IMG/VR virus record: IMGVR_UViG_2667528065_000005 | Strand: one strand, 5' to 3' | DNA: 17,986 nt | Source: a virus | Taxonomy: Duplodnaviria > Heunggongvirae > Uroviricota > Caudoviricetes | In this document: positions 1-17,986 of the stretch, one piece after another | How positions within the stretch are numbered: the first letter of the stretch is position 1 | How the letters are laid out: every line of letters starts with the position of its first letter | Program-made: the position numbers and the translations under genes | The notes under the pieces: model-generated | Databases searched by the model: none | Told to the model about the DNA's origin: nothing | What the model saw: the letters and a program-made list of their open reading frames with translations, nothing else

Positions 1-350
1 CCTTAACTGATCGGCATTACAGCCAGATGCTGGGCTTTATTGCCGAAAACTATGATCAGGCGCTGACCATCAACGATGTGGCTGAGCACGTCAAACTTAA
101 CGCCAACTATGCAATGGGGATATTCCAGCGGGTCATGCAATTGACGATGAAACAGTACATTACCGCGATGCGCATCAACCACGTTCGCGCGTTACTGAGC
201 GATACCGATAAAAGTATTCTCGATATTGCCCTGACGGCAGGCTTTCGTTCGAGTAGCCGTTTTTACAGCACGTTCGGCAAATATGTCGGCATGTCGCCGC
301 AACAATACCGCAAACTTAGCCAACAGCGCCGCCAGACGTTTCCCGGCTAA
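1..350 (+). CDS. melR: AraC-family transcriptional activator, C-terminal part (5' end upstream of window); matches melibiose operon regulator MelR
   Basis: Frame open from the window edge to a stop at 348-350. Translation ends ...NYAMGIFQRV...FRSSSRFYSTFGKYVGMSPQQYRKLSQQRRQTFPG, an AraC-type HTH pair. Sits directly upstream of adiA as in E. coli. Confidence 0.7.
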   Translation, partial: LTDRHYSQMLGFIAENYDQALTINDVAEHVKLNANYAMGIFQRVMQLTMKQYITAMRINHVRALLSDTDKSILDIALTAGFRSSSRFYSTFGKYVGMSPQQYRKLSQQRRQTFPG

Positions 351-545
351 AGACGATATCAGTATCAGCCAAAAAAATAGTTTAGCCGTCGATAATAAGC
401 AGTGAAAATAATTTAAAATAATCACATAACGTATTGTTTATAAAAATAAATATTTCAAAAATGTTTGTTTTTCACGCGCTTTACAGCCCGAAAAGGCCGG
501 AAGATACTTGCCCGCAACGAAGATTCCTTCATAACCGGGTAAGCA
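351..545 (+). promoter_or_regulatory. AT-rich melR-adiA intergenic region, presumed adiA promoter and RBS
   Basis: About 195 bp of AT-rich non-coding sequence ending in an RBS-like stretch before the ATGATG start at 546. No promoter elements were mapped. Confidence 0.35.
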
Positions 546-2288
546 ATGATGAAAGTATTAATTGTTGAAAGCGAGTTTCTCCATCAAGACACCTGGGTCG
601 GTAACGCCGTTGAGCGTCTGGCAGATGCTTTAAGCCAGCAAAATGTTACCGTGATTAAATCCACCTCCTTTGATGATGGTTTTGCCATTCTCTCTTCAAA
701 CGAAGCCATTGACTGCCTGATGTTCAGCTATCAAATGGAACATCCGGACGAACATCAAAACGTCAGACAATTGATCGGTAAGCTTCATGAGCGCCAACAA
801 AACGTGCCGGTCTTCCTGTTGGGCGATCGGGAAAAAGCCCTCGCCGCAATGGACCGGGATCTGCTGGAGCTTGTCGATGAATTCGCCTGGATTCTGGAAG
901 ATACCGCCGACTTTATCGCCGGACGCGCCGTTGCCGCGATGACCCGCTACCGCCAGCAGCTATTGCCGCCACTGTTCAGCGCGCTGATGAAATATAGCGA
1001 CATCCATGAATATTCCTGGGCAGCGCCAGGCCACCAGGGCGGCGTTGGTTTTACCAAAACACCCGCCGGACGTTTCTACCATGACTATTATGGTGAAAAT
1101 CTGTTCCGCACCGACATGGGTATCGAACGCACTTCCCTCGGTTCTTTGCTTGACCATACTGGCGCATTTGGCGAAAGCGAAAGATATGCCGCACGCGTAT
1201 TTGGTGCCGATCGCTCCTGGTCGGTAGTCGTCGGTACTTCCGGCTCTAACCGCACCATCATGCAGGCTTGCATGACCGATAACGATGTAGTGGTCGTTGA
1301 CCGTAACTGCCATAAATCCATCGAACAAGGCTTGATGCTGACAGGCGCGAAACCGGTCTACATGGTGCCAAGCCGCAACCGCTACGGCATTATCGGGCCA
1401 ATCTATCCGCAGGAAATGCAACCTGAAACCTTGCAGAAGAAAATCAATGAAAGCCCGCTGACCAAAGACAAAGCCGGGCAAAAACCGTCTTACTGCGTGG
1501 TGACCAACTGCACCTATGACGGCGTGTGTTATAACGCTAAAGAAGCACAGGATCTGCTGGAAAAAACCTCCGATCGTCTGCACTTTGACGAAGCCTGGTA
1601 CGGCTATGCACGTTTCAACCCGATCTATGCCGATCACTATGCCATGCGCGGCGAACCTGGCGATCACAACGGTCCTACCGTTTTCGCCACCCACTCCACC
1701 CACAAACTGCTGAATGCGCTGTCACAGGCCTCTTATATTCATGTACGTGAAGGTCGTGGGGCGATTAACTTCTCCCGCTTCAACCAGGCCTACATGATGC
1801 ATGCCACCACCTCCCCGCTGTATGCCATCTGCGCATCCAACGACGTGGCGGTGTCGATGATGGACGGCAACAGCGGCCTGTCACTGACCCAGGAAGTGAT
1901 CGACGAAGCGGTTGATTTCCGTCAGGCGATGGCGCGGCTATATAAAGAGTTCACCGCTGACGGTAGCTGGTTCTTCAAACCGTGGAACAAAGAAGTCGTC
2001 ACCGACCCACAAACCGGCAAAACCTATGACTTTGCTGACGCACCAACCAAACTGCTGACCACCGTTCAGGACTGCTGGGTCATGCATCCGGGCGAAAGCT
2101 GGCACGGCTTCAAAGATATTCCGGATAACTGGAGTATGCTCGACCCGATTAAAGTCAGCATCCTTGCTCCGGGAATGGGTGAAGATGGTGAACTGGAAGA
2201 AACCGGTGTTCCGGCGGCGCTGGTCACAGCCTGGCTTGGTCGCCACGGCATTGTGCCTACCCGTACCACTGACTTCCAGATTATGTTC

Positions 2289-2320
2289 CTGTTCTCTATG
2301 GGCGCTGTTCTCTATGGGCG
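2289..2320. repeat. Perfect 16-bp tandem duplication (ctgttctctatgggcg x2) inside adiA; +1 frameshift
   Basis: Read directly: unit at 2289-2304 repeated at 2305-2320. Confidence 0.95.
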
Positions 2321-2367
2321 TGACCCGTGGGAAATGGGGGACTCTGGTTAACACCCTTTGCTCCTTC

Positions 2368-2409
2368 AAACGCCACTATGATGCCAACAAACGCCACTAT
2401 GATGCCAAC
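2368..2409. repeat. Perfect 21-bp tandem duplication (aaacgccactatgatgccaac x2) inside adiA; in-frame, duplicates KRHYDAN
   Basis: Read directly: 2368-2388 repeated at 2389-2409. Confidence 0.95.
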
Positions 2410-2436
2410 ACACCGCTGGCGCAGGTGATGCCGGAA

Positions 2437-2480
2437 CTTGTTGAACAATATCCTGACACTTGTTGAACAATATCCTGACA
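2437..2480. repeat. Perfect 22-bp tandem duplication (cttgttgaacaatatcctgaca x2) inside adiA; frameshift
   Basis: Read directly: 2437-2458 repeated at 2459-2480. Confidence 0.95.
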
Positions 2481-2501
2481 CTTACGCGAACATGGGGATT
2501 C

Positions 2502-2549
2502 ACGATCTGGGTGACACCATGTTTGACGATCTGGGTGACACCATGTTTG
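2502..2549. repeat. Perfect 24-bp tandem duplication (acgatctgggtgacaccatgtttg x2) inside adiA
   Basis: Read directly: 2502-2525 repeated at 2526-2549. Confidence 0.95.
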
Positions 2550-2562
2550 CCTGGCTGAAAGA

Positions 2563-2628
2563 AAACAACCCTGGCGCACGGTTGAATGAAGCCTAAAACA
2601 ACCCTGGCGCACGGTTGAATGAAGCCTA
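2563..2628. repeat. Perfect 33-bp tandem duplication inside adiA; the junction creates a TAA stop in the reading frame in use at that point
   Basis: Read directly: aaacaaccctggcgcacggttgaatgaagccta at 2563-2595 repeated at 2596-2628. The junction gcc|taa gives a stop at 2594-2596. Confidence 0.95.
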
Positions 2629-2637
2629 TTCCGGCCT

Positions 2638-2677
2638 ACCGGTGGCGGAAATCACCTCACCGGTGGCGGAAATCACC
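2638..2677. repeat. Near-tandem duplication, 19-nt core (accggtggcggaaatcacc) with period 21 and a 2-nt difference at the junction, inside adiA
   Basis: Read directly: copies at 2638-2656 and 2659-2677 separated by tc. Translates as VAEIT..VAEIT. Confidence 0.9.
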
Positions 2678-2781
2678 CCGCGTGAAGCGTACAACGCGAT
2701 TGTCGACAACAATGTCGAACTGGTATCCATTGAAAATCTGCCAGGACGTATCGCGGCAAACTCAGTTATCCCGTATCCGCC

Positions 2782-2816
2782 AGGAATCCCGATGCTGTCT
2801 AGGAATCCCGATGCTG
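2782..2816. repeat. Imperfect tandem duplication, 16-nt core (aggaatcccgatgctg) with period 19, inside adiA; net frameshift
   Basis: Read directly: copies at 2782-2797 and 2801-2816 separated by tct. Confidence 0.9.
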
Positions 2817-2988
2817 CTGTCTGGTGAAAACTTCGGCGATAAAAACAGTCCGCAAGTAAGTTATTTACGCTCGCTGCAATCCTGGGACCATCATTTCCCT
2901 GGATTTGAACACGAAACAGAAGGGACAGAAATTATTGACGGTATTTACCACGTTATGTGTGTGAAAGCGTAACCACTATTCCGCTGAA

Positions 2989-3015
2989 GGCGTAATTGTT
3001 AAATAACATTACGCC
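2989..3015 (+). terminator. Hairpin just downstream of the adiA stop (8-bp stem ggcgtaat/attacgcc with a partly self-complementary loop)
   Basis: Inverted repeat read directly; only a short T-run follows (ttttaag after a second short GC element). Confidence 0.4.
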
Positions 3016-3089
3016 GCCTGGCTTGAGGCCTTTTAAGTATGGCAACGTTTTCATAAAAATTGCTGCAAACAAAAAATGTCATGCTTTTT

Positions 3090-3117
3090 GCGCGGTCCCA
3101 CCCCGCGCTTTTTTTTG
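3090..3117 (+). terminator. Rho-independent terminator-like element: GC stem gcgcgg/ccgcgc, 7-nt loop, then a 9-T run
   Basis: Read directly: gcgcggtcccaccccgcgc followed by ttttttttt. Confidence 0.55.
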
Positions 3118-3593
3118 CCTGTTATTTATCCTTTTTTTAGCCTGTAAAAAAATATGTATCATGAGAAATTAGCCTATAAAAATATGTAATATTAGTAAAA
3201 CTCGTTATTTTTATGCATGTTTATATTCATCATACAATTATATAACCATTTCCCGGTATCGCTTCGCTTTAGCGAGAACTGGTCTTTTATTCGCACTCAG
3301 GAGTACATGTATGAGGATTTGCAGCGACCAACCTTGTATTGTTTTATTGACTGAAAAAGATGTCTGGATAAGGGTGAATGGGAAAGAACCTATTAGCCTT
3401 AAAGCTAACCACATGGCGTTATTAAATTGTGAAAATAATATTATCGACGTCTCCTCTCTTAATAACACTTTGGTTGCTCATATTAGTCACGACTATGCAT
3501 GCAAAGATTACCTCACGACATCATCAAAGATAACATCCGGTCTCGCAAATACCAGTATGGCAACGTAGCGCTACGCCCATCCTCACCCTTCCA

Positions 3594-3646
3594 TGCCTGA
3601 CGCCAGACGTCTTTCGCGTCTGCCTGACGCCAGACGTCTTTCGCGT
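3594..3646. repeat. Near-perfect 27-bp tandem duplication in adiY (26/27 identical); in-frame, duplicates CLTPDVFRV
   Basis: Read directly: tgcctgacgccagacgtctttcgcgt at 3594-3619 and 3621-3646. Confidence 0.95.
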
Positions 3647-3799
3647 TGCCGCGCAGCATAGCATGATGCCCGCTGAAACTGAGTCAGAAAAGGAACGAAC
3701 ACGTGCATTATTATTCACTGTGCTATCCCGTTTTCTCGACAGTAAAAAATTCCTTTCACTAATGATGTATATGTTACGTAATTGTGTAAGTGACAGCGT

Positions 3800-3841
3800 T
3801 TATCAAATTATTGAAAGCGATTATCAAATTATTGAAAGCGA
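3800..3841. repeat. Perfect 21-bp tandem duplication in adiY (ttatcaaattattgaaagcga x2); duplicates YQIIESD
   Basis: Read directly: 3800-3820 repeated at 3821-3841. Confidence 0.95.
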
Positions 3842-4267
3842 TATCCACAAAGACTGGAATCTTAGTATGGTAGCCAGTTGTTTATGTCTTAGCCCAAGTC
3901 TGTTAAAGAAAAAGCTGAAAAGCGAAAACACCAGTTATAGCCAAATAATCACCCACCTGCCGCATGCGTTATGCCGTAAATGAATTAATGATGGACGGTA
4001 AAAATATCTCTCAGGTATCACAGTCCTGCGGCTACAACAGTACGTCGTACTTTATTTCTGTCTTTAAAGACTTCTACGGTATGACGCCGCTGCATTATGT
4101 TAGTCAGCACAGAGAACGCACTGTCGCCTGATTTTTAACCTTAACGAAGAGCTATATTAATAACGGCATCAGCGATAACCCGGCCGATAATAATTCAACT
4201 ATCGAATGCAGGCGTATGATATGACGTAATTTATTGTCACGAAGCTCGCCTTCGCAGGAGTTTAATT

Positions 4268-4777
4268 ATGTCTTCGGATGCTGATGCTCACAAAGTGGGC
4301 TTAATCCCCGTCACCCTGATGGTGTCGGGGAATATTATGGGGTCAGGTGTTTTTCTGTTACCTGCAAACCTGGCCTCCACTGGCGGGATTGCTATTTATG
4401 GATGGTTGGTGACGATTATCGGTGCGCTGTCGGTGCGCTGGGGCTCTCGATGGTATACGCCAAAATGTCGTTCCTCGACCCAAGTCCTGGTGGTTCTTAC
4501 GCTTACGCCCGCCGCTGCTTTGGCCCGTTTCTCGGTTATCAAACCAACGTCCTCTACTGGCTGGCCTGCTGGATCGGCAATATCGCCATGGTGGTCATTG
4601 GCGTAGGATATTTAAGTTACTTCTTCCCGATTCTGAAAGATCCATTGGTATTAACCATCACCTGCGTCGTGGTGCTGTGGATCTTCGTCCTGCTGAACAT
4701 TGTCGGTCCGAAAATGATCACCCGCGTACAGGCCGTTGCTACCGTGCTGGCGCTGATCCCCATCGTCGGGATTGCCG
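4268..4777 (+). pseudogene. adiC: Arginine:agmatine antiporter AdiC, 5' portion only; frameshifted by an 11-bp tandem duplication and cut off by the prophage junction
   Basis: [54 protein letters not shown] in frame 2, then ...[47 protein letters not shown]...IPIVGIA in frame 1. Coding sequence diverges into unrelated DNA after about 4777. Confidence 0.85.
4419..4440. repeat. Perfect 11-bp tandem duplication (tcggtgcgctg x2) in adiC; frameshift
   Basis: Read directly: 4419-4429 repeated at 4430-4440. Confidence 0.95.
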
Positions 4778-4782
4778 GAGGG

Positions 4783-4935
<153 letters not shown>

Positions 4936-4944
4936 TTGCAGATA

Positions 4945-5334
4945 TTACTCTTTTTTCTCCGTATCTGCATCGGGTTCATCAGCAAATAGCTTGCCCTGCA
5001 TCCGATCCAGTTCTTCTTTTCTTACCCGCTTAACCACGCTGTAGACCCACTGAAGCGAAACACCAAATTTGCGGGCCAGTTCGTGGTGGTTGCGTCCGTT
5101 AAACTCCCTGAAGATTTCCCGGTCGCGCTGACTGACCTTCCATACCATGCCCATCGGGAAATAAACGTTTTGCCCGCCCCAGACCTGCATCATTCGGTTC
5201 GCGACGGCCTGACCAATCTGGTCGGCAACTTCGGGCTCAATATCAATAATCTCGCGAACGGTCTCAGAGGTATGCTGTGCCAGTTCCACCAGGAGTTCCG
5301 GCCCCTTACTTCGAAACTGATTCAGGTCGCTCAT
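4945..5334 (-). CDS. mor: Mor/C-family phage transcriptional activator
   Basis: 129 aa. C-terminal ...GGQNVYFPMGMVWKVSQRDREIFREFNGRNHHELARKFGVSLQWVYSVVKRVRKEE matches the recalled Mu Mor pattern (GGGQVYIPRG...RD..I...FNGRN..EL...YGV....VYK..RR). Confidence 0.75.
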   Translation of the reverse strand: MSDLNQFRSKGPELLVELAQHTSETVREIIDIEPEVADQIGQAVANRMMQVWGGQNVYFPMGMVWKVSQRDREIFREFNGRNHHELARKFGVSLQWVYSVVKRVRKEELDRMQGKLFADEPDADTEKKE

Positions 5335-5755
5335 GTTTGACTCCCGCAGCTCTGCGCTGCCACTTCTTCAGTTTCTCAATAACACTGCTTGCCTGTTCAG
5401 TACTGAGCCAGCGCAGGGCGCTGATGCCCGTTTCCCGCTTGATCCACCTCGCTAATGCATTTTCTGAACGGTCACGAACAATGCCGGCAGCAGCCATTTC
5501 AAGCCATAGCGCACGAATTTTCCTGGACTGCGGATGGTTATCAAGCGGTAAACCGGAGCTGGCTTTTCTGGCTGGTTTAACGCGAAAGCCTTTCTTTTTC
5601 ATGGATTCCAGCACGCAGTTTAGTTGTGTGGTATCCATTCCTTTGGTTGAGGCTTTACCGGTCAGCCCCTGTAACATCTGGCGGTAGGTGTCTTCATCCA
5701 TACCCAGTTCATTACGGGCAATATGGATAAGCTGTATCAGGCGTTTTTTCTGCAT
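5306..5755 (-). CDS. gemA: GemA-like phage protein (Mu gp16 / DUF1018 family)
   Basis: 149 aa. N-terminal LIQLIHIARNELGMDEDTYRQMLQGLTGKAS...GF pattern typical of GemA-family proteins. Overlaps the mor start by 29 bp. Confidence 0.65.
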   Translation of the reverse strand: MQKKRLIQLIHIARNELGMDEDTYRQMLQGLTGKASTKGMDTTQLNCVLESMKKKGFRVKPARKASSGLPLDNHPQSRKIRALWLEMAAAGIVRDRSENALARWIKRETGISALRWLSTEQASSVIEKLKKWQRRAAGVKHERPESVSK

Positions 5756-5756
5756 A

Positions 5757-5963
5757 TCATCTCCTTTTTTTCAGTCTGTCGGCAACAATGTCGGTTGCAG
5801 CTGGCAGGGTGACTGGCCAGAACAACATGACGGCGGTCATGTACAGGATGTAATGCGCGGTGTCGTAGTGCCTGCCATAGCCCAGGGAACGATGAAGTCT
5901 TGCGCTGCATGATCCTGCGTACATATACCAGAAAAGAAAACAGACAATGGTTTCAGTAGTCAT
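5757..5963 (-). CDS. Small hydrophobic protein (about 68 aa, two predicted TM segments), hypothetical
   Basis: Internal ATG at 5963 preceded by a GGGGAGG Shine-Dalgarno. The longer 120-aa frame would overlap the upstream gene. Confidence 0.4.
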   Translation of the reverse strand: MTTETIVCFLFWYMYAGSCSARLHRSLGYGRHYDTAHYILYMTAVMLFWPVTLPAATDIVADRLKKRR

Positions 5964-6183
5964 TCTGAATACCTCCCCATTCGATATGAATATTACGGGC
6001 AGCAATGACAGGGTCGTTATTCCACCATGCACCTGACATGTATTTTTCAACCTGTTCGCGTCCGGCAATAACACCAATTGTGATCCCCGGCCTGACGTTC
6101 TTAAAAAAGGCGCGGGCAAAAAGGTATCTGGCAGATATTCGGCAGGCTTTTAATTTCCGGCTTTTACCTGATAGCGTAATCAT
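5953..6183 (-). CDS. Hypothetical phage protein (76 aa)
   Basis: ATGA start/stop overlap with the upstream gene at 6180-6183 and a GGAGG upstream; fits tight operon packing. Confidence 0.45.
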   Translation of the reverse strand: MITLSGKSRKLKACRISARYLFARAFFKNVRPGITIGVIAGREQVEKYMSGAWWNNDPVIAARNIHIEWGGIQNDY

Positions 6184-6863
6184 CTGGCCTCCAGTTTCTG
6201 TTGTTCCTGCCCACTGACCGGGCGGTGCAGTCTGACGTTCTGCCCTTCACGAAACCCCGCATAGCGCGAGGCGTCGCCATTGCGGCTTCTTCCCGGTTTA
6301 CGCGCCCTGGTGGTTTGCGTCTGCGGGTATTTATGTTCCAGCCACTGCTGCATCAGTTCACGCTCATCATCGGTCAGGGCAAAGGACTGTATTTCACTGA
6401 TAACGGCCAGCACCCAGCCTTCGGCAAACTGGTCTCCACGGCTGGTGCGGGTGGCGGTTTTTATTCTTTTGTTCTGTGCACTGATATACTGCTGACGCGC
6501 CTTTTTCAGCTGACGGGCCAGCACTTCCCAGGTGTATGCAGCCAGTGCCGCACGTTCCCGGTTGCCGTAGAACCCCACAGACGGATGCGTGCCGGGGTGA
6601 ATGATGGAGTTAACACCAAATACCTCGCGGATGATGTTCATCAGGCCCAGCATGTAGCGCGGTGGACGGAGACTGCCTGTCGGCCAGTAGTGACTGATGG
6701 TTTCATCAATATCACTCATAGCAATGTCGGAATGTGTGATGCCGTGAACATCCATCAGTTTACGGGCTCGGCGCAGTGCCAGAGCGGCCTCGTGCGGGTT
6801 GCCGGATGCGGCCAGCGCCAGCAACTTTTTCAGTTTCTCAATGTGTTTATTCTGGTCTGTCAT
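6180..6863 (-). CDS. Hypothetical phage protein with DUF2786-like N-terminus
   Basis: Translation from the internal Met (MTDQNKHIEKLKKLLALAASGNPHEAALALRRARKLMDVHGI...) resembles the DUF2786 N-terminal pattern. ATGA overlap with the upstream gene at 6860-6863; an alternative start at 6899 is possible. Confidence 0.5.
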   Translation of the reverse strand: MTDQNKHIEKLKKLLALAASGNPHEAALALRRARKLMDVHGITHSDIAMSDIDETISHYWPTGSLRPPRYMLGLMNIIREVFGVNSIIHPGTHPSVGFYGNRERAALAAYTWEVLARQLKKARQQYISAQNKRIKTATRTSRGDQFAEGWVLAVISEIQSFALTDDERELMQQWLEHKYPQTQTTRARKPGRSRNGDASRYAGFREGQNVRLHRPVSGQEQQKLEAR

Positions 6864-7075
6864 TGTTCTGTATCTCCGGTATTTTTCTGCCGTTTCCATG
6901 CCCGGACAGCGTCGGACAGCTCTTTCAGGCTGTATGCTGCTTTAAGCTTTTCCCATAACCACTGTGTTGTTATGTGCATCAGCAGGGCAGCCAGGGCTGC
7001 CCCCGCACTGAGGCATGTCGCCAGGCCAGTAAGAATCAGTGTCCATGCGGTGATTTCCCTGAGTATGTCAGCCAT
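6860..7075 (-). CDS. Small membrane protein (71 aa), hypothetical
   Basis: Hydrophobic stretch WTLILTGLATCLSAGAALAALLM; packed in the operon. Confidence 0.45.
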   Translation of the reverse strand: MADILREITAWTLILTGLATCLSAGAALAALLMHITTQWLWEKLKAAYSLKELSDAVRAWKRQKNTGDTEQ

Positions 7076-7089
7076 TGAATGCCTCCCGG

Positions 7090-7386
7090 TTACTCGTTCG
7101 TGTAAATCACGCCCAGTCGTGCAGCCAGACGTTCCAGTTTTTTCTGTTTGTGGAAGTCAATCAGCCGGTCCATCCCCTGAAGGCGCAGTTGCTCTGTCAT
7201 GATTTCCACGTCTGCCAGCTCTGCCGCGAGGTCACTTTCGCTGCCCTGTCCGTTCAGGTTGCGGGCGGCACTGGCCGCCAGTTCAGCGGCCTCTTCTGCC
7301 AGTTTCAGGGCCTGTGCGTCCGGCCCGAAACGCTGCAGGGCCAGACGGTAGAGGGCGGTGCGGGTGAGTTCGGTGTTTCGTGTCAT
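7090..7386 (-). CDS. MazG-like nucleotide pyrophosphohydrolase domain protein (small all-alpha NTP-PPase)
   Basis: 98 aa with LKLAEEAAELAAS ... ELADVEIMTEQL, resembling the EExxE...E/D metal-binding motifs of MazG-like NTP pyrophosphohydrolases. Confidence 0.5.
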   Translation of the reverse strand: MTRNTELTRTALYRLALQRFGPDAQALKLAEEAAELAASAARNLNGQGSESDLAAELADVEIMTEQLRLQGMDRLIDFHKQKKLERLAARLGVIYTNE

Positions 7387-7395
7387 GCCGCGCCC

Positions 7396-7668
7396 TCAGT
7401 GCTTCCGGCTGACGGTGATGTGCAGGCCGCCTTCTGCAGTGGTTTCCATCCGGTACGGCACCTCATGCTCTGCCGTGTGGGTGAGTGTGTTCATCAGTAC
7501 CTGCAGGGCAGCCTCCTTTCCGTTGGTCGCCACAATGGCCTGTGTGGCCATGCTGATTAGCGCCGTCAGGACGTGCTTCACATCGGTGAGGTCGCGGCAT
7601 TCACACTCGTTGACATAGTGTTCAACAAGAGTTCGGGTGCGCTGTCGTGCTTCCTGTGGGGTAATCAT
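7396..7668 (-). CDS. Hypothetical phage protein (90 aa)
   Basis: ORF in operon register; 4-bp overlap with the upstream gene. Confidence 0.45.
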   Translation of the reverse strand: MITPQEARQRTRTLVEHYVNECECRDLTDVKHVLTALISMATQAIVATNGKEAALQVLMNTLTHTAEHEVPYRMETTAEGGLHITVSRKH

Positions 7669-7859
7669 TGCGCGTCCTCCCTGTCAGGGCGGGAGAATTC
7701 CATGACGGGCACGTCCGCCGAAAAATGCTGGCTGCAGTACGGGCAGACCAGGGTGACACGTACTGCAGGTATGTGATACTTACCGGACATCACGGCGATG
7801 GCGCTGTGAAAACGCAGGGCTGTTATATCCCTCTCGCACTGAATACATTTAAATATCAT
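7665..7859 (-). CDS. Small zinc-ribbon-like protein (CxxC...CxxC), hypothetical
   Basis: 64 aa with KCIQCE ... VCPYCS cysteine pairs. Confidence 0.45.
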   Translation of the reverse strand: MIFKCIQCERDITALRFHSAIAVMSGKYHIPAVRVTLVCPYCSQHFSADVPVMEFSRPDREDAQ

Positions 7860-7956
7860 AATTTAATTCTCCTCTGTTTCCGGCGTGCAGAAGCCCGCGG
7901 CGCTGACGCCGGAATAAAAAAGAAAATGTTTTTATTAAATAATTAACGTGGTGTGT

Positions 7957-8487
7957 TTACTGCACATCCTGCTCAAAAGGAATTATTGAAAAATCCTCAA
8001 TATCACTTTTTATGGTAATACCGGGAATATTTTTCACAGCCTCTTTTTCATTCAGAATGGCATCTTTATTTATTTCCTCCTTTACACGAATAAAGCGCTC
8101 AAGCCCCAGACGTCTCAGCAGTTCAATGACATTATCCGCCCCGCGAATGCTGACTGACGGCGGACGGTTTCGCCACTGCACCTCGCCGGTGGTGAGGTTA
8201 GCGAACTTCACCTTCCCGTTGCCGGTCAGTTCATCACGGTGCGCCTCACACCATGTCTGGATACCGGACTGCAGTTCGGCCATGCGTTTTTTCAGGCTCT
8301 CGGTGAGCGGGGCATAACGTGCAGTGATGTCGCCAATGGTGTCATTCATTTCTGTTTCAGCCCTGACCAGTTCACGTTGCGCGTCACCAAGCAGTCTGAT
8401 TCCCTCAATGACCTCTTCGCGTGTCCCCGGCACCCAGAGTGCTGCTGCGGCTTTGATACGTTTTGCCCCTTTTGTACTTTTTGCCAT
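7957..8487 (-). CDS. gam: Host-nuclease inhibitor Gam (Mu Gam-like DNA-end-binding protein)
   Basis: 176 aa. MAKSTKGAKRIKAAAALWVPGTREEV...TEMNDTIGDIT...WCEAHRDELTGNGKVKFANLTTGEVQWRNRPPSVSIRGADNVIELLRRLGLERFIRVKEEINK...GITIKSDIEDFSIIPFEQ aligns along its length with the recalled Mu Gam. Confidence 0.85.
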   Translation of the reverse strand: MAKSTKGAKRIKAAAALWVPGTREEVIEGIRLLGDAQRELVRAETEMNDTIGDITARYAPLTESLKKRMAELQSGIQTWCEAHRDELTGNGKVKFANLTTGEVQWRNRPPSVSIRGADNVIELLRRLGLERFIRVKEEINKDAILNEKEAVKNIPGITIKSDIEDFSIIPFEQDVQ

Positions 8488-8514
8488 ATTTTATGACTCC
8501 TCCTGTTGTGCTGA

Positions 8515-8784
8515 TTACCACAAAGATTCCGGCCACACGACGCGACAGCCGTGCAGTTCGAAAACGCCCTGACGGAAATGTCCCCTGTGGTCATGACCGG
8601 TATACAGATAACAGGCCTTTCCCTGCTCAAGCATGCGCATGCAATGCGCACTCCGGGAAACGCGGATGACAGGTTTGTTACCCCTGATGGTGATGCTTTG
8701 TACATCCGTGTTCGTCGCCTTAAGCGCCATAATGGCTGACTGCACTTTGCTGATTTGCTGGTTGATACCTGTGGTGGATTTCAT
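8515..8784 (-). CDS. Hypothetical phage protein (89 aa) between the MuB-like gene and gam
   Basis: ORF in operon register, 2 bp after the B-like stop. Confidence 0.45.
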   Translation of the reverse strand: MKSTTGINQQISKVQSAIMALKATNTDVQSITIRGNKPVIRVSRSAHCMRMLEQGKACYLYTGHDHRGHFRQGVFELHGCRVVWPESLW

Positions 8785-8786
8785 TA

Positions 8787-9953
8787 TTAAACCCCTTTGA
8801 CAACGTCAGCGTTGACCTGTGGAACCCCGATTTCAGCGGCCAGATTCATGGCGGCTATTACCAGGTTACTGACGGCCAGCGGATACAGCAGGCTGACCAT
8901 ATTTTTACGATGACTTCCCGGATTGCTCAGGCGGGCACGTATGGCATCCACTGCGCTGGCGTCCATAATGTCCGTCAGTTGTTTACCGGCCCGTTGCAGT
9001 TTGAACGTCAGAAACTCTTCAAGGTTATTGTCCAGAGGCAGAAGTTCGACCACCTCACAGCGCTGAACGACTTCACGGACTTCCATATTGCGTTCAGACA
9101 GTTTTGTCGCCAGTTCCGGCTGGCCAATCAGCACGATGGACAGCAGTTTTTTGAAACCGGACTCCAGCTCAAAAAAGCGTTTGAGGTGTTTCAGTGTCGG
9201 AATGGGCAGACTGTGGGCCTCCTCAATCACCAGAACGTGGCTGAACCCCGCCTGGCTGCTGTCTTTCAGGACGCGATGCAACTGGCGAAAGCGGGCGTCC
9301 TGACTGCGTCTGATGCTTTCCAGTGGTGCGATGGTACTGATAATGGCTTCGGCAATCGCTGCTGCCTTCAGGGTTTTCCCTTTCACATCGTTGTCTTCCA
9401 TAGCGATGATGTATGGCTCGATAACAATTACCGGCGCATTCTCGCGGTTGATACGTTCAGTCAGGTCGCGGCGCAGCGTGGATTTACCCGCACCGGACTC
9501 ACCGATGACGGCCATAAACCCACCATGACGGGCTGTCTGGTACAACGCCTCACGCACGTAGCGAATATCCGGGGTGGTGAACACATCATCAGAACCCTGC
9601 ATGGCTTCGTCGGCGAACGGGTCACGGAAAAGACCAAACGCTTTTTTGGTTGCTGGAAATAACACCTGTTTTTTGAGTAACATATTCTCTTCCTCACTGA
9701 GGCTCGTTTTATCTGTGGTACCCGCTGTACGGGGCGTGGCCGCGCCCTGTACAGCATCAAAACTCTTCGTTGTATCAATCCCCTGACTTTCCAGCCAGGA
9801 CGCAAGACGCCGGCGCACTTCTCCGGGGCTGGTGCGGGGCCACGCGTTATGATTCACAATCTGGGCCAGCGTGGCCTCAGAAACATCGACAGCTCTCGCC
9901 ACCACCGCCTGTGGAATACGGGCCTCTTTCAGTTGCTGCTTCAGTACCAGCAT
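8787..9953 (-). CDS. MuB-like AAA+ ATPase (transposition target/activator protein)
   Basis: Walker A GESGAGKST and Walker B HVLVIEEAH; N-terminal HTH-like region. Likely start is the ATG at 9953 with GGAGGG upstream (the longest frame extends to 9992). Immediately downstream of the transposase gene. Confidence 0.8.
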   Translation of the reverse strand: MLVLKQQLKEARIPQAVVARAVDVSEATLAQIVNHNAWPRTSPGEVRRRLASWLESQGIDTTKSFDAVQGAATPRTAGTTDKTSLSEEENMLLKKQVLFPATKKAFGLFRDPFADEAMQGSDDVFTTPDIRYVREALYQTARHGGFMAVIGESGAGKSTLRRDLTERINRENAPVIVIEPYIIAMEDNDVKGKTLKAAAIAEAIISTIAPLESIRRSQDARFRQLHRVLKDSSQAGFSHVLVIEEAHSLPIPTLKHLKRFFELESGFKKLLSIVLIGQPELATKLSERNMEVREVVQRCEVVELLPLDNNLEEFLTFKLQRAGKQLTDIMDASAVDAIRARLSNPGSHRKNMVSLLYPLAVSNLVIAAMNLAAEIGVPQVNADVVKGV

Positions 9954-9963
9954 GTTTCCCTCC

Positions 9964-11733
9964 TCAGTTGCCGTTAACAATGCTGATAACACTGCTGCGG
10001 GCCGGTGTGGTCAGCGTGGCCATGACTTCATCCAGTGCGGCTTCCGGTACGCCGTCCGGGTACTGTGCCGTTAACTGGCGGTAATGTTCCGGCGTCCAGG
10101 TAAGGCCGTCGGCGCTGAACTTATCGCGCAGGGCTTTCGCGGCCTCCACATGAGTCATGGGACGTTGTTCAGTGCGCGGCCCGCGTACGTCAGAGGCCTG
10201 ACCACGCTTCGGCATATAGGCCGGAAGTGTGGTGTCGTCGATATGTTTATACGGGTCAAGCCGCCCGCCGAACGGCAGCGCCTTCGCCTTGCGTGCGGCG
10301 GCTGCATCTGCGGCGTTGTCTGTACCGGTAACCAGCGCTTCGGTTTCTTTTGCCGCCATCTGTGCCGGGGTTTCCGGCAGGGCTTTGTAACTTTCGCCAA
10401 ATACCGCCGCGCCTTCAGCAAAGCCAAACTCGTTCTTTCTGACCTCTTCGACCAGGAAGAACGTCTCGTGGCCGTCCTCACCGGTCAGAACCACCTGTGC
10501 CACATCGCTGCGCCATGGGTTACGGGTAATCATCAGTTTTTCACCAACCAGTACGCCCGGTACCGTTGATACGTCAAATTCAGTGCCCCGGAACGAGACA
10601 CGAAGTTTTGGCGTGACTTTGCGGAGTTCTGGTGCCGCCACAGCCAGTTCACGACATACCTCAACGGAAGGCGCTTTTTTCAGCTGCTCAGCAGTAATCT
10701 TCAGCCAGATATCCGTGCGGGTTTTACCGTGGCGGCTGTGAACAGCCGTGGCGTTAAAGTGGCTGCGCCATTTCGCGGCCAGCGCGTTGAGTTCTTCCAG
10801 ACTGTGAACCGGCCGGAACTTCAGACCCGGCTCCAGCTTGCGTTCGATAATGTCACGCGCCTTTTCCACCTGTCCGGTGGCGCGGGCGTTATGCGGCTTG
10901 TGCGCTATCAGGTCAATGCCCAGTGAGCGGCACATGTTTTTCGTCATACCCGCGGTGTTTGCCGAACCGGGGTCGAGATAGAGTATTTTTGGCACGCCGT
11001 GCAGCACGTCTGCGCCGCCACGCTCCTGCATGGCGTTGATAAGCACAGAACACAGGTTCTCACCGGATTCCGCACCCGTCACATACTCAACGTAAATCCA
11101 GCCGCTGGCATGGTCGGTAATCTCGTAACTCCACACGCGGTCACTGGCGATACGGGCAAGGTTAGCGGGTTTGTTCTTGTAGAACTTCGCGCTGTCCATC
11201 ACCTGCAGCCCTTTGTGTCCATTGCTCAGGTAGTAAAGCGTGCAGAGCGAGGCATCAATCTGCCAGACATGATTGGGATGCAGACTGGCCACTTCGGTAT
11301 GCGGCGCAGGAGCATCCAGTTGTTCCGGGTGCAGGCCATAGTTACGCAGGGCACGACTGATGGCATCTTCGGACAACGGGAAAAACTCACCGGTGGTTTC
11401 ATCTGTTCTGCCTGCGGAGATAAAGCCGTTAGCCCGCAGGGTTTCCACTGCATCCGCGATGGAATAGAGACGCTTACCGTTCTTGCGGGTGGCCTCACGC
11501 AGTGTGGCAGATATCAGCGCGGCTTCGTCGCGGGTCAGGGCGCTGCGTCCGGCATCAGCGCGTTTTTTGCGTTTATCAGTCACAGAGACCTCCTTCAGCC
11601 TGCGCAGCAGAGTGGCGCGGGACATGCCAAGTTCAGCACAGGCAGCGTCGTATATTGCACCGCGTTTACCATGCCCCGCGTCACGTGCCGCGCGGGCGAC
11701 ATAAACCAGTCGTTCAGTCAGGGCAGCATTCAT
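9964..11733 (-). CDS. DDE transposase (Mu A-like / rve-fold)
   Basis: 589 aa. N-terminal HTH-like region, then candidate catalytic residues in HVWQIDAS, LYLDPGSANT and NARATGQVEK. GGAGG upstream of the start. Confidence 0.8.
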   Translation of the reverse strand: MNAALTERLVYVARAARDAGHGKRGAIYDAACAELGMSRATLLRRLKEVSVTDKRKKRADAGRSALTRDEAALISATLREATRKNGKRLYSIADAVETLRANGFISAGRTDETTGEFFPLSEDAISRALRNYGLHPEQLDAPAPHTEVASLHPNHVWQIDASLCTLYYLSNGHKGLQVMDSAKFYKNKPANLARIASDRVWSYEITDHASGWIYVEYVTGAESGENLCSVLINAMQERGGADVLHGVPKILYLDPGSANTAGMTKNMCRSLGIDLIAHKPHNARATGQVEKARDIIERKLEPGLKFRPVHSLEELNALAAKWRSHFNATAVHSRHGKTRTDIWLKITAEQLKKAPSVEVCRELAVAAPELRKVTPKLRVSFRGTEFDVSTVPGVLVGEKLMITRNPWRSDVAQVVLTGEDGHETFFLVEEVRKNEFGFAEGAAVFGESYKALPETPAQMAAKETEALVTGTDNAADAAAARKAKALPFGGRLDPYKHIDDTTLPAYMPKRGQASDVRGPRTEQRPMTHVEAAKALRDKFSADGLTWTPEHYRQLTAQYPDGVPEAALDEVMATLTTPARSSVISIVNGN

Positions 11734-11736
11734 TGG

Positions 11737-12648
11737 TTATGCCTCCAGCCCGTTAATCTGTGGCGTCGGCTCAGTCAGCCATGAAGGCGCGGCATTGCCT
11801 GTTGGCTCATCCGGCAGGTCAAATGTGGAGCGCAGGCTACGCGCTGTGCTTTCCAGTTGACAGACCAGGCCTGCCATGAAGTCTCTGGGGGTATCAATCA
11901 TGTTTTCAGCACAATATGCGCACAGCGTCTCAAAAGCGCTGGACAGTCGAACGGCGATAGCAGATTCCGCCTCAACCGCTAATGCTGTCACTTCCGCCCG
12001 CAGCTTCTTAACCTCTTCATCAGGCTCAGGCGGCTGAATACGGGATTTCTTCTCCAGTCTGGTGGAGAGTGAGTCTATTTTTTCATTTTTGTCAGCGAGT
12101 ACGCGCTGTTGTGCTGCGTTGGTTTCGCGCGCTTCGCGCAGGGCCTGACGCAATTCACGTACTGACATGCGATCAACGTCGTCAAGCGTCAGGCCGGCAA
12201 CTGTGCCGCCGTCGGCCAGTTCGGCAAGCTCTTCGTCGTCTTCTGTCATTAATTCGAAAAGTTTGGCTTTTCCCAAATGTGCCAACGTTGGCACATTTGG
12301 TTTCAGCGCCGGGGATAAGTATTTTGTCGATGCTTGCATCATTCTCACAGATGTCCGGTATGCCAGCCCCAACTCACTTTCAAGAATCTTTATAAACTCC
12401 CCGTGTGGTTCATTTTCCTTAAGGATTATCAGCCGCTTACCTGCCTCCAGCATGGCCTCAGCGCTCTGTGCCATATAAAAGCGTGCCTCATGGACAACAC
12501 GATCGCGCTCATAGGGCAGACCATCGCCGAACTGTTGCATGATTTCCATGCGATGCTGTGTCATGGCGTTTAGACTGACATTGAGATCATCCGACAGCGG
12601 TACCTCGACGTTCAGTTCAGTGCTAACCGGTGATTTGGTGCGTCCCAT
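11737..12648 (-). CDS. Hypothetical phage protein (303 aa) with a coiled-coil-like acidic central region
   Basis: Long ORF with AAGGAG upstream of the start; lies between the Ner-like genes and the transposase. Confidence 0.55.
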   Translation of the reverse strand: MGRTKSPVSTELNVEVPLSDDLNVSLNAMTQHRMEIMQQFGDGLPYERDRVVHEARFYMAQSAEAMLEAGKRLIILKENEPHGEFIKILESELGLAYRTSVRMMQASTKYLSPALKPNVPTLAHLGKAKLFELMTEDDEELAELADGGTVAGLTLDDVDRMSVRELRQALREARETNAAQQRVLADKNEKIDSLSTRLEKKSRIQPPEPDEEVKKLRAEVTALAVEAESAIAVRLSSAFETLCAYCAENMIDTPRDFMAGLVCQLESTARSLRSTFDLPDEPTGNAAPSWLTEPTPQINGLEA

Positions 12649-12658
12649 TGATTACTCC

Positions 12659-12967
12659 TTACAAACGACTACCTGAAATAACACGTTGGTTGATTTCGTT
12701 AATGCGATCCTGTGCACGTGCCATCTCGTTACTGTGGGCCATGGCGATCTGCAGCAACTGGATGCCTGGTGCGAAACGCCCGTTTTCTAGTTTCAGAGCC
12801 AACCCTTCTTCAATGAGCGTGTTAAGTGCCCGGTTGATGTTTGCCGGTGATTCGTGCAGTGCAACCGCTAGTTCCCCGTTAGAAACACCGTTCAAAGCGT
12901 GGCCACGTAAGGCCTTAAGAACGCGCAAAATACGGGTACCTGAGCTTGATGTATTTGGTTTATTCAT
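12659..12967 (-). CDS. Winged-helix/HTH DNA-binding protein (102 aa)
   Basis: GTRILRVLKALRGHALNGVSNGELAVALHESPANINRALNTLIEEGLA resembles an HTH of the IclR/MarR type. 4-bp overlap with the upstream gene. Confidence 0.5.
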   Translation of the reverse strand: MNKPNTSSSGTRILRVLKALRGHALNGVSNGELAVALHESPANINRALNTLIEEGLALKLENGRFAPGIQLLQIAMAHSNEMARAQDRINEINQRVISGSRL

Positions 12968-13188
12968 GACGCCTCCTTAAGGATACCGGGGGTAACTTCT
13001 TTACCTATTGCAACCGATAGATCTCGCAAAATCCGATAAGTCAAACGACCGCGAGGTAGTTCACTTTTACCAGCCCAGCGACTGACTGCCTGGGTGACTG
13101 TTCGTGGTTCATAGCCCGCGTTAAGCGCGAACTGGCGCAAGCTACTGCCTCGTTCAACCAGCCGTGCCCGAACTTGTTGTTTGTTCAT
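12964..13188 (-). CDS. ner: Ner-like DNA-binding protein (Ner/Nlp family)
   Basis: VRARLVERGSSLRQFALNAGYEPRTVTQAVSRWAGKSE matches the recalled Mu Ner pattern (ADVIAGLKKRKLSLSALSRQFGYAPTTLANALERHWPKGE). Divergent from the repressor gene. Confidence 0.65.
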   Translation of the reverse strand: MNKQQVRARLVERGSSLRQFALNAGYEPRTVTQAVSRWAGKSELPRGRLTYRILRDLSVAIGKEVTPGILKEAS

Positions 13189-13276
13189 ATGCACCGTGTT
13201 CCTGTTAGGTTATGATGTACTCTATTGGGTCTATTGTACACACCCAAATGAGTGTGTCAAATTGAGATATGTTCAA
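13189..13276. promoter_or_regulatory. Divergent ner / repressor control region with candidate operators
   Basis: 88-bp gap between divergent genes. Contains inverted repeat ACACAC-N8-GTGTGT (13238-13257) and direct repeat tctattg x2 (13221-13236). Confidence 0.4.
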
Positions 13277-13684
13277 ATGAGTACAAAAGAGAGATTGCGT
13301 GAAGTGATGGATGCTAATGGCATGACAATAAAGGCATTATCTAACTTATCAAAAATTCCATATCGCTCACTTCAAAACTATTTGCGTGGAGAGAGAGAAC
13401 CAAACGCAGAGGCTCTTGTTGCGCTAAGCACCCATTTGGGTGTATCGATCGATTGGCTACTTACCGGTAAAGAACATATTCCATCTAAAGAAATTGTTGC
13501 TGTACCAACACAACATCAATTCAGCCCGTCAGACCTTAAAATGCTTGAACTTCTAAACCAGTTAGATCCTGAGGTTCGGCGAGATCTCATGCGAGGCGCT
13601 GAAGAAAAACAGCGTGTGATTGAGATGGAAAAACAACTGAAGGAATTATCCGCAACGATTGAGCGGTTAAAAAATGTGGGTTAA
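13277..13684 (+). CDS. XRE-family (Cro/CI-type HTH) phage repressor with C-terminal coiled-coil
   Basis: MSTKERLREVMDANGMTIKALSNLSKIPYRSLQNYLRGEREPNAEALVALSTHLGVSIDWLLTG is a typical XRE HTH. Divergent from the early operon. The ORF track's longer frame starts at 13181, but that would overlap ner. Confidence 0.65.
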   Translation: MSTKERLREVMDANGMTIKALSNLSKIPYRSLQNYLRGEREPNAEALVALSTHLGVSIDWLLTGKEHIPSKEIVAVPTQHQFSPSDLKMLELLNQLDPEVRRDLMRGAEEKQRVIEMEKQLKELSATIERLKNVG

Positions 13685-13754
13685 TGTGTTCCTAACGAGA
13701 ACATATAGCAGAAATTATTTGCCATTAAGCAATAAAAAATAAGGTGGATAGCTA

Positions 13755-14762
13755 ATGTCTGAGCAGACCATTGAAGTTAAACACGTTGTAGTTCACATTT
13801 TAGACAAACAACAAAATGGAGACGCTTCTGAGAGATTGAGTCCTGAAGAAGGTCTAGTTACTGAAGCCTCCCAGCGCCTTATAAACGATATTTGTGCAAA
13901 ATATGCAGGACGCACAGGTAAAGGTTATGGCTATTTTGAAGGCGATACGGATAACTATCCTATGGAACGAATGGCTGGGGACTTTCTCGAAGGTGTTGAT
14001 GATTTCTACCAAAGTTCCTGCCGAATGATGCATCACCTGACGGAACGTTCTCAGCGAGAAAACATGGCTACTGGTGGTTATGTTCTTTTTGCAAATATCG
14101 TGATAGGACACAATGAACACCTGTTGATAGCTATTGTAAGCGCTACCATTGGATCCACTGTCACAGATGATTTTAACATCCAAGATAGTACCTATCTTGA
14201 TATTGCTAAGCTGCGTATGGCTGGGCGCATTGACTTAACCGCGTGGGAAAGTGGCGCAGAGCGCTATATCAGTTTTCTTAAGGGGCAAGGTAATGTTTCA
14301 AACTATTTTAAACAGTTCCTCGGCTGTAATGATGTCTTAATCGCCAAACGAGAGTCTGAAAAGTTACGTGACGTTTTAAAAGCATTTGCGGCAGAGAAAG
14401 GACTTGACGGCGCTGAAAAAGATGCATTTCTTAAGAGTGCGTTTGAACACTTACATGCACTAAGTAAGGCTGGTGAACCACTTAGTCTTGAAACCCTTGT
14501 TAATGCCATTTGGCCCCAGGCTCCCGAGGAGTTATCTGGTAAACTTGCTGCTGAAGAGTTGGAGTTATCGGATGGCTTCGTTCCTGATGGTCGAGTCATT
14601 CGGGCTCTGGTATCTTTTAAAGGCAAGTCTAAATATTGGGAACTTAAGTTTGACCGGGAAGGGAAAACTGAAGGCTATATTGATTATGATCCGGAAACAA
14701 ATATTATCACCCTACGTAATGTACCTGAAGAATTTAGGGAAATGTGGATGACTGAGGTTTAA
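13755..14762 (+). CDS. Divergent YejK/NdpA-family nucleoid-associated protein homolog (335 aa), prophage cargo
   Basis: Shared blocks with recalled E. coli YejK along the whole length: GGYVLFANIVIGHNEHLLIAIV, YLDIAKLRMAGRIDLTAWE, YISFLKGQ, YFKQFLGCNDVLIAKRE...AEKGLDGAEKDAF, ITLRNVPEEFRE. AAGGTGG Shine-Dalgarno before the ATG. Confidence 0.65.
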   Translation: MSEQTIEVKHVVVHILDKQQNGDASERLSPEEGLVTEASQRLINDICAKYAGRTGKGYGYFEGDTDNYPMERMAGDFLEGVDDFYQSSCRMMHHLTERSQRENMATGGYVLFANIVIGHNEHLLIAIVSATIGSTVTDDFNIQDSTYLDIAKLRMAGRIDLTAWESGAERYISFLKGQGNVSNYFKQFLGCNDVLIAKRESEKLRDVLKAFAAEKGLDGAEKDAFLKSAFEHLHALSKAGEPLSLETLVNAIWPQAPEELSGKLAAEELELSDGFVPDGRVIRALVSFKGKSKYWELKFDREGKTEGYIDYDPETNIITLRNVPEEFREMWMTEV

Positions 14763-14764
14763 TC

Positions 14765-15970
14765 GTGGCGATTTCATTTGAGATGCTGACAGATCTGTAT
14801 CGTCGTATGGAATTCCAAGAGGGGTTTCGTGTCGGTTCGCTGTTGCTCTTAGATCAGTCCGATTGTGATCTGGTTGATACTTTGCTTGATGATCCTCGTG
14901 AATATGGTCTTTCTATTGATACAGGCACTATCGCTCCAGGTAACACGATCATCCTACGTGTGACGTCACCACGGAGTGGACTGGGACTTGTGTTTTCCAC
15001 CCATGAAAAATTGCTAAATGCTCCAAAGCATCAGTGCCTTGAGCCAGCTAATTACTTCATCCTAGAAACAAAGTTTCGTAATGATGATGAAGATATCCCC
15101 GTTTTCATCAGCAACTACCGGAAGATTCTCGAGTTCGTTAACCTGCTAAAAGAGGCCGCGGCCTACTTTGATAACTCAACTTGTCAGTTAGTTTTTCTGA
15201 AAAAAGAAGTTATCAAGCTATTACCGCACTTCGCTGCAGAAAATGTACAAAATTTGCAAAGAGAGTATCTTGATAACCTTATAGCTTGTTTCAATGATGA
15301 TACCCATAAGGATCAGAAGCTAGATATTCTGATTGAAAGTATCCAAGCAGTTAGTGATGGAATTGATTCACCTCTAGTATTCGCTTATTTACTGGACAAT
15401 ATTCAGCGTCTGCATGAAAAGTTTCTGAAAGGGTATCGTATCTACTCTTCTGGATTCTCTTATGACAAAGTAATGGATCAACTGCGTGCTGCAAAAGTCG
15501 AAGAAATGGGTAAAATCCACAAAGCGTTTTCAGATATCCAGAACCATATACTTGGCATTCCTGTTGCCTCTGTTATCGTAGCTACCCAATTCAAAGTGGC
15601 TACGAAATGGTCAGGCCAAGGGATAACAAACACAATAATTCTTCTGGGATGCATTTTTGCTGCAACGTTAATCTGGCTGGCACTTTCGAACCAGATGCAA
15701 TCTATAAAGGCCTTAGGCGAAGAAATTGAATACAAAGAAAAACAGATTAATAAGGAATATTCCTTCATTAAAGATGACGTGGCTGGTGTATTTAGCAGTA
15801 TTTCTGCGCGACTAGACACGCAGAAACGTACGTTCTGGATTATACGTGGTGTTCTAGTTATGGGAATTATTACCGCTATCACTGTTTATTTTTGGTACAC
15901 AAAACCAGCCCTTGACTTCATGCAGTACTTGATTCACTGCATGAAGTCTTACTATTCGGTCAAAAGTTGA
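14765..15970 (+). CDS. Hypothetical 401-aa protein: soluble N-terminal region plus two or three C-terminal transmembrane helices; coupled to the YejK-like gene
   Basis: GTG start 2 bp after the upstream stop with GAGGT upstream (an alternative ATG lies at 14783). Hydrophobic helices TNTIILLGCIFAATLIWLAL and FWIIRGVLVMGIITAITVYFWY. No family recognised. Confidence 0.6.
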   Translation: MAISFEMLTDLYRRMEFQEGFRVGSLLLLDQSDCDLVDTLLDDPREYGLSIDTGTIAPGNTIILRVTSPRSGLGLVFSTHEKLLNAPKHQCLEPANYFILETKFRNDDEDIPVFISNYRKILEFVNLLKEAAAYFDNSTCQLVFLKKEVIKLLPHFAAENVQNLQREYLDNLIACFNDDTHKDQKLDILIESIQAVSDGIDSPLVFAYLLDNIQRLHEKFLKGYRIYSSGFSYDKVMDQLRAAKVEEMGKIHKAFSDIQNHILGIPVASVIVATQFKVATKWSGQGITNTIILLGCIFAATLIWLALSNQMQSIKALGEEIEYKEKQINKEYSFIKDDVAGVFSSISARLDTQKRTFWIIRGVLVMGIITAITVYFWYTKPALDFMQYLIHCMKSYYSVKS

Positions 15971-16730
15971 GGATAATGAGTTCCTTCTTGCGACTGGATT
16001 TGCCAGTGATCTTGAGGTTGTAGCTGATATCAACCGACTGAATATTTAGACCGTTGAATGCCTGCCGCATTTCCGGGATATCGTTCACCGATATAATCAT
16101 CTTCCCTTTGATCCTGCGTGCTAAATCTGCCATATGATCATAATTTTCTAGTCCGAACTCCACACCATAACCTTCCGTTCCCCAGTATGGAGGGTCACAG
16201 TAGAACAACGTATGCGGGCGATCATATCGTTCTATGCACTGTTGCCAGTCCATGTGTTCTATGACCGTTCTGGAAAGCCGCAGGTGTGCCGCTGACAGTT
16301 CTTCTTCAATACGCAGCAGGTTGAAGCGTGGCGGGGATATGGTGGAGGTACCAAAGCTGTGCTCCGCCACCTTGCCTCCAAACGCCTGCTTCTGAAGGTA
16401 GTAGAACCGTGCTGCACGCTGGATATCCGTCAGTGTTTCTTCCGGGGTGATCTGCAGCCATTTGTAGATCTGCCGGCTGACCAGCGCCCATTTGAACTGG
16501 CGTACAAATTCTTCCAGATGATGTTTTACCACCCGATACAGGTTCACCAGTTCACCGTTGATATCATTAATGACTTCGATCTTGCCGGGTACCTTAAGAA
16601 AATAGAGCGCTGCTGCCCCACAAAACGGCTCCACATAACATTCATGCGCCGGAAACAGCGGCAGGATGTGTTTTGCAAGGCGGCGTTTGCCACCAATCCA
16701 TGGAACGATGGGTAATGTCTGCATTTTCAT
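15960..16730 (-). CDS. Dam-type N6-adenine DNA methyltransferase (D12 class)
   Basis: 256 aa with FCGAAALYF (AdoMet-binding region) and the catalytic DPPY motif. Convergent with, and overlapping by 11 bp, the 3' end of the 401-aa gene. Confidence 0.8.
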   Translation of the reverse strand: MKMQTLPIVPWIGGKRRLAKHILPLFPAHECYVEPFCGAAALYFLKVPGKIEVINDINGELVNLYRVVKHHLEEFVRQFKWALVSRQIYKWLQITPEETLTDIQRAARFYYLQKQAFGGKVAEHSFGTSTISPPRFNLLRIEEELSAAHLRLSRTVIEHMDWQQCIERYDRPHTLFYCDPPYWGTEGYGVEFGLENYDHMADLARRIKGKMIISVNDIPEMRQAFNGLNIQSVDISYNLKITGKSSRKKELIILNF

Positions 16731-16772
16731 AATCTGTAAGCCTTTTACAATTATAAAAAATATGGCAGGCTA

Positions 16773-16794
16773 GTCTGGTCTCGCGAGACTGACT
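16773..16794. promoter_or_regulatory. About 22-bp imperfect palindrome with a perfect 12-bp core GTCTCGCGAGAC; candidate operator or activator site
   Basis: Read directly: agtctg-GTCTCGCGAGAC-tgact, core at 16778-16789. Lies about 48 bp upstream of the dam start and about 190 bp upstream of the first lysis gene. Confidence 0.35.
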
Positions 16795-16835
16795 GAACCT
16801 CGGTCGGCTCACAGCGCATTCCTGTGGGGCGATGG

Positions 16836-16873
16836 CCAGCCCGGTGTTCGGGTACCGGGCTGGTCGTTCTTTC
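16836..16873 (+). terminator. GC-rich hairpin (ccagcccgg / ccgggctgg, 10-nt loop) followed by a T-rich tract; terminator- or attenuator-like
   Basis: Read directly; function uncertain because no plus-strand gene ends just upstream. Confidence 0.3.
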
Positions 16874-16977
16874 AAAGTCATCATGCAGTGCACGTTTACA
16901 TCTTCACTATTAACGCTGTTTAAAATCCGTATCCCGCCACATTTGTGATGCTGTCTCCACCAAACGAGGAGACACAC

Positions 16978-17328
16978 ATGAAAAACCTGAAAAAATTCAT
17001 TCCCCCTGTTAAAAAACCTCGCCTCAGCGGCTGGCTGCTGACCTCAGTGCTGTTGCTGGGCATCATCGCTCTGGTCTCGCCACAGCAGTTGCCTGTTGTG
17101 ATCTACAAGCTGGCACTTATCACGCTGGCAGCAGTGCTGGGTTACTGGCTTGACCGTTCGCTCTTCCCCAAAGCCCGTCCCGGTCAGTACCTGAAACATG
17201 ACGACAGGCTGATGGCTGAAGGGCGTTTCCCGGTACAGACCGGCCTTCACCTGGTGTTTTCTGCTGCGTTAATCCGCCGTGCACTGATTGTTGCAGCGGT
17301 CTGCCTGGCTGTGGCAACAGGACTGTGA
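16978..17328 (+). CDS. Small membrane protein with about three TM segments; holin-like candidate, first gene of the lysis cassette
   Basis: Start MKNLKKFIPP preceded by GAGGAG. Hydrophobic segments WLLTSVLLLGIIALV, VIYKLALITLAAVLGYWL, ALIVAAVCLAVATGL. Directly upstream of the transglycosylase gene. Confidence 0.5.
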   Translation: MKNLKKFIPPVKKPRLSGWLLTSVLLLGIIALVSPQQLPVVIYKLALITLAAVLGYWLDRSLFPKARPGQYLKHDDRLMAEGRFPVQTGLHLVFSAALIRRALIVAAVCLAVATGL

Positions 17329-17330
17329 CC

Positions 17331-17986
17331 ATGAACTGGCCTCAAATCACCCTCATTATTCTGTTCGCCTTTGGTCTGGGCGTAACCGCCATCAGACACG
17401 GAGAACCACGTAACGATAAATACAGCTTCTGGTGGCAGCTTGCTGGCAACCTGGTGATTGTCTGGCTGCTCTGGTGTGGCGGCTTTTTCAGCCAGGCATG
17501 CGCAGCGCAGCCCCCGCAGGCTGCGCTGCAGTATCGCGATGATGTGATCCGTAATGCCCGGCTTGAATGGGGACTGTCTGCGCCGGTGGCCGATTTCGCC
17601 GCGCAACTGCATCAGGAAAGCGGCTGGCGACCTGATGCGATCTCGCCGGCTGGCGCTCAGGGACTGGCGCAGTTCATGCCTGCCACTGCCGACTGGATAA
17701 GCCAGTTGATACCGATGCTGAGCAGTCGTGAGCCGTTTAATCCGGCATGGGCTATCCGGGCGCTGGTCAGCTATGACCGCTGGCTGTGGCAGCGTGTCAG
17801 CGCCGCCAGTGACTGCGAGCGTATGGCCATGACACTGTCGGGCTATAACGGTGGTCTGGGCTGGGTACAACGGGACAGGCGGCTTGCATCACAGAAAGGT
17901 CTGGACAGCACCCGCTGGTTCGGACATGTCGCCACGGTGAATGCCGGACGCAATGCGGCCAGCTGGCGGGAGAACCGCCATTATCC
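17331..17986 (+). CDS. Lytic transglycosylase (SLT-domain) endolysin with N-terminal hydrophobic segments, possibly SAR-type; 3' end beyond window
   Basis: Own translation from the ATG at 17331: MNWPQITLIILFAFGLGVTAIRHG...WWQLAGNLVIVWLLWCGGFF... then the SLT catalytic region QESGWRPDAISPAGAQGLAQFMPATA. Open to the window edge; not in the ORF track because it has no stop. Confidence 0.75.
   Translation, partial: MNWPQITLIILFAFGLGVTAIRHGEPRNDKYSFWWQLAGNLVIVWLLWCGGFFSQACAAQPPQAALQYRDDVIRNARLEWGLSAPVADFAAQLHQESGWRPDAISPAGAQGLAQFMPATADWISQLIPMLSSREPFNPAWAIRALVSYDRWLWQRVSAASDCERMAMTLSGYNGGLGWVQRDRRLASQKGLDSTRWFGHVATVNAGRNAASWRENRHY

Follow-up and report, generated by a model that had tools for sequence, protein, structure and literature searches.

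Three genes of arginine-dependent acid resistance in E. coli, adiA (enzyme), adiY (regulator) and adiC (antiporter), are each disrupted, mostly by short tandem duplications, in a stretch of DNA of 17,986 nucleotides (hereafter the window), and the question that this locus raises is whether the damage records a lineage-specific loss of the system or a non-biological perturbation confined to one segment, the two readings offered by the first-pass annotation. The window is the whole of a public E. coli draft contig, AOQI01000070.1 (assembly GCA_000397365.1), with the same length, and over the 12.35 kb compared the public record is byte-identical to it, which rules out a perturbation added to the sequence after deposition. 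With the lesions excluded, the backbone from 20 to 4776 has 0 mismatches both to E. coli D8 and to a clonal sibling, the 40-kb contig L004. The genes and lesions of the adi segment are the following.

546–2972 (+): adiA, arginine decarboxylase; the true gene has 756 codons and is broken here by seven tandem duplications
2289–2822 (+): cluster of seven stutter duplications in adiA, with units of 16, 21, 22, 24, 33, 21 and 19/22 nt
2289 (+): adiA duplication 1, 16 nt
2367 (+): adiA duplication 2, 21 nt
2436 (+): adiA duplication 3, 22 nt
2502 (+): adiA duplication 4, 24 nt
2562 (+): adiA duplication 5, 33 nt
2638 (+): adiA duplication 6, 21 nt, imperfect
2782 (+): adiA duplication 7, 19/22 nt, imperfect
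3159–3184 (+): AT-rich adiA–adiY spacer with small errors (T inserted at 3159, GC inserted at 3172–3173, T>A at 3184)
3311–4131 (+): adiY, AraC-type activator; the true gene has 253 codons and is broken here by what are very probably artefacts
3494–3540 (+): scramble in adiY, an error-laden 23-nt duplication with a 12–16-nt deletion
3594–3646 (+): stutter duplication in adiY, 27/26 nt, with an extra C closing copy 1
3800–3842 (+): stutter duplication in adiY, 21 nt, exact
3952 (+): insertion of one C in adiY
4268–4781 (+): 5' part of adiC, arginine/agmatine antiporter, codons 1–168, truly cut off by a prophage
4419–4440 (+): duplication in adiC, 11 nt, very probably artefactual

As a description of the sequence, the statement that all three genes are disrupted holds, with lesions at these coordinates. 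Seven exact and four near-exact tandem duplications (units of 11–33 nt) occur in the window, all of them inside 2289–4440, an interval that holds in addition one deletion of 12–16 nt and several small errors. The reading frame is lost at the 16-nt duplication at 2289, giving an AdiA product of 601 aa versus 756 aa, and the duplication lengths show no frame bias. Counting of exact tandem copies with a unit of at least 11 nt gave 7 for the window and 2 for a sister draft, L005 (AOQB01000082.1); none was found in 100 shuffles (analytic expectation about 0.006) or at 30 other loci of the region (~240 kb), naturally decayed adiA included. The two copies of the imperfect duplications (3/3) differ only at the last 1–6 nt of copy 1, and microhomology at the duplications is merely 0–4 nt. 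At the adiY scramble the first piece, with three 1-nt insertions, stops at 3514; the following piece resumes 23 nt back with 3 substitutions, and 12–16 nt are then absent. Within adiA the pieces between successive junctions measure 83, 70, 68, 69, 64 and 142 nt, those of 64–83 nt being read-sized. GC content, at 27–40%, explains poor support in the spacer and adiY; for the lesions in adiA, where it is a normal 49–61%, it does not, and it is rejected as the only cause.

The comparison with close relatives proposed in the first-pass annotation was run on clonal siblings comprising L004, four independent Logan assemblies made from runs SRR6537xx (L006–L009), and other drafts deposited in that accession batch. 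Siblings that share the adiC::prophage junction agree with the window at every base once the lesions are set aside, L004 showing 0 other differences over 11.7 kb. None of the lesions occurs in them, and the four Logan contigs are likewise clean; the damage, with every one of the adiA duplications, is private to the window. AdiA is intact in L004 (756 aa) and AdiY in L004–L008 (253 aa), and the broken products of the window (AdiA of 601 aa, AdiY of 85 and 106 aa, AdiC of 128 aa) were found on no other contig among ~15 billion proteins. Inactivating lesions in adiA and adiY are not common to the clonal relatives; the prophage insertion in adiC is. Two of the four Logan contigs start exactly at lesion positions of the window, L009 at the first base of the 27/26-nt unit at 3594 and L006 at the spacer error position (3159–3184). 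We hold with high confidence that the lesions of 2289–4440 are build artefacts of a 2013-era draft, that adiA and adiY are really intact, and that the real lesion of this lineage is the prophage in adiC.

The prophage and its target are laid out as follows.

4776–4781 (+): 6-bp target-site duplication, CGTATT in all siblings and CGGAGG in the window
4782–17986 (+): left 13.2 kb of a Mu-like transposable prophage, with the true end 5'-TGATTAGAC; the contig stops inside the prophage
4945–5334 (−): Mor (Pfam)
minus strand: GemA (Pfam)
7957–8487 (−): Gam (Pfam Phage_Mu_Gam)
8787–9953 (−): MuB-like ATPase (Pfam AAA_22)
9964–11733 (−): DDE transposase (Pfam rve)
13181–13684 (+): repressor-like gene

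The insertion in adiC is genuine: the prophage lies at codon 168/169, has TG...CA ends and duplicates CGTATT, and would have entered by transposition. Its left junction reads ATTGC[CGTATT]TGATTAGAC in five assemblies (duplicated bases in single brackets). The right junction in adiC was predicted beforehand from a 6-bp duplication, GTCACC, that flanks the prophage in NZ_LR883012, and was then found as GGCGCATCA[CGTATT]TGGCTGG in the siblings AOQO01 and AOQN01; variants with a 5-bp target duplication (ORFs of 295 and 287 aa) were absent from the search in which the 6-bp version was found. The termini TGATTAGAC...GGCGCATCA are thus flanked on both sides by CGTATT in adiC or by GTCACC in NZ_LR883012. 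The adiC stump encodes 169 aa, and the clean AdiC(1–168)+D fusion, whose true ending is ...IAVFD (P0028), is present on 11 contigs (NCBI, ENA, Logan). A repaired fusion built from the bases of the window, ending ...IAGGD, had no match in the protein collection, by which the junction bases of the window were recognised as miscalled; against the siblings there are four T>G miscalls near the junction, at 4778, 4780, 4781 and 4782. The inactivation of three genes claimed earlier stands for adiC, through a Mu-like prophage that had not been named as such, and falls for adiA and adiY, both intact in siblings. Set beside the Adi (AR3) system (PMC12826058), the locus has the same gene order, melR-adiA-adiY-adiC-eptA, and a sequence identical to that of E. 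coli D8; it differs in that adiC is split by the prophage in this lineage, ending at codon 168 in the window and all siblings, with intact adiA and adiY in the siblings only and damage to them in the window that is very probably artefactual. The adiC insertion alone should be enough to end arginine-dependent acid resistance, since arginine/agmatine exchange is gone without AdiC.

That the prophage genes are free of such lesions, as previously noted, was upheld: this part is 100.0% identical to NZ_LR883012 in one piece of 13.2 kb. Its Pfam assignments (rve, AAA_22, Phage_Mu_Gam, Mor and GemA) form a Mu-like gene set, and RefSeq annotates the identical prophage in agreement with it. In other genomes the same phage end adjoins rayT, rimK, irp2, gspL, cysE and a lambdoid tail gene. 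The element shares with Mu-like prophages of Enterobacteriaceae the DDE (rve) transposase, MuB-like ATPase, Gam, Mor and GemA, 5'-TG...CA-3' ends, a target-site duplication and many unrelated target genes, and differs in the orientation of its early operon, which is opposite to that of the late genes. Mu duplicates 5 bp of its target, whereas the two insertion sites examined here each have a duplication of 6 bp, which adds a minor descriptive detail on this E. coli Mu-like prophage group. The closest described phage is Escherichia phage PhiKM (PQ738613), with 95.8% identity over only 74% of the 13.2 kb, followed by Klebsiella phage KP12 and then Escherichia phage Phi06_2974 B.

At the other flank the features are these.

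1–19 (+): right terminal inverted repeat of IS4, CCTTAACTGATCGGCATTA; the contig starts inside the IS
20–32 (+): 13-bp IS4 target, CAGCCAGATGCTG, duplicated in E. coli 7CC
20–350 (+): 3' portion of melR with the C-terminal HTH domain; no difference from melR of D8 from position 20 on

The melR fragment carries no tandem duplication, but the description of melR as clean needs amending, since the contig opens with an IS4 end at an insertion site in melR. Positions 1–48 match strain 7CC (NZ_CM137006) at 48 of 48 bases, and in that strain melR is interrupted at this very base by an annotated IS4 transposase. The terminal repeat, the flanking 13-bp target and the melR base are common to both, and 7CC is of a different lineage (51 mismatches in 4.5 kb) with the full structure at this site, terminal inverted repeats and a target duplication (11–13 bp in IS4) around a DDE_Tnp_1 transposase, whereas the window holds just the last 19 nt of IS4 and the right target copy. 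Positions 1–19 being an IS4 end and not melR, melR::IS4 is implied in the source strain; judged from these bases, melR is probably cut by IS4 in this isolate, and the contig would start at its present position because IS4 interrupts melR. In L004-type siblings melR is intact. A look-up of the MelR C-terminal ORF (27–350) for Logan support of melR::IS4 among siblings gave nothing but long contigs from unrelated lineages.

In the account that we favour, a poorly read-supported stretch would have been bridged by short, read-sized pieces, set end to end and left unmerged. Where neighbouring pieces overlapped by 11–33 nt, the overlap would have been written twice and appear as a tandem duplication; pieces that fell short of each other would have left bases out; and the low-quality 3' tails of the pieces would have left errors beside the junctions. 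Low coverage would be the cause, and the unmerged joining a putative step of the software. Hallmarks of such an origin are the absence of the lesions from independent assemblies of the same clone (L004, L006–L009), the gathering of errors at piece ends with both overlaps (duplications) and non-overlaps (deletion) present, and the occurrence of the same kind of lesion elsewhere in the same batch. This last is seen in the sister draft AOQB01000082.1, which has duplications of its own at other places (29 nt in adiA, 44 and 29 nt in the adiA–adiY spacer) and whose melR jumps into the last 18 nt of IS4 with ~1.4 kb skipped, indicating that pieces were abutted without a gap. The non-biological perturbation suggested at the outset is accordingly the reading that survives, already present in the public record and bearing the marks of assembly or gap filling. 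Tandem assembly errors and error-prone sites of gap closing are established categories in the literature (PMC5870766; PMC9575681), and the likeness to them lies in false head-to-tail copies of concatenated overlaps, errors and lost bases at closed gaps, and confinement to one assembly. The units of 11–33 nt seen here lie under the 100-bp lower limit given for HaploMerger2, and 11 of them crowd into 2.1 kb of a bacterial draft. E. coli P0304816.4 (AQBB01000157.1), with a truncated AdiA, was considered as a second case of the artefact and rejected, as it is of a different lineage (349 mismatches) and has a plain 1-nt frameshift.

An artefact with a biological trigger would arise if most cells of the sequenced culture had a deletion or rearrangement between adiA and adiC, for example one mediated by the prophage, and sparse reads from the remaining minority were stitched over 2289–4440. 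The lesions are sharply bounded with perfect flanks on both sides, the two drafts with lesions are of the subclone that carries IS4, and Logan contigs of sibling runs also break in 2289–4440, all of which would agree with such a trigger; the deletion junction, however, is in none of the assemblies, and the Logan contigs break inside the prophage too, which suggests modest coverage generally. This explanation is purely inferential, and strikes us as very improbable.

We regard as very improbable that the duplications are real and private to the isolate, a burst of short tandem duplications within 2.1 kb beside the prophage. They are present in the deposited sequence and lie at most 2.5 kb from the end of a transposable phage, yet ~17 lesions in 2.1 kb would have to be reconciled with 0 substitutions elsewhere against the siblings over 11.7 kb. 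Errors that gather at the ends of copy 1, the T>G run at the prophage junction, the abutting-type deletion in the window together with the IS4 skip in the sister draft, the different lesions of that draft, the inconsistent microhomology and the failure of any broken product to recur in another assembly all speak against it. A specific form of this idea, in which eleven short, largely microhomology-independent tandem duplications and small indels arose beside the Mu-like prophage end in one isolate, maybe from abortive transposition or error-prone repair synthesis, is one to which we give hardly any credence; if true, such a localised burst would represent a mutational process of which E. coli offers no description. 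Decay of the entire adi operon into pseudogenes within this lineage, a reductive loss as in Shigella-like lineages, can be set aside with near certainty: adiC is truly inactivated in the lineage and naturally fragmented adiA is known in other genomes, but siblings that have the same prophage junction and none of the duplications encode an intact AdiA of 756 aa and an intact AdiY of 253 aa, and natural adi pseudogenes at 10 other loci are without the tandem-duplication signature.

On the reading of a build artefact, the importance of the finding is mainly cautionary, since it is ordinary in itself and flags an error in the public record. Dense false tandem duplications would be present in GenBank draft AOQI01000070.1 and, at the least, in its sister draft AOQB01000082.1. 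Genes would wrongly pass for pseudogenes, and counts of these, pan-genome analyses and conclusions about the loss of acid resistance would be misled. For the organism, arginine-dependent acid resistance of the clone is predicted to have been lost by a single event, the entry of a Mu-like prophage into adiC, with adiA and adiY intact, and the subclone would additionally carry IS4 in melR.

The window is the whole of the public draft contig AOQI01000070.1 (GCA_000397365.1; 17,986 bp), as a search for exact matches to the truncated AdiA protein revealed. It consists of 4.8 kb from the E. coli melR–adiA–adiY–adiC region, followed by 13.2 kb of prophage. Positions 20–4776 show zero mismatches to E. 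coli D8 once a set of discrete lesions is put aside, and the prophage section matches that in NZ_LR883012 at 100.0% identity in a single piece; the prophage genes are indeed lesion-free, as the first-pass annotation had it. The lesions are as follows.

Lesions in the window
2289–2822, adiA 3′ third: seven tandem duplications with units of 16, 21, 22, 24, 33, 21 and 19/22 nt
3159, adiA–adiY spacer: +T
3172–3173, adiA–adiY spacer: +GC
3184, adiA–adiY spacer: T>A
3494–3540, adiY: scrambled segment
3594, adiY: duplication of 27/26 nt
3800, adiY: duplication of 21 nt
3952, adiY: +C
4419, adiC: duplication of 11 nt

The first lesion in each gene cuts its product, to 601 (adiA), 85 (adiY) and 112 aa (adiC). 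Counting only exact duplications whose unit is 11 nt or longer, the window holds 7 against 0.006 expected, and none was found in 100 shuffles or in 30 other loci of the region (~240 kb, naturally decayed adiA genes included); the lesions are therefore real in the sequence and far beyond chance, and the earlier description of adiA, adiY and adiC as each disrupted, mostly by tandem duplication, holds for the window. A set of 5,426 complete E. coli genomes contains none of the lesions. The prophage genes contain two weak tandem repeats of natural origin, at 6983–7001 and 9975–9997 (9 and 12 nt, 90% match); shared with two sibling contigs (L004 and L005), these are real sequence outside the affected stretch.

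The duplications are almost certainly tandem assembly errors, densely clustered in a draft contig, and not a biological feature. That they are instead real private mutations of the isolate is very improbable, and several observations speak against it. The sister draft AOQB01000082.1 (L005) carries like lesions at other positions, namely one of 29 nt in adiA and two, of 44 nt and 29 nt, in the spacer. In the three imperfect duplications the mismatch is confined to the last 1–6 nt of the first copy, right at the junction, while the second copy and everything downstream are always perfect. Within the scrambled adiY segment a piece runs up to 3514 and has three 1-nt insertions close to its end, and the next begins 23 nt back and carries three substitutions, after which 12–16 nt are absent; joining of overlapping pieces would thus give a duplication and joining of nonoverlapping pieces a deletion. 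The prophage junction reads CGGAGG followed by GG in the window, versus CGTATT followed by TG in five other assemblies, that is, four T called as G within 5 nt. The pieces between the adiA junctions are read-sized (83, 70, 68, 69 and 64 nt), the lengths of the duplications are not biased with respect to frame, and no more than 0–4 nt of microhomology is present. Two of the four Logan contigs from sibling runs begin exactly at window lesions, one where the 27-nt unit starts and one at the +T at 3159, which is the pattern that coverage breaks would give (by a rough estimate, the chance of coincidence is of the order of 0.3%). Finally, in L005 at 1495–1520 melR (...GCGCCATGC) gives way directly to the terminal 18 nt of IS4 (CCAAACTGATCGGCATTA) and then resumes; missing are ~1.4 kb of IS4, the left copy of its target and a 12-nt stretch of melR. 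This structure, whose 304-aa "MelR" is found on that contig alone, is intelligible only as an abutment of contigs with no gap marker. Tandem assembly errors are treated as a recognised problem in section 2.5 of PMC5870766, and error-prone gap-closing sites in PMC9575681. Thin read support for the stretch would be the cause; both this and the exact software step behind the lesions we infer. The specificity to one functional unit, which had seemed striking, is only apparent, because a badly supported 2.1-kb stretch happens to cover the adiA 3′ end, adiY and the adiC 5′ end. AOQI01000070.1 and AOQB01000082.1 should be flagged as unreliable in this region.

Lineage-specific loss, one of two explanations put forward in the first-pass annotation, does not survive comparison with siblings of the same clone. 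adiC was repaired in silico from the window and searched by exact sequence; the repaired fusion itself gave no match, and a 169-aa AdiC–prophage fusion protein (P0028, ending ...IAVFD), differing from it at only two junction residues, is present in NCBI, ENA and Logan. P0028 lies on 11 contigs, among them the 40-kb contig L004, the same-batch sister draft L005 and Logan contigs L006–L009 (runs SRR653724, SRR653737, SRR653739 and SRR653745), and since the adiC–prophage junction is common to all of these they belong to one clone. Over 11.7 kb L004 is identical to the window save for the window lesions and a phage-end variant of its own, and its AdiA and AdiY products are intact, at 756 and 253 aa. 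All four Logan contigs lack the window lesions, AdiY is intact in the three that extend to it (L006–L008), and the broken products occur in no other contig among ~15 billion proteins. With siblings lesion-free at the same junction and the broken products unique, loss of adiA and adiY at the level of the lineage is excluded; the clean siblings, the separate lesions of L005 and the errors at junction ends support the other explanation, a nonbiological perturbation of the segment. Addition of the lesions after deposition is ruled out, the window being byte-identical to AOQI01000070.1 over the 12.35 kb retrieved, so that the oddities are already in the public record. L004 and L005, though different assemblies, start at one identical base inside melA (position 1490 of D8 locus L001), which hints at another repeat, mobile element or deletion end there; D8, L004 and L005 are without melB between yjdF and melA.

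Two insertions in the region are events of known, ordinary kinds. The first, probably real, is an IS4 in melR. Window positions 1–19 are the right inverted repeat of IS4, and positions 20–32 (CAGCCAGATGCTG, 13 bp) are the sequence that in E. coli 7CC (NZ_CM137006) is duplicated around an annotated IS4 dividing melR at the same base. melR of the source strain is thus probably interrupted by IS4; with an IS4 end and its target at the contig start, melR is not clean, contrary to what had been supposed, and the contig broke at the IS. melR is intact in L004-type siblings, so the insertion marks a subclone, into which both flawed drafts fall. 7CC is a separate lineage (51 mismatches in 4.5 kb), and L024 (CP019944.1) has a DDE_Tnp_1 transposase immediately upstream of its MelR C-terminal ORF; this suggests that the site is an IS4 hot spot.

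The second, which is genuine, is the insertion of a Mu-like prophage in adiC. The prophage termini, 5′-TGATTAGAC and GGCGCATCA-3′, were defined by comparing insertion sites. The copy in NZ_LR883012 has the 6-bp duplication GTCACC on its two flanks, and the right junction in adiC was therefore predicted to read GGCGCATCA, then CGTATT, then TGGCTGG. A 6-bp duplication predicts a C-terminal adiC ORF of 267 aa and a 5-bp duplication one of 295 or 287 aa; only the 267-aa ORF exists, and the 5-bp alternative was rejected. Siblings AOQO01000013.1 and AOQN01000005.1 carry the right junction exactly as predicted, adjoining a Gin-like resolvase, with eptA and basR following. At each of the two sites examined the target duplication is thus 6 bp long, with CGTATT in adiC and GTCACC in NZ_LR883012, whereas phage Mu duplicates 5 bp.

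Target-duplication sites
Window, 4776–4783
Loci L020/L021, 900–912
Locus L002, 5993–6000
Locus L011, 9435–9440

The prophage, which is found in unrelated genes of other genomes, encodes an rve transposase, MuB-like ATPase, Gam, Mor and GemA, and is closest to Escherichia phage PhiKM (95.8% identity over 74%). In window 4945–13684 its minus-strand early operon (Mor, GemA, Gam, MuB-like ATPase, transposase, DUF3102 and a small HTH protein) reads toward the left end, diverging from a repressor-like gene (13181–13684, plus strand), after which come late genes (holin, transglycosylase) on the plus strand; relative to Mu this layout is inverted. In the otherwise clean L004, positions 6049–6075 show the left phage end as GATTAGACCTGGTTCCGAGATGAAATG in place of GATTAGACTTGAGATAAATG, the extra bases including CTGGTTCCG, a 9-nt perfect match to adiC immediately downstream of where the prophage is inserted. 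The variant may be another assembly chimera, of occupied-site reads with right-junction or empty-site reads.

Elsewhere, in L023, L025, L026, L028 and L032 (3500–5800), adiA lies in many small ORFs and melA and melB are decayed, which is either genuine, Shigella-like reductive decay or the product of noisy long-read assemblies; none of the five bears the tandem-duplication signature. In loci L012–L019 (~1967–3304), from several unrelated lineages, adiC is split without a prophage into a 158-, 169- or 171-aa ORF and the same 267-aa ORF, the split span in L013 having the length of the intact gene, which points to codon 170 being a premature stop. adiC seems to have been inactivated more than once in E. 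coli. Because the Adi system depends on AdiC to import arginine and export agmatine, as PMC12826058 describes, this clone should have lost arginine-dependent acid resistance through the prophage insertion.

Follow-up and report, generated by a model that had tools for sequence, protein, structure and literature searches.

Clustered short tandem duplications in adiA, adiY and adiC beside a Mu-like prophage in a draft Escherichia coli contig are very probably assembly errors

The arginine decarboxylase gene adiA, as deposited in one draft contig of Escherichia coli, carries seven short tandem duplications in its 3′ part, and lesions of the same type run on through adiY and adiC as far as a Mu-like prophage inserted in adiC. 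We conclude that these duplications are very probably errors of sequence reconstruction, in which overlapping pieces of a thinly covered stretch were joined end to end with their overlaps left unmerged. The lesions are private to the one draft contig, a sister contig is clean at those positions and faulty elsewhere, and both contigs carry consensus faults at the host–phage junction. The duplications are almost certainly no real biological feature, and adiA and adiY of the strain are most probably intact. Only two lesions at the locus are real, the IS4 insertion in melR and, in adiC, a common Mu-like prophage – both ordinary biology.

The stretch of DNA analysed here (the window, 17,986 bp) is the complete contig AOQI01000070.1 of the draft assembly GCA_000397365.1, a 2013 E. 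coli draft. The contig starts at an IS4 repeat boundary in melR and stops inside the prophage, and a small contig bounded by a repeat is typical draft output; a draft contig beginning within an IS4 end also marks the source as an unfinished automated assembly. A 54-nt string consisting of the first 19 nt and the adjoining melR sequence is complete only in NZ_CM137006.1, where it adjoins an annotated IS4 transposase gene. The 19-nt prefix had also been considered as a phage right end, which is rejected given its identity as an IS4 end. NZ_CM137006.1 is the complete genome of strain 7CC, which has the identical IS4–melR junction, yet its adi region differs from that of the present lineage at 47 positions; because of this, the IS4 insertion in melR is either old or recurrent at the same site. 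The features of the window are collected in Table 1.

Table 1. Features of the 17,986-bp window, in order of position. Perfect denotes a duplication with two identical copies.
Feature	Position	Strand	Remarks
Terminal 19 nt of the IS4 copy inserted in melR	1..19	+	Contig begins at repeat boundary
melR, 3′ part	20..350	+	Clean; from D8 annotation and alignment
adiA, arginine decarboxylase	549..2972	+	From D8 annotation and alignment; broken by seven insertions from 2289 on
16-nt tandem duplication	2289..2320		Perfect; no microhomology
21-nt tandem duplication	2367..2410		Perfect; boundary ambiguity 2 nt
22-nt tandem duplication	2436..2483		Perfect; boundary ambiguity 4 nt
24-nt tandem duplication	2502..2549		Perfect; no microhomology
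33-nt tandem duplication	2562..2628		Perfect; TAA arises at joint, 2594-2596
21-nt duplication	2638..2679		Left copy ends ..CACCTC, reference ..CACCCC; mismatch at penultimate base
19-nt duplication	2782..2819		Final 3 nt of left copy TCT, reference CTG
adiA–adiY spacer changes	3159..3184		Extra T at 3159, extra GC at 3172-3173, A/T substitution at 3184
adiY	3311..4131	+	Coordinates carried over from D8 annotation; broken in deposited sequence
Scrambled patch	3494..3540		Error-laden repeat of about 23 nt, 16-nt loss, substitutions
27-nt duplication	3594..3647		Final base of left copy C for T
21-nt tandem duplication	3800..3842		Perfect
Extra C in adiY	3952
adiC, 5′ 0.5 kb as far as the prophage insertion point	4268..4781	+
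11-nt tandem duplication in adiC	4419..4440
GAGGG in place of TATTT at the junction	4778..4782		Four T-to-G differences in five bases
Mu-like transposable prophage, left 13.2 kb	4782..17986	-	Clean sequence

Duplications were located with Tandem Repeats Finder and a repeat search, and insertions were defined by a global alignment of positions 1-4900 of the window against the melR–adiA–adiY–adiC region of E. coli D8. Between 2289 and 2816 both approaches find the seven tandem insertions that a preliminary description of this DNA had reported, with the same positions and the same units of 16, 21, 22, 24, 33, 21 and 19 nt, 156 nt in total. All seven are pure insertions relative to D8, with no mismatch in any of the blocks that separate them. 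The preliminary description had held that their excision restores a continuous AdiA frame and had proposed alignment to a reference adiA as a check; against D8 only pure insertions appear in adiA, and once these are removed both the gene and its product are 100% identical to D8 adiA and AdiA. De-duplication thus restores the reference exactly and without nearby divergence, as expected of an artefact. The TAA attributed to the 33-nt duplication is likewise present, in the local native frame, the joint reading GCC/TAA at 2594-2596 (the slash marks the joint). Upstream, the absence of duplications from melR and the 5′ 1.7 kb of adiA extends to an absence of any difference from D8 across positions 20-2288, a stretch of 2,269 nt comprising the 3′ part of melR and the first 1.74 kb of adiA.

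By our own calculation, about 0.006 perfect tandem repeats with a unit of at least 11 nt are expected by chance in 18 kb. Other loci totalling 456 kb contain no perfect tandem repeat of unit length 10-60 nt, compared with seven in 2.2 kb of the window, so that a density beyond ordinary mutation, as had been asserted, is upheld. This control set comprised the references together with ten further insertions of the phage, taken with 6 kb of flank, and ten adi loci from elsewhere. Searches with the Mor protein of the phage and with the C-terminal ORF of MelR supplied the insertion sites and adi loci, all of them unrelated. Of the 5,411 complete E. coli genomes having a match, not one has the extra 156 nt, and among the best-matching records listed the 701-nt query aligns to 545 nt, none exceeding 95% identity. 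The joint of the 33-nt duplication has no match in IMG/VR or JGI metagenome contigs. Recurrence of the allele in relatives or independent assemblies, which would mark a genuine duplication, was therefore not seen in these searches. Truncated AdiA proteins of the same 90% cluster were considered as further cases and rejected, as they are contig-end partials or have frameshifts without the repeat signature.

The preliminary description had placed the cluster at the 3′ end of adiA; the positions are correct, but the same type of lesion runs on to 4782. In the global alignment all differences from D8 fall within 2289-4782, and nearly all are insertions. Beyond adiA there are three more duplications, of 27, 21 and 11 nt, together with small insertions, a substitution and the scrambled patch, which includes three 1-nt insertions. 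The damaged stretch crosses adiY and adiC and stops at the left end of the prophage. In the spacer between adiA and adiY, positions 3145-3198 hold two imperfect 24-nt direct repeats. The private changes there (the extra GC and a T-to-A change) raise the likeness of the second repeat to the first, and the spacer changes resemble what would arise had reads been misplaced by the length of one repeat.

The anatomy of the joints is informative as to how they were made. Examples, by sequence, are GAAGCCTAAAACAACC; GGGCGCTGTTCTC; GAAGCCT/AAAACAACC; and TATGGGCG/CTGTTCTC. At the boundaries of the perfect repeats the microhomology amounts to 0, 2, 4, 0, 1, 1 and 0 nt, and the mean boundary ambiguity of about 1.1 nt compares with about 0.7 nt expected by chance (the expectation being our own calculation). 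Microhomology is thus at about the chance level, unlike that of slippage between direct repeats, for which an excess over chance would be the mark. All five substituted bases in repeated units lie within the final 1-3 nt of the left copy (the repeats at 2638, 2782 and 3594), which is expected where the 3′ ends of reads are kept at a joint. Where the joints are densest, the pieces separating them measure 83, 70, 68, 69, 64 and 142 nt. The density of lesions peaks 2-2.5 kb away from the phage end and not beside it. Three aberrant ORFs result – a 601-aa AdiA, a 106-aa piece of AdiY and a 128-aa piece of AdiC – each of them on one contig, with NCBI as the sole source.

A search of IMG/VR for the canonical host–phage junction returned one contig, IMGVR_UViG_2695420576_000002, and this sister contig shares with the window both the IS4–melR breakpoint and the insertion of the phage in adiC. 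Its host part has 4,325 nt identical to D8 and none of the lesions of the window; adiA and adiY are therefore intact there, AdiY matching at 100% over 253 aa, and the spacer positions changed in the window are identical to D8. It has private lesions of its own within about 270 nt of the junction, and its IS4 end has one extra C. One of these lesions is a perfect repeat of 21 nt; the other is a stutter in which the sequence jumps back by 24 and by 13 nt and which includes one piece just 21 nt long. The host octamer TTCCGTGG, proper to uninterrupted adiC at that offset, is present in the sister contig some 14-22 nt into the phage end. The octamer implies that the sister sample held both occupied-site and empty-site reads, presumably through a mixed culture or sample carry-over, and it suggests that the sister consensus blends the two; one real molecule would not be expected to look so. 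A neighbouring contig of the sister assembly was sought in IMG/VR and not found, and a search with AdiY recovered this one sister contig only.

At the junction itself, a four-way alignment of the window, the sister contig, the empty site and the phage end shows that the window has GAGGG where TATTT is expected. A clean junction ORF (P0026) of the same protein cluster runs through AdiC residues 1-168 and then ends in D and a stop (..GIAVFD*); it is encoded by the junction of host ..GCCGTATT with phage TGATTAGAC... It is recorded on seven other contigs (NCBI, Logan and ENA). Because the sister contig and P0026 both show the canonical junction, we read GAGGG as a miscall, with base-call errors apparently retained in the consensus, and not as an unusual insertion; a non-canonical, end-joined phage junction is rejected on the same evidence. 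Consensus failure in the same stretch is thus seen three times over, in GAGGG, in the blended sister consensus and in the extra C of the sister IS4 end. Among other assemblies, apparently of the same lineage, the sister contig lacks the lesions of the window in adiA and adiY, and the seven contigs with P0026 have a clean AdiC-junction ORF. The preliminary description had offered two options. The evidence favours an assembly or construction artefact. It does not support the alternative, an allele that is heavily pseudogenised or hypermutated, given the intact adiA and adiY of the sister contig, the four T-to-G differences at the junction and the confinement of the aberrant ORFs to one contig.

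We propose that, between 2289 and the prophage junction, read support was thin or conflicting, with well-supported stretches on both sides. Successive pieces, which would be single reads or tiny unitigs (64-142 nt in the densest part), would overlap by 11-33 nt. If such pieces were abutted without merging, each unrecognised overlap would be doubled and appear as a tandem duplication, and the unreliable terminal bases of each piece would stay at the joint. The consensus code of Celera/MaSuRCA can 'force abut' unitigs that lack a found overlap, which makes it one candidate for the step. A literature search on the contig accession and on forced abutment by assemblers yielded nothing usable. As to why the damage abuts the phage end, we conjecture that reads were shared with an empty-site allele or carried over between samples, as suggested by the blended consensus of the sister contig. 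We infer the low coverage, this cause of the damage abutting the phage end and the software step alike. Two points tell against an assembly error: both contigs are damaged on the host side up to the phage junction, which is explained solely by the conjecture, and both the 21-nt piece of the sister contig and the patch at 3494-3540 are atypical of simple Illumina read errors.

In many respects the window resembles false duplications at contig or unitig joins in drafts. The extra copy is exactly the sequence common to the neighbouring pieces; its length varies (11-33 nt) and lies under typical k-mer or minimum-overlap sizes; end-of-read errors occur at the joints; the contig is small and repeat-bounded; and the lesions differ between two assemblies of the same lineage. 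Usual false joins, however, come as one per closed gap, whereas here there are at least ten in 2.5 kb, a number that calls for a succession of very small pieces. The published work found on false duplications (PMC9516828) covers, at least in outline, vertebrate genome assemblies and not the short-range type seen here.

The same atypical features, the sister stutter (with its back-jumps of 24 and 13 nt and its 21-nt piece) and the scrambled patch, look more like template switching by a polymerase than like simple abutment of overlaps. They would be accounted for if laboratory chimeras or stutters, from amplification or library preparation, had been faithfully assembled from very few molecules. 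We give this only a slim chance, as ten independent events must each win the consensus within 2.5 kb and the sequence is without any pointer to amplification. Because it requires near-single-molecule coverage, it merges with the explanation by misassembly.

It is also quite improbable that the duplications are real and reflect local error-prone template-switching synthesis on host DNA beside the prophage left end. Transposase nicks could, for example, have served as primers for such synthesis, or transcription reading out of the early operon could have driven it; stretches of 11-33 nt would have been duplicated again and again in genes already useless through the interruption of adiC. A real process would fit with the confinement of the lesions of two related contigs to the host side, where they stop at the phage end, and with their being different in each, as from an ongoing process; errors at duplication joints are found in template switching too, and the phage early operon is directed toward the affected end. 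The maximum of lesion density, however, lies 2-2.5 kb from the phage end and does not adjoin it, ten other insertions of the phage have clean flanks, and seven other contigs have the clean junction ORF. Nor does a real process agree with the cluster of T-to-G miscalls in the window, with a blended sister consensus that is not one real molecule, or with the lack of any accompanying substitution elsewhere in 4.3 kb. An undescribed localised mutation, in which polymerase back-jumps running outward from the left end of the Mu-like element would scar up to 2.5 kb of flank, and do so differently in each sister isolate, we regard as highly improbable. No activity of the Mu family is known that would extend DNA synthesis from the element into its flanks.

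It is barely credible that the arginine-dependent acid resistance locus underwent ordinary pseudogene decay once the prophage had disabled adiC. The locus is already non-functional through the phage in adiC and further lesions would be neutral, but decay is expected to give substitutions and deletions spread over time, and there are no substitutions in the flanking 2.3 kb or in the blocks between duplications; instead more than ten events occur in 2.5 kb, almost all insertions and none common to the sister contig.

Short tandem duplications are known to arise from slippage or from mis-processing of flaps, as in E. coli polA 5′-exonuclease mutants and yeast rad27, and these events share with the window tandem units of tens of bases. 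They differ in having short direct repeats at their flanks and a genome-wide scatter, compared with the chance-level microhomology and the single 2.5-kb stretch observed here. Transposon target-site duplications and excision footprints likewise present direct repeats with 0 or 1-3 nt between them, but the units here range over 11-33 nt, compared with a fixed 6 bp (GTCACC) for the resident phage, and none is common to the sister contig; the target duplication of IS4 is 11-13 bp. Transposon footprints and slippage between direct repeats were accordingly rejected, on the size of the target duplication and on boundary microhomology respectively.

If taken at face value, the deposited contig leads to adiA, adiY and adiC fragments being wrongly called as pseudogenes, and the aberrant ORFs derived from it are already in protein collections as singletons. 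The signature of misassembly described here – many perfect tandem repeats of 11-33 nt, with errors at the ends of left copies, in a small contig whose sequence is otherwise identical to a reference – may flag similar faults in old drafts.

The left 13.2 kb of the prophage, next to the damaged stretch, is clean in sequence. From 4783 to the end of the window it matches NZ_LR883012.1 and two other genomes without interruption at 100% identity, and Escherichia phage PhiKM at 99.7%. Its genes include those for Mor, GemA, Gam, a MuB-like ATPase, a DDE transposase and a repressor, a block coding for an NA37-type protein, a 401-aa protein and a Dam-type methyltransferase, a holin and the start of the lysis genes; the Pfam families rve, AAA_22, Phage_Mu_Gam, GemA and Mor are represented. 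The gene order is presumably BcepMu-like. The early-operon genes, for the transposase, MuB-like ATPase, Gam, GemA and Mor, read toward the adiC-proximal end. The ends of the element in NZ_LR883012.1 are TGATTAG...GCGCATCA, with GTCACC (6 bp) flanking both sides. The gene set, the TG...CA ends, the short target duplication and the many unrelated insertion sites identify the element as Mu-like. Among 81 contigs read, the ten places listed for the same phage are ten different host sites, and 27,640 blocks of the collection have an index entry for its Mor protein.

Two further features of the prophage are worth recording. Between the repressor and the lysis genes (13755-16730) lie genes for an NA37-type nucleoid-associated protein, the 401-aa protein and, on the opposite strand, the Dam-type methyltransferase; for the 401-aa protein there is no Pfam match, and KwaA of the Kiwa system is a weak hit (E = 8e-5). 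The three genes may form an accessory or defence block. At 12273-12300, within the phage DUF3102 gene, there is a perfect 28-nt palindrome, CCAAATGTGCCAAC/GTTGGCACATTTGG (the slash marks its centre), and the sister contig ends in the middle of this palindrome.

Follow-up and report, generated by a model that had tools for sequence, protein, structure and literature searches.

AdiY is an activator of the AraC/XylS type encoded between adiA and adiC. Acid-resistance loci based on amino-acid decarboxylases have been lost in pathogenic E. coli and in Shigella, the "black holes" around cadA being one example. The clone dealt with here resembles these cases in that its arginine-dependent system should be disabled, AdiC being reduced to 169 of 445 aa, but the disabling event differs: judging from the sequence, it should be the insertion of a Mu-like prophage into adiC, and not the lesions seen in adiY. 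Two known problems of draft genomes are close to what was found at this locus. Overlapping contig ends, or "negative gaps", are a recognised assembly problem (PMC4091766), and T>G is a characteristic systematic miscall of Illumina sequencing (PMC3295828). Like negative gaps, the present lesions are pure insertions repeating the adjoining 11-33 nt between colinear flanks, vary between assemblies of the same clone and are gone on independent reassembly; they differ in that the joins are made without a run of N and that seven of them lie within 0.5 kb. The resemblance to Illumina miscalls consists in four T>G changes at the prophage junction and in deviations located at the distal ends of upstream copies, whereas C>T, T>C, T>A and insertions of 1-2 nt also occur in the zone. 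The four T>G changes do not correspond to the classic GGT motif, since only the first of them follows a G in the true sequence.

The whole stretch of DNA analyzed (hereafter the window, 17,986 nt) corresponds to the complete contig AOQI01000070.1 of a 2013 draft assembly, GCA_000397365.1, and its features are listed in Table 1. All 14 differences that are private to the window with respect to other E. coli fall in 2289-4782; by our own arithmetic, a uniform distribution would give this result with a probability of 0.139^14, or about 1e-12. Nine perfect or near-perfect tandem arrays were found, every one of them in 2289-4440. We estimate that about 1e-4 perfect tandem repeats of at least 16 nt would be expected by chance per 18 kb, and the arrays are therefore not due to chance. 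The densest stretch of lesions is that in adiA (2289-2800), with seven duplications inside 0.5 kb; the pieces of adiA between the junctions measure 83, 70, 68, 69, 64 and 142 nt. In the spacer between adiA and adiY, the top match among 5,417 E. coli genomes is 99.4% identical, which corresponds exactly to the 4 private differences, and the possibility that the +T, +GC and T>A might be natural variants was rejected because the nearest of these genomes differs by precisely these changes.

Table 1. Position and nature of the host and phage segments of the window and of the lesions they carry
Feature	Position	Strand	Remarks
3' end of melR and 5' part of adiA, lesion-free	20-2288	+	100% identical to many E. 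coli genomes
3' part of adiA with seven tandem duplications	2289-2800	+	16, 21, 22, 24, 33, 21 and 22-minus-3 nt
+T, +GC and T>A, private to the window, in the adiA-adiY spacer	3159-3184	+	
adiY as deposited	3311-4131	+	821 nt, versus 762 normally; split into three ORFs
Complex lesion in adiY	3494-3540	+	Net +10 nt; first frameshift
Extra 27-nt copy in adiY	3594-3620	+	In frame; last base C, reference T
Extra perfect 21-nt copy in adiY	3800-3820	+	In frame; equal to 3821-3841
One extra C in adiY	3951-3953	+	CACCACC becomes CACCCACC; second frameshift
Extra 11-nt copy in adiC	4419-4429	+	Frameshifting
GAGGG in place of TATTT at the adiC-prophage junction	4778-4782	+	Four T>G, including the terminal T of the phage
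Mu-like transposable prophage (partial) in adiC, lesion-free	4783-17986		

In alignments with strains 104 and D8 of E. coli, the loci of which are annotated, adiY is the gene flanked by adiA and adiC, all on one strand. It should consist of one ORF of some 253 aa, with a helix-turn-helix of the AraC type at the C-terminus, and the deposited gene does not provide this: as an earlier note on this DNA had stated, adiY is split over three different frames, the ORFs being located at 3311-3568, 3663-3983 and 3964-4131 (85, 106 and 55 aa, respectively). The NCBIfam profiles, with which the adiY products were searched, include no AdiY-specific model; the top match was GadX, under its cutoff. Outside five lesions, positions 3311-4131 show no substitution with respect to the adiY genes of E. 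coli 104 and D8, and when the five lesions are cut out, a 762-nt ORF remains that equals the adiY of both strains (WP_001217059.1).

Several of the earlier readings of these lesions hold. The near-perfect 27-bp duplication described at 3594-3646 is a 27-nt insertion with respect to the reference, in which 26 of the 27 positions are equal (the 26-mers 3594-3619 and 3621-3646 are identical at a spacing of 27 nt, as repeat finders also report). The 21-bp duplication at 3800-3841 is perfect, the second frameshift is explained by one surplus C as compared with the reference, and the deposited adiY does show the same duplication signature as adiA. The first frameshift was less well placed. It had been assigned to 3534-3568, an interval which is the gap between the stop codons at 3531-3533 and 3566-3568, and no duplication had been recognized there. 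The lesion begins 40 nt upstream of 3534 and hides a degenerate duplication of about 23 nt, that of ACGACATCATCAAAGATTACCTC: copy 1 carries three 1-nt insertions and copy 2 carries two substitutions, after which 16 nt are deleted.

Apart from this complex lesion and its 16-nt deletion, the duplication events (10 out of 11) are pure insertions, the flanks of which are colinear with the reference and identical to it. In all five of the imperfect duplications, the deviation is located at the distal end of the upstream copy. It consists of a C>T two bases before the end at 2638, a loss of 3 nt at 2782, the last base at 3594, the three insertions at 3494 and, in the 29-nt duplication of sister contig L009, seven garbled final bases. 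The ambiguity at the junctions of the perfect duplications amounts to 0, 2, 4, 0, 1, 1 and 0 nt, only slightly more than the 0.7 nt or so expected by chance according to our own estimate.

A composite query consisting of junction-spanning 44-mers for the ten duplications was run against 5,426 complete E. coli genomes, and none of them matched. The earlier note had left room for the repeats being native to wild-type alleles, and in these genomes this is not the case. An exact scan of the GTDB representatives for the junction of the 27-nt duplication also gave no match, although this set contains one genome per species and the result therefore carries little weight. At the protein level, two AdiY fragments form one-member clusters among approximately 15 billion proteins; the four ORFs that carry lesions are confined to this one NCBI contig, and none of them occurs in the Logan assemblies of public read sets.

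Other assemblies of the same clone are available for comparison. A 169-aa AdiC fragment of the same protein cluster, which ends in ...GIAVFD and results from the clean fusion of adiC to the phage end, was found in 11 contigs, including the Logan contigs of SRR653724, SRR653737, SRR653739 and SRR653745, the contig AOQB01000082.1 and a 40-kb contig derived from IMG/VR. Every one of these 11 contigs encodes a 253-aa AdiY, and the domains PF12833 and PF00165 were detected in sister loci. The four Logan contigs mentioned above align with E. coli D8 at 100.000% identity and without gaps, up to D8 6670-9035, a range which takes in every lesion site of the window, and their phage parts are the same as that of the window. 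Since the Logan contigs keep the junction yet are wild type, the prophage insertion is real and shared, whereas the lesions are not. If adiY were a pseudogene in this lineage, the same lesions should be present in independent data, and they are not: the four Logan contigs and the sister contigs L009 and L014 all have an intact adiY. The earlier note had implied a regulator broken in the organism, which is not supported. A lack of support from reads, which the note had named as a refutation, is shown indirectly: assemblies built from the reads of four SRA runs of the same clone, with the identical prophage-adiC junction, encode the intact 253-aa protein.

The lesions of adiY, adiA, the spacer and adiC are thus very probably errors made in the draft assembly that was deposited; the bacterium would not have mutated, and its adiY is most likely intact, a wild-type gene of 762 nt. 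As far as adiY is concerned, the case for an artefact is strong but indirect, and the isolate could in principle differ from its clone-mates. In the simplest reading, region 2289-4782 was poorly covered or poorly assembled and tiled from short pieces, either single reads or tiny contigs, which overlapped by 11-33 nt. These pieces, which would have been as small as reads given that the junctions in adiA lie 64-83 nt apart, would then have been butted end to end without being merged, so that each overlap would be written out two times and look like a tandem duplication. Base-call errors left standing where pieces end would account for the indels of one base, for the substitutions and for the garbled sequence at 3494-3540. 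Low read depth and a joining step in the software are the causes that we infer. Some further points count against an artefact: the lengths of 6 out of the 10 duplications are divisible by three; 14 lesions crowd into 2.5 kb while the neighbouring 2.3 kb has none, a closer grouping than would result from uniformly low coverage; and some junctions show 1-4 nt of microhomology, as real slippage would also give.

The clone-mate Logan contigs are short (1.5-3.4 kb) and break in the adi region, and two of their starts are lesion boundaries. Contig L013 starts exactly at 3621, where copy 2 of the 27-nt duplication begins, while the start of contig L010 (3159/3160), the +T of the window at 3159 and the boundary of a duplication in L009 all fall at D8 7483/7484. 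Since these starts match lesion boundaries, the lesions of the window and of L009 sit where other assemblies of the clone also break, which suggests sequence-specific dropouts in coverage or k-mers at fixed positions of the adi locus. Based on the start of L013, SRR653737 was considered as the source run of the window; this was not supported, L013 being unbroken through the sites of the 21-nt and 11-nt duplications.

Two sister contigs carry lesions of their own. In AOQB01000082.1, which belongs to E. coli TOP379 (PMC5060011), adiY is intact, but a 29-nt duplication splits adiA, and duplications of 44 and 29 nt are present in the adiA-adiY spacer. IMGVR_UViG_2695420576_000002 shares its first base with the window, and its adiA and adiY are clean; three duplications are stacked in its adiC, and a garbled patch lies within the first 20 nt of its phage. 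The positions of the lesions therefore differ between the three contigs, which represent one clone and one series of submissions, as an artefact predicts. In each of them, lesions are numerous in the host flank and the phage part is clean.

Further differences concern the window and its sister contigs. The first 30 nt or so of the phage end vary among the sister contigs (L008 6045-6075; L014 4613-4640, reverse complement), and in L008 and L014 this patch holds bits of adiC from downstream of the insertion (CTGGTTCCG and TTCCGTGG). Reads from occupied and empty sites may have been merged here, as could happen if the population was mixed or if material was carried over between samples. Positions 1-19 of the window, CCTTAACTGATCGGCATTA, are unlike melR, and this patch is absent in 5,399 complete E. 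coli genomes; a near-identical patch stands in place of GCAATTTTATGT within melR of sister contig L009 (1501-1518), and another opens sister contig L014 (reverse complement). It could be either a true variant of the lineage or a recurrent artefact of the pipeline.

Among the alternatives to a draft-assembly artefact, the best placed, though improbable, is that the lesions are real mutations of the isolate, the adi locus having become useless after the arrival of the prophage and having decayed by slippage-type duplications and small indels. The prophage in adiC would indeed have relaxed the selection on adiY, the lesions are internally consistent with disruption of the frame, and short tandem duplications which break the frame, some of them with the 1-4 nt of microhomology mentioned above, are also what slipped-strand pseudogenes show. 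Decay of this kind is nevertheless difficult to reconcile with 14 indel-type lesions in 2.5 kb accompanied by zero ordinary substitutions, with errors polarised to the ends of one copy, the upstream one, with junctions spaced at the size of reads, or with a phage end whose terminal T has become a G, as one of several clustered T>G changes. The lesions were also irreproducible in the lineage: the clone-mates with the same insertion are wild type, the sister assemblies contain lesions of this kind that are different ones, the read-based assemblies are free of them, and the lesions recur in no other genome or protein set.

A second alternative, which is a variant of the artefact and differs in its cause alone, is that the template was mixed, and that conflicting reads near the insertion, and not low depth alone, gave rise to the lesions. 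The consensus would have been built either from cells with and without the prophage or from multiplexed sister isolates with carry-over between them. The downstream adiC bits in the phage ends of L008 and L014 and the contrast between the lesion-rich host flank and the clean phage in all three sister contigs would fit this explanation. A mixture at the insertion site, however, leaves the duplications of adiA, 2.5 kb away, unexplained; the pieces contain no SNPs from a second strain, and the Logan contigs pass cleanly through the junction. We consider this cause quite improbable.

It is hardly credible that a process tied to the prophage, such as aborted transposition or error-prone repair or restart synthesis at a Mu-type end, repeatedly produced short templated duplications beside the phage end: the lesion zone does measure about 2.5 kb and abuts that end, and in the three sister contigs the host flank and not the phage is affected, but all the objections to real mutations hold here too, the read-based assemblies of the clone are lesion-free, the lesions of L009 reach up to 5 kb from the phage, into melR, and we know of no mechanism that yields such a pattern. 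Were the duplications real, they would reflect a mutational process affecting the host DNA beside a Mu-type prophage end, with bursts of templated tandem duplications of 11-33 nt, free of base substitutions, that arose independently in sister isolates; this is highly improbable.

With the lesions attributed to the draft assembly, the prophage insertion is what is left of the biology. At the true junction (4777-4783), adiC is cut after codon 168, where GCCGTATT is directly followed by TGATTAG. The insertion is common to at least 7 Logan SRA runs, a sister NCBI assembly and IMG/VR contigs. In view of the odd GAGGG, the adjacency of adiC and the prophage in the window was considered as a possible chimeric join, and this was rejected because the clean junction is present in seven Logan runs as well as in other contigs. 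At four independent insertions elsewhere, the phage end reads 5'-TGATTAGAC; its terminal T is invariant and is missing in the window. The other prophage-adiC junction, for which a 5-bp target duplication was assumed (pattern CAGTATTTGGCTGG...), had no match in IMG/VR.

Taken at face value, AOQI01000070.1 would suggest a multi-hit pseudogenised adi locus with an odd duplication signature. It serves mainly as a caution, since it would feed false pseudogene calls and false singleton clusters into databases, where two one-member clusters are already present. The clone probably consists of urinary E. coli isolates of the TOP series. What survives is modest: a recently mobile Mu-like prophage is inserted into adiC, and arginine-dependent acid resistance is predicted to be abolished in spite of intact adiA and adiY genes.

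The prophage part of the window (4783-17986) encodes Mor, GemA, Gam, an ExeA/MuB-like ATPase, an rve transposase, a repressor and lysis genes. These 13.2 kb are 100% identical in three complete genomes (including L002 6001-19204 and L005 301-13504), and this identity is observed at different sites, which points to very recent mobility of the prophage. The other sites, in three unrelated genomes, are a lambdoid tail gene, a position beside cmoB and the start of a record. In the early operon (4945-13684), a gene for a Ner-like helix-turn-helix protein comes first and mor last, with those for the rve transposase, the MuB-like ATPase and Gam in between; transcription proceeds in the direction of the phage end at 4783, with the repressor in the opposite orientation, a layout unlike that of phage Mu.

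Follow-up and report, generated by a model that had tools for sequence, protein, structure and literature searches.

A conserved stem-loop downstream of gam in Mu-like phages, a candidate regulatory element of the early mRNA

The hairpin located between gam and the following gene in the early operon of a Mu-like prophage belongs to a family of stem-loops that, judged from the sequences, are conserved with compensatory changes, keep a fixed orientation in the transcript and have the make-up of neither a terminator nor a promoter. Most likely the hairpin tunes the expression of the next gene rather than stopping transcription. The explanation that we favour, tentatively and as something short of probable, is a cis-acting intercistronic mRNA stem-loop that would control translation of the downstream gene, the processing and stability of the mRNA, or both. 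Phage Mu, which carries a member of the family, has long been studied, yet the gap after its gam gene (98 nt) has no annotation in the GenBank records and no Rfam family. Open-access text contained no mention of the hairpin (older Mu papers may contain one), and the conserved gam-downstream family is apparently undescribed. An intercistronic mRNA hairpin is ordinary in kind and of interest mainly to Mu specialists and to curators of RNA families; the family, phage Mu included, could be defined as a new RNA family and be put to direct test.

The hairpin in the early operon

The DNA analysed (the window, a stretch of 17,986 nucleotides) carries the early operon on its minus strand, in the order transposase, ExeA-like B, gam, zinc-ribbon gene, further genes, GemA and Mor. 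Genes for DNA-binding proteins stand at the head of the operon. The DDE transposase (9964-11733), the ExeA-like ATPase B (8787-9992) and an 89-aa gene (8515-8784), which lies between the ATPase gene and gam, are followed by gam itself (7957-8487), the cistron upstream of the hairpin. It encodes a host-nuclease inhibitor (Pfam PF07352 Phage_Mu_Gam, E=1.1e-40) and is called Gam in both the PhiKM and the RefSeq annotation. The downstream cistron (7665-7859; RefSeq WP_000576352.1) codes for a 64-aa CxxC...CxxC zinc-ribbon protein for which homologues were found. Several small genes and GemA separate it from Mor (4945-5334) at the prophage end; all these genes are on the minus strand.

According to the list of open reading frames, the gap between gam and the zinc-ribbon gene (7860-7956, 97 bp) is the longest in the operon, as the initial annotation had stated; all other gaps are of 27 bp or less, or the genes overlap. 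The same annotation had placed the hairpin upstream of gam. This holds in plus-strand coordinates only: the operon is read from the minus strand, so that the hairpin follows gam and belongs to the 5' leader of the zinc-ribbon gene. Along the transcript, 42 nt separate it from the preceding stop codon of gam and 18 nt from the start codon of the zinc-ribbon gene. The Mor-proximal prophage end is about 3 kb away from it, the head of the operon about 5.3 kb.

Reading of the sequence and an inverted-repeat scan confirmed that the hairpin is real and that its 9-bp stem was correctly placed: the arms TTCCGGCGT (7878-7886) and ACGCCGGAA (7906-7914) are 9 nt long, 100% complementary and 19 nt apart. 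The 19 nt had been described as a loop, and they do separate the arms; they are predicted to be folded rather than open, however, as CAG/CUG and GCC/GGC helices. On the minus strand the GC-rich core stem-loop (7878-7914) thus consists of the stem UUCCGGCGU/ACGCCGGAA, these two inner helices and a GYG apical loop. Six of the nine stem pairs are G-C, and the predicted energy of the core is about -22 kcal/mol.

The core is predicted to be enclosed by an outer helix. Its 5' arm is the U-rich tract AUUUUCUUUU (7918-7927, minus strand), which is part of a conserved island; its 3' arm, AGAGGAGAAU (7866-7875, minus strand), includes the Shine-Dalgarno sequence (SD) of the zinc-ribbon gene. A conserved AAACAG motif (7872-7877, minus strand) precedes the SD and overlaps this 3' arm. 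The pairing AUUUUCUUUU:AGAGGAGAAU was found in both the minimum free energy and the centroid structure, and core plus outer helix would form a composite helix of about 25 bp with internal loops. For the whole structure the calculated dG was -29.5 kcal/mol (z = -3.7), and none of 200 shuffled sequences folded as well. The predicted probability of the SD region being unpaired was 0.12, the lowest of 16 starts in the operon; the values for the other 15 were 0.27-0.76. The initial annotation had missed this likely link, suggested by the modelled folds, between the hairpin and the SD of the downstream gene. Taken together, the gap (7860-7956, minus strand) is a 97-nt intercistronic module made up of an AT-rich spacer, the U-tract, the hairpin, AAACAG and the SD, and is homologous to the gam-gp11 gap of Mu.

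Annotations of the hairpin region are in conflict. The PhiKM record has a plus-strand CDS spanning it (XRL29420.1; window 7668-7946, plus strand; 8326-8547 in L001), and RefSeq has the 64-aa zinc-ribbon gene on the minus strand (7665-7859). In favour of the minus-strand gene are its conserved CxxC...CxxC pattern, its SD and homologues with identities as low as 25%. A perfect 10-bp inverted repeat (7732-7741 / 7759-7768, CTGCAGTACG / CGTACTGCAG, 17 nt apart) was also noticed within the zinc-ribbon CDS; the next gene, whose start (7668) overlaps this CDS, begins about 65 nt farther downstream.

A stem-loop family of Mu-like phages

With the zinc-ribbon protein, not the RNA, as query, the same hairpin was found in prophages of Erwinia, Pantoea, Mixta, Serratia, Trabulsiella and other genera. 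The loop motif occurs exactly in 49 IMG/VR contigs, 48 of which have the same phage context, and the window-type loop is almost invariant in several genera. In the sibling prophages found through the zinc-ribbon protein, the gene upstream of the hairpin is DUF3164, not gam. Alignment of gam-type with DUF3164-type phages gave a peak of about 92% identity over the U-tract, the hairpin and AAACAG, against 40-70% in the flanks, with a sharp fall at either edge of this conserved island; one stem pair has undergone a fixed compensatory change, C-G to U-A, between the two types. The U-rich tract is kept in gam-type, DUF3164-type and Mu-type copies alike. In all 45 variant leaders the SD region was predicted to be mostly paired (unpaired probability 0.12-0.56), in many of them with the U-tract.

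The genes on the downstream side vary as well. The hairpin also precedes zinc-ribbon genes only 25-31% identical to that of the window (L017, L069) and an unrelated 69-aa gene (L139/L140), which argues that it is not an operator matched to the zinc-ribbon protein. An autoregulatory operator of that protein, or a Com-like system, was rejected, since the hairpin is unchanged even where the protein is down to 25% identity or another has taken its place, and since the protein carries no Com domain.

Among the E. coli gam-type copies the hairpin has 5 segregating sites per 37 nt, a density like that of the flanks; the stem is thus under no special protection in this group, and the idea of it as a mutational hot spot was discarded on this ground. 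About one third of the copies in this sample have one mismatch or wobble in the 9-bp stem. Single-site transitions in the close relatives gave seven G.U and seven A.C sites; they were uninformative for assigning the strand, which becomes suggestive with the wider family only.

In sibling prophages that are otherwise collinear, the place flanked by the 89-aa gene and the hairpin module is taken either by DUF3164 (L004 2715-3326) or by Gam (window 7957-8487). This suggests that the two are interchangeable cassettes, possibly with analogous functions. The counterpart of the neighbouring 89-aa gene in E. coli FDAARGOS_1267 (L157 11856-12126) is annotated as frameshifted, which suggests decay in some copies of the prophage.

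The wider family includes phage Mu, whose gap after gam (Mup10) can be aligned to that of the window. It has the same AT-rich spacer and U-rich tract, then the stem GGCGCGA...UCGCGCC, UGAAACAG, a spacer, GAGGAA and the ATG. The same module with other stem sequences was found in SfMu, in a Mu-like insertion in an Stx2c phage and in many Mu-like contigs of IMG/VR. The order of its parts is a U-rich tract, a GC-rich stem GGCG.../...CGCC, AAACAG or AAUCAG (a 3' flank of the form (A/U)NCAG), SD and ATG, and the 3' edge of the hairpin is 5-12 nt from the SD in every copy.

A covariance model (R1) was built from 20 copies. It scored 59.4 bits for the window (7873-7917, minus strand), 58.6 bits for phage Mu and 26-57 bits for copies outside the training set, all of which lay on the coding strand. 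Among the copies that R1 recovered without having been trained on them are those behind a 63-aa gene, which stands two genes beyond gam (L189, L192, L194, L260 and L251), a second copy in L237 and three more gam-downstream ones (L255, L271 and L277). One Mu-like IMG/VR contig (L237) has two copies of the module (1355-1399 and 1971-2017), after gam and after the next gene. A loose pattern scan with GGCG-N4-6-CGTCAGGGGA returned mostly chance matches, of which 8 out of 80 passed the covariance model.

The inner stem pairs vary by lineage yet remain complementary. The 5' and 3' arms are GGCGCGA and UCGCGCC in Mu, GGCGUAAA and UUUACGCC in L189, GGCGUGA and UCACGCC in L194, GGCGCAAA and UUUGCGCC in L237b, and GGCGU and ACGCC in the window. 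In a set of 48 distinct copies, 87.4% of the stem cells were paired, and double (compensatory) changes were found in five of the ten pairs. Pair 13-34 was UA in 29 copies, CG in 18 and UG in one, and was unpaired in none. The covariation score was 0.26, as compared with 0.135 in shuffles (0 of 500 reached the observed value) and no more than 0.087 with slid partners, a difference whose significance the shuffle controls overstate because the sequences are related by descent. Covariation in the stem was seen in smaller sets of copies too. Owing to the shared ancestry, and to the fitting of the alignment (A7) to the structure of the model, the covariation figures are only supportive and do not represent a formal probability.

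Most members are capped by CAG-GGGA-YUG, a GNRA-type loop; the window type has a 12-nt GC-rich extension instead. The apical sequence CGUCAGGGGAYUG is common to most of the family, the tetraloops (GGGA or GAGA) contain GGA, and a second GGA is present in the SD about 30 nt downstream of the first. The module is absent from the Pseudomonas D3112-like phages, from B3 and KS10 and from some relatives in Xenorhabdus, Photorhabdus and Serratia, in all of which the genes abut; since such Mu-like relatives do without it, the module is dispensable. From these comparisons we propose a new RNA family, the gam-downstream stem-loop of Mu-like phages on the early-mRNA strand, of which the window copy is a member. 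In Mu-like phages of Pasteurellaceae (L160 1220-1296; L198, L201) gam is followed by an unrelated, very stable hairpin, ACGCCCCUU...AAGGGGCGU, and then by UCAG; it is not a canonical terminator.

A probable transcript element and its possible roles

The initial annotation had suggested RNA processing, attenuation or the binding of a protein as what the hairpin may serve. A transcript-level element in general agrees with the covariation in the 48 copies and with the constant orientation, and the sequence comparisons indicate that the hairpin quite probably acts as RNA. This reading draws on the asymmetric, oriented flanks (U-tract 5', CAG 3', always the same way round relative to transcription), on pairing that is kept over sequence, on nested inner helices and GNRA-type loops, both characteristic of RNA, and on the strand bias of the G.U pairs. 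The predicted hairpins contain 46 G.U pairs on the mRNA strand as opposed to 15 on the other strand, folding energies on the mRNA and the other strand were -15.8 and -6.6 kcal/mol for L237a, -16.6 and -8.1 for L185 and -18.6 and -11.5 for L239, and several diverged copies fold well on the mRNA strand only; in this comparison the sequences are not independent, and a few copies go the opposite way.

Classical attenuation, in contrast, was not borne out: neither strand has a U-tract or a terminator-like site, in the window or in Mu. The G+C-rich hairpin that an intrinsic terminator has in its transcript is present (9-bp stem, six G-C pairs), but a U-run 3' of the stem is not, the minus-strand RNA continuing with AAACAGAGGAG and the plus-strand RNA with AUAAAAAAGAAAA. 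The initial annotation was therefore right in noting no clear U-tract, as no T-run follows the stem on either strand. Terminator scans of the module were negative on both strands in the window, Mu and L189, and an intrinsic terminator was rejected for either strand. A simple consensus scan found no sigma-70 promoter in the module of the window, Mu or L189, neither within the AT-rich spacer nor directed outward from the hairpin on one strand or the other; hand inspection found no sigma-54 -24/-12 elements. The core of boxA is GCUC. The U-tract lacks it when compared by hand, and a nut-like boxA/boxB site was dismissed.

Comparison with known RNA classes gave no match. The best Rfam score for the window was 22 bits against a gathering score of 44 bits, with unrelated snoRNA and leader models, and nothing relevant was obtained for the Mu copy. 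A REP-like dispersed repeat was rejected, as there is one copy per prophage, a median of one place per E. coli genome and the same context in 48 of the 49 contigs. To our knowledge the hairpin does not resemble CRISPR repeats of type I-E or I-F, and a CRISPR-repeat mimic was rejected too.

A double-stranded DNA site, that is a palindromic protein-binding site or a cruciform serving transposition, replication or regulation, might account for the half-sites GGCG.../...CGCC, whose sequence is conserved in all copies, and for the close E. coli copies that tolerate A.C mismatches, equivalent to G.U on the other strand. It is nevertheless improbable, given that the flanks are asymmetric and always oriented with transcription, the centre-to-centre distance of the arms (28 bp) is not that of a typical dimer site, what the nested inner helices and the compensatory changes preserve is pairing and not sequence, and the G.U pairs favour the sense strand. 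The window has no second full copy either; half-site matches number 11 (4.2 expected) and are scattered, none of them paired. A strong gyrase site, an enhancer or a pac-type site was rejected by position, at the distances from prophage end and operon head given above. A transcription attenuator or terminator that lowers read-through to the distal early genes is a slim possibility: a stable GC-rich hairpin in an untranslated gap would be open to Rho or to pausing, but a U-tract after the hairpin is missing on either strand in the window, in Mu and in every family member, the terminator scan was negative, the AU-rich, C-poor gap is a poor loading site for Rho, and late transcription depends on Mor, whose gene is farther down this operon. 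As to chance, a 9-bp repeat within 40 nt is not beyond it, since such repeats are common and the window holds 21 of similar size; the repeat by itself being compatible with chance, its significance rests on position and conservation. A palindrome without function is very improbable in view of its conservation across Muvirus and BcepMu-like phages, the compensatory changes and the constant placement.

The favoured explanation, control of the downstream gene or of the mRNA by a cis-acting stem-loop, can be put as follows. The conserved module, of about 95 nt, stands between the transposition/Gam block and the accessory genes distal to it. The other genes of the operon abut or overlap their neighbours and can be translationally coupled, whereas the gene after the gap would have to recruit ribosomes itself. 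The very stable GC clamp would nucleate pairing of the SD with the U-tract upstream, and the longer helix so formed would limit or gate initiation at the zinc-ribbon gene. The same stable hairpin might serve as a barrier or a processing landmark and so give the flanking mRNA segments different stabilities. Masking of the SD in the window phage is suggested by thermodynamic prediction, and an effect on processing or stability is likewise something we infer. The masking helix is predicted in many leaders of the DUF3164 and SfMu types; in some, other pairings take its place, and Mu lacks it. A U-tract and a purine-rich SD will readily pair by chance. With masking predicted for many relatives and not for Mu, processing or stability may be the role common to the family. 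If the hairpin does govern translation or survival of the transcript beyond gam, it would determine the levels of the distal early genes, among them Mor, the activator of the late genes, and thereby affect the timing of lytic development.

Elements of comparable kind are known. Stabiliser hairpins occur between cistrons of bacterial operons, such as the REP/BIME between malE and malF and those of the puf and pap operons. Like these, the window hairpin is GC-rich, is about 35-45 nt long, occupies an untranslated gap of a polycistronic mRNA, lacks a U-tract and, by analogy, may be placed to separate the fates of the upstream and downstream segments; unlike them, it stands directly against the next ribosome-binding site, and it is neither a REP nor a dispersed host repeat, being found at one place per prophage. 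Leader hairpins that sequester the SD include the fourU RNA thermometers and the translation-inhibition stem of the Mu mom leader. In the predicted fold a U run pairs with the AGGAG of the next gene, as in fourU-type leaders, through G.U and A-U pairs stacked on a stable clamp; this masking helix differs in being predicted only and in not being conserved in Mu, and the difference from the mom leader is that the zinc-ribbon protein beside the window hairpin falls outside the Com family in Pfam. RNase III processing sites lie between genes of the T7 early operon, and RNase III needs two helical turns. The recurrence of sequence-related, irregular hairpins between early cistrons is shared with T7. 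Sites of the T7 early type comprise some 20 bp or more of duplex RNA, which may be interrupted; the predicted composite helix of the window is put at about 25 bp, but most members of the family have only about 7-10 bp and a further 3 bp, and in Mu and most relatives the total is about 10-13 bp, below two turns.

Two further readings concern what might use the hairpin. An operator for a sequence-specific RNA-binding factor, either of the phage or of the host (e.g. CsrA or RNase III), would control the adjacent ribosome-binding site and, by analogy, resemble Mu Com at the mom leader or CsrA two-site repression. The conserved apical CGUCAGGGGAYUG, with GGA in the loop and again in the SD, speaks for it, as does the near constancy of the window-type loop in several genera. 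In particular, a CsrA-like factor fits the GGGA or AGGA loops of the Mu-type copies, to judge by their sequence, but not the window-type loop CAGCGCCGYGGGCUUCUG, in which GGA is absent. As the latter has neither a GGA nor a GNRA loop, a single common ligand would need to recognise the stem only. The zinc-ribbon protein is excluded as the ligand, since it falls to 25% identity or is replaced next to an unchanged hairpin and has no Com-family match in Pfam, and the composite helix is predicted to reach about 25 bp in the window phage only, not in Mu. Such an operator, including its likeness to the Com or CsrA systems, is unlikely. A role as a recombination linker or mobile regulatory cassette, in which the module marks joints for the exchange of accessory genes and is conserved largely by repeated homologous exchange, is doubtful though less so, and it is compatible with an RNA function; the two are not exclusive. 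The module does lie at mosaic breakpoints: upstream stands gam, a second gam type, DUF3164 or the 63-aa gene, and downstream Mu gp11, zinc-ribbon genes (25-100% identity), the 69-aa gene or a gene for a small membrane protein. At either edge of the island the identity falls abruptly, and L237 has two copies. A precedent is provided by the PeSLs, mobile regulatory cassettes of T4-type phages, in which the joints between shuffled accessory genes likewise carry a short, conserved motif that is intergenic and includes a stem-loop (PMC2839356, PMC4122927). PeSLs, however, are promoter-terminator composites, whereas the module has no sigma-70 promoter detectable by the scan and its hairpin is not a terminator; most sampled genomes have only one copy, and recombination alone does not require compensatory stem changes.

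The hairpin is also an alignable marker of the joint at which Gam/DUF3164 cassettes and downstream accessory genes are exchanged in transposable phages. A broader and rather speculative view, which we hold to be on the unlikely side, would unite these roles in a mobile intercistronic RNA cassette of Muvirus (Mu, D108-like, SfMu) and BcepMu-like enterobacterial phages. Capped in most cases by a GNRA loop, it would be read by a host factor (e.g. CsrA or an RNase), set the timing or the level of the distal early genes including Mor, and double as a crossover point for accessory and anti-nuclease cassettes (Gam versus DUF3164).

Prophage and host sequences in the window

Positions 1 to about 4782 of the window are host DNA with an Orn/Lys/Arg decarboxylase and an AraC-type fragment, and a BcepMu-like transposable prophage extends from about 4783 onward, where BLAST homology to Escherichia phage PhiKM and to the prophage of E. 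coli FDAARGOS_1267 starts. Identity to these two over 4783-11721 is 98.8-99.5%. Tail genes at 1-4900, considered from the PhiKM annotation, were ruled out by the BLAST result for the left flank. A stretch of 341 nt around the hairpin was present in 637 of 5,426 complete E. coli genomes, i.e. about 12% carry the prophage, with a median of one place per carrying genome and always within the same prophage.

In the host part, the major domain of the Orn/Lys/Arg decarboxylase is encoded by a 601-aa open reading frame (546-2351) and the match to its C-terminal domain by a separate one (2619-2972), so that the gene may be frameshifted or interrupted. The AraC-type HTH fragment is at 3663-3983. In the prophage part, 12894-16019 is a variable cargo region that has no match in PhiKM or the FDAARGOS_1267 prophage. 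It encodes on the plus strand a CI-like HTH repressor (13181-13684), an NA37/YejK-like nucleoid-associated protein (13755-14762) and a 401-aa protein without a Pfam match (14765-15970), and is adjoined by a D12-class adenine methylase gene on the minus strand (15960-16730). A perfect 28-bp palindrome (12273-12300, CCAAATGTGCCAAC/GTTGGCACATTTGG) lies inside a 303-aa gene (11737-12648), the FDAARGOS_1267 counterpart of which is annotated as DUF3102.

What the first reader, a model, noticed from the sequence alone, without database searches (positions are those of the whole stretch)
13189..15970. AT-rich block (repressor plus cargo pair) embedded in a GC-richer prophage
By eye, the repressor, the YejK-like gene and the membrane-protein gene are clearly more AT-rich (roughly low 40s percent GC) than the flanking early operon and lysis genes (roughly mid to high 50s). 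This suggests the immunity region and its cargo were acquired as a mosaic module by horizontal exchange. Percentages are visual estimates, not computed.
Basis: seen in the sequence. Interest (0 to 1): 0.45.

Follow-up and report, generated by a model that had tools for sequence, protein, structure and literature searches.

The report
AT-rich lysogeny unit carrying defence cassette
The AT-rich stretch is real: it is the lysogeny-side gene block of a Mu-like E. coli prophage, made of the repressor plus a separately exchangeable two-gene cassette that belongs to a recently described class of anti-phage systems, so it is an ordinary kind of prophage mosaic.

Summary
Observation confirmed. GC is 41.2% in 13189-15970 against 54.0% in the rest of the prophage (z = -13.6). 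GC3 is 0.34-0.39 against 0.43-0.69. The maximum-likelihood low-GC segment is 13171-16150.

The window is a BcepMu-like transposable prophage of E. coli inserted in adiC. The block is its + strand lysogeny unit: repressor (13277-13684), a YejK/NA37-like protein (13755-14762) and a 401-aa protein with an acidic N-domain and C-terminal membrane segments (14765-15970).

The single-module reading fails. Relatives with a 76%-identical repressor carry a different cargo, with junctions at 13704/13705 and 15978/15979. A Yersinia relative has the same cargo with a different repressor DNA-binding domain. A Klebsiella relative has the pair in a second slot, and lambdoid prophages carry it between Q and holin. 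All alternative repressor and cargo alleles are also AT-rich, and 32 of 34 species-level relatives show the same dip.

The pair matches the architecture of type II PANGU and is a remote homologue of both proteins of the validated DS-1 system (23% identity; all 47 family members sampled hit the DS1_2 model). Function here is inferred, not shown. Verdict: new member of a known kind, modest interest.

The parts
12964..13188 (-). Ner/Cro-like first gene of the leftward early operon. It is the partner of the repressor in the immunity module. GC is normal (0.52), so it lies outside the AT-rich block.
   Evidence: phrog_8503 and HTH hits. Annotated in L001. Homology to EC958-type and 503025-type relatives ends at 12967/12968, so ner and the repressor are replaced together there.
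13189..13276 (.). Divergent regulatory region between the ner-like gene and the repressor. It holds a strong sigma-70-like early promoter on the - strand (TTGACA-16-TACAAT, 13260..13233).
   Evidence: Promoter scan, 11 of 12 matches. The left edge of the GC dip lies at 13171-13189.
13277..13684 (+). CI-type HTH repressor, 135 aa. It is chimeric: an exchangeable N-terminal DNA-binding domain and a conserved C-terminal helical tail (from about 13520).
   Evidence: Pfam HTH_3 2e-11 and Phage_CI_repr 3e-6. PHROG repressor families. Protein alignment: 76% identity to AW1.7; only the last ~50 aa are shared with the Yersinia and TUM17543 repressors. Nucleotide homology to Yersinia restarts at 13520 and to TUM17543 at 13438.
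13686..13702 (.). Conserved imperfect palindrome TGTTCC-N4-GAGAACA immediately after the repressor stop codon. It is the last conserved sequence before the cargo slot in all variants compared.
   Evidence: Alignment of five variants. It is not a significantly stable RNA hairpin (z = -0.42). No terminator is predicted here.
13705..15978 (+). Exchangeable cargo cassette: the NA37 gene plus the membrane-effector gene with about 40-50 bp of upstream leader.
   Evidence: Junctions at 13704/13705 and 15978/15979 against KP12, AW1.7 and 21KM1392. When the unit is found in another slot (Klebsiella L015) it covers 13718-15926.
13755..14762 (+). YejK/NdpA-like nucleoid-associated protein (NA37), 335 aa. 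Predicted sensor (PagA-like).
   Evidence: Pfam NA37 1e-80 over the full length. PDB YejK 9be2, E = 7e-30. phrog_3767, 7e-117. NCBIfam YejK 9e-55 and DS1_1_antiphage 1.4e-17, both below their cut-offs. 23% identity to DS-1A.
14765..15970 (+). 401-aa partner protein. It has an acidic soluble N-domain (residues 1-255, pI 5.0, net charge -11) and a C-terminal region with three hydrophobic segments (262-280, 285-311, 356-378). Predicted membrane effector (PagB-like). It starts at a GTG two bases after the NA37 stop codon, preceded by a GAGG Shine-Dalgarno sequence.
   Evidence: Composition and hydropathy. AlphaFold2 model, pLDDT 82. phrog_5023, 6e-143. NCBIfam DS1_2_antiphage 3e-21, matched by all 47 family members sampled. 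23% identity to DS-1B. Pairing with NA37 is conserved in distant taxa.
15960..16730 (-). Dam-family orphan adenine methyltransferase. It belongs to the backbone, is convergent with the cassette, and overlaps its 3' end by 11 bp. It is not part of the cassette, although its last ~180 bp are AT-rich.
   Evidence: Pfam MethyltransfD12 7e-28. TIGR00571. Homology to relatives resumes at 15979-16039. GC3 is 0.57.
16881..16904 (.). Second variable slot, between dam and the holin gene. It is empty in this window.
   Evidence: Relatives insert here a DUF2441 gene (KP12, 21KM1392, 503025), three hypothetical genes (EC958, TUM17543) or the NA37 pair itself (Klebsiella L015).

Best explanation
What the block is:
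- The AT-rich block is the rightward lysogeny-side unit of a BcepMu-like transposable prophage.
- It lies between the leftward early operon (ner-like, IclR-HTH, DUF3102, transposase A, B, Gam ... Mor) and the rightward lysis and late genes.
- It has two independently exchangeable parts.

Part 1, the repressor:
- A CI-type repressor whose N-terminal DNA-binding domain is swapped among relatives.

Part 2, the cargo cassette (13705-15978):
- A self-contained two-gene cassette sitting in a moron slot directly behind the repressor.
- It encodes a YejK-like nucleoid-associated protein.
- Two bases downstream, it encodes a protein with an acidic cytoplasmic domain and a C-terminal membrane domain.
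- This is the architecture of type II PANGU (Pag2A/Pag2B).
- Both proteins are remote homologues of the two proteins of the validated E. coli system DS-1.

Inferred mechanism, taken from the PANGU preprint and not tested here:
- In the lysogen the pair is expressed with, or next to, the repressor.
- The NAP sits on the nucleoid.
- When an incoming lytic phage degrades host DNA, the NAP is released.
- The released NAP binds the acidic, DNA-mimicking N-domain of the membrane partner.
- The partner then damages the membrane and aborts the infection.

On the composition:
- Low GC is a shared property of the whole lysogeny side in this phage family and of the cassette wherever it occurs in Enterobacterales.
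- It fits genes drawn from an AT-rich pool of prophage accessory and immunity genes.
- It does not point to one recent joint acquisition.
For: Shown here:
- Composition.
- Prophage identity and layout.
- Insertion in adiC here and in the hyf operon in RIVM_C036569.
- Sharp cassette junctions and independent assortment of repressor and cargo.
- The pair in other slots and in other phage types.
- The pairing is conserved in Paraburkholderia and Shewanella, with overlapping or 2-16-bp gaps between the genes.
- NA37 identity.
- Acidic N-domain plus C-terminal membrane segments.
- Homology of both proteins to DS-1.
- No terminator predicted between the repressor and the NA37 gene.
- Family-wide GC dip.

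From papers:
- Type II PANGU is a NAP plus an effector with an N-terminal acidic DMK domain and a C-terminal TM domain. Both genes are needed. It acts by abortive infection against T4 and is escaped by denA (EndoII) mutants. The NAP leaves the nucleoid on infection (bioRxiv 10.64898/2026.04.06.716658).
- DS-1 (WP_000355468.1 plus WP_000150292.1, with the same gene order and the same 2-nt gap) protects against Bas1, Bas26, Bas3 and T3 (PMC13092281).
Against: - There is no experimental data for this allele.
- The PANGU-Ecu sequences are not in the held text, so direct homology to Pag2A/Pag2B could not be tested.
- Similarity to DS-1 is remote: 23% identity, with scores of 64 and 76 bits against equivalog cut-offs of 330 and 315.
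- DS-1A has an N-terminal zinc-ribbon that the window protein lacks.
- The N-domain is only moderately acidic (15% D+E, net -11), so 'DNA mimic' is not established.
- Co-transcription with the repressor is inferred only from gene order and the lack of a predicted terminator.
- Fold searches gave no informative match for the effector.
Confidence: 0.75

Rival explanations
1. The repressor plus the cargo pair form one module that entered a GC-richer phage in a single horizontal event, and the low GC marks that event.
For: The three genes are contiguous, on the same strand, and equally AT-rich. In the Yersinia relative the repressor C-terminal tail and the cargo are co-inherited, with continuous homology from 13520.
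Against: - The same repressor occurs with different cargo, with junctions immediately after the repressor stop codon.
- The same cargo occurs with a different repressor N-domain, in a different slot, and in lambdoid phages.
- All other alleles are equally AT-rich.
- The GC dip is family-wide.
Confidence: 0.07
2. The NA37 and membrane-protein pair serves the phage's own biology and is not an anti-phage abortive-infection system. Possible roles are nucleoid remodelling that helps transposition or lysogeny maintenance, or classical superinfection exclusion at the membrane.
For: - The carrier is a transposable phage whose replication depends on host DNA architecture.
- YejK-type NAPs interact with topoisomerases (own knowledge).
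- The gene lies next to the repressor.
- No direct defence assay exists for this allele.
Against: - The pair is dispensable and rare in the family: 19 E. coli genomes out of several hundred with related prophages, and 1 of 41 species-level relatives.
- It occurs in unrelated lambdoid prophages and in non-phage islands next to Mrr-type nucleases.
- Both proteins are homologous to a validated defence system.
Confidence: 0.12
3. The low GC is maintained by selection on the lysogeny-side unit and is not a leftover of foreign origin. Candidate pressures are H-NS-type silencing, low or tunable expression, or easy promoter melting.
For: - Heteroimmune repressor alleles and unrelated cargos are all AT-rich.
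- The dip is seen in 32 of 34 relatives and scales with backbone GC.
- The edge of the block follows the transcription unit and not the recombination junction at 12967/12968.
Against: - The cassette is also AT-rich relative to its surroundings in lambdoid late-region slots.
- It has host-like GC in Paraburkholderia. Both points fit circulation in an AT-rich enterobacterial accessory-gene pool with slow amelioration.
- No H-NS data are available.
- This explanation can coexist with the best explanation.
Confidence: 0.3

Closest known systems
Type II PANGU (Pag2A NAP sensor plus Pag2B TM effector), Li et al., bioRxiv 10.64898/2026.04.06.716658
   Same: - A two-gene operon in which a YejK/NA37-like protein comes first.
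- The partner has an acidic soluble N-domain and a C-terminal transmembrane domain.
- The genes are tightly coupled (2-nt gap).
- It is found in E. coli and is horizontally mobile.
   Different: - Sequence relationship to the tested PANGU-Ecu could not be checked.
- The preprint does not describe prophage carriage or a repressor-linked position.
- The acidity of the N-domain here is moderate.
- Activity, denA dependence and NAP relocation are untested for this allele.
DS-1 of DefensePredictor (WP_000355468.1 plus WP_000150292.1; NCBIfam NF053868 and NF053869), PMC13092281
   Same: - Both proteins are homologous: HMM E = 1.4e-17 and 3e-21, BLASTP 8e-9 and 6e-10.
- The gene order, the 2-nt intergenic gap and the partner length (about 400 aa, with C-terminal hydrophobic segments) are the same.
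   Different: - Identity is only 23%.
- Scores are far below the equivalog cut-offs.
- DS-1A has an extra N-terminal zinc-ribbon of about 40 aa.
- The window pair therefore belongs to a sister family (phrog_3767 plus phrog_5023).
Lambda cI-rexA-rexB (own knowledge)
   Same: - A two-gene abortive-infection module sits directly downstream of the prophage repressor, on the same strand, and is expressed in lysogeny.
- One component is cytoplasmic and senses a DNA-related signal. The other is a membrane protein.
- The immunity region is AT-rich.
   Different: - There is no sequence similarity. The PADLOC scan gave no hit of any kind for the NA37 protein and only a weak KwaA hit for the partner; whether that library holds RexA/RexB models was not checked.
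- The carrier phage type is different.
- Co-transcription here is not shown.
Kiwa (KwaA membrane protein plus KwaB DNA-binding protein)
   Same: - A membrane protein is paired with a DNA-associated partner.
- The C-terminal region (residues 262-394) gives a weak hit to a KwaA model (E = 8e-5).
   Different: - Only 3-4 of the 47 family members sampled hit KwaA.
- Foldseek against the PDB gave no significant match (best E = 0.21).
- The scans of the NA37 protein returned no KwaB or DUF4868 hit.
- The gene order is reversed.
E. coli YejK (housekeeping NAP; PDB 9be2)
   Same: Full-length NA37 fold family (E = 7e-30; NCBIfam YejK E = 9e-55).
   Different: - Well below the YejK equivalog cut-off (186 against 341 bits).
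- Prophage-borne, operon-coupled to a membrane protein, and AT-rich.

Membership tests
Type II PANGU | The first gene encodes a YejK-like (NA37) nucleoid-associated protein. | tested here: met
   Pfam NA37 1e-80 over residues 12-327. YejK structure 9be2, E = 7e-30.
Type II PANGU | Bicistronic operon, with the NAP gene tightly coupled to one effector gene (adjacent genes less than 40 bp apart). | tested here: met
   TAA at 14760-14762 and GTG at 14765, with GAGG 7 nt upstream. The pairing is conserved in six further contexts with gaps from -11 to +16.
Type II PANGU | The effector has a C-terminal transmembrane domain. | tested here: met
   Hydrophobic segments at 262-280, 285-311 and 356-378. 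Long helices at 213-275, 284-331 and 333-378 in the AlphaFold2 model.
Type II PANGU | The effector has an N-terminal acidic DNA-mimicking (DMK) domain that binds the NAP. | tested here: inconclusive
   Residues 1-255 have pI 5.0, net charge -11 and 15% D+E. This is acidic but not extreme. Binding and surface charge were not testable.
Type II PANGU | Sequence homology to Pag2A/Pag2B of the validated PANGU-Ecu. | not testable with these tools
   The sequences are only in a supplementary table that is not held.
Type II PANGU | Both genes are required for abortive-infection defence, which is triggered by phage-induced host DNA degradation. | not testable with these tools
   Needs experiments. Reported for PANGU-Ecu only.
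DS-1 (NCBIfam NF053868/NF053869 equivalogs) | Both proteins score above the curated equivalog cut-offs. | tested here: not met
   63.7 bits against 330, and 75.9 bits against 315. The matches are significant but remote, so this is a sister family and not an equivalog.
DS-1 (NCBIfam NF053868/NF053869 equivalogs) | N-terminal CxxC...CxxC zinc-ribbon on the NAP component. | tested here: not met
   DS-1A begins MDITCLECG...CDKCG. In the window protein the NA37 domain starts at residue 12, with no such extension.
Kiwa | KwaA-family membrane protein plus KwaB (DUF4868) partner. | tested here: not met
   The KwaA hit is weak and seen in 3-4 of 47 members. No KwaB or DUF4868 hit was returned. Foldseek against the PDB gave no significant match.
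BcepMu-like transposable prophage | - DDE transposase A plus AAA+ B, Gam and Mor on an early operon that reads away from a central immunity region.
- Mu-type late genes on the other side.
- Variable insertion sites. | tested here: met
   rve transposase, AAA_22, Gam, Mor and gp16-family annotation. Phage_Mu_Gp27 and Portal_Mu in relatives. Inserted in adiC here and in the hyf operon in NZ_CP086627. Direct similarity to BcepMu itself was not tested.

The most novel reading that the evidence does not exclude
Two linked claims remain open.

1. A defence hotspot expressed in lysogeny.
- The slot behind the repressor, and the second slot between dam and holin, would be defence hotspots of BcepMu-like transposable prophages.
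- The window's pair would be a third, divergent lineage of NAP-sensor plus membrane-effector systems, with its own phage range.
- The other occupants match no Pfam or PADLOC family, or only a DUF. They are the 175-aa, 297+105-aa, 328+203-aa and 233-aa genes, the DUF2441 gene, and the three ST131-type genes. These would be uncharacterised defence genes.

2. Avoiding self-triggering.
- Linking a genome-integrity sensor to the repressor transcript would switch it off on induction.
- That would let a phage that itself rearranges and packages host DNA avoid setting off its own cargo.
Probability: 0.3. Interest if true: 0.55.

Novelty: new member of a known kind. Interest (0 to 1): 0.33.

Why it matters
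- It places a recently described class of immunity (a nucleoid protein as sensor of genome damage) in a natural setting. The held text of the PANGU preprint does not contain the word 'prophage'. The setting is a lysogeny-side moron slot of a widespread enterobacterial transposable prophage, plus the Q-holin slot of lambdoid prophages.
- It gives exact cassette junctions for cloning.
- It defines a hotspot with several uncharacterised occupants, including those of the ST131 prophage.
- It shows that an AT-rich island in a prophage can mark a transcription unit that repeatedly hosts exchangeable genes, and need not mark one acquisition event.
- On its own, an AT-rich immunity and moron region in a prophage is textbook.

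Tried and rejected
- Kiwa link. The KwaA hit (E = 8e-5) looked promising. It is present in only 3-4 of the 47 family members sampled. Foldseek against the PDB gave no significant match. No KwaB or DUF4868 hit was returned for the NA37 protein. Rejected as membership.
- Boundary palindrome as terminator or hairpin. The RNA fold has z = -0.42 and the terminator scan is negative. Its role is unexplained. It is conserved with heterologous repressor N-domains, so it is unlikely to be the repressor's operator.
- A pattern search for that palindrome was mis-specified by one base and returned nothing. It was not repeated.
- PADLOC v2 (2023) has no model for the NA37 protein, because the library predates PANGU and DS-1.
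- Alternative cargo genes of relatives have no PADLOC or Pfam family apart from DUF2441. PHROGs gives only 'unknown function' families.
- Supplementary sequences of PANGU-Ecu are not held.
- Short direct and inverted repeats in 13150-13800 showed nothing beyond chance-level matches.
Full report
**1. Observation**

- In 400-bp windows, GC is 0.38-0.45 from about 13000 to 16000. The rest of the prophage is at 0.50-0.62.
- Per gene: repressor GC 0.414 and GC3 0.338; NA37 gene 0.427 and 0.348; membrane-protein gene 0.405 and 0.393.
- Backbone genes have GC 0.49-0.61 and GC3 0.43-0.69.
- No other 2782-bp stretch of the prophage goes below 0.527.
- A two-change-point likelihood fit returns 13171-16150.
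- The GC3 difference has Mann-Whitney p = 9e-4. Synonymous codon usage differs with p = 1.5e-29 (all).

**2. Context**

The window is E. coli DNA.
- Positions 1-4777 are adiA-adiY-adiC. The prophage starts at about 4778, inside adiC.
- From there to 13188, the - strand carries an early operon. It comprises Mor, a gp16-family protein, Gam, an AAA+ B-like ATPase, a DDE transposase (589 aa), a DUF3102 protein, an IclR-type HTH protein and a ner-like gene.
- From 16978 rightward lie holin, SLT lysin and, in the full prophage, Mu-type head and contractile-tail genes.
- An identical prophage sits in the hyf operon of strain RIVM_C036569. This fits transposition.
- NCBI annotates a neighbour as 'BcepMu_gp16 family', and the KP12 record refers to the S. 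Typhi CT18 prophage. The central, divergently transcribed immunity region is the BcepMu-type layout (own knowledge; Summer et al. 2004, cited in PMC7302871).
- The AT-rich block is therefore the + strand unit wedged between the early and late genes. It runs repressor, NA37 gene, membrane-protein gene, and is convergent with a Dam methylase gene that it overlaps by 11 bp.

**3. Is it one mosaic module?**

No.
- Related prophages are common in E. coli. 636 of 5426 genomes match some part of 12660-17300, but only 19 carry the block.
- Against KP12, AW1.7 and 21KM1392, homology (82-85% nt) runs from the early operon through the whole repressor gene to 13704. It restarts at 15979. Those phages have a 175/177-aa gene where the window has the pair.
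- The repressors are 76% identical, with an almost identical helix-turn-helix.
- Against TUM17543, homology stops at 13225, reappears for the repressor's C-terminal half (13438-13703), and resumes at 16039. The cargo there is 297 aa plus 105 aa.
- Against EC958 (ST131 type) and 503025, homology stops at 12967, so ner and the repressor are replaced together. EC958 has no cargo behind the repressor. 503025 has 328 aa plus 203 aa and no dam.
- A Yersinia enterocolitica prophage has the same cargo. It is 84% identical at nucleotide level from 13520 to the end of the window. Its repressor has an unrelated N-terminal domain fused to an identical C-terminal tail.
- A Klebsiella prophage of the same family has the pair in a second slot between dam and holin. 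Homology covers 13718-15926 only, and a different 233-aa gene sits behind its repressor.
- Divergent copies of the pair lie between the Q antiterminator and the holin of lambdoid prophages in Morganella, Citrobacter and E. coli, in either orientation.
- The pair also occurs in Paraburkholderia, in a region that also encodes an Mrr-type nuclease, and in Shewanella.
- Among 41 species-level relatives of the prophage fetched through the DUF3102 protein, only one (Mixta tenebrionis) has the pair.
- The exchangeable unit is thus the two genes plus a short leader. The repressor is a separate module and is itself chimeric.
- The last conserved sequence before every cargo is an imperfect palindrome, TGTTCC-N4-GAGAACA, right after the repressor stop codon.

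**4. What the low GC means**

- All five alternative repressor alleles and all alternative cargos examined have GC 0.37-0.45 on backbones of 0.49-0.63.
- In 32 of 34 species-level relatives, the kilobase on the lysogeny side has lower GC than the early operon (Wilcoxon p = 1e-9). In the close enterobacterial relatives the difference is -0.12 to -0.13, as in the window.
- The pair is also more AT-rich than its surroundings in lambdoid slots. It has host-like GC in Paraburkholderia.
- The dip is therefore a standing property of the lysogeny-side unit and of the gene pool that passes through it.
- It is not a fingerprint of one joint acquisition.
- Its left edge follows the transcription unit and not the recombination junction at 12967/12968, because the ner-like gene is GC-normal.
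- These data cannot separate the two explanations: an AT-rich donor pool, or selection such as H-NS binding or expression level.

**5. What the cargo is**

- Gene 1 is a full-length NA37/YejK-family protein (Pfam 1e-80; YejK structure 9be2, 7e-30; phrog_3767).
- Gene 2 starts two bases after the stop codon of gene 1, behind a GAGG Shine-Dalgarno sequence. It has no Pfam family and belongs to phrog_5023, of unknown function.
- In the searched database the gene 2 family has 166 clusters, mostly Enterobacterales.
- Residues 1-255 of the gene 2 protein are soluble and acidic (pI 5.0, net charge -11). The C-terminal 146 residues hold three hydrophobic segments.
- An AlphaFold2 model (pLDDT 82) shows an alpha/beta N-domain followed by long helices.
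- The two proteins diverge in parallel across relatives. For example, they are 50% and 38% identical to the E. coli lambdoid version.

Two recent reports bear on function.
- **PANGU.** Li et al. (bioRxiv 10.64898/2026.04.06.716658) define PANGU systems.
  - Type II is a YejK-like NAP (Pag2A) plus an effector (Pag2B) with an N-terminal acidic 'DNA-mimicking' domain and a C-terminal TM domain.
  - An E. coli example needs both genes and aborts T4 infection.
  - It is escaped by denA (EndoII) mutants.
  - Its NAP leaves the nucleoid on infection.
- **DS-1.** DefensePredictor (PMC13092281) validated DS-1, which consists of WP_000355468.1 (YejK domain) followed after 2 nt by WP_000150292.1 (404 aa).
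  - It gave a -log10 efficiency of plating of 7.6 on Bas1, 2.7 on Bas26, and 1.7 on Bas3 and T3.
- NCBIfam models built on DS-1 hit both window proteins (1.4e-17 and 3e-21). All 47 sampled members of the gene 2 family hit the DS1_2 model.
- Direct BLASTP gives 23% identity for each protein.
- The scores are far below the equivalog cut-offs, and DS-1A has a zinc-ribbon that is absent here.
- The window pair is therefore a sister family, not DS-1 itself.
- Whether it is the same family as the tested PANGU-Ecu could not be checked, because those sequences are not held.

**6. Most likely mechanism (inferred)**

- The position directly behind the repressor, on the same strand and with no predicted terminator between, suggests expression in the lysogen. 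Lambda rexAB behind cI is the model.
- By analogy with PANGU, the NAP coats the nucleoid.
- Host-DNA degradation by an incoming phage frees the NAP.
- The freed NAP binds the acidic N-domain of the membrane partner, which then compromises the membrane and aborts the infection.
- What is shown here: the architecture, the homology to a validated system, mobility as a unit, and accessory status.
- What is inferred: expression, trigger and effector action.

**7. Alternatives considered**

- A Kiwa relationship was rejected.
- A role in the phage's own transposition or lysogeny is unlikely. The pair is rare and dispensable within the family, and it occurs in lambdoid phages and non-phage islands.
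- The fold of the effector remains uninformative.

**8. Verdict**

It is wrong that the repressor and cargo form one acquired module, and wrong that low GC marks that acquisition.
- The cargo is a new member (a divergent sister lineage) of a known, very recently described kind of defence system, sitting in a classical prophage moron position.
- Interest is modest.
- The most useful by-products are the exact cassette junctions, the definition of two variable slots with several uncharacterised occupants, and an unrelated covarying palindrome in the early operon (see noticed in passing).

Noticed in passing
window 12273-12300 (inside the DUF3102 gene, 11737-12648, - strand): There is a perfect 28-bp palindrome, CCAAATGTGCCAACGTTGGCACATTTGG. 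It is the only palindrome with arms of 11 or more in the window.

- Relatives keep a 24-32-bp palindrome at the same codon positions, but with different inner sequences. Examples are CAAAAGCGCAAGC|GCTTGCGCTTTTG, CAAAAGCGAAAAC|GTTTTCGCTTTTG and CAAAACGGCAAGC|GCTTGCCGTTTTG.
- It is present in 31 of 41 species-level relatives (arms of 12 or more, at most one mismatch), from Enterobacterales to Burkholderia, Iodobacter and Lysobacter.
- On 27 distinct sequences, 95% of cells pair, against 53% or less when the partner is slid.
- 7 of 14 pairs change on both sides. 53 cells have a change on both sides, against 16.5 in shuffles (0 of 500 shuffles reach this).
- The encoded peptide changes to keep the palindrome (NVPTLAHLG, KAQALALLG, KAKTFSLLG).

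This suggests a cis element inside a coding region. It could be a binding site for a dimeric protein (a parS-in-parB-like arrangement) or an mRNA hairpin. The sequences were chosen because a palindrome was detectable, so the counts are biased upward.
   Followed up: partly
window 2289-3842 (adiA 3' end, adiY region; host flank): There are nine short tandem duplications of 16-33 bp, about two copies each and perfect or nearly so (93-100% matches), within 1.5 kb. Several break reading frames. Other E. coli genomes lack them: the match to 5375 genomes is split into 6-7 pieces, and the window is about 230 bp longer. This could be an assembly or editing artefact, or an unusual mutational cluster. 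It is unexplained.
   Followed up: partly
window ~4778 (prophage left end) and L001: The prophage is inserted inside adiC, the arginine/agmatine antiporter gene of acid resistance. A matching copy of the prophage region sits in the hyf operon next to a hycH remnant in strain RIVM_C036569. This fits transposition into varied sites and, here, loss of AdiC function.
   Followed up: partly
L018/L019 (S. Typhi chromosome) against window 8338-17986: S. Typhi genomes (indexed in 2702 blocks of the collection) carry a decayed copy of this same prophage, 98-99% identical at nucleotide level, with the same cassette. Deletions of 12384-13813, 13917-14311 and 14839-16802 remove part of the DUF3102 gene, the IclR-type HTH gene, ner, the repressor, most of the membrane gene and dam. 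A 198-aa NA37 fragment is left next to the holin gene.
   Followed up: partly
window 13686-13702: The imperfect palindrome TGTTCC-N4-GAGAACA directly after the repressor stop codon is conserved in all five variants compared, including those with unrelated repressor N-domains. It marks the left edge of the cargo slot. It is not a significantly stable hairpin and has no T-run. Its function is unknown.
   Followed up: partly
L003-L007, L002, L015 (slots homologous to window 13705-15978 and 16881-16904): Alternative occupants of the two variable slots have no PADLOC hit, and no Pfam family apart from DUF2441.

- A 175/177-aa gene (AW1.7, KP12).
- 297 aa plus 105 aa (TUM17543).
- 328 aa plus 203 aa (503025; the 328-aa gene is phrog_10002).
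- A 233-aa gene (Klebsiella).
- DUF2441 genes.
- Three small genes in the ST131/EC958 prophage.

These are candidate uncharacterised lysogeny-expressed functions.
   Followed up: partly
window 13277-13684 against L014 and L004: The repressor is chimeric. The last ~50 residues (DLKMLELLNQLDPEVRRDLMRGAEEKQRVIEMEKQLKELSATIERLKNVG) are identical or nearly so in phages whose N-terminal DNA-binding domains are unrelated (HTH_3 type against Phage_CI_repr type). This implies a recombination joint inside the gene, between the domains.
   Followed up: yes
window 15960-15970: The membrane-protein gene and the convergent dam gene overlap tail to tail by 11 bp. The right cassette junction (15978/15979) lies inside the last codons of dam, so a cassette exchange rewrites the Dam C-terminus.
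   Followed up: no

Follow-up and report, generated by a model that had tools for sequence, protein, structure and literature searches.

Our analysis of a 17,986-nucleotide stretch of a caudoviricete genome (IMG/VR record IMGVR_UViG_2667528065_000005; hereinafter, the window) uncovered a gene pair that is a divergent member of the two-gene anti-phage family described as DS-1 and type II PANGU. The pair couples a nucleoid-associated protein (NAP) of the YejK/NdpA family to a predicted membrane protein and is borne by a BcepMu-like transposable prophage (an E. coli Mu-like prophage). By analogy with the experimentally characterized pairs of the family, it probably functions as a prophage-carried, two-component abortive-infection defense module. 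The initial annotation, made from the sequence alone, had singled out the pair as a candidate undescribed cargo module for exclusion or abortive infection. It is a real defense candidate, and no longer an undescribed one because its family was described in 2025–2026: that label holds against PADLOC 2023, in which the first gene has no match at E<=1, and has ceased to hold since DS-1 (January 2025) and PANGU (April 2026). The suggested role in exclusion or abortive infection holds as well: distant homologs of both proteins form the validated DS-1, and the architecture is that of type II PANGU. The module and its surroundings are laid out in the window as follows:

13277..13684, plus strand: XRE/CI-type prophage repressor of 135 aa, the context gene upstream of the pair (HTH_3, Phage_CI_repr).

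13685..13754, plus strand: intergenic region of 70 bp from the repressor stop to gene 1 (scan, RNA fold, blastn boundaries).

13718..15926, plus strand: mobile two-gene cassette of 2.2 kb (delimited by DNA homology to Mu-like prophages that carry the pair elsewhere in their genomes).

13755..14762, plus strand: gene 1, YejK/NdpA-family (NA37) nucleoid-associated protein and predicted sensor, 335 aa (Pfam, PHROG, 9be2).

14765..15970, plus strand: gene 2, partner without a Pfam family and predicted membrane effector, 401 aa (PHROG, NCBIfam, hhalign, AlphaFold2).

15960..16730, minus strand: Dam-like DNA adenine methyltransferase (D12 class), a phage backbone gene convergent with the pair (MethyltransfD12, E=7e-28).

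Both open reading frames of the pair are real genes. RefSeq has the same two CDSs in an E. coli locus of 100% identity, where WP_000003711.1 is labeled “nucleoid-associated protein” and WP_001007985.1 “hypothetical protein”, and the products match phrog_3767 (E=7e-117) and phrog_5023 (E=6e-143), respectively. Gene 1 begins with ATG, ends with a stop codon at 14760–14762 and is followed on the same strand, after a gap of 2 bp, by the GTG start of gene 2; a Shine-Dalgarno-like motif precedes each start (AAGGTGG for gene 1 and GAGG for gene 2). The gene calls and tight coupling of the initial annotation are thereby reproduced.

The Pfam NA37 domain (PF04245) spans residues 12–327 of gene 1 (E=1e-80), and an alignment with the structure of E. 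coli YejK (9be2) runs from residue 4 end to end (E=6.8e-30). Hence, the YejK homology claimed earlier is well founded, and because of these same two matches the word “divergent” then applied to gene 1 is overstated at the family level. Against the NCBIfam YejK model it attains 186.2 bits, below the equivalog cut-off of 341 bits. The housekeeping YejK and gene 1 belong to the same two-domain fold family over their full length, and both are acidic overall (pI 4.9 for gene 1). They differ in that gene 1 belongs to the accessory cargo of prophages and always occurs with gene 2, and in that five of six DNA-binding pore residues are changed: at the positions of YejK R173, R176, K177, R276, R280 and K284, which mutagenesis found to matter for DNA binding (PMC11229321), gene 1 displays Q, a gap, N, G, R and S, such that only R280 is retained; conserved basic positions do occur elsewhere in the gene-1 family.

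A profile search with the gene 2 protein retrieved 1305 relatives from a set of cluster representatives (50% identity), and fold searches with it recovered no specific relative. Its AlphaFold2 model (mean pLDDT 81) and sequence profile distinguish the following regions:

14765..15454, plus strand: residues 1–230, acidic soluble region and candidate NAP-binding “DNA-mimic” domain (charge, AlphaFold2 secondary structure).

15431..15604, plus strand: residues 223–280, the block with the highest conservation in the family (alignment, AlphaFold2).

15617..15697, plus strand: residues 285–311, the strongest hydrophobic (transmembrane) segment (Kyte-Doolittle 19-residue mean up to 2.33).

15830..15898, plus strand: residues 356–378, the second strong transmembrane segment (Kyte-Doolittle 19-residue mean up to 1.95).

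In the model, residues 1–155 form an alpha/beta domain that is followed by helices. The first 215 residues have a pI of 4.6 and a net charge of -14 (34 D/E versus 20 K/R), and 56 of the 57 gene-2 family members carry a net negative charge in the corresponding region; the “DNA mimic” label nevertheless stays putative because a pI of 4.6 is ordinary for a cytosolic domain. The conserved block, with the signature GYR..FSYDK..KIHK.FSDIQN.ILGIPVA and (near-)invariant columns at F231, S232, Y233, K250, D257, I258, Q259, P266, A268 and K277, is modeled as one long helix (233–275) that leaves the soluble part and enters the first of the hydrophobic segments, a weak one at residues 262–280. The C-terminal hydrophobic segments are likewise long helices in the model, and two to four such segments are found in 55/57 family members. 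Thus, hydropathy and the AlphaFold2 model agree with the initial description of gene 2 as having a soluble N-terminus and two or three C-terminal helices.

This predicted membrane-embedded part also yielded a lead to another defense system. Kiwa, like the window pair, has a membrane component and a DNA-binding component, and residues 262–394 of gene 2 match the PADLOC KwaA model PDLC00207 (E=8e-5, 21 bits), which could be read as gene 2 being a KwaA-type membrane sensor with gene 1 standing in for the DNA-binding KwaB. We consider such a Kiwa-like system highly improbable: gene 1 is an NA37 protein and not KwaB (DUF4868), with no PADLOC match at E<=1. We rejected the KwaA lead itself, as it did not generalize: three of the 57 gene-2 family members match PDLC00207 and a single member matches another KwaA model, with no structural match in the PDB.

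DS-1 (working ID D390), which consists of WP_000355468.1 and WP_000150292.1, was reported with DefensePredictor (bioRxiv January 2025; Science 2026) and is represented by the NCBIfam models NF053868 and NF053869. In MG1655, it lowered the plating of Bas1 by 7.6 logs and of Bas26 by 2.7 logs (DefensePredictor). Both window proteins are recognized by the NCBIfam models of this system: gene 1 matches DS1_1_antiphage over residues 33–258 (63.7 bits, E=1.4e-17) and gene 2 matches DS1_2_antiphage over residues 74–366 (75.9 bits, E=3e-21), with both missing the respective cut-offs of 330 and 315 bits and gene 1 scoring higher on the housekeeping YejK model than on DS1_1. In DS-1, as in the window pair, the NAP comes first and is followed by a partner of ~400 aa, and DS-1B aligns with gene 2 over ~300 residues (BLASTP 23% identity, E=6e-10; hhalign probability 96.2%), with the FS.[DN]K and IP.A motifs common to both. 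Unlike gene 1, which lacks any such extension, DS-1A is a protein of 391 aa with NA37 at residues 42–382 and an N-terminal zinc-ribbon-like extension; the hydrophobic segments of DS-1B are also weaker than those of gene 2 (maximum 19-residue hydropathy 1.56). By these profile and pairwise matches, we judge the window proteins to be homologous to DS-1, but very distant from it and not equivalogs. WP_000003711 and WP_001007985 are absent from the accessible portions of the DefensePredictor supplements.

The second parallel, with type II PANGU (Li et al., bioRxiv 10.64898/2026.04.06.716658, April 2026), is drawn from the described architecture and not from sequence. The type II system from E. coli pairs the YejK-like Pag2A with Pag2B, a protein whose acidic DNA-mimic domain is N-terminal and whose transmembrane domain is C-terminal, and a PANGU operon is recognized by a distance of less than 40 bp between the NAP gene and its partner (10.64898/2026.04.06.716658). 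The architecture of the window pair matches this description: it is bicistronic on one strand with its 2-bp gap, places the YejK-like NA37 protein first, and has in gene 2 both a C-terminal transmembrane region (segments 285–311 and 356–378, and the weaker 262–280) and, as a candidate counterpart of the acidic DMK domain of PagB, the acidic residues 1–215. Moreover, type II PANGU and homologs of the window pair are alike in being linked to defense islands that include Gabija. A difference lies in the setting, since the window pair is carried as cargo by prophages of the Mu-like and lambdoid types, and prophages are nowhere mentioned in the text of the PANGU preprint. Proteins sharing only the N-terminal domain of gene 2, such as toxSAS-DMK fusions, which would be a link to type I PANGU, are not found among the best 150 of its 1305 profile matches; those 150 are full-length homologs (~360–465 aa) or shorter pieces of such homologs.

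Experiments on PANGU^Ecu showed that both genes are required, that the phenotype is abortive with growth stalled at an MOI of 10, and that T4 escapes via mutations in denA (EndoII), with the trigger being the degradation of host DNA by T4 EndoII, a post-entry event (10.64898/2026.04.06.716658). In that system, Pag2A-GFP leaves the nucleoid and Pag2A binds the acidic domain of Pag2B with a KD of 19 nM; the preprint gives no mode of action for Pag2B (10.64898/2026.04.06.716658). We infer by analogy that the window pair behaves like these related, tested pairs. In this proposal, the gene 1 product would be a YejK-like DNA clamp sitting on the host chromosome, and the gene 2 product an inner-membrane protein with its acidic N-terminal domain facing the cytoplasm. 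Degradation of the host chromosome by an infecting lytic phage would deprive the clamp of its DNA, and the freed protein could then bind the acidic, DNA-like domain of gene 2. This binding might switch on the transmembrane part, with membrane damage or depolarization as the presumptive output, such that the infected cell would no longer support phage growth.

The genomic distribution is that of a gene pair that stays together and moves between elements. A gene-1 homolog lies directly upstream of the gene-2 homolog, on the same strand, at all 56 loci with upstream DNA, an order that holds down to 22% gene-2 identity, and, from locus to locus, the identity of one protein to its window counterpart correlates with that of the other (Pearson r = 0.975, over loci that are not independent of one another). 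The pairing is thus obligate, and the two proteins co-diverge. At the DNA level, homology to the phage backbone stops at 13704 and that of the cassette begins at 13718 (blastn versus KP12/L003 and L022), so that the cassette carries 37 bp upstream of the gene 1 ATG; its GC content of 0.38–0.45 compares with 0.50–0.61 in the phage early region. In the Mu-like prophages L022 (90.4% identity over 2211 bp) and L011/L033 (78% identity), the pair sits between the methylase and holin genes. In lambdoid carriers from Citrobacter, Salmonella, Morganella and E. coli, it lies between Q and the holin gene. Further relatives occur in Pseudomonas, Burkholderiales, Shewanella and phages of Sinorhizobium, including the pair itself in one Sinorhizobium phage. 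In a Paraburkholderia region, the pair is 2.6 kb upstream of a gene for an Mrr-type nuclease, and in an integrase island of P. aeruginosa it stands beside AAA_21+HNH and OLD-TOPRIM+UvrD (Gabija-like) genes. The pair is rare in E. coli: of 5426 complete genomes, 20 have it with >=90% identity along almost the entire query (19 of them at >=99%), and 16 have its lambdoid allele; plasmid carriage in PLSDB is limited to a single short, weak match. In sister phages, the slot behind the repressor is empty or filled by different cargo, and most of them lack the pair. Hence, the pair is mobile cargo and not part of the phage core, as the initial annotation had proposed, and the co-occurrence it suggested looking for is seen in lambdoid slots, a second Mu-like slot and the P. 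aeruginosa island.

A position next to repressor or lysis genes is also a frequent place of exclusion genes, and with gene 2 a predicted membrane protein and no Pag2B effector mechanism given in the PANGU preprint, one may imagine a non-abortive superinfection exclusion, in which the membrane protein and its DNA-binding partner block DNA entry or early steps at the envelope and the host survives. We regard this as unlikely: the related PANGU^Ecu is abortive, with its growth stall at high MOI and a trigger that follows DNA entry, and it is hard to see what a nucleoid-bound partner would do at the envelope.

Our preferred reading of an abortive defense module must also be weighed against a regulatory one, in which gene 1 acts as a nucleoid protein for the mobile element, countering host silencing or tuning prophage genes, and is sequestered or released by its membrane partner. 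A precedent for an NA37 regulator borne by a mobile element is NdpA2 of the P. aeruginosa ICE PAPI-1, which together with TprA, the product of an adjacent partner gene as in the window pair, relieves MvaT silencing and activates ICE transfer (PMC8565334). The higher score of gene 1 on the housekeeping model and the adjacency of the pair to the lysogeny switch in this phage would also suit such a role. However, the partner of NdpA2 is an Arc/RHH transcription factor and not a relative of gene 2, and that system serves the activation of ICE transfer, not defense (PMC8565334). Furthermore, cloned homologs of both window proteins, alone in MG1655, gave phage defense (DefensePredictor). The occurrence of the pair in unrelated phage backbones and non-phage islands, together with its absence from most sister phages, places it outside the regulatory circuit of any single element. 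We therefore deem the regulatory reading quite improbable and favor abortive defense.

In the window itself, the pair borders the lysogeny switch on one side. The upstream protein is a repressor by its HTH_3 (E=2e-11) and Phage_CI_repr (E=3e-6) domains and by matches to PHROG transcriptional repressor families, and its RefSeq CDS has the identical coordinates 13277–13684. It ends 70 bp before gene 1 on the same strand, just as first annotated. This gap contains a small AU-rich hairpin right after the repressor stop and the ribosome-binding site of gene 1 (AAGGTGG). The hairpin is kept in phage KP12 and is thermodynamically ordinary; the RNA structure of the gap as a whole is not unusual (z = -0.42). 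A consensus scan found no promoter- or terminator-like site in 13685–13754, in line with the earlier claim that none separates the repressor from the pair, and the closest promoter-like site (13620–13649, with 9 of 12 positions matching) falls within the repressor gene. A promoter or terminator of the pair's own in the gap was accordingly rejected, and the sequence is compatible with co-transcription of the pair with the repressor; expression in the lysogen may then come about by read-through from the repressor gene. On the other side, the 3′ end of the methyltransferase gene overlaps that of gene 2 by 11 bp; this enzyme is kept in sister phages without the pair and is context only, outside the module.

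The lambda Rex system follows a logic comparable to that proposed for the pair, with a cytoplasmic sensor and a membrane effector leading to abortive infection. Like the window pair, RexA and RexB are encoded behind the repressor gene and in its orientation, and the analogy to lambda cI-rexA-rexB drawn in the initial annotation stands in functional terms only: no homology was detected, with no Rex match at E<=1 in PADLOC, a collection that may hold no Rex models. Moreover, the linkage to the repressor is specific to this phage lineage and not conserved in other carriers, which use the methylase–holin or Q–holin slots; “repressor-linked” is thus not a property of the module.

Beyond its assignment to the family, the gene-2 proteins might represent a new pore or channel effector gated by nucleoid integrity, with the release of a DNA clamp from a degraded nucleoid as the gate; they would then constitute a subtype apart from DS-1 and PANGU^Ecu that temperate phages give to their hosts. 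We offer this as a speculative and rather doubtful extension. In such an effector, a cytoplasmic alpha/beta sensor domain would connect through the long conserved stalk helix entering the membrane to a C-terminal helical hairpin. Replicative transposition of Mu-like phages depends on an intact host chromosome, and these phages could carry such a sensor without triggering it themselves.

The use of a chromosome-coating protein as an alarm for the destruction of host DNA is a very recent idea, which comes from a handful of tested operons. To these, our analysis adds a natural setting, namely the exchange of one two-gene cassette among moron slots of prophages, both Mu-like and lambdoid, in different Enterobacterales. 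The conserved juxtamembrane block of gene 2, together with its confident structural model, provides concrete residues with which to approach the effector mechanism. Given that the cassette is exchanged among prophage moron slots in this manner, lysogens may thereby gain protection against lytic phages that degrade the host chromosome.

The two-gene cargo downstream of the XRE repressor is a real finding: the gene calls of the initial annotation, the 70-bp gap between the repressor stop and gene 1, and the tight coupling of the genes (a 2-bp junction) are all confirmed, with RefSeq giving identical CDSs. A consensus scan of the 70-bp gap found no promoter-like or terminator-like sites, as had been claimed, and the RNA of the gap is structurally not out of the ordinary (z = -0.42). 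The window belongs to an E. coli prophage. Six complete E. coli chromosomes, NZ_CP086627.1 among them, match 13100-16800 at 100% identity, and the minus-strand early operon is of the transposable-phage type. The plus strand carries, in order, the repressor, gene 1, gene 2 and, past a methylase gene on the minus strand, the holin, transglycosylase and head/tail genes. An early operon to the left of the switch, and lysis and morphogenesis genes to its right, would be the arrangement of BcepMu-like phages.

Features of the window
27-350, host flank: AraC-type regulator
546-2351 and 2619-2972, host flank: Orn/Lys/Arg decarboxylase, its C-terminal domain in a separate ORF and frame
3663-3983, host flank: short AraC-like fragment
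Left of the MuB-like gene, minus: Gam, GemA and Mor homologues
8787-9992, minus: MuB-like AAA protein
9964-11733, minus: rve/DDE transposase
11737-12648, minus: DUF3102 gene
12659-12967, minus: winged-helix gene
12964-13194, minus: Ner-like HTH gene
13277-13684, plus: XRE repressor
13755-14762, plus: gene 1, 335 aa, ATG start
14765-15970, plus: gene 2, 401 aa, GTG start
15960-16730, minus: Dam-type methylase, convergent with gene 2
Beyond the methylase: holin, SLT transglycosylase, then Mu-type head and tail genes

The best sigma-70-like site of the region (13233-13260, minus; TTGACA-16-TACAAT, 11/12 matches) is directed leftward into the Ner-like/transposase operon, facing the repressor start, and probably serves the lysis-lysogeny switch as its early promoter. 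Directly 3' of the repressor stop lies a small hairpin (13684-13706; ATGTGTTC-CTAACGA-GAACATAT), which lacks a T-run, is thermodynamically ordinary and recurs in phage KP12 (about 3585-3608 of its locus) with the same stem and an altered loop. The left flank (27-4800) is host DNA, in which the decarboxylase, being split, is possibly a pseudogene; the related prophage in NZ_CP086627.1 adjoins hyfR and a truncated hycH instead, and such differing flanks fit random insertion by a transposable phage.

Homology to pair-less sister phages ends at 13704 and restarts at 15979, and DNA homology to the copy in another Mu-like slot delimits a cassette at 13718-15926. From these borders, the cassette carries only 37 bp 5' of the gene 1 ATG and, since its homology ends at 15926, the last ~14 codons of gene 2 depend on the context. 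The stretch 15927-15978, holding these codons and the stop, lies outside cassette and phage-backbone homology alike, and the 3' ends of gene 2 and the methylase gene overlap by 11 bp (15960-15970). The insertion junction apparently determines how gene 2 ends at its C-terminus. Across the cargo the GC content falls to 0.38-0.45. A second variable cargo slot, empty in the window (16731-16978), is found between the methylase and the holin; with both slots variable, the methylase has a hot spot on either side.

Slot contents in sister phages and prophages (positions within each comparison locus)
Post-repressor, EC958: empty
Post-repressor, KP12 and CFSAN051542 (3624-4157): single gene, 175 aa
Post-repressor, Klebsiella prophage (5125-5826): 233-aa gene
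Post-repressor, strain 2020S05-235 (3217-4507): unrelated two-gene pair, 297 aa and 145 aa
Methylase-holin, EC958 (5713-7358): three small genes
Methylase-holin, KP12 (4976-6160): DUF2441 gene
Methylase-holin, Klebsiella prophage (6695-9319): the NAP/membrane pair itself

The alternative post-repressor proteins (175-aa, 233-aa, and 297-aa with 145-aa) are all annotated as hypothetical, and could themselves be candidate defence or moron genes. In E. coli the pair is rare: 20 of 5426 complete genomes have it (at least 90% identity across almost the whole query, 19 of them with 99% or more), and 16 of the 5426 have the lambdoid allele. Borders, slot variation, GC drop and rarity together mark the pair as accessory cargo at a hot spot of variable content, and not the core gene set of the phage family that had been entertained as a refutation.

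Relatives of gene 2 number 166 among 90%-identity clusters and 1305 among 50%-identity clusters; those among the matches listed are either homologues of full length (roughly 360-465 aa) or shorter pieces. In a survey of 49 viral and ~20 genomic loci, searched for both proteins by six-frame translation, a gene-1 homologue lies immediately upstream of gene 2 on the same strand at all 56 loci with upstream DNA present, and the pairing persists down to 22% gene 2 identity. Identities of the two genes to the window pair are correlated (Pearson r = 0.975, the loci being phylogenetically non-independent), with gene 2 diverging faster than gene 1. The two genes are thus an obligate, mobile module, and co-occurrence in unrelated prophages and defence islands, initially proposed as a test, is borne out in Mu-like, lambdoid, phi2LM21 and P. 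aeruginosa settings.

Contexts of the pair
Same slot as the window: close relatives of the window phage (L017-L021 among the comparison loci)
Methylase-holin slot: Klebsiella and other Mu-like prophages (L022, L033)
Q-holin moron slot, either orientation: lambdoid prophages of Citrobacter, Salmonella, Morganella and E. coli
Sinorhizobium phage phi2LM21
Paraburkholderia: Mrr-type nuclease gene 2.6 kb downstream of the pair region
Shewanella contig
P. aeruginosa integrase island: beside AAA_21+HNH genes and an OLD-TOPRIM + UvrD (Gabija-like) pair

Hence, "repressor-linked" describes the window phage's lineage and does not extend to the module, which occupies other slots elsewhere. In phi2LM21 (p68-p66; 628-3718 of locus L074) a convergent adenine methyltransferase follows the pair, as in the window, either by chance or as an association that recurs. 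Salmonella Typhi has shortened versions of gene 1 (P0140, 198 aa; P0242, 266 aa), 100% identical over the retained part and present on some 430 to more than 1000 contigs, suggestive of a module decayed yet fixed in that lineage. On viral contigs, gene 1 is spread across three frames in L062 (4715-5844) and gene 2 is in two pieces in L053 (5983-7198), which fits dispensable cargo.

The proposed YejK homology is upheld: the gene 1 product belongs to the NA37/YejK proteins over its full length (Pfam E=1e-80; E=6.8e-30 to the sequence of the YejK crystal structure). Six basic YejK pore residues matter for DNA binding (PMC11229321); gene 1 retains only R280, with R173/R176/K177 and R276/K284 aligned to Q, gap, N and G, S, respectively. 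Its family conserves another set of basic positions, and this defence-associated clade seems to have relocated the surface that contacts DNA. Arginine at YejK positions 173 and 276 is kept in ~half of the family. Gene 2 matched no family in a Pfam search and is assigned to phrog_5023. Its soluble N-terminus and C-terminal hydrophobic helices were correctly anticipated: residues 1-215 are acidic (pI 4.6), and hydrophobic segments lie at 262-280 (weak), 285-311 and 356-378. The AlphaFold2 model (mean pLDDT 81) has an alpha/beta domain (1-155), helices to ~230 and then four long helices. The long helix at 233-275 is the most invariant block of the family.

In PADLOC-DB 2.0.0 (2023), suggested initially as a check, gene 1 has no model and gene 2 only a weak KwaA match; this Kiwa lead, which family-wide and structural comparisons did not bear out, is improbable. 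Both proteins match NCBIfam release 20 models of DS-1 (gene 1, "DS1_1_antiphage, nucleoid-associated anti-phage protein", E=1.4e-17; gene 2, "DS1_2_antiphage", E=3e-21), scoring far under the equivalog cut-offs. DS-1 (working ID D390) is an E. coli transcription unit of WP_000355468.1 (NAP, 391 aa) and WP_000150292.1 (404 aa). In the DefensePredictor plaque screen DS-1 caused a fall in plating of 7.6 logs for Bas1, 2.7 logs for Bas26 and 1.7 logs for both Bas3 and T3 (bioRxiv January 2025; Science 2026). Gene 2 aligns with DS-1B (sequence from the DefensePredictor supplement) over ~300 residues at 23% identity (BLASTP E=6e-10); DS-1B hits the gene 2 family profile with an hhalign probability of 96% and shares the motifs that this family conserves most strongly. 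DS-1A, unlike gene 1, bears an N-terminal zinc-ribbon extension. The relationship, as judged from these comparisons, is distant.

An April 2026 preprint (bioRxiv 10.64898/2026.04.06.716658) defines "PANGU" systems. In type II, from an E. coli strain, the partner of a YejK-like Pag2A is Pag2B, whose acidic DNA-mimicking (DMK) domain is N-terminal and whose transmembrane domain is C-terminal. Defence against T4 required both genes and was abortive; T4 escaped by denA (endonuclease II) inactivation, infection moved Pag2A-GFP off the nucleoid, and the KD for Pag2A and the DMK domain on its own was 19 nM. The reported linkage of PANGU-type operons to Gabija and restriction-modification systems agrees with our P. 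aeruginosa and Paraburkholderia loci. The tested operon, PANGU^Ecu, compared by described architecture only, could equal the window pair, the lambdoid allele, DS-1 or another lineage.

In the most likely mechanism, by homology and architecture, the gene 1 product would be a dimeric YejK-type clamp residing on chromosomal DNA, and that of gene 2 would be held in the inner membrane, its acidic domain facing the cytoplasm. A phage that destroys the chromosome during infection would free the clamp, which could then bind the acidic domain and signal via the long conserved helix (233-275) to the transmembrane helices, leading to membrane failure and abortive infection. A non-abortive exclusion role is conceivable, at a much lower probability. 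A regulatory role akin to that of NdpA2-TprA on PAPI-1 is unlikely, because gene 2 differs from TprA, NdpA2's partner, and the pair moves among unrelated elements. Read-through from the repressor gene could plausibly express the pair in the lysogen, given the shared strand, the 70-bp gap, the absence of a terminator and the mere 37 bp of cassette-borne upstream DNA.

The initial guess of exclusion or abortive infection looks good by homology to DS-1 and the architecture shared with type II PANGU, two sources that already cover what was thought an undescribed system. The window pair is best filed as a putative divergent, prophage-borne member of this NAP-plus-membrane-partner defence family. 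Its worth lies in the natural prophage setting and the mobility of the cassette, with the conserved juxtamembrane block of gene 2 offering a handle on the effector mechanism.

Follow-up and report, generated by a model that had tools for sequence, protein, structure and literature searches.

Orphan methylases encoded by phages change host epigenomes and aid restriction evasion. To our knowledge, methylase silencing in lysogens of temperate phages is known in detail for Mu mom only. A related kind of silencing comes from the RNA-IN/RNA-OUT system of IS10/Tn10, where, according to the Kleckner laboratory, an upstream sequence reportedly pairs with the ribosome-binding site, so that read-through transcripts are silent, and where a short, stable, hairpin-rich antisense RNA is said to arise from a gene-facing promoter. 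In the com-mom region of Mu, the ribosome-binding site of a late, potentially harmful DNA-modification gene is buried in mRNA structure that is opened by the zinc-finger protein Com (PMC3299994). The prophage locus analysed here carries a DNA-modification gene preceded by a conserved region that is predicted to have several of these traits. Throughout, the window is the whole stretch of 17,986 nucleotides from IMG/VR record IMGVR_UViG_2667528065_000005, and positions refer to it. The region comprises the following features:

14765-15970, plus strand: cargo gene of 401 aa, convergent to dam (ORF coordinates).
15960-15970: 11 bp shared by the 3' ends of dam and the cargo gene, which converge here (ORF coordinates).
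15960-16730, minus strand: dam of the phage B3 ORF48 family, encoding a D12-class N6-adenine DNA methyltransferase of 256 aa, with an ATG start.
16728-16873, minus strand: conserved dam regulatory cassette of 146 nt, a full-length match to covariance model R1 (cmsearch, 112.7 bits, E=4e-29).
16734-16744, minus strand: 3' strand of the long-range helix P1, sense GGCUUACAG at 16742-16734, overlapping the dam Shine-Dalgarno sequence AAGG at 16744-16741 (covariation).
16744-16771, plus strand: predicted sigma-70-type promoter with -35 TTTACA (16744-16749), a 16-bp spacer ending in TGG and -10 CAGGCT (16766-16771) (lineage comparison).
16767-16800, minus strand: extended hairpin H3, with the base formed by AGGUU (16800-16796) and AGCCU (16771-16767), the middle by AGUC/GACU (16772-16775 with 16791-16794) and the apex by the palindrome (minimum free energy (MFE) fold of the sense leader; alignments).
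16778-16789: perfect 12-bp palindrome GTCTCGCGAGAC, apex of H3 in the sense leader and, in the countertranscript, the predicted 5'-terminal hairpin itself.
16778-16873, plus strand: predicted countertranscript of ~96 nt (~116 nt if an alternative promoter is used, with the start near 16758), fold -49.5 kcal/mol, z=-4.2.
16806-16814, minus strand: 5' strand of P1, sense CUGUGAGCC (covariation).
16810-16826: hairpin H2, CACAG-N7-CUGUG, the 3' arm of which doubles as the P1 5' strand (covariation).
16836-16873, plus strand: hairpin H1 with a 10-bp GC-rich stem (16836-16845 with 16854-16863) and the tail TCGTTCTTTC (16864-16873), a predicted intrinsic terminator (inverted repeat, 100% complementarity).

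The identification of the dam product as a D12-class adenine methyltransferase with a DPPY motif, made in the original prediction, is confirmed: the translation contains CDPPYW, in which DPPY is catalytic motif IV, the Pfam model PF02086 (MethyltransfD12) matches residues 11-234 with E=7.3e-28 and 98.4 bits against a cut-off of 22, and the identical stretch is labelled DNA adenine methylase in RefSeq. The AdoMet motif I, EPFCGAAA (pattern EPFxGxxA), aligns with EPFVGGGA of DpnM and EPFVGAGS of EcoDam; among proteins in the PDB, the relatives are DpnM, EcoDam and T4-type Dam (E from 5e-17 to 2e-14), and ORF48 of phage B3 is 66% identical. The ORF coordinates also bear out the predicted 11-bp opposite-strand overlap of the 3' ends of dam and the 401-aa gene; this overlap is particular to the cargo present here, with a 47-bp gap instead in the relatives MSB1_9D and KP12. 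With the D12-class GATC methylases EcoDam, T4 Dam and DpnM, the enzyme has in common the D12 domain, EPFxGxxA and DPPY. However, L122, R124 and P134 of EcoDam, which we take from EcoDam-DNA structures to be the base contacts for GATC recognition, align with K, A and S, so that GATC specificity should not be assumed; in the same alignment, Y119 is replaced by F and R137 is retained. The methylase may be anti-restriction or regulatory, as the original prediction had suggested. A literature search found nothing usable on the target specificity of this Dam family (phiE125, VP882), and no demonstration of B3 ORF48 activity existed as of PMC3299994.

The perfect 12-bp palindrome within a longer imperfect dyad upstream of dam is likewise present as originally described. 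The outer arms of the dyad, AGTC (16772-16775) and GACT (16791-16794), are separated from the palindrome by asymmetric spacers of 2 nt and 1 nt. About 0.05 palindromes of this length would be expected in the 247-bp spacer, and the window as a whole contains 8 perfect 12-bp palindromes compared with 4.9 +/- 2.2 expected; hence the palindrome alone is not significant, and its significance rests on conservation across relatives. Between lineages, the position and the symmetry are kept and the sequence differs. A perfect palindrome of at least 8 bp occurs in 43 of 60 distinct H3 regions and one of at least 12 bp in 30 (1.2% in shuffles), and related cassettes contain 33 different palindrome sequences, nearly always without a spacer. 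In 38 of 53 distinct leaders, the palindrome starts 6-8 nt past the antisense -10 element described below. In Photorhabdus, a hairpin with G-U pairs, more stable as sense RNA, takes its place.

The cassette that contains the palindrome is found in many unrelated phages. With R1, full-length matches were obtained at 71 loci (72 sources searched) in Gamma- and Betaproteobacteria, all on the dam strand, and the match ends at the dam start in loci without com and at the com start in com-type loci, as in phage B3 (L003; match 2711-2848, com at 2846) and in another locus (L049; match 3705-3845, com ATG at 3844). The cassette is also present in phiE125, VP882 and Microcystis phage Mae-JY22, and is common to Mu-like, lambdoid and telomere phages of these two bacterial classes. 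A DNA pattern derived from the cassette alone retrieved 37 viral contigs, of which 36 carry dam 25-55 nt downstream, the remaining one ending at the contig edge. Apart from Dam and, at some loci, Com, no protein accompanies the cassette, which also occurs where all neighbouring genes are co-directional, for example, in B3 and phiE125. Among six close relatives, the mosaic boundary falls exactly at GAAAGAACGACC; in close E. coli relatives, the cassette is better conserved than the 5' coding region of dam and is bordered by a sharp mosaic breakpoint. Judged by these sequence comparisons, the cassette belongs to a phage-borne dam family and moves together with dam instead of with the Mu-like backbone. 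No Com-like ORF precedes dam in the window, and in tblastn searches with Com of B3 and of Mu as queries, neither the window nor the prophage yielded a homologue.

In a permissive scan of Rfam 15, the window gave no match at E<=10 and B3 gave chance-level matches only; the antisense strand of one relative (L032) matched RF00236 (ctRNA_pGA1) with E=3e-5 and 32.7 bits against a gathering threshold of 45, and no family threshold was reached. A literature search for a described dam leader or dam antisense RNA found nothing usable. Given its absence from Rfam 15 and from the literature found, the cassette would be a new RNA family with a clear target. It also accounts for the small hypothetical ORFs annotated ahead of dam in B3 and for the 5' extension of the PhiKM Dam, both of which lie on the cassette.

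The helices of the cassette covary. Across the whole model, 81.0% of the cells are paired compared with 34.5-41.8% when the partners are slid, two-sided compensatory changes are found in 34 of the 39 pairs, and the covariation score of 0.384 exceeds the 0.171 of shuffles (none of 500 reaches it) and the slid controls, which stay at or below 0.105; the underlying alignment was fitted to the model and so favours the structure, a bias that the slid controls carry as well. On plain MAFFT alignments, RNAalifold recovered only H1 and P1, and the recovery of H3 required model-guided alignment and per-sequence analysis. A basal helix beneath H1 (P0) shifts register between groups and was omitted from the model. 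The helix that covers the Shine-Dalgarno sequence, P1, shows two-sided changes in 9/9 pairs, with 86% of the cells paired; its pair 92:225, for instance, is GU in 38 sequences, AU in 15 and GC in 11. We assign P1 to the sense RNA because on that strand G-U pairs outnumber A-C mismatches by 89 to 27 and the duplex is more stable in 44 leaders versus 21 for the opposite strand (p=3e-6). Hairpin H2 has 90.7% of its cells paired compared with 4-60% in slid controls, and its pair 71:91 is AU in 42 sequences and GC in 22. The sense leader of the window folds with z=-4.2 relative to shuffles. Its MFE fold contains H2 and a local hairpin over the start codon, not P1, so that P1 rests on covariation and not on the energy of this particular sequence. 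The Shine-Dalgarno AAGG lies 10 nt ahead of the ATG at 16730.

No convincing promoter for a sense transcript was found within or just upstream of the cassette. A TCAACA-like hexamer past H1 has no -10 to match; the nearly invariant AAGGCT before H3, considered as a sense -10, does not keep the T at -7 across lineages; and a perfect TATAAT on the dam strand (16755-16750) has no recognisable -35 and is absent as a conserved element even in MSB1_9D and KP12. The idea that CTATTAACGCnnTTTA is a late-promoter motif in several copies was also rejected, there being a single good copy, which is not above chance.

The opposite strand carries a conserved predicted promoter and a conserved predicted terminator. 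Of 68 distinct leaders, 55 have a more stable antisense than sense fold of the H1 segment (alignment columns 1-62, with flanks; p=3e-9), the energies being -23.0 kcal/mol antisense and -18.4 kcal/mol sense. On the sense strand, H1 shows 67 A-C mismatches versus 30 G-U pairs. A U-rich tail follows H1 on the antisense strand in 58/58 distinct flanks (mean of 6.2 U in 14 nt); a simple terminator scan of the window did not list this hairpin. Upstream, the invariant AGCCUA of the sense strand becomes a -10 element when read antisense. Across lineages, this element appears as TAGGCT, TAGAAT, TAAGAT, TACGCT, TAGCCT, TAAGCT or CAGGCT, the TAnnnT frame being kept and the middle being variable, and is preceded at 16-17 bp by a -35 of the form TTTTCA, TTTCCA, TTTGCA or TTTACA. 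In the window itself, CAGGCT matches the -10 consensus at 2/6 positions, aided only by a TGn extension and a -35 with 5/6. A simple scan indicates an alternative promoter-like site 20 bp upstream (TTTTCA 16724 / TACAAT 16751).

We consider it reasonably probable that the palindrome forms the tip of a conserved hairpin within a control cassette of 146 nt that combines a self-silencing dam leader with a predicted antisense countertranscript; the cassette most likely works through RNA. On the dam strand, it would form the structured 5' leader of the dam mRNA, in which P1 would pair CUGUGAGCC (16814-16806) with GGCUUACAG (16742-16734). Because the Shine-Dalgarno sequence would thereby be buried, we propose that dam mRNA is translationally silent by default, read-through transcripts included. 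On the opposite strand, the sigma-70-type promoter would start the ~96-nt countertranscript at the first base of the palindrome, and hairpin 16836-16863 with its U-rich tail would end it. Such an RNA would be complementary throughout to the leader over its 5' two thirds, a stretch that contains the P1 5' strand but not the ribosome-binding site; by tying up that strand, it could even expose the Shine-Dalgarno sequence. We infer from these features that both RNAs would be produced and that the countertranscript would act either to repress or to activate. With both layers in place, a DNA-modification enzyme that may be harmful would stay off in the lysogen, and its expression would be gated while the phage grows lytically. 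Perfect palindromy through the centre of the apex is left unexplained by this RNA model.

The original prediction had cast the palindrome as a candidate site for a Mor-like activator or the repressor, which our results do not support. More generally, the palindrome, which lies close to +1 of the antisense promoter and ~48-59 bp before the dam ATG, might be a double-stranded DNA operator for a dimeric protein, be it the repressor (13277-13684), Mor (4945-5334) or another factor. Such a role would account for the conservation of spacer-less palindromy itself, which a hairpin loop would not need, and for the fixed position relative to the antisense -10; moreover, the TATAAT on the dam strand of the window, with no -35, makes an activator site there conceivable. 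Yet this TATAAT is not conserved even in the two close relatives, and a search of 41.7 kb, which takes in most of the prophage plus ~9 kb of adjoining chromosome, revealed no further palindrome copy at up to 2 mismatches. In this locus, neither a related dyad at other Mor/C-dependent promoters nor repeated early-promoter sites sharing a half-site were found, and reading of the early control region (12968-13276) revealed no related dyad. The window does encode Mor (PF08765, E=1.3e-43), whereas VP882, a protelomerase/ParA phage, contains the cassette and the palindrome with no Mor or repressor homologue detectable by tblastn (best E=0.78, with the Mor of the window). Against any protein operator stand also the 33 palindrome sequences, for which the cassette-linked proteins offer only Dam and, in some loci, Com, with no Com homologue in this prophage, and the Photorhabdus hairpin with its better sense-strand fold. 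Dam itself was rejected as the palindrome-binding protein because palindrome identity does not track Dam identity (a Serratia locus, L048, with a Dam 74% identical has the same palindrome, and a Xenorhabdus locus, L016, with 85% has a different one) and because most palindrome centres lack adenine or GATC. Since the palindrome is a single copy, the cassette tracks dam, the sequence varies between lineages and the flanking helices covary as nucleic-acid structure, the palindrome is probably not a repressor or Mor site, and we regard an operator of any kind as improbable.

A somewhat better case, although still an unlikely one in our judgement, can be made for a sense-strand leader only, that is, a 5' UTR of dam or com-dam that is riboswitch-like, binds a protein or senses temperature, with no antisense RNA involved and with the promoter-like and terminator-like features of the opposite strand as side effects of sequence conserved in the sense RNA. 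In its favour, G-U is more frequent than A-C on the sense strand of P1, of H4 and of the H3 base. The nearly invariant single-stranded stretches (CCAAGGC, AAGCCUA, the GCGAC motif and the H1 loop), which resemble those of ligand- or protein-binding RNAs, also fit this reading, as does the strand shared by H2 and P1, where column 91 covaries with both partners as in a switch. Several observations do not fit, however: H1 consistently folds better as antisense RNA, with the U tract following it on that strand, the A-rich tract ahead of the hairpin has no known sense-strand role, the variation of AGCCUA obeys the TAnnnT rule, with TAGAAT of Paraburkholderia abolishing the sense pairing of the H3 base, the palindrome begins at the predicted antisense +1, and the antisense strand of L032 resembles a plasmid countertranscript model. 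The simplest account would be that there is nothing special here, the palindrome arising by chance, as the abundance of 12-bp palindromes in the window allows, and hairpin 16836-16863 being no more than a terminator that keeps read-through from the repressor-cargo operon away from the lysis operon; the hairpin does sit between rightward transcription and the holin gene in this prophage. We find this account hardly credible in view of the R1 matches, the covariation, the phiE125 and VP882 copies and the pattern-retrieved contigs: the palindrome position, the hairpin and the interval are conserved with compensatory changes in two proteobacterial classes, and the same elements occur in phages such as B3 and phiE125 in which all neighbours are co-directional.

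A specific puzzle for the favoured model of a silencing leader with a countertranscript is posed by the obligatory spacer-less palindrome, which is free in sequence. Tentatively, and with less confidence than we place in that model, we suggest that the cassette represents an undescribed, widespread sense-leader/countertranscript module for phage dam and com-dam genes, in which a palindrome fixed in position at the antisense +1 and free in sequence is recognised by its shape. A structure-specific factor might see the identical hairpin in both RNAs, or an extruded DNA cruciform might be recognised. If so, DNA-modification genes would be under a kind of control that is not known for them.

Among the known systems, Mu com-mom resembles the cassette in that a modification gene has its ribosome-binding site in mRNA structure, here a predicted one, and in that some members of this dam family, B3 among them, have a Com homologue placed between dam and the cassette. 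Homology to the com-mom leader was rejected, with R1 scoring at most 5.4 bits on the Mu com-mom region; furthermore, the cassette is located upstream of com, whereas Com acts at the com/mom junction in Mu, and the window has no Com and encodes a methylase, not Mom. If the RNA model is true, the cassette would be a second, RNA-based solution to the silencing of phage methylases in lysogens. Plasmid countertranscripts (ctRNA_pGA1, RF00236, and the CopA/CopT type) offer another parallel, as they consist of 2-3 hairpins, of which the final one is a terminator followed by a U tail, and are directed against the leader of the controlled gene, and the L032 antisense strand, although below the gathering threshold, matches one of these models. 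The window itself shows no such match, and control would here be exerted on a phage methylase gene instead of a replication initiator. From IS10 RNA-IN/RNA-OUT, the cassette differs in that the predicted antisense RNA would leave the ribosome-binding site uncovered, no internal sense promoter was found and there is no sequence relationship; what the two have in common is the pairing of an upstream sequence back onto the ribosome-binding site together with an antisense RNA, both of which are predicted in the cassette.

The dam gene of this prophage, which encodes a D12-class adenine methylase, is preceded by a 146-nt block that is best read, from the sequence comparisons described here, as a conserved, uncatalogued cassette controlling dam at the RNA level. 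Megablast against E. coli genomes assigns window positions 1-4782 to the chromosome and 4783-17986 to the prophage, the chromosomal site of which varies among these genomes, as would be expected of a phage that transposes; the left prophage end is at position 4783, and strain RIVM_C036569 carries the insertion in the hyf locus, other genomes at other sites. PhiKM, a close relative, is classified as Bcepmuvirus; the element is thus a BcepMu-like transposable prophage, with Mor encoded at its extreme left and the early operon inverted relative to Mu.

Prophage features around dam (window coordinates)
Minus strand: early operon (IclR-type HTH protein, DUF3102, rve transposase, AAA+ partner, Gam, GemA, Mor)
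4945-5334, minus strand: Mor, early operon
9964-11733, minus strand: rve transposase, early operon
Plus strand: repressor gene
After the repressor gene and before dam: variable cargo region
13755-15970, plus strand: two-gene cargo between the repressor gene and dam
16909-16930, plus strand: CTATTAACGCnnTTTA, followed in the window by TAAAAT
16952-16974, plus strand: inverted repeat TGTCTCC / GGAGACA, overlapping the holin Shine-Dalgarno sequence, just 5' of ATG 16978
From 16978, plus strand: lysis and morphogenesis operon, first gene holin

The cargo possibly serves as a moron or in defence: its first gene encodes an NA37 nucleoid-associated-family protein (Pfam E=1e-80), and the second a 401-aa protein with no match in Pfam and a weak PADLOC match (E=8e-5, residues 262-394) to KwaA, the membrane component of Kiwa. 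Relatives carry other genes at this position. The holin repeat, with a 6-bp core (GTCTCC/GGAGAC) retained in MSB1_9D and Phi06_2974B and a variable loop, may control holin translation. CTATTAACGCnnTTTA, kept in six relatives 5' of whichever gene first follows the dam cassette and present in one good copy only across the prophage locus, is a candidate late promoter, possibly Mor-dependent.

The original prediction of a D12-class methylase with a DPPY motif holds (ORF 15960-16730, minus strand, 256 aa, CDPPYW; Pfam D12 E=7.3e-28), as does its 11-bp overlap with the end of the convergent plus-strand ORF 14765-15970. The protein matches DpnM/EcoDam structures (E 5e-17 to 2e-14). In the alignment, EcoDam L122, R124 and P134, with roles known from EcoDam-DNA structures, are replaced by K, A and S, so that GATC should not be presumed to be the target. 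The enzyme may serve in anti-restriction or in regulation. The window Dam belongs to the family of phage B3 ORF48 (66% identity), which is distinct from the non-specific Hia5 family and for which activity of ORF48 was not demonstrated as of PMC3299994.

When the window is aligned with its close relatives E. coli MSB1_9D, Phi06_2974B, KP12, DEF10 and PhiKM (six sequences in all), the 144 bp 5' of dam (16731-16874) show higher conservation than the 5' part of the dam coding sequence, and the conserved block stops abruptly at a mosaic breakpoint, GAAAGAACGACC, past which the genes differ. The block survives in DEF10 despite deletion of dam; there, the cassette (L006 3079-3224, 95.9 bits) is followed by roughly the first 75-80 nt of dam, the remainder being replaced by other genes. 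Among 80 genomic loci fetched using the Dam protein, those of Enterobacterales and those of many Betaproteobacteria and other Gammaproteobacteria share this architecture 5' of dam. A covariance model, R1, built from 25 trimmed leaders, scores 112.7 bits (E=4e-29) on the window (16728-16873, minus strand) and gave 71 full-length matches in the 72 sources searched, on the dam strand every time; the com-mom region of phage Mu gave no match (best score 5.4 bits). Where a Com-like zinc-finger ORF precedes dam, the cassette sits upstream of com, and in B3 (L003 2711-2848) it lies directly 5' of com ORF47 (2846). It also precedes dam in phiE125 (Stanholtvirus), VP882 (Hapunavirus) and Microcystis phage Mae-JY22. 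As an independent test, viral contigs were searched with a cassette-only DNA pattern (CTGTGAGCC...CCAAGGC...AAGCCTA); in 36 of the 37 contigs recovered, a same-strand dam homologue begins 25-55 nt downstream, and the remaining one ends before the dam position.

In Pantoea stewartii (L009 3910-3985), only model positions 64-141 match and the 5' part is replaced, which implies a recombination breakpoint inside the cassette. In B3 (L003 2579-2804), the small hypothetical ORF46, annotated on the cassette, and ORF45, which ends at the 5' edge of the cassette, are probably annotation artefacts, as are the 90 nt by which the Dam CDS of PhiKM is extended 5' onto the cassette (L002 3913-4003).

Elements of the cassette (window coordinates; dam strand = minus)
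Order, 5' to 3': A-rich stretch and GCGAC, H1, H2, CCAAGGC, H3, AAGCCUA, H4, AAAGGCUUACAG, ATG
16863-16836, dam strand: hairpin H1
16826-16810, dam strand: hairpin H2, CACAG-N7-CUGUG
16800-16767, dam strand: long irregular hairpin H3, with the palindrome at its apex
AU-rich stretch between AAGCCUA and AAAGGCUUACAG, dam strand: H4
Preceding ATG, dam strand: AAAGGCUUACAG, containing the Shine-Dalgarno sequence
Long-range helix P1, dam strand: CUGUGAGCC (H2 3' arm and AGCC) pairing with GGCUUACAG
16744-16749 (TTTACA) and 16766-16771 (CAGGCT, with TGG just before it), plus strand: predicted promoter

In the 71-sequence model alignment, standard pairs occupy 81.0% of cells, compared with 34.5-41.8% in slid controls, in which the 3' partners are displaced by 1-3 columns, and 34 of 39 pairs changed on both sides, including all 11 in H1 and all 9 in P1. 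The covariation score is 0.384; shuffles give 0.171 (0/500 as high) and slid controls no more than 0.105. Fitting of the alignment to the model favours the structure, a bias that the slid controls share. H2 has support of its own, with 90.7% of cells paired and with AU (42 sequences) or GC (22) at pair 71:91; column 91 covaries with both its H2 and its P1 partners.

A G-U pair can be tolerated only in the strand that is transcribed, since the other strand has an A-C mismatch in its place. On the dam strand, P1 has 89 G-U and 27 A-C cells, and among 68 distinct leaders its duplex is more stable on this strand in 44 and on the other in 21 (p=3e-6); together, these observations argue that P1 is a feature of the dam mRNA that sequesters the ribosome-binding site. 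H1 shows the converse pattern, with 30 G-U and 67 A-C cells; in 55 of 68 leaders, the opposite strand gives the better fold of the H1 segment (alignment columns 1-62, which include the flanks; mean -23.0 vs -18.4 kcal/mol, p=3e-9). A pyrimidine- and U-rich tail follows H1 on the opposite strand in 58/58 distinct flanks; for example, the window has UCGUUCUUUC, other Enterobacterales have UCUUUU, and Betaproteobacteria have GUCUUUUUU or UGUUUUUU. Opposite-strand H1 with this tail takes the form of an intrinsic terminator.

The nearly invariant sense AGCCUA is TAGGCT on the opposite strand, where the hexamer varies by lineage (TAGGCT, TAGAAT, TAAGAT, TACGCT, TAGCCT, TAAGCT, TACACT, CAGGCT). The T, A and final T are retained and the middle positions change, the signature of a putative sigma-70 -10 element; TAGAAT of Paraburkholderia improves the -10 and destroys sense-strand pairing at the H3 base. 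Upstream, at a distance of 16-17 bp, is a hexamer that reads TTTTCA, TTTCCA, TTTGCA or TTTACA. The window -10 is weak (2/6 positions match), and a simple scan picked a different promoter-like site, 20 bp upstream of the CAGGCT promoter, so the 5' end of the countertranscript could lie near 16758 or near 16778. The predicted 96-nt RNA (16778-16873) folds at -49.5 kcal/mol (z=-4.2), and the sense leader at -50.6 kcal/mol (z=-4.2).

The 12-bp perfect palindrome, GTCTCGCGAGAC at 16778-16789, is confirmed together with the longer imperfect dyad, in which AGTC and GACT arms flank it with an asymmetry of 2 nt vs 1 nt. Such palindromes are not rare in the window (8 observed vs 4.9 +/- 2.2 expected), so that the case for function must come from elsewhere. 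Among 60 distinct H3 regions, a spacer-less perfect palindrome reaches at least 8 bp in 43 and at least 12 bp in 30, with 33 different sequences; 12 bp is attained by 1.2% of shuffled regions. The palindrome begins 6-8 nt past the -10, which places it at the predicted +1 or +2, in 38 of 53 distinct leaders. Because the loop of a hairpin need not be self-complementary (chance of its being so, 1 in 16), it seems that the symmetry as such has been selected for or generated, which keeps alive, with modest probability, action at the DNA level or via a shape-specific protein. An operator for the repressor or Mor, as originally proposed, is not supported: the palindrome has no second copy in the prophage, its sequence does not track Dam relatedness, Com is absent, and the cassette also occurs in VP882, where Mor and repressor homologues were not found. 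The half-site GTCTC/GAGAC common to the palindrome and the holin repeat is probably a coincidence.

Under RNA-level control, the dam leader would silence its own ribosome-binding site via P1, and a constitutive countertranscript would pair with the 5' two thirds of this leader. Cis-antisense RNAs mostly repress, through duplex degradation or a threshold effect. However, the countertranscript would cover the P1 5' strand and leave the Shine-Dalgarno sequence uncovered, so it could conceivably activate dam by anti-sequestration. We found no convincing sense promoter for the dam leader; in B3 and phiE125, the cassette lies within co-directional late operons, and hence sense transcription may come from upstream, and in the window it has to originate in the interval from 16874 to the holin gene. 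Among known systems, a likeness was found to the plasmid countertranscript family ctRNA_pGA1, which the antisense strand of one relative (L032) matches below the gathering score of 45 (32.7 bits, E=3e-5).
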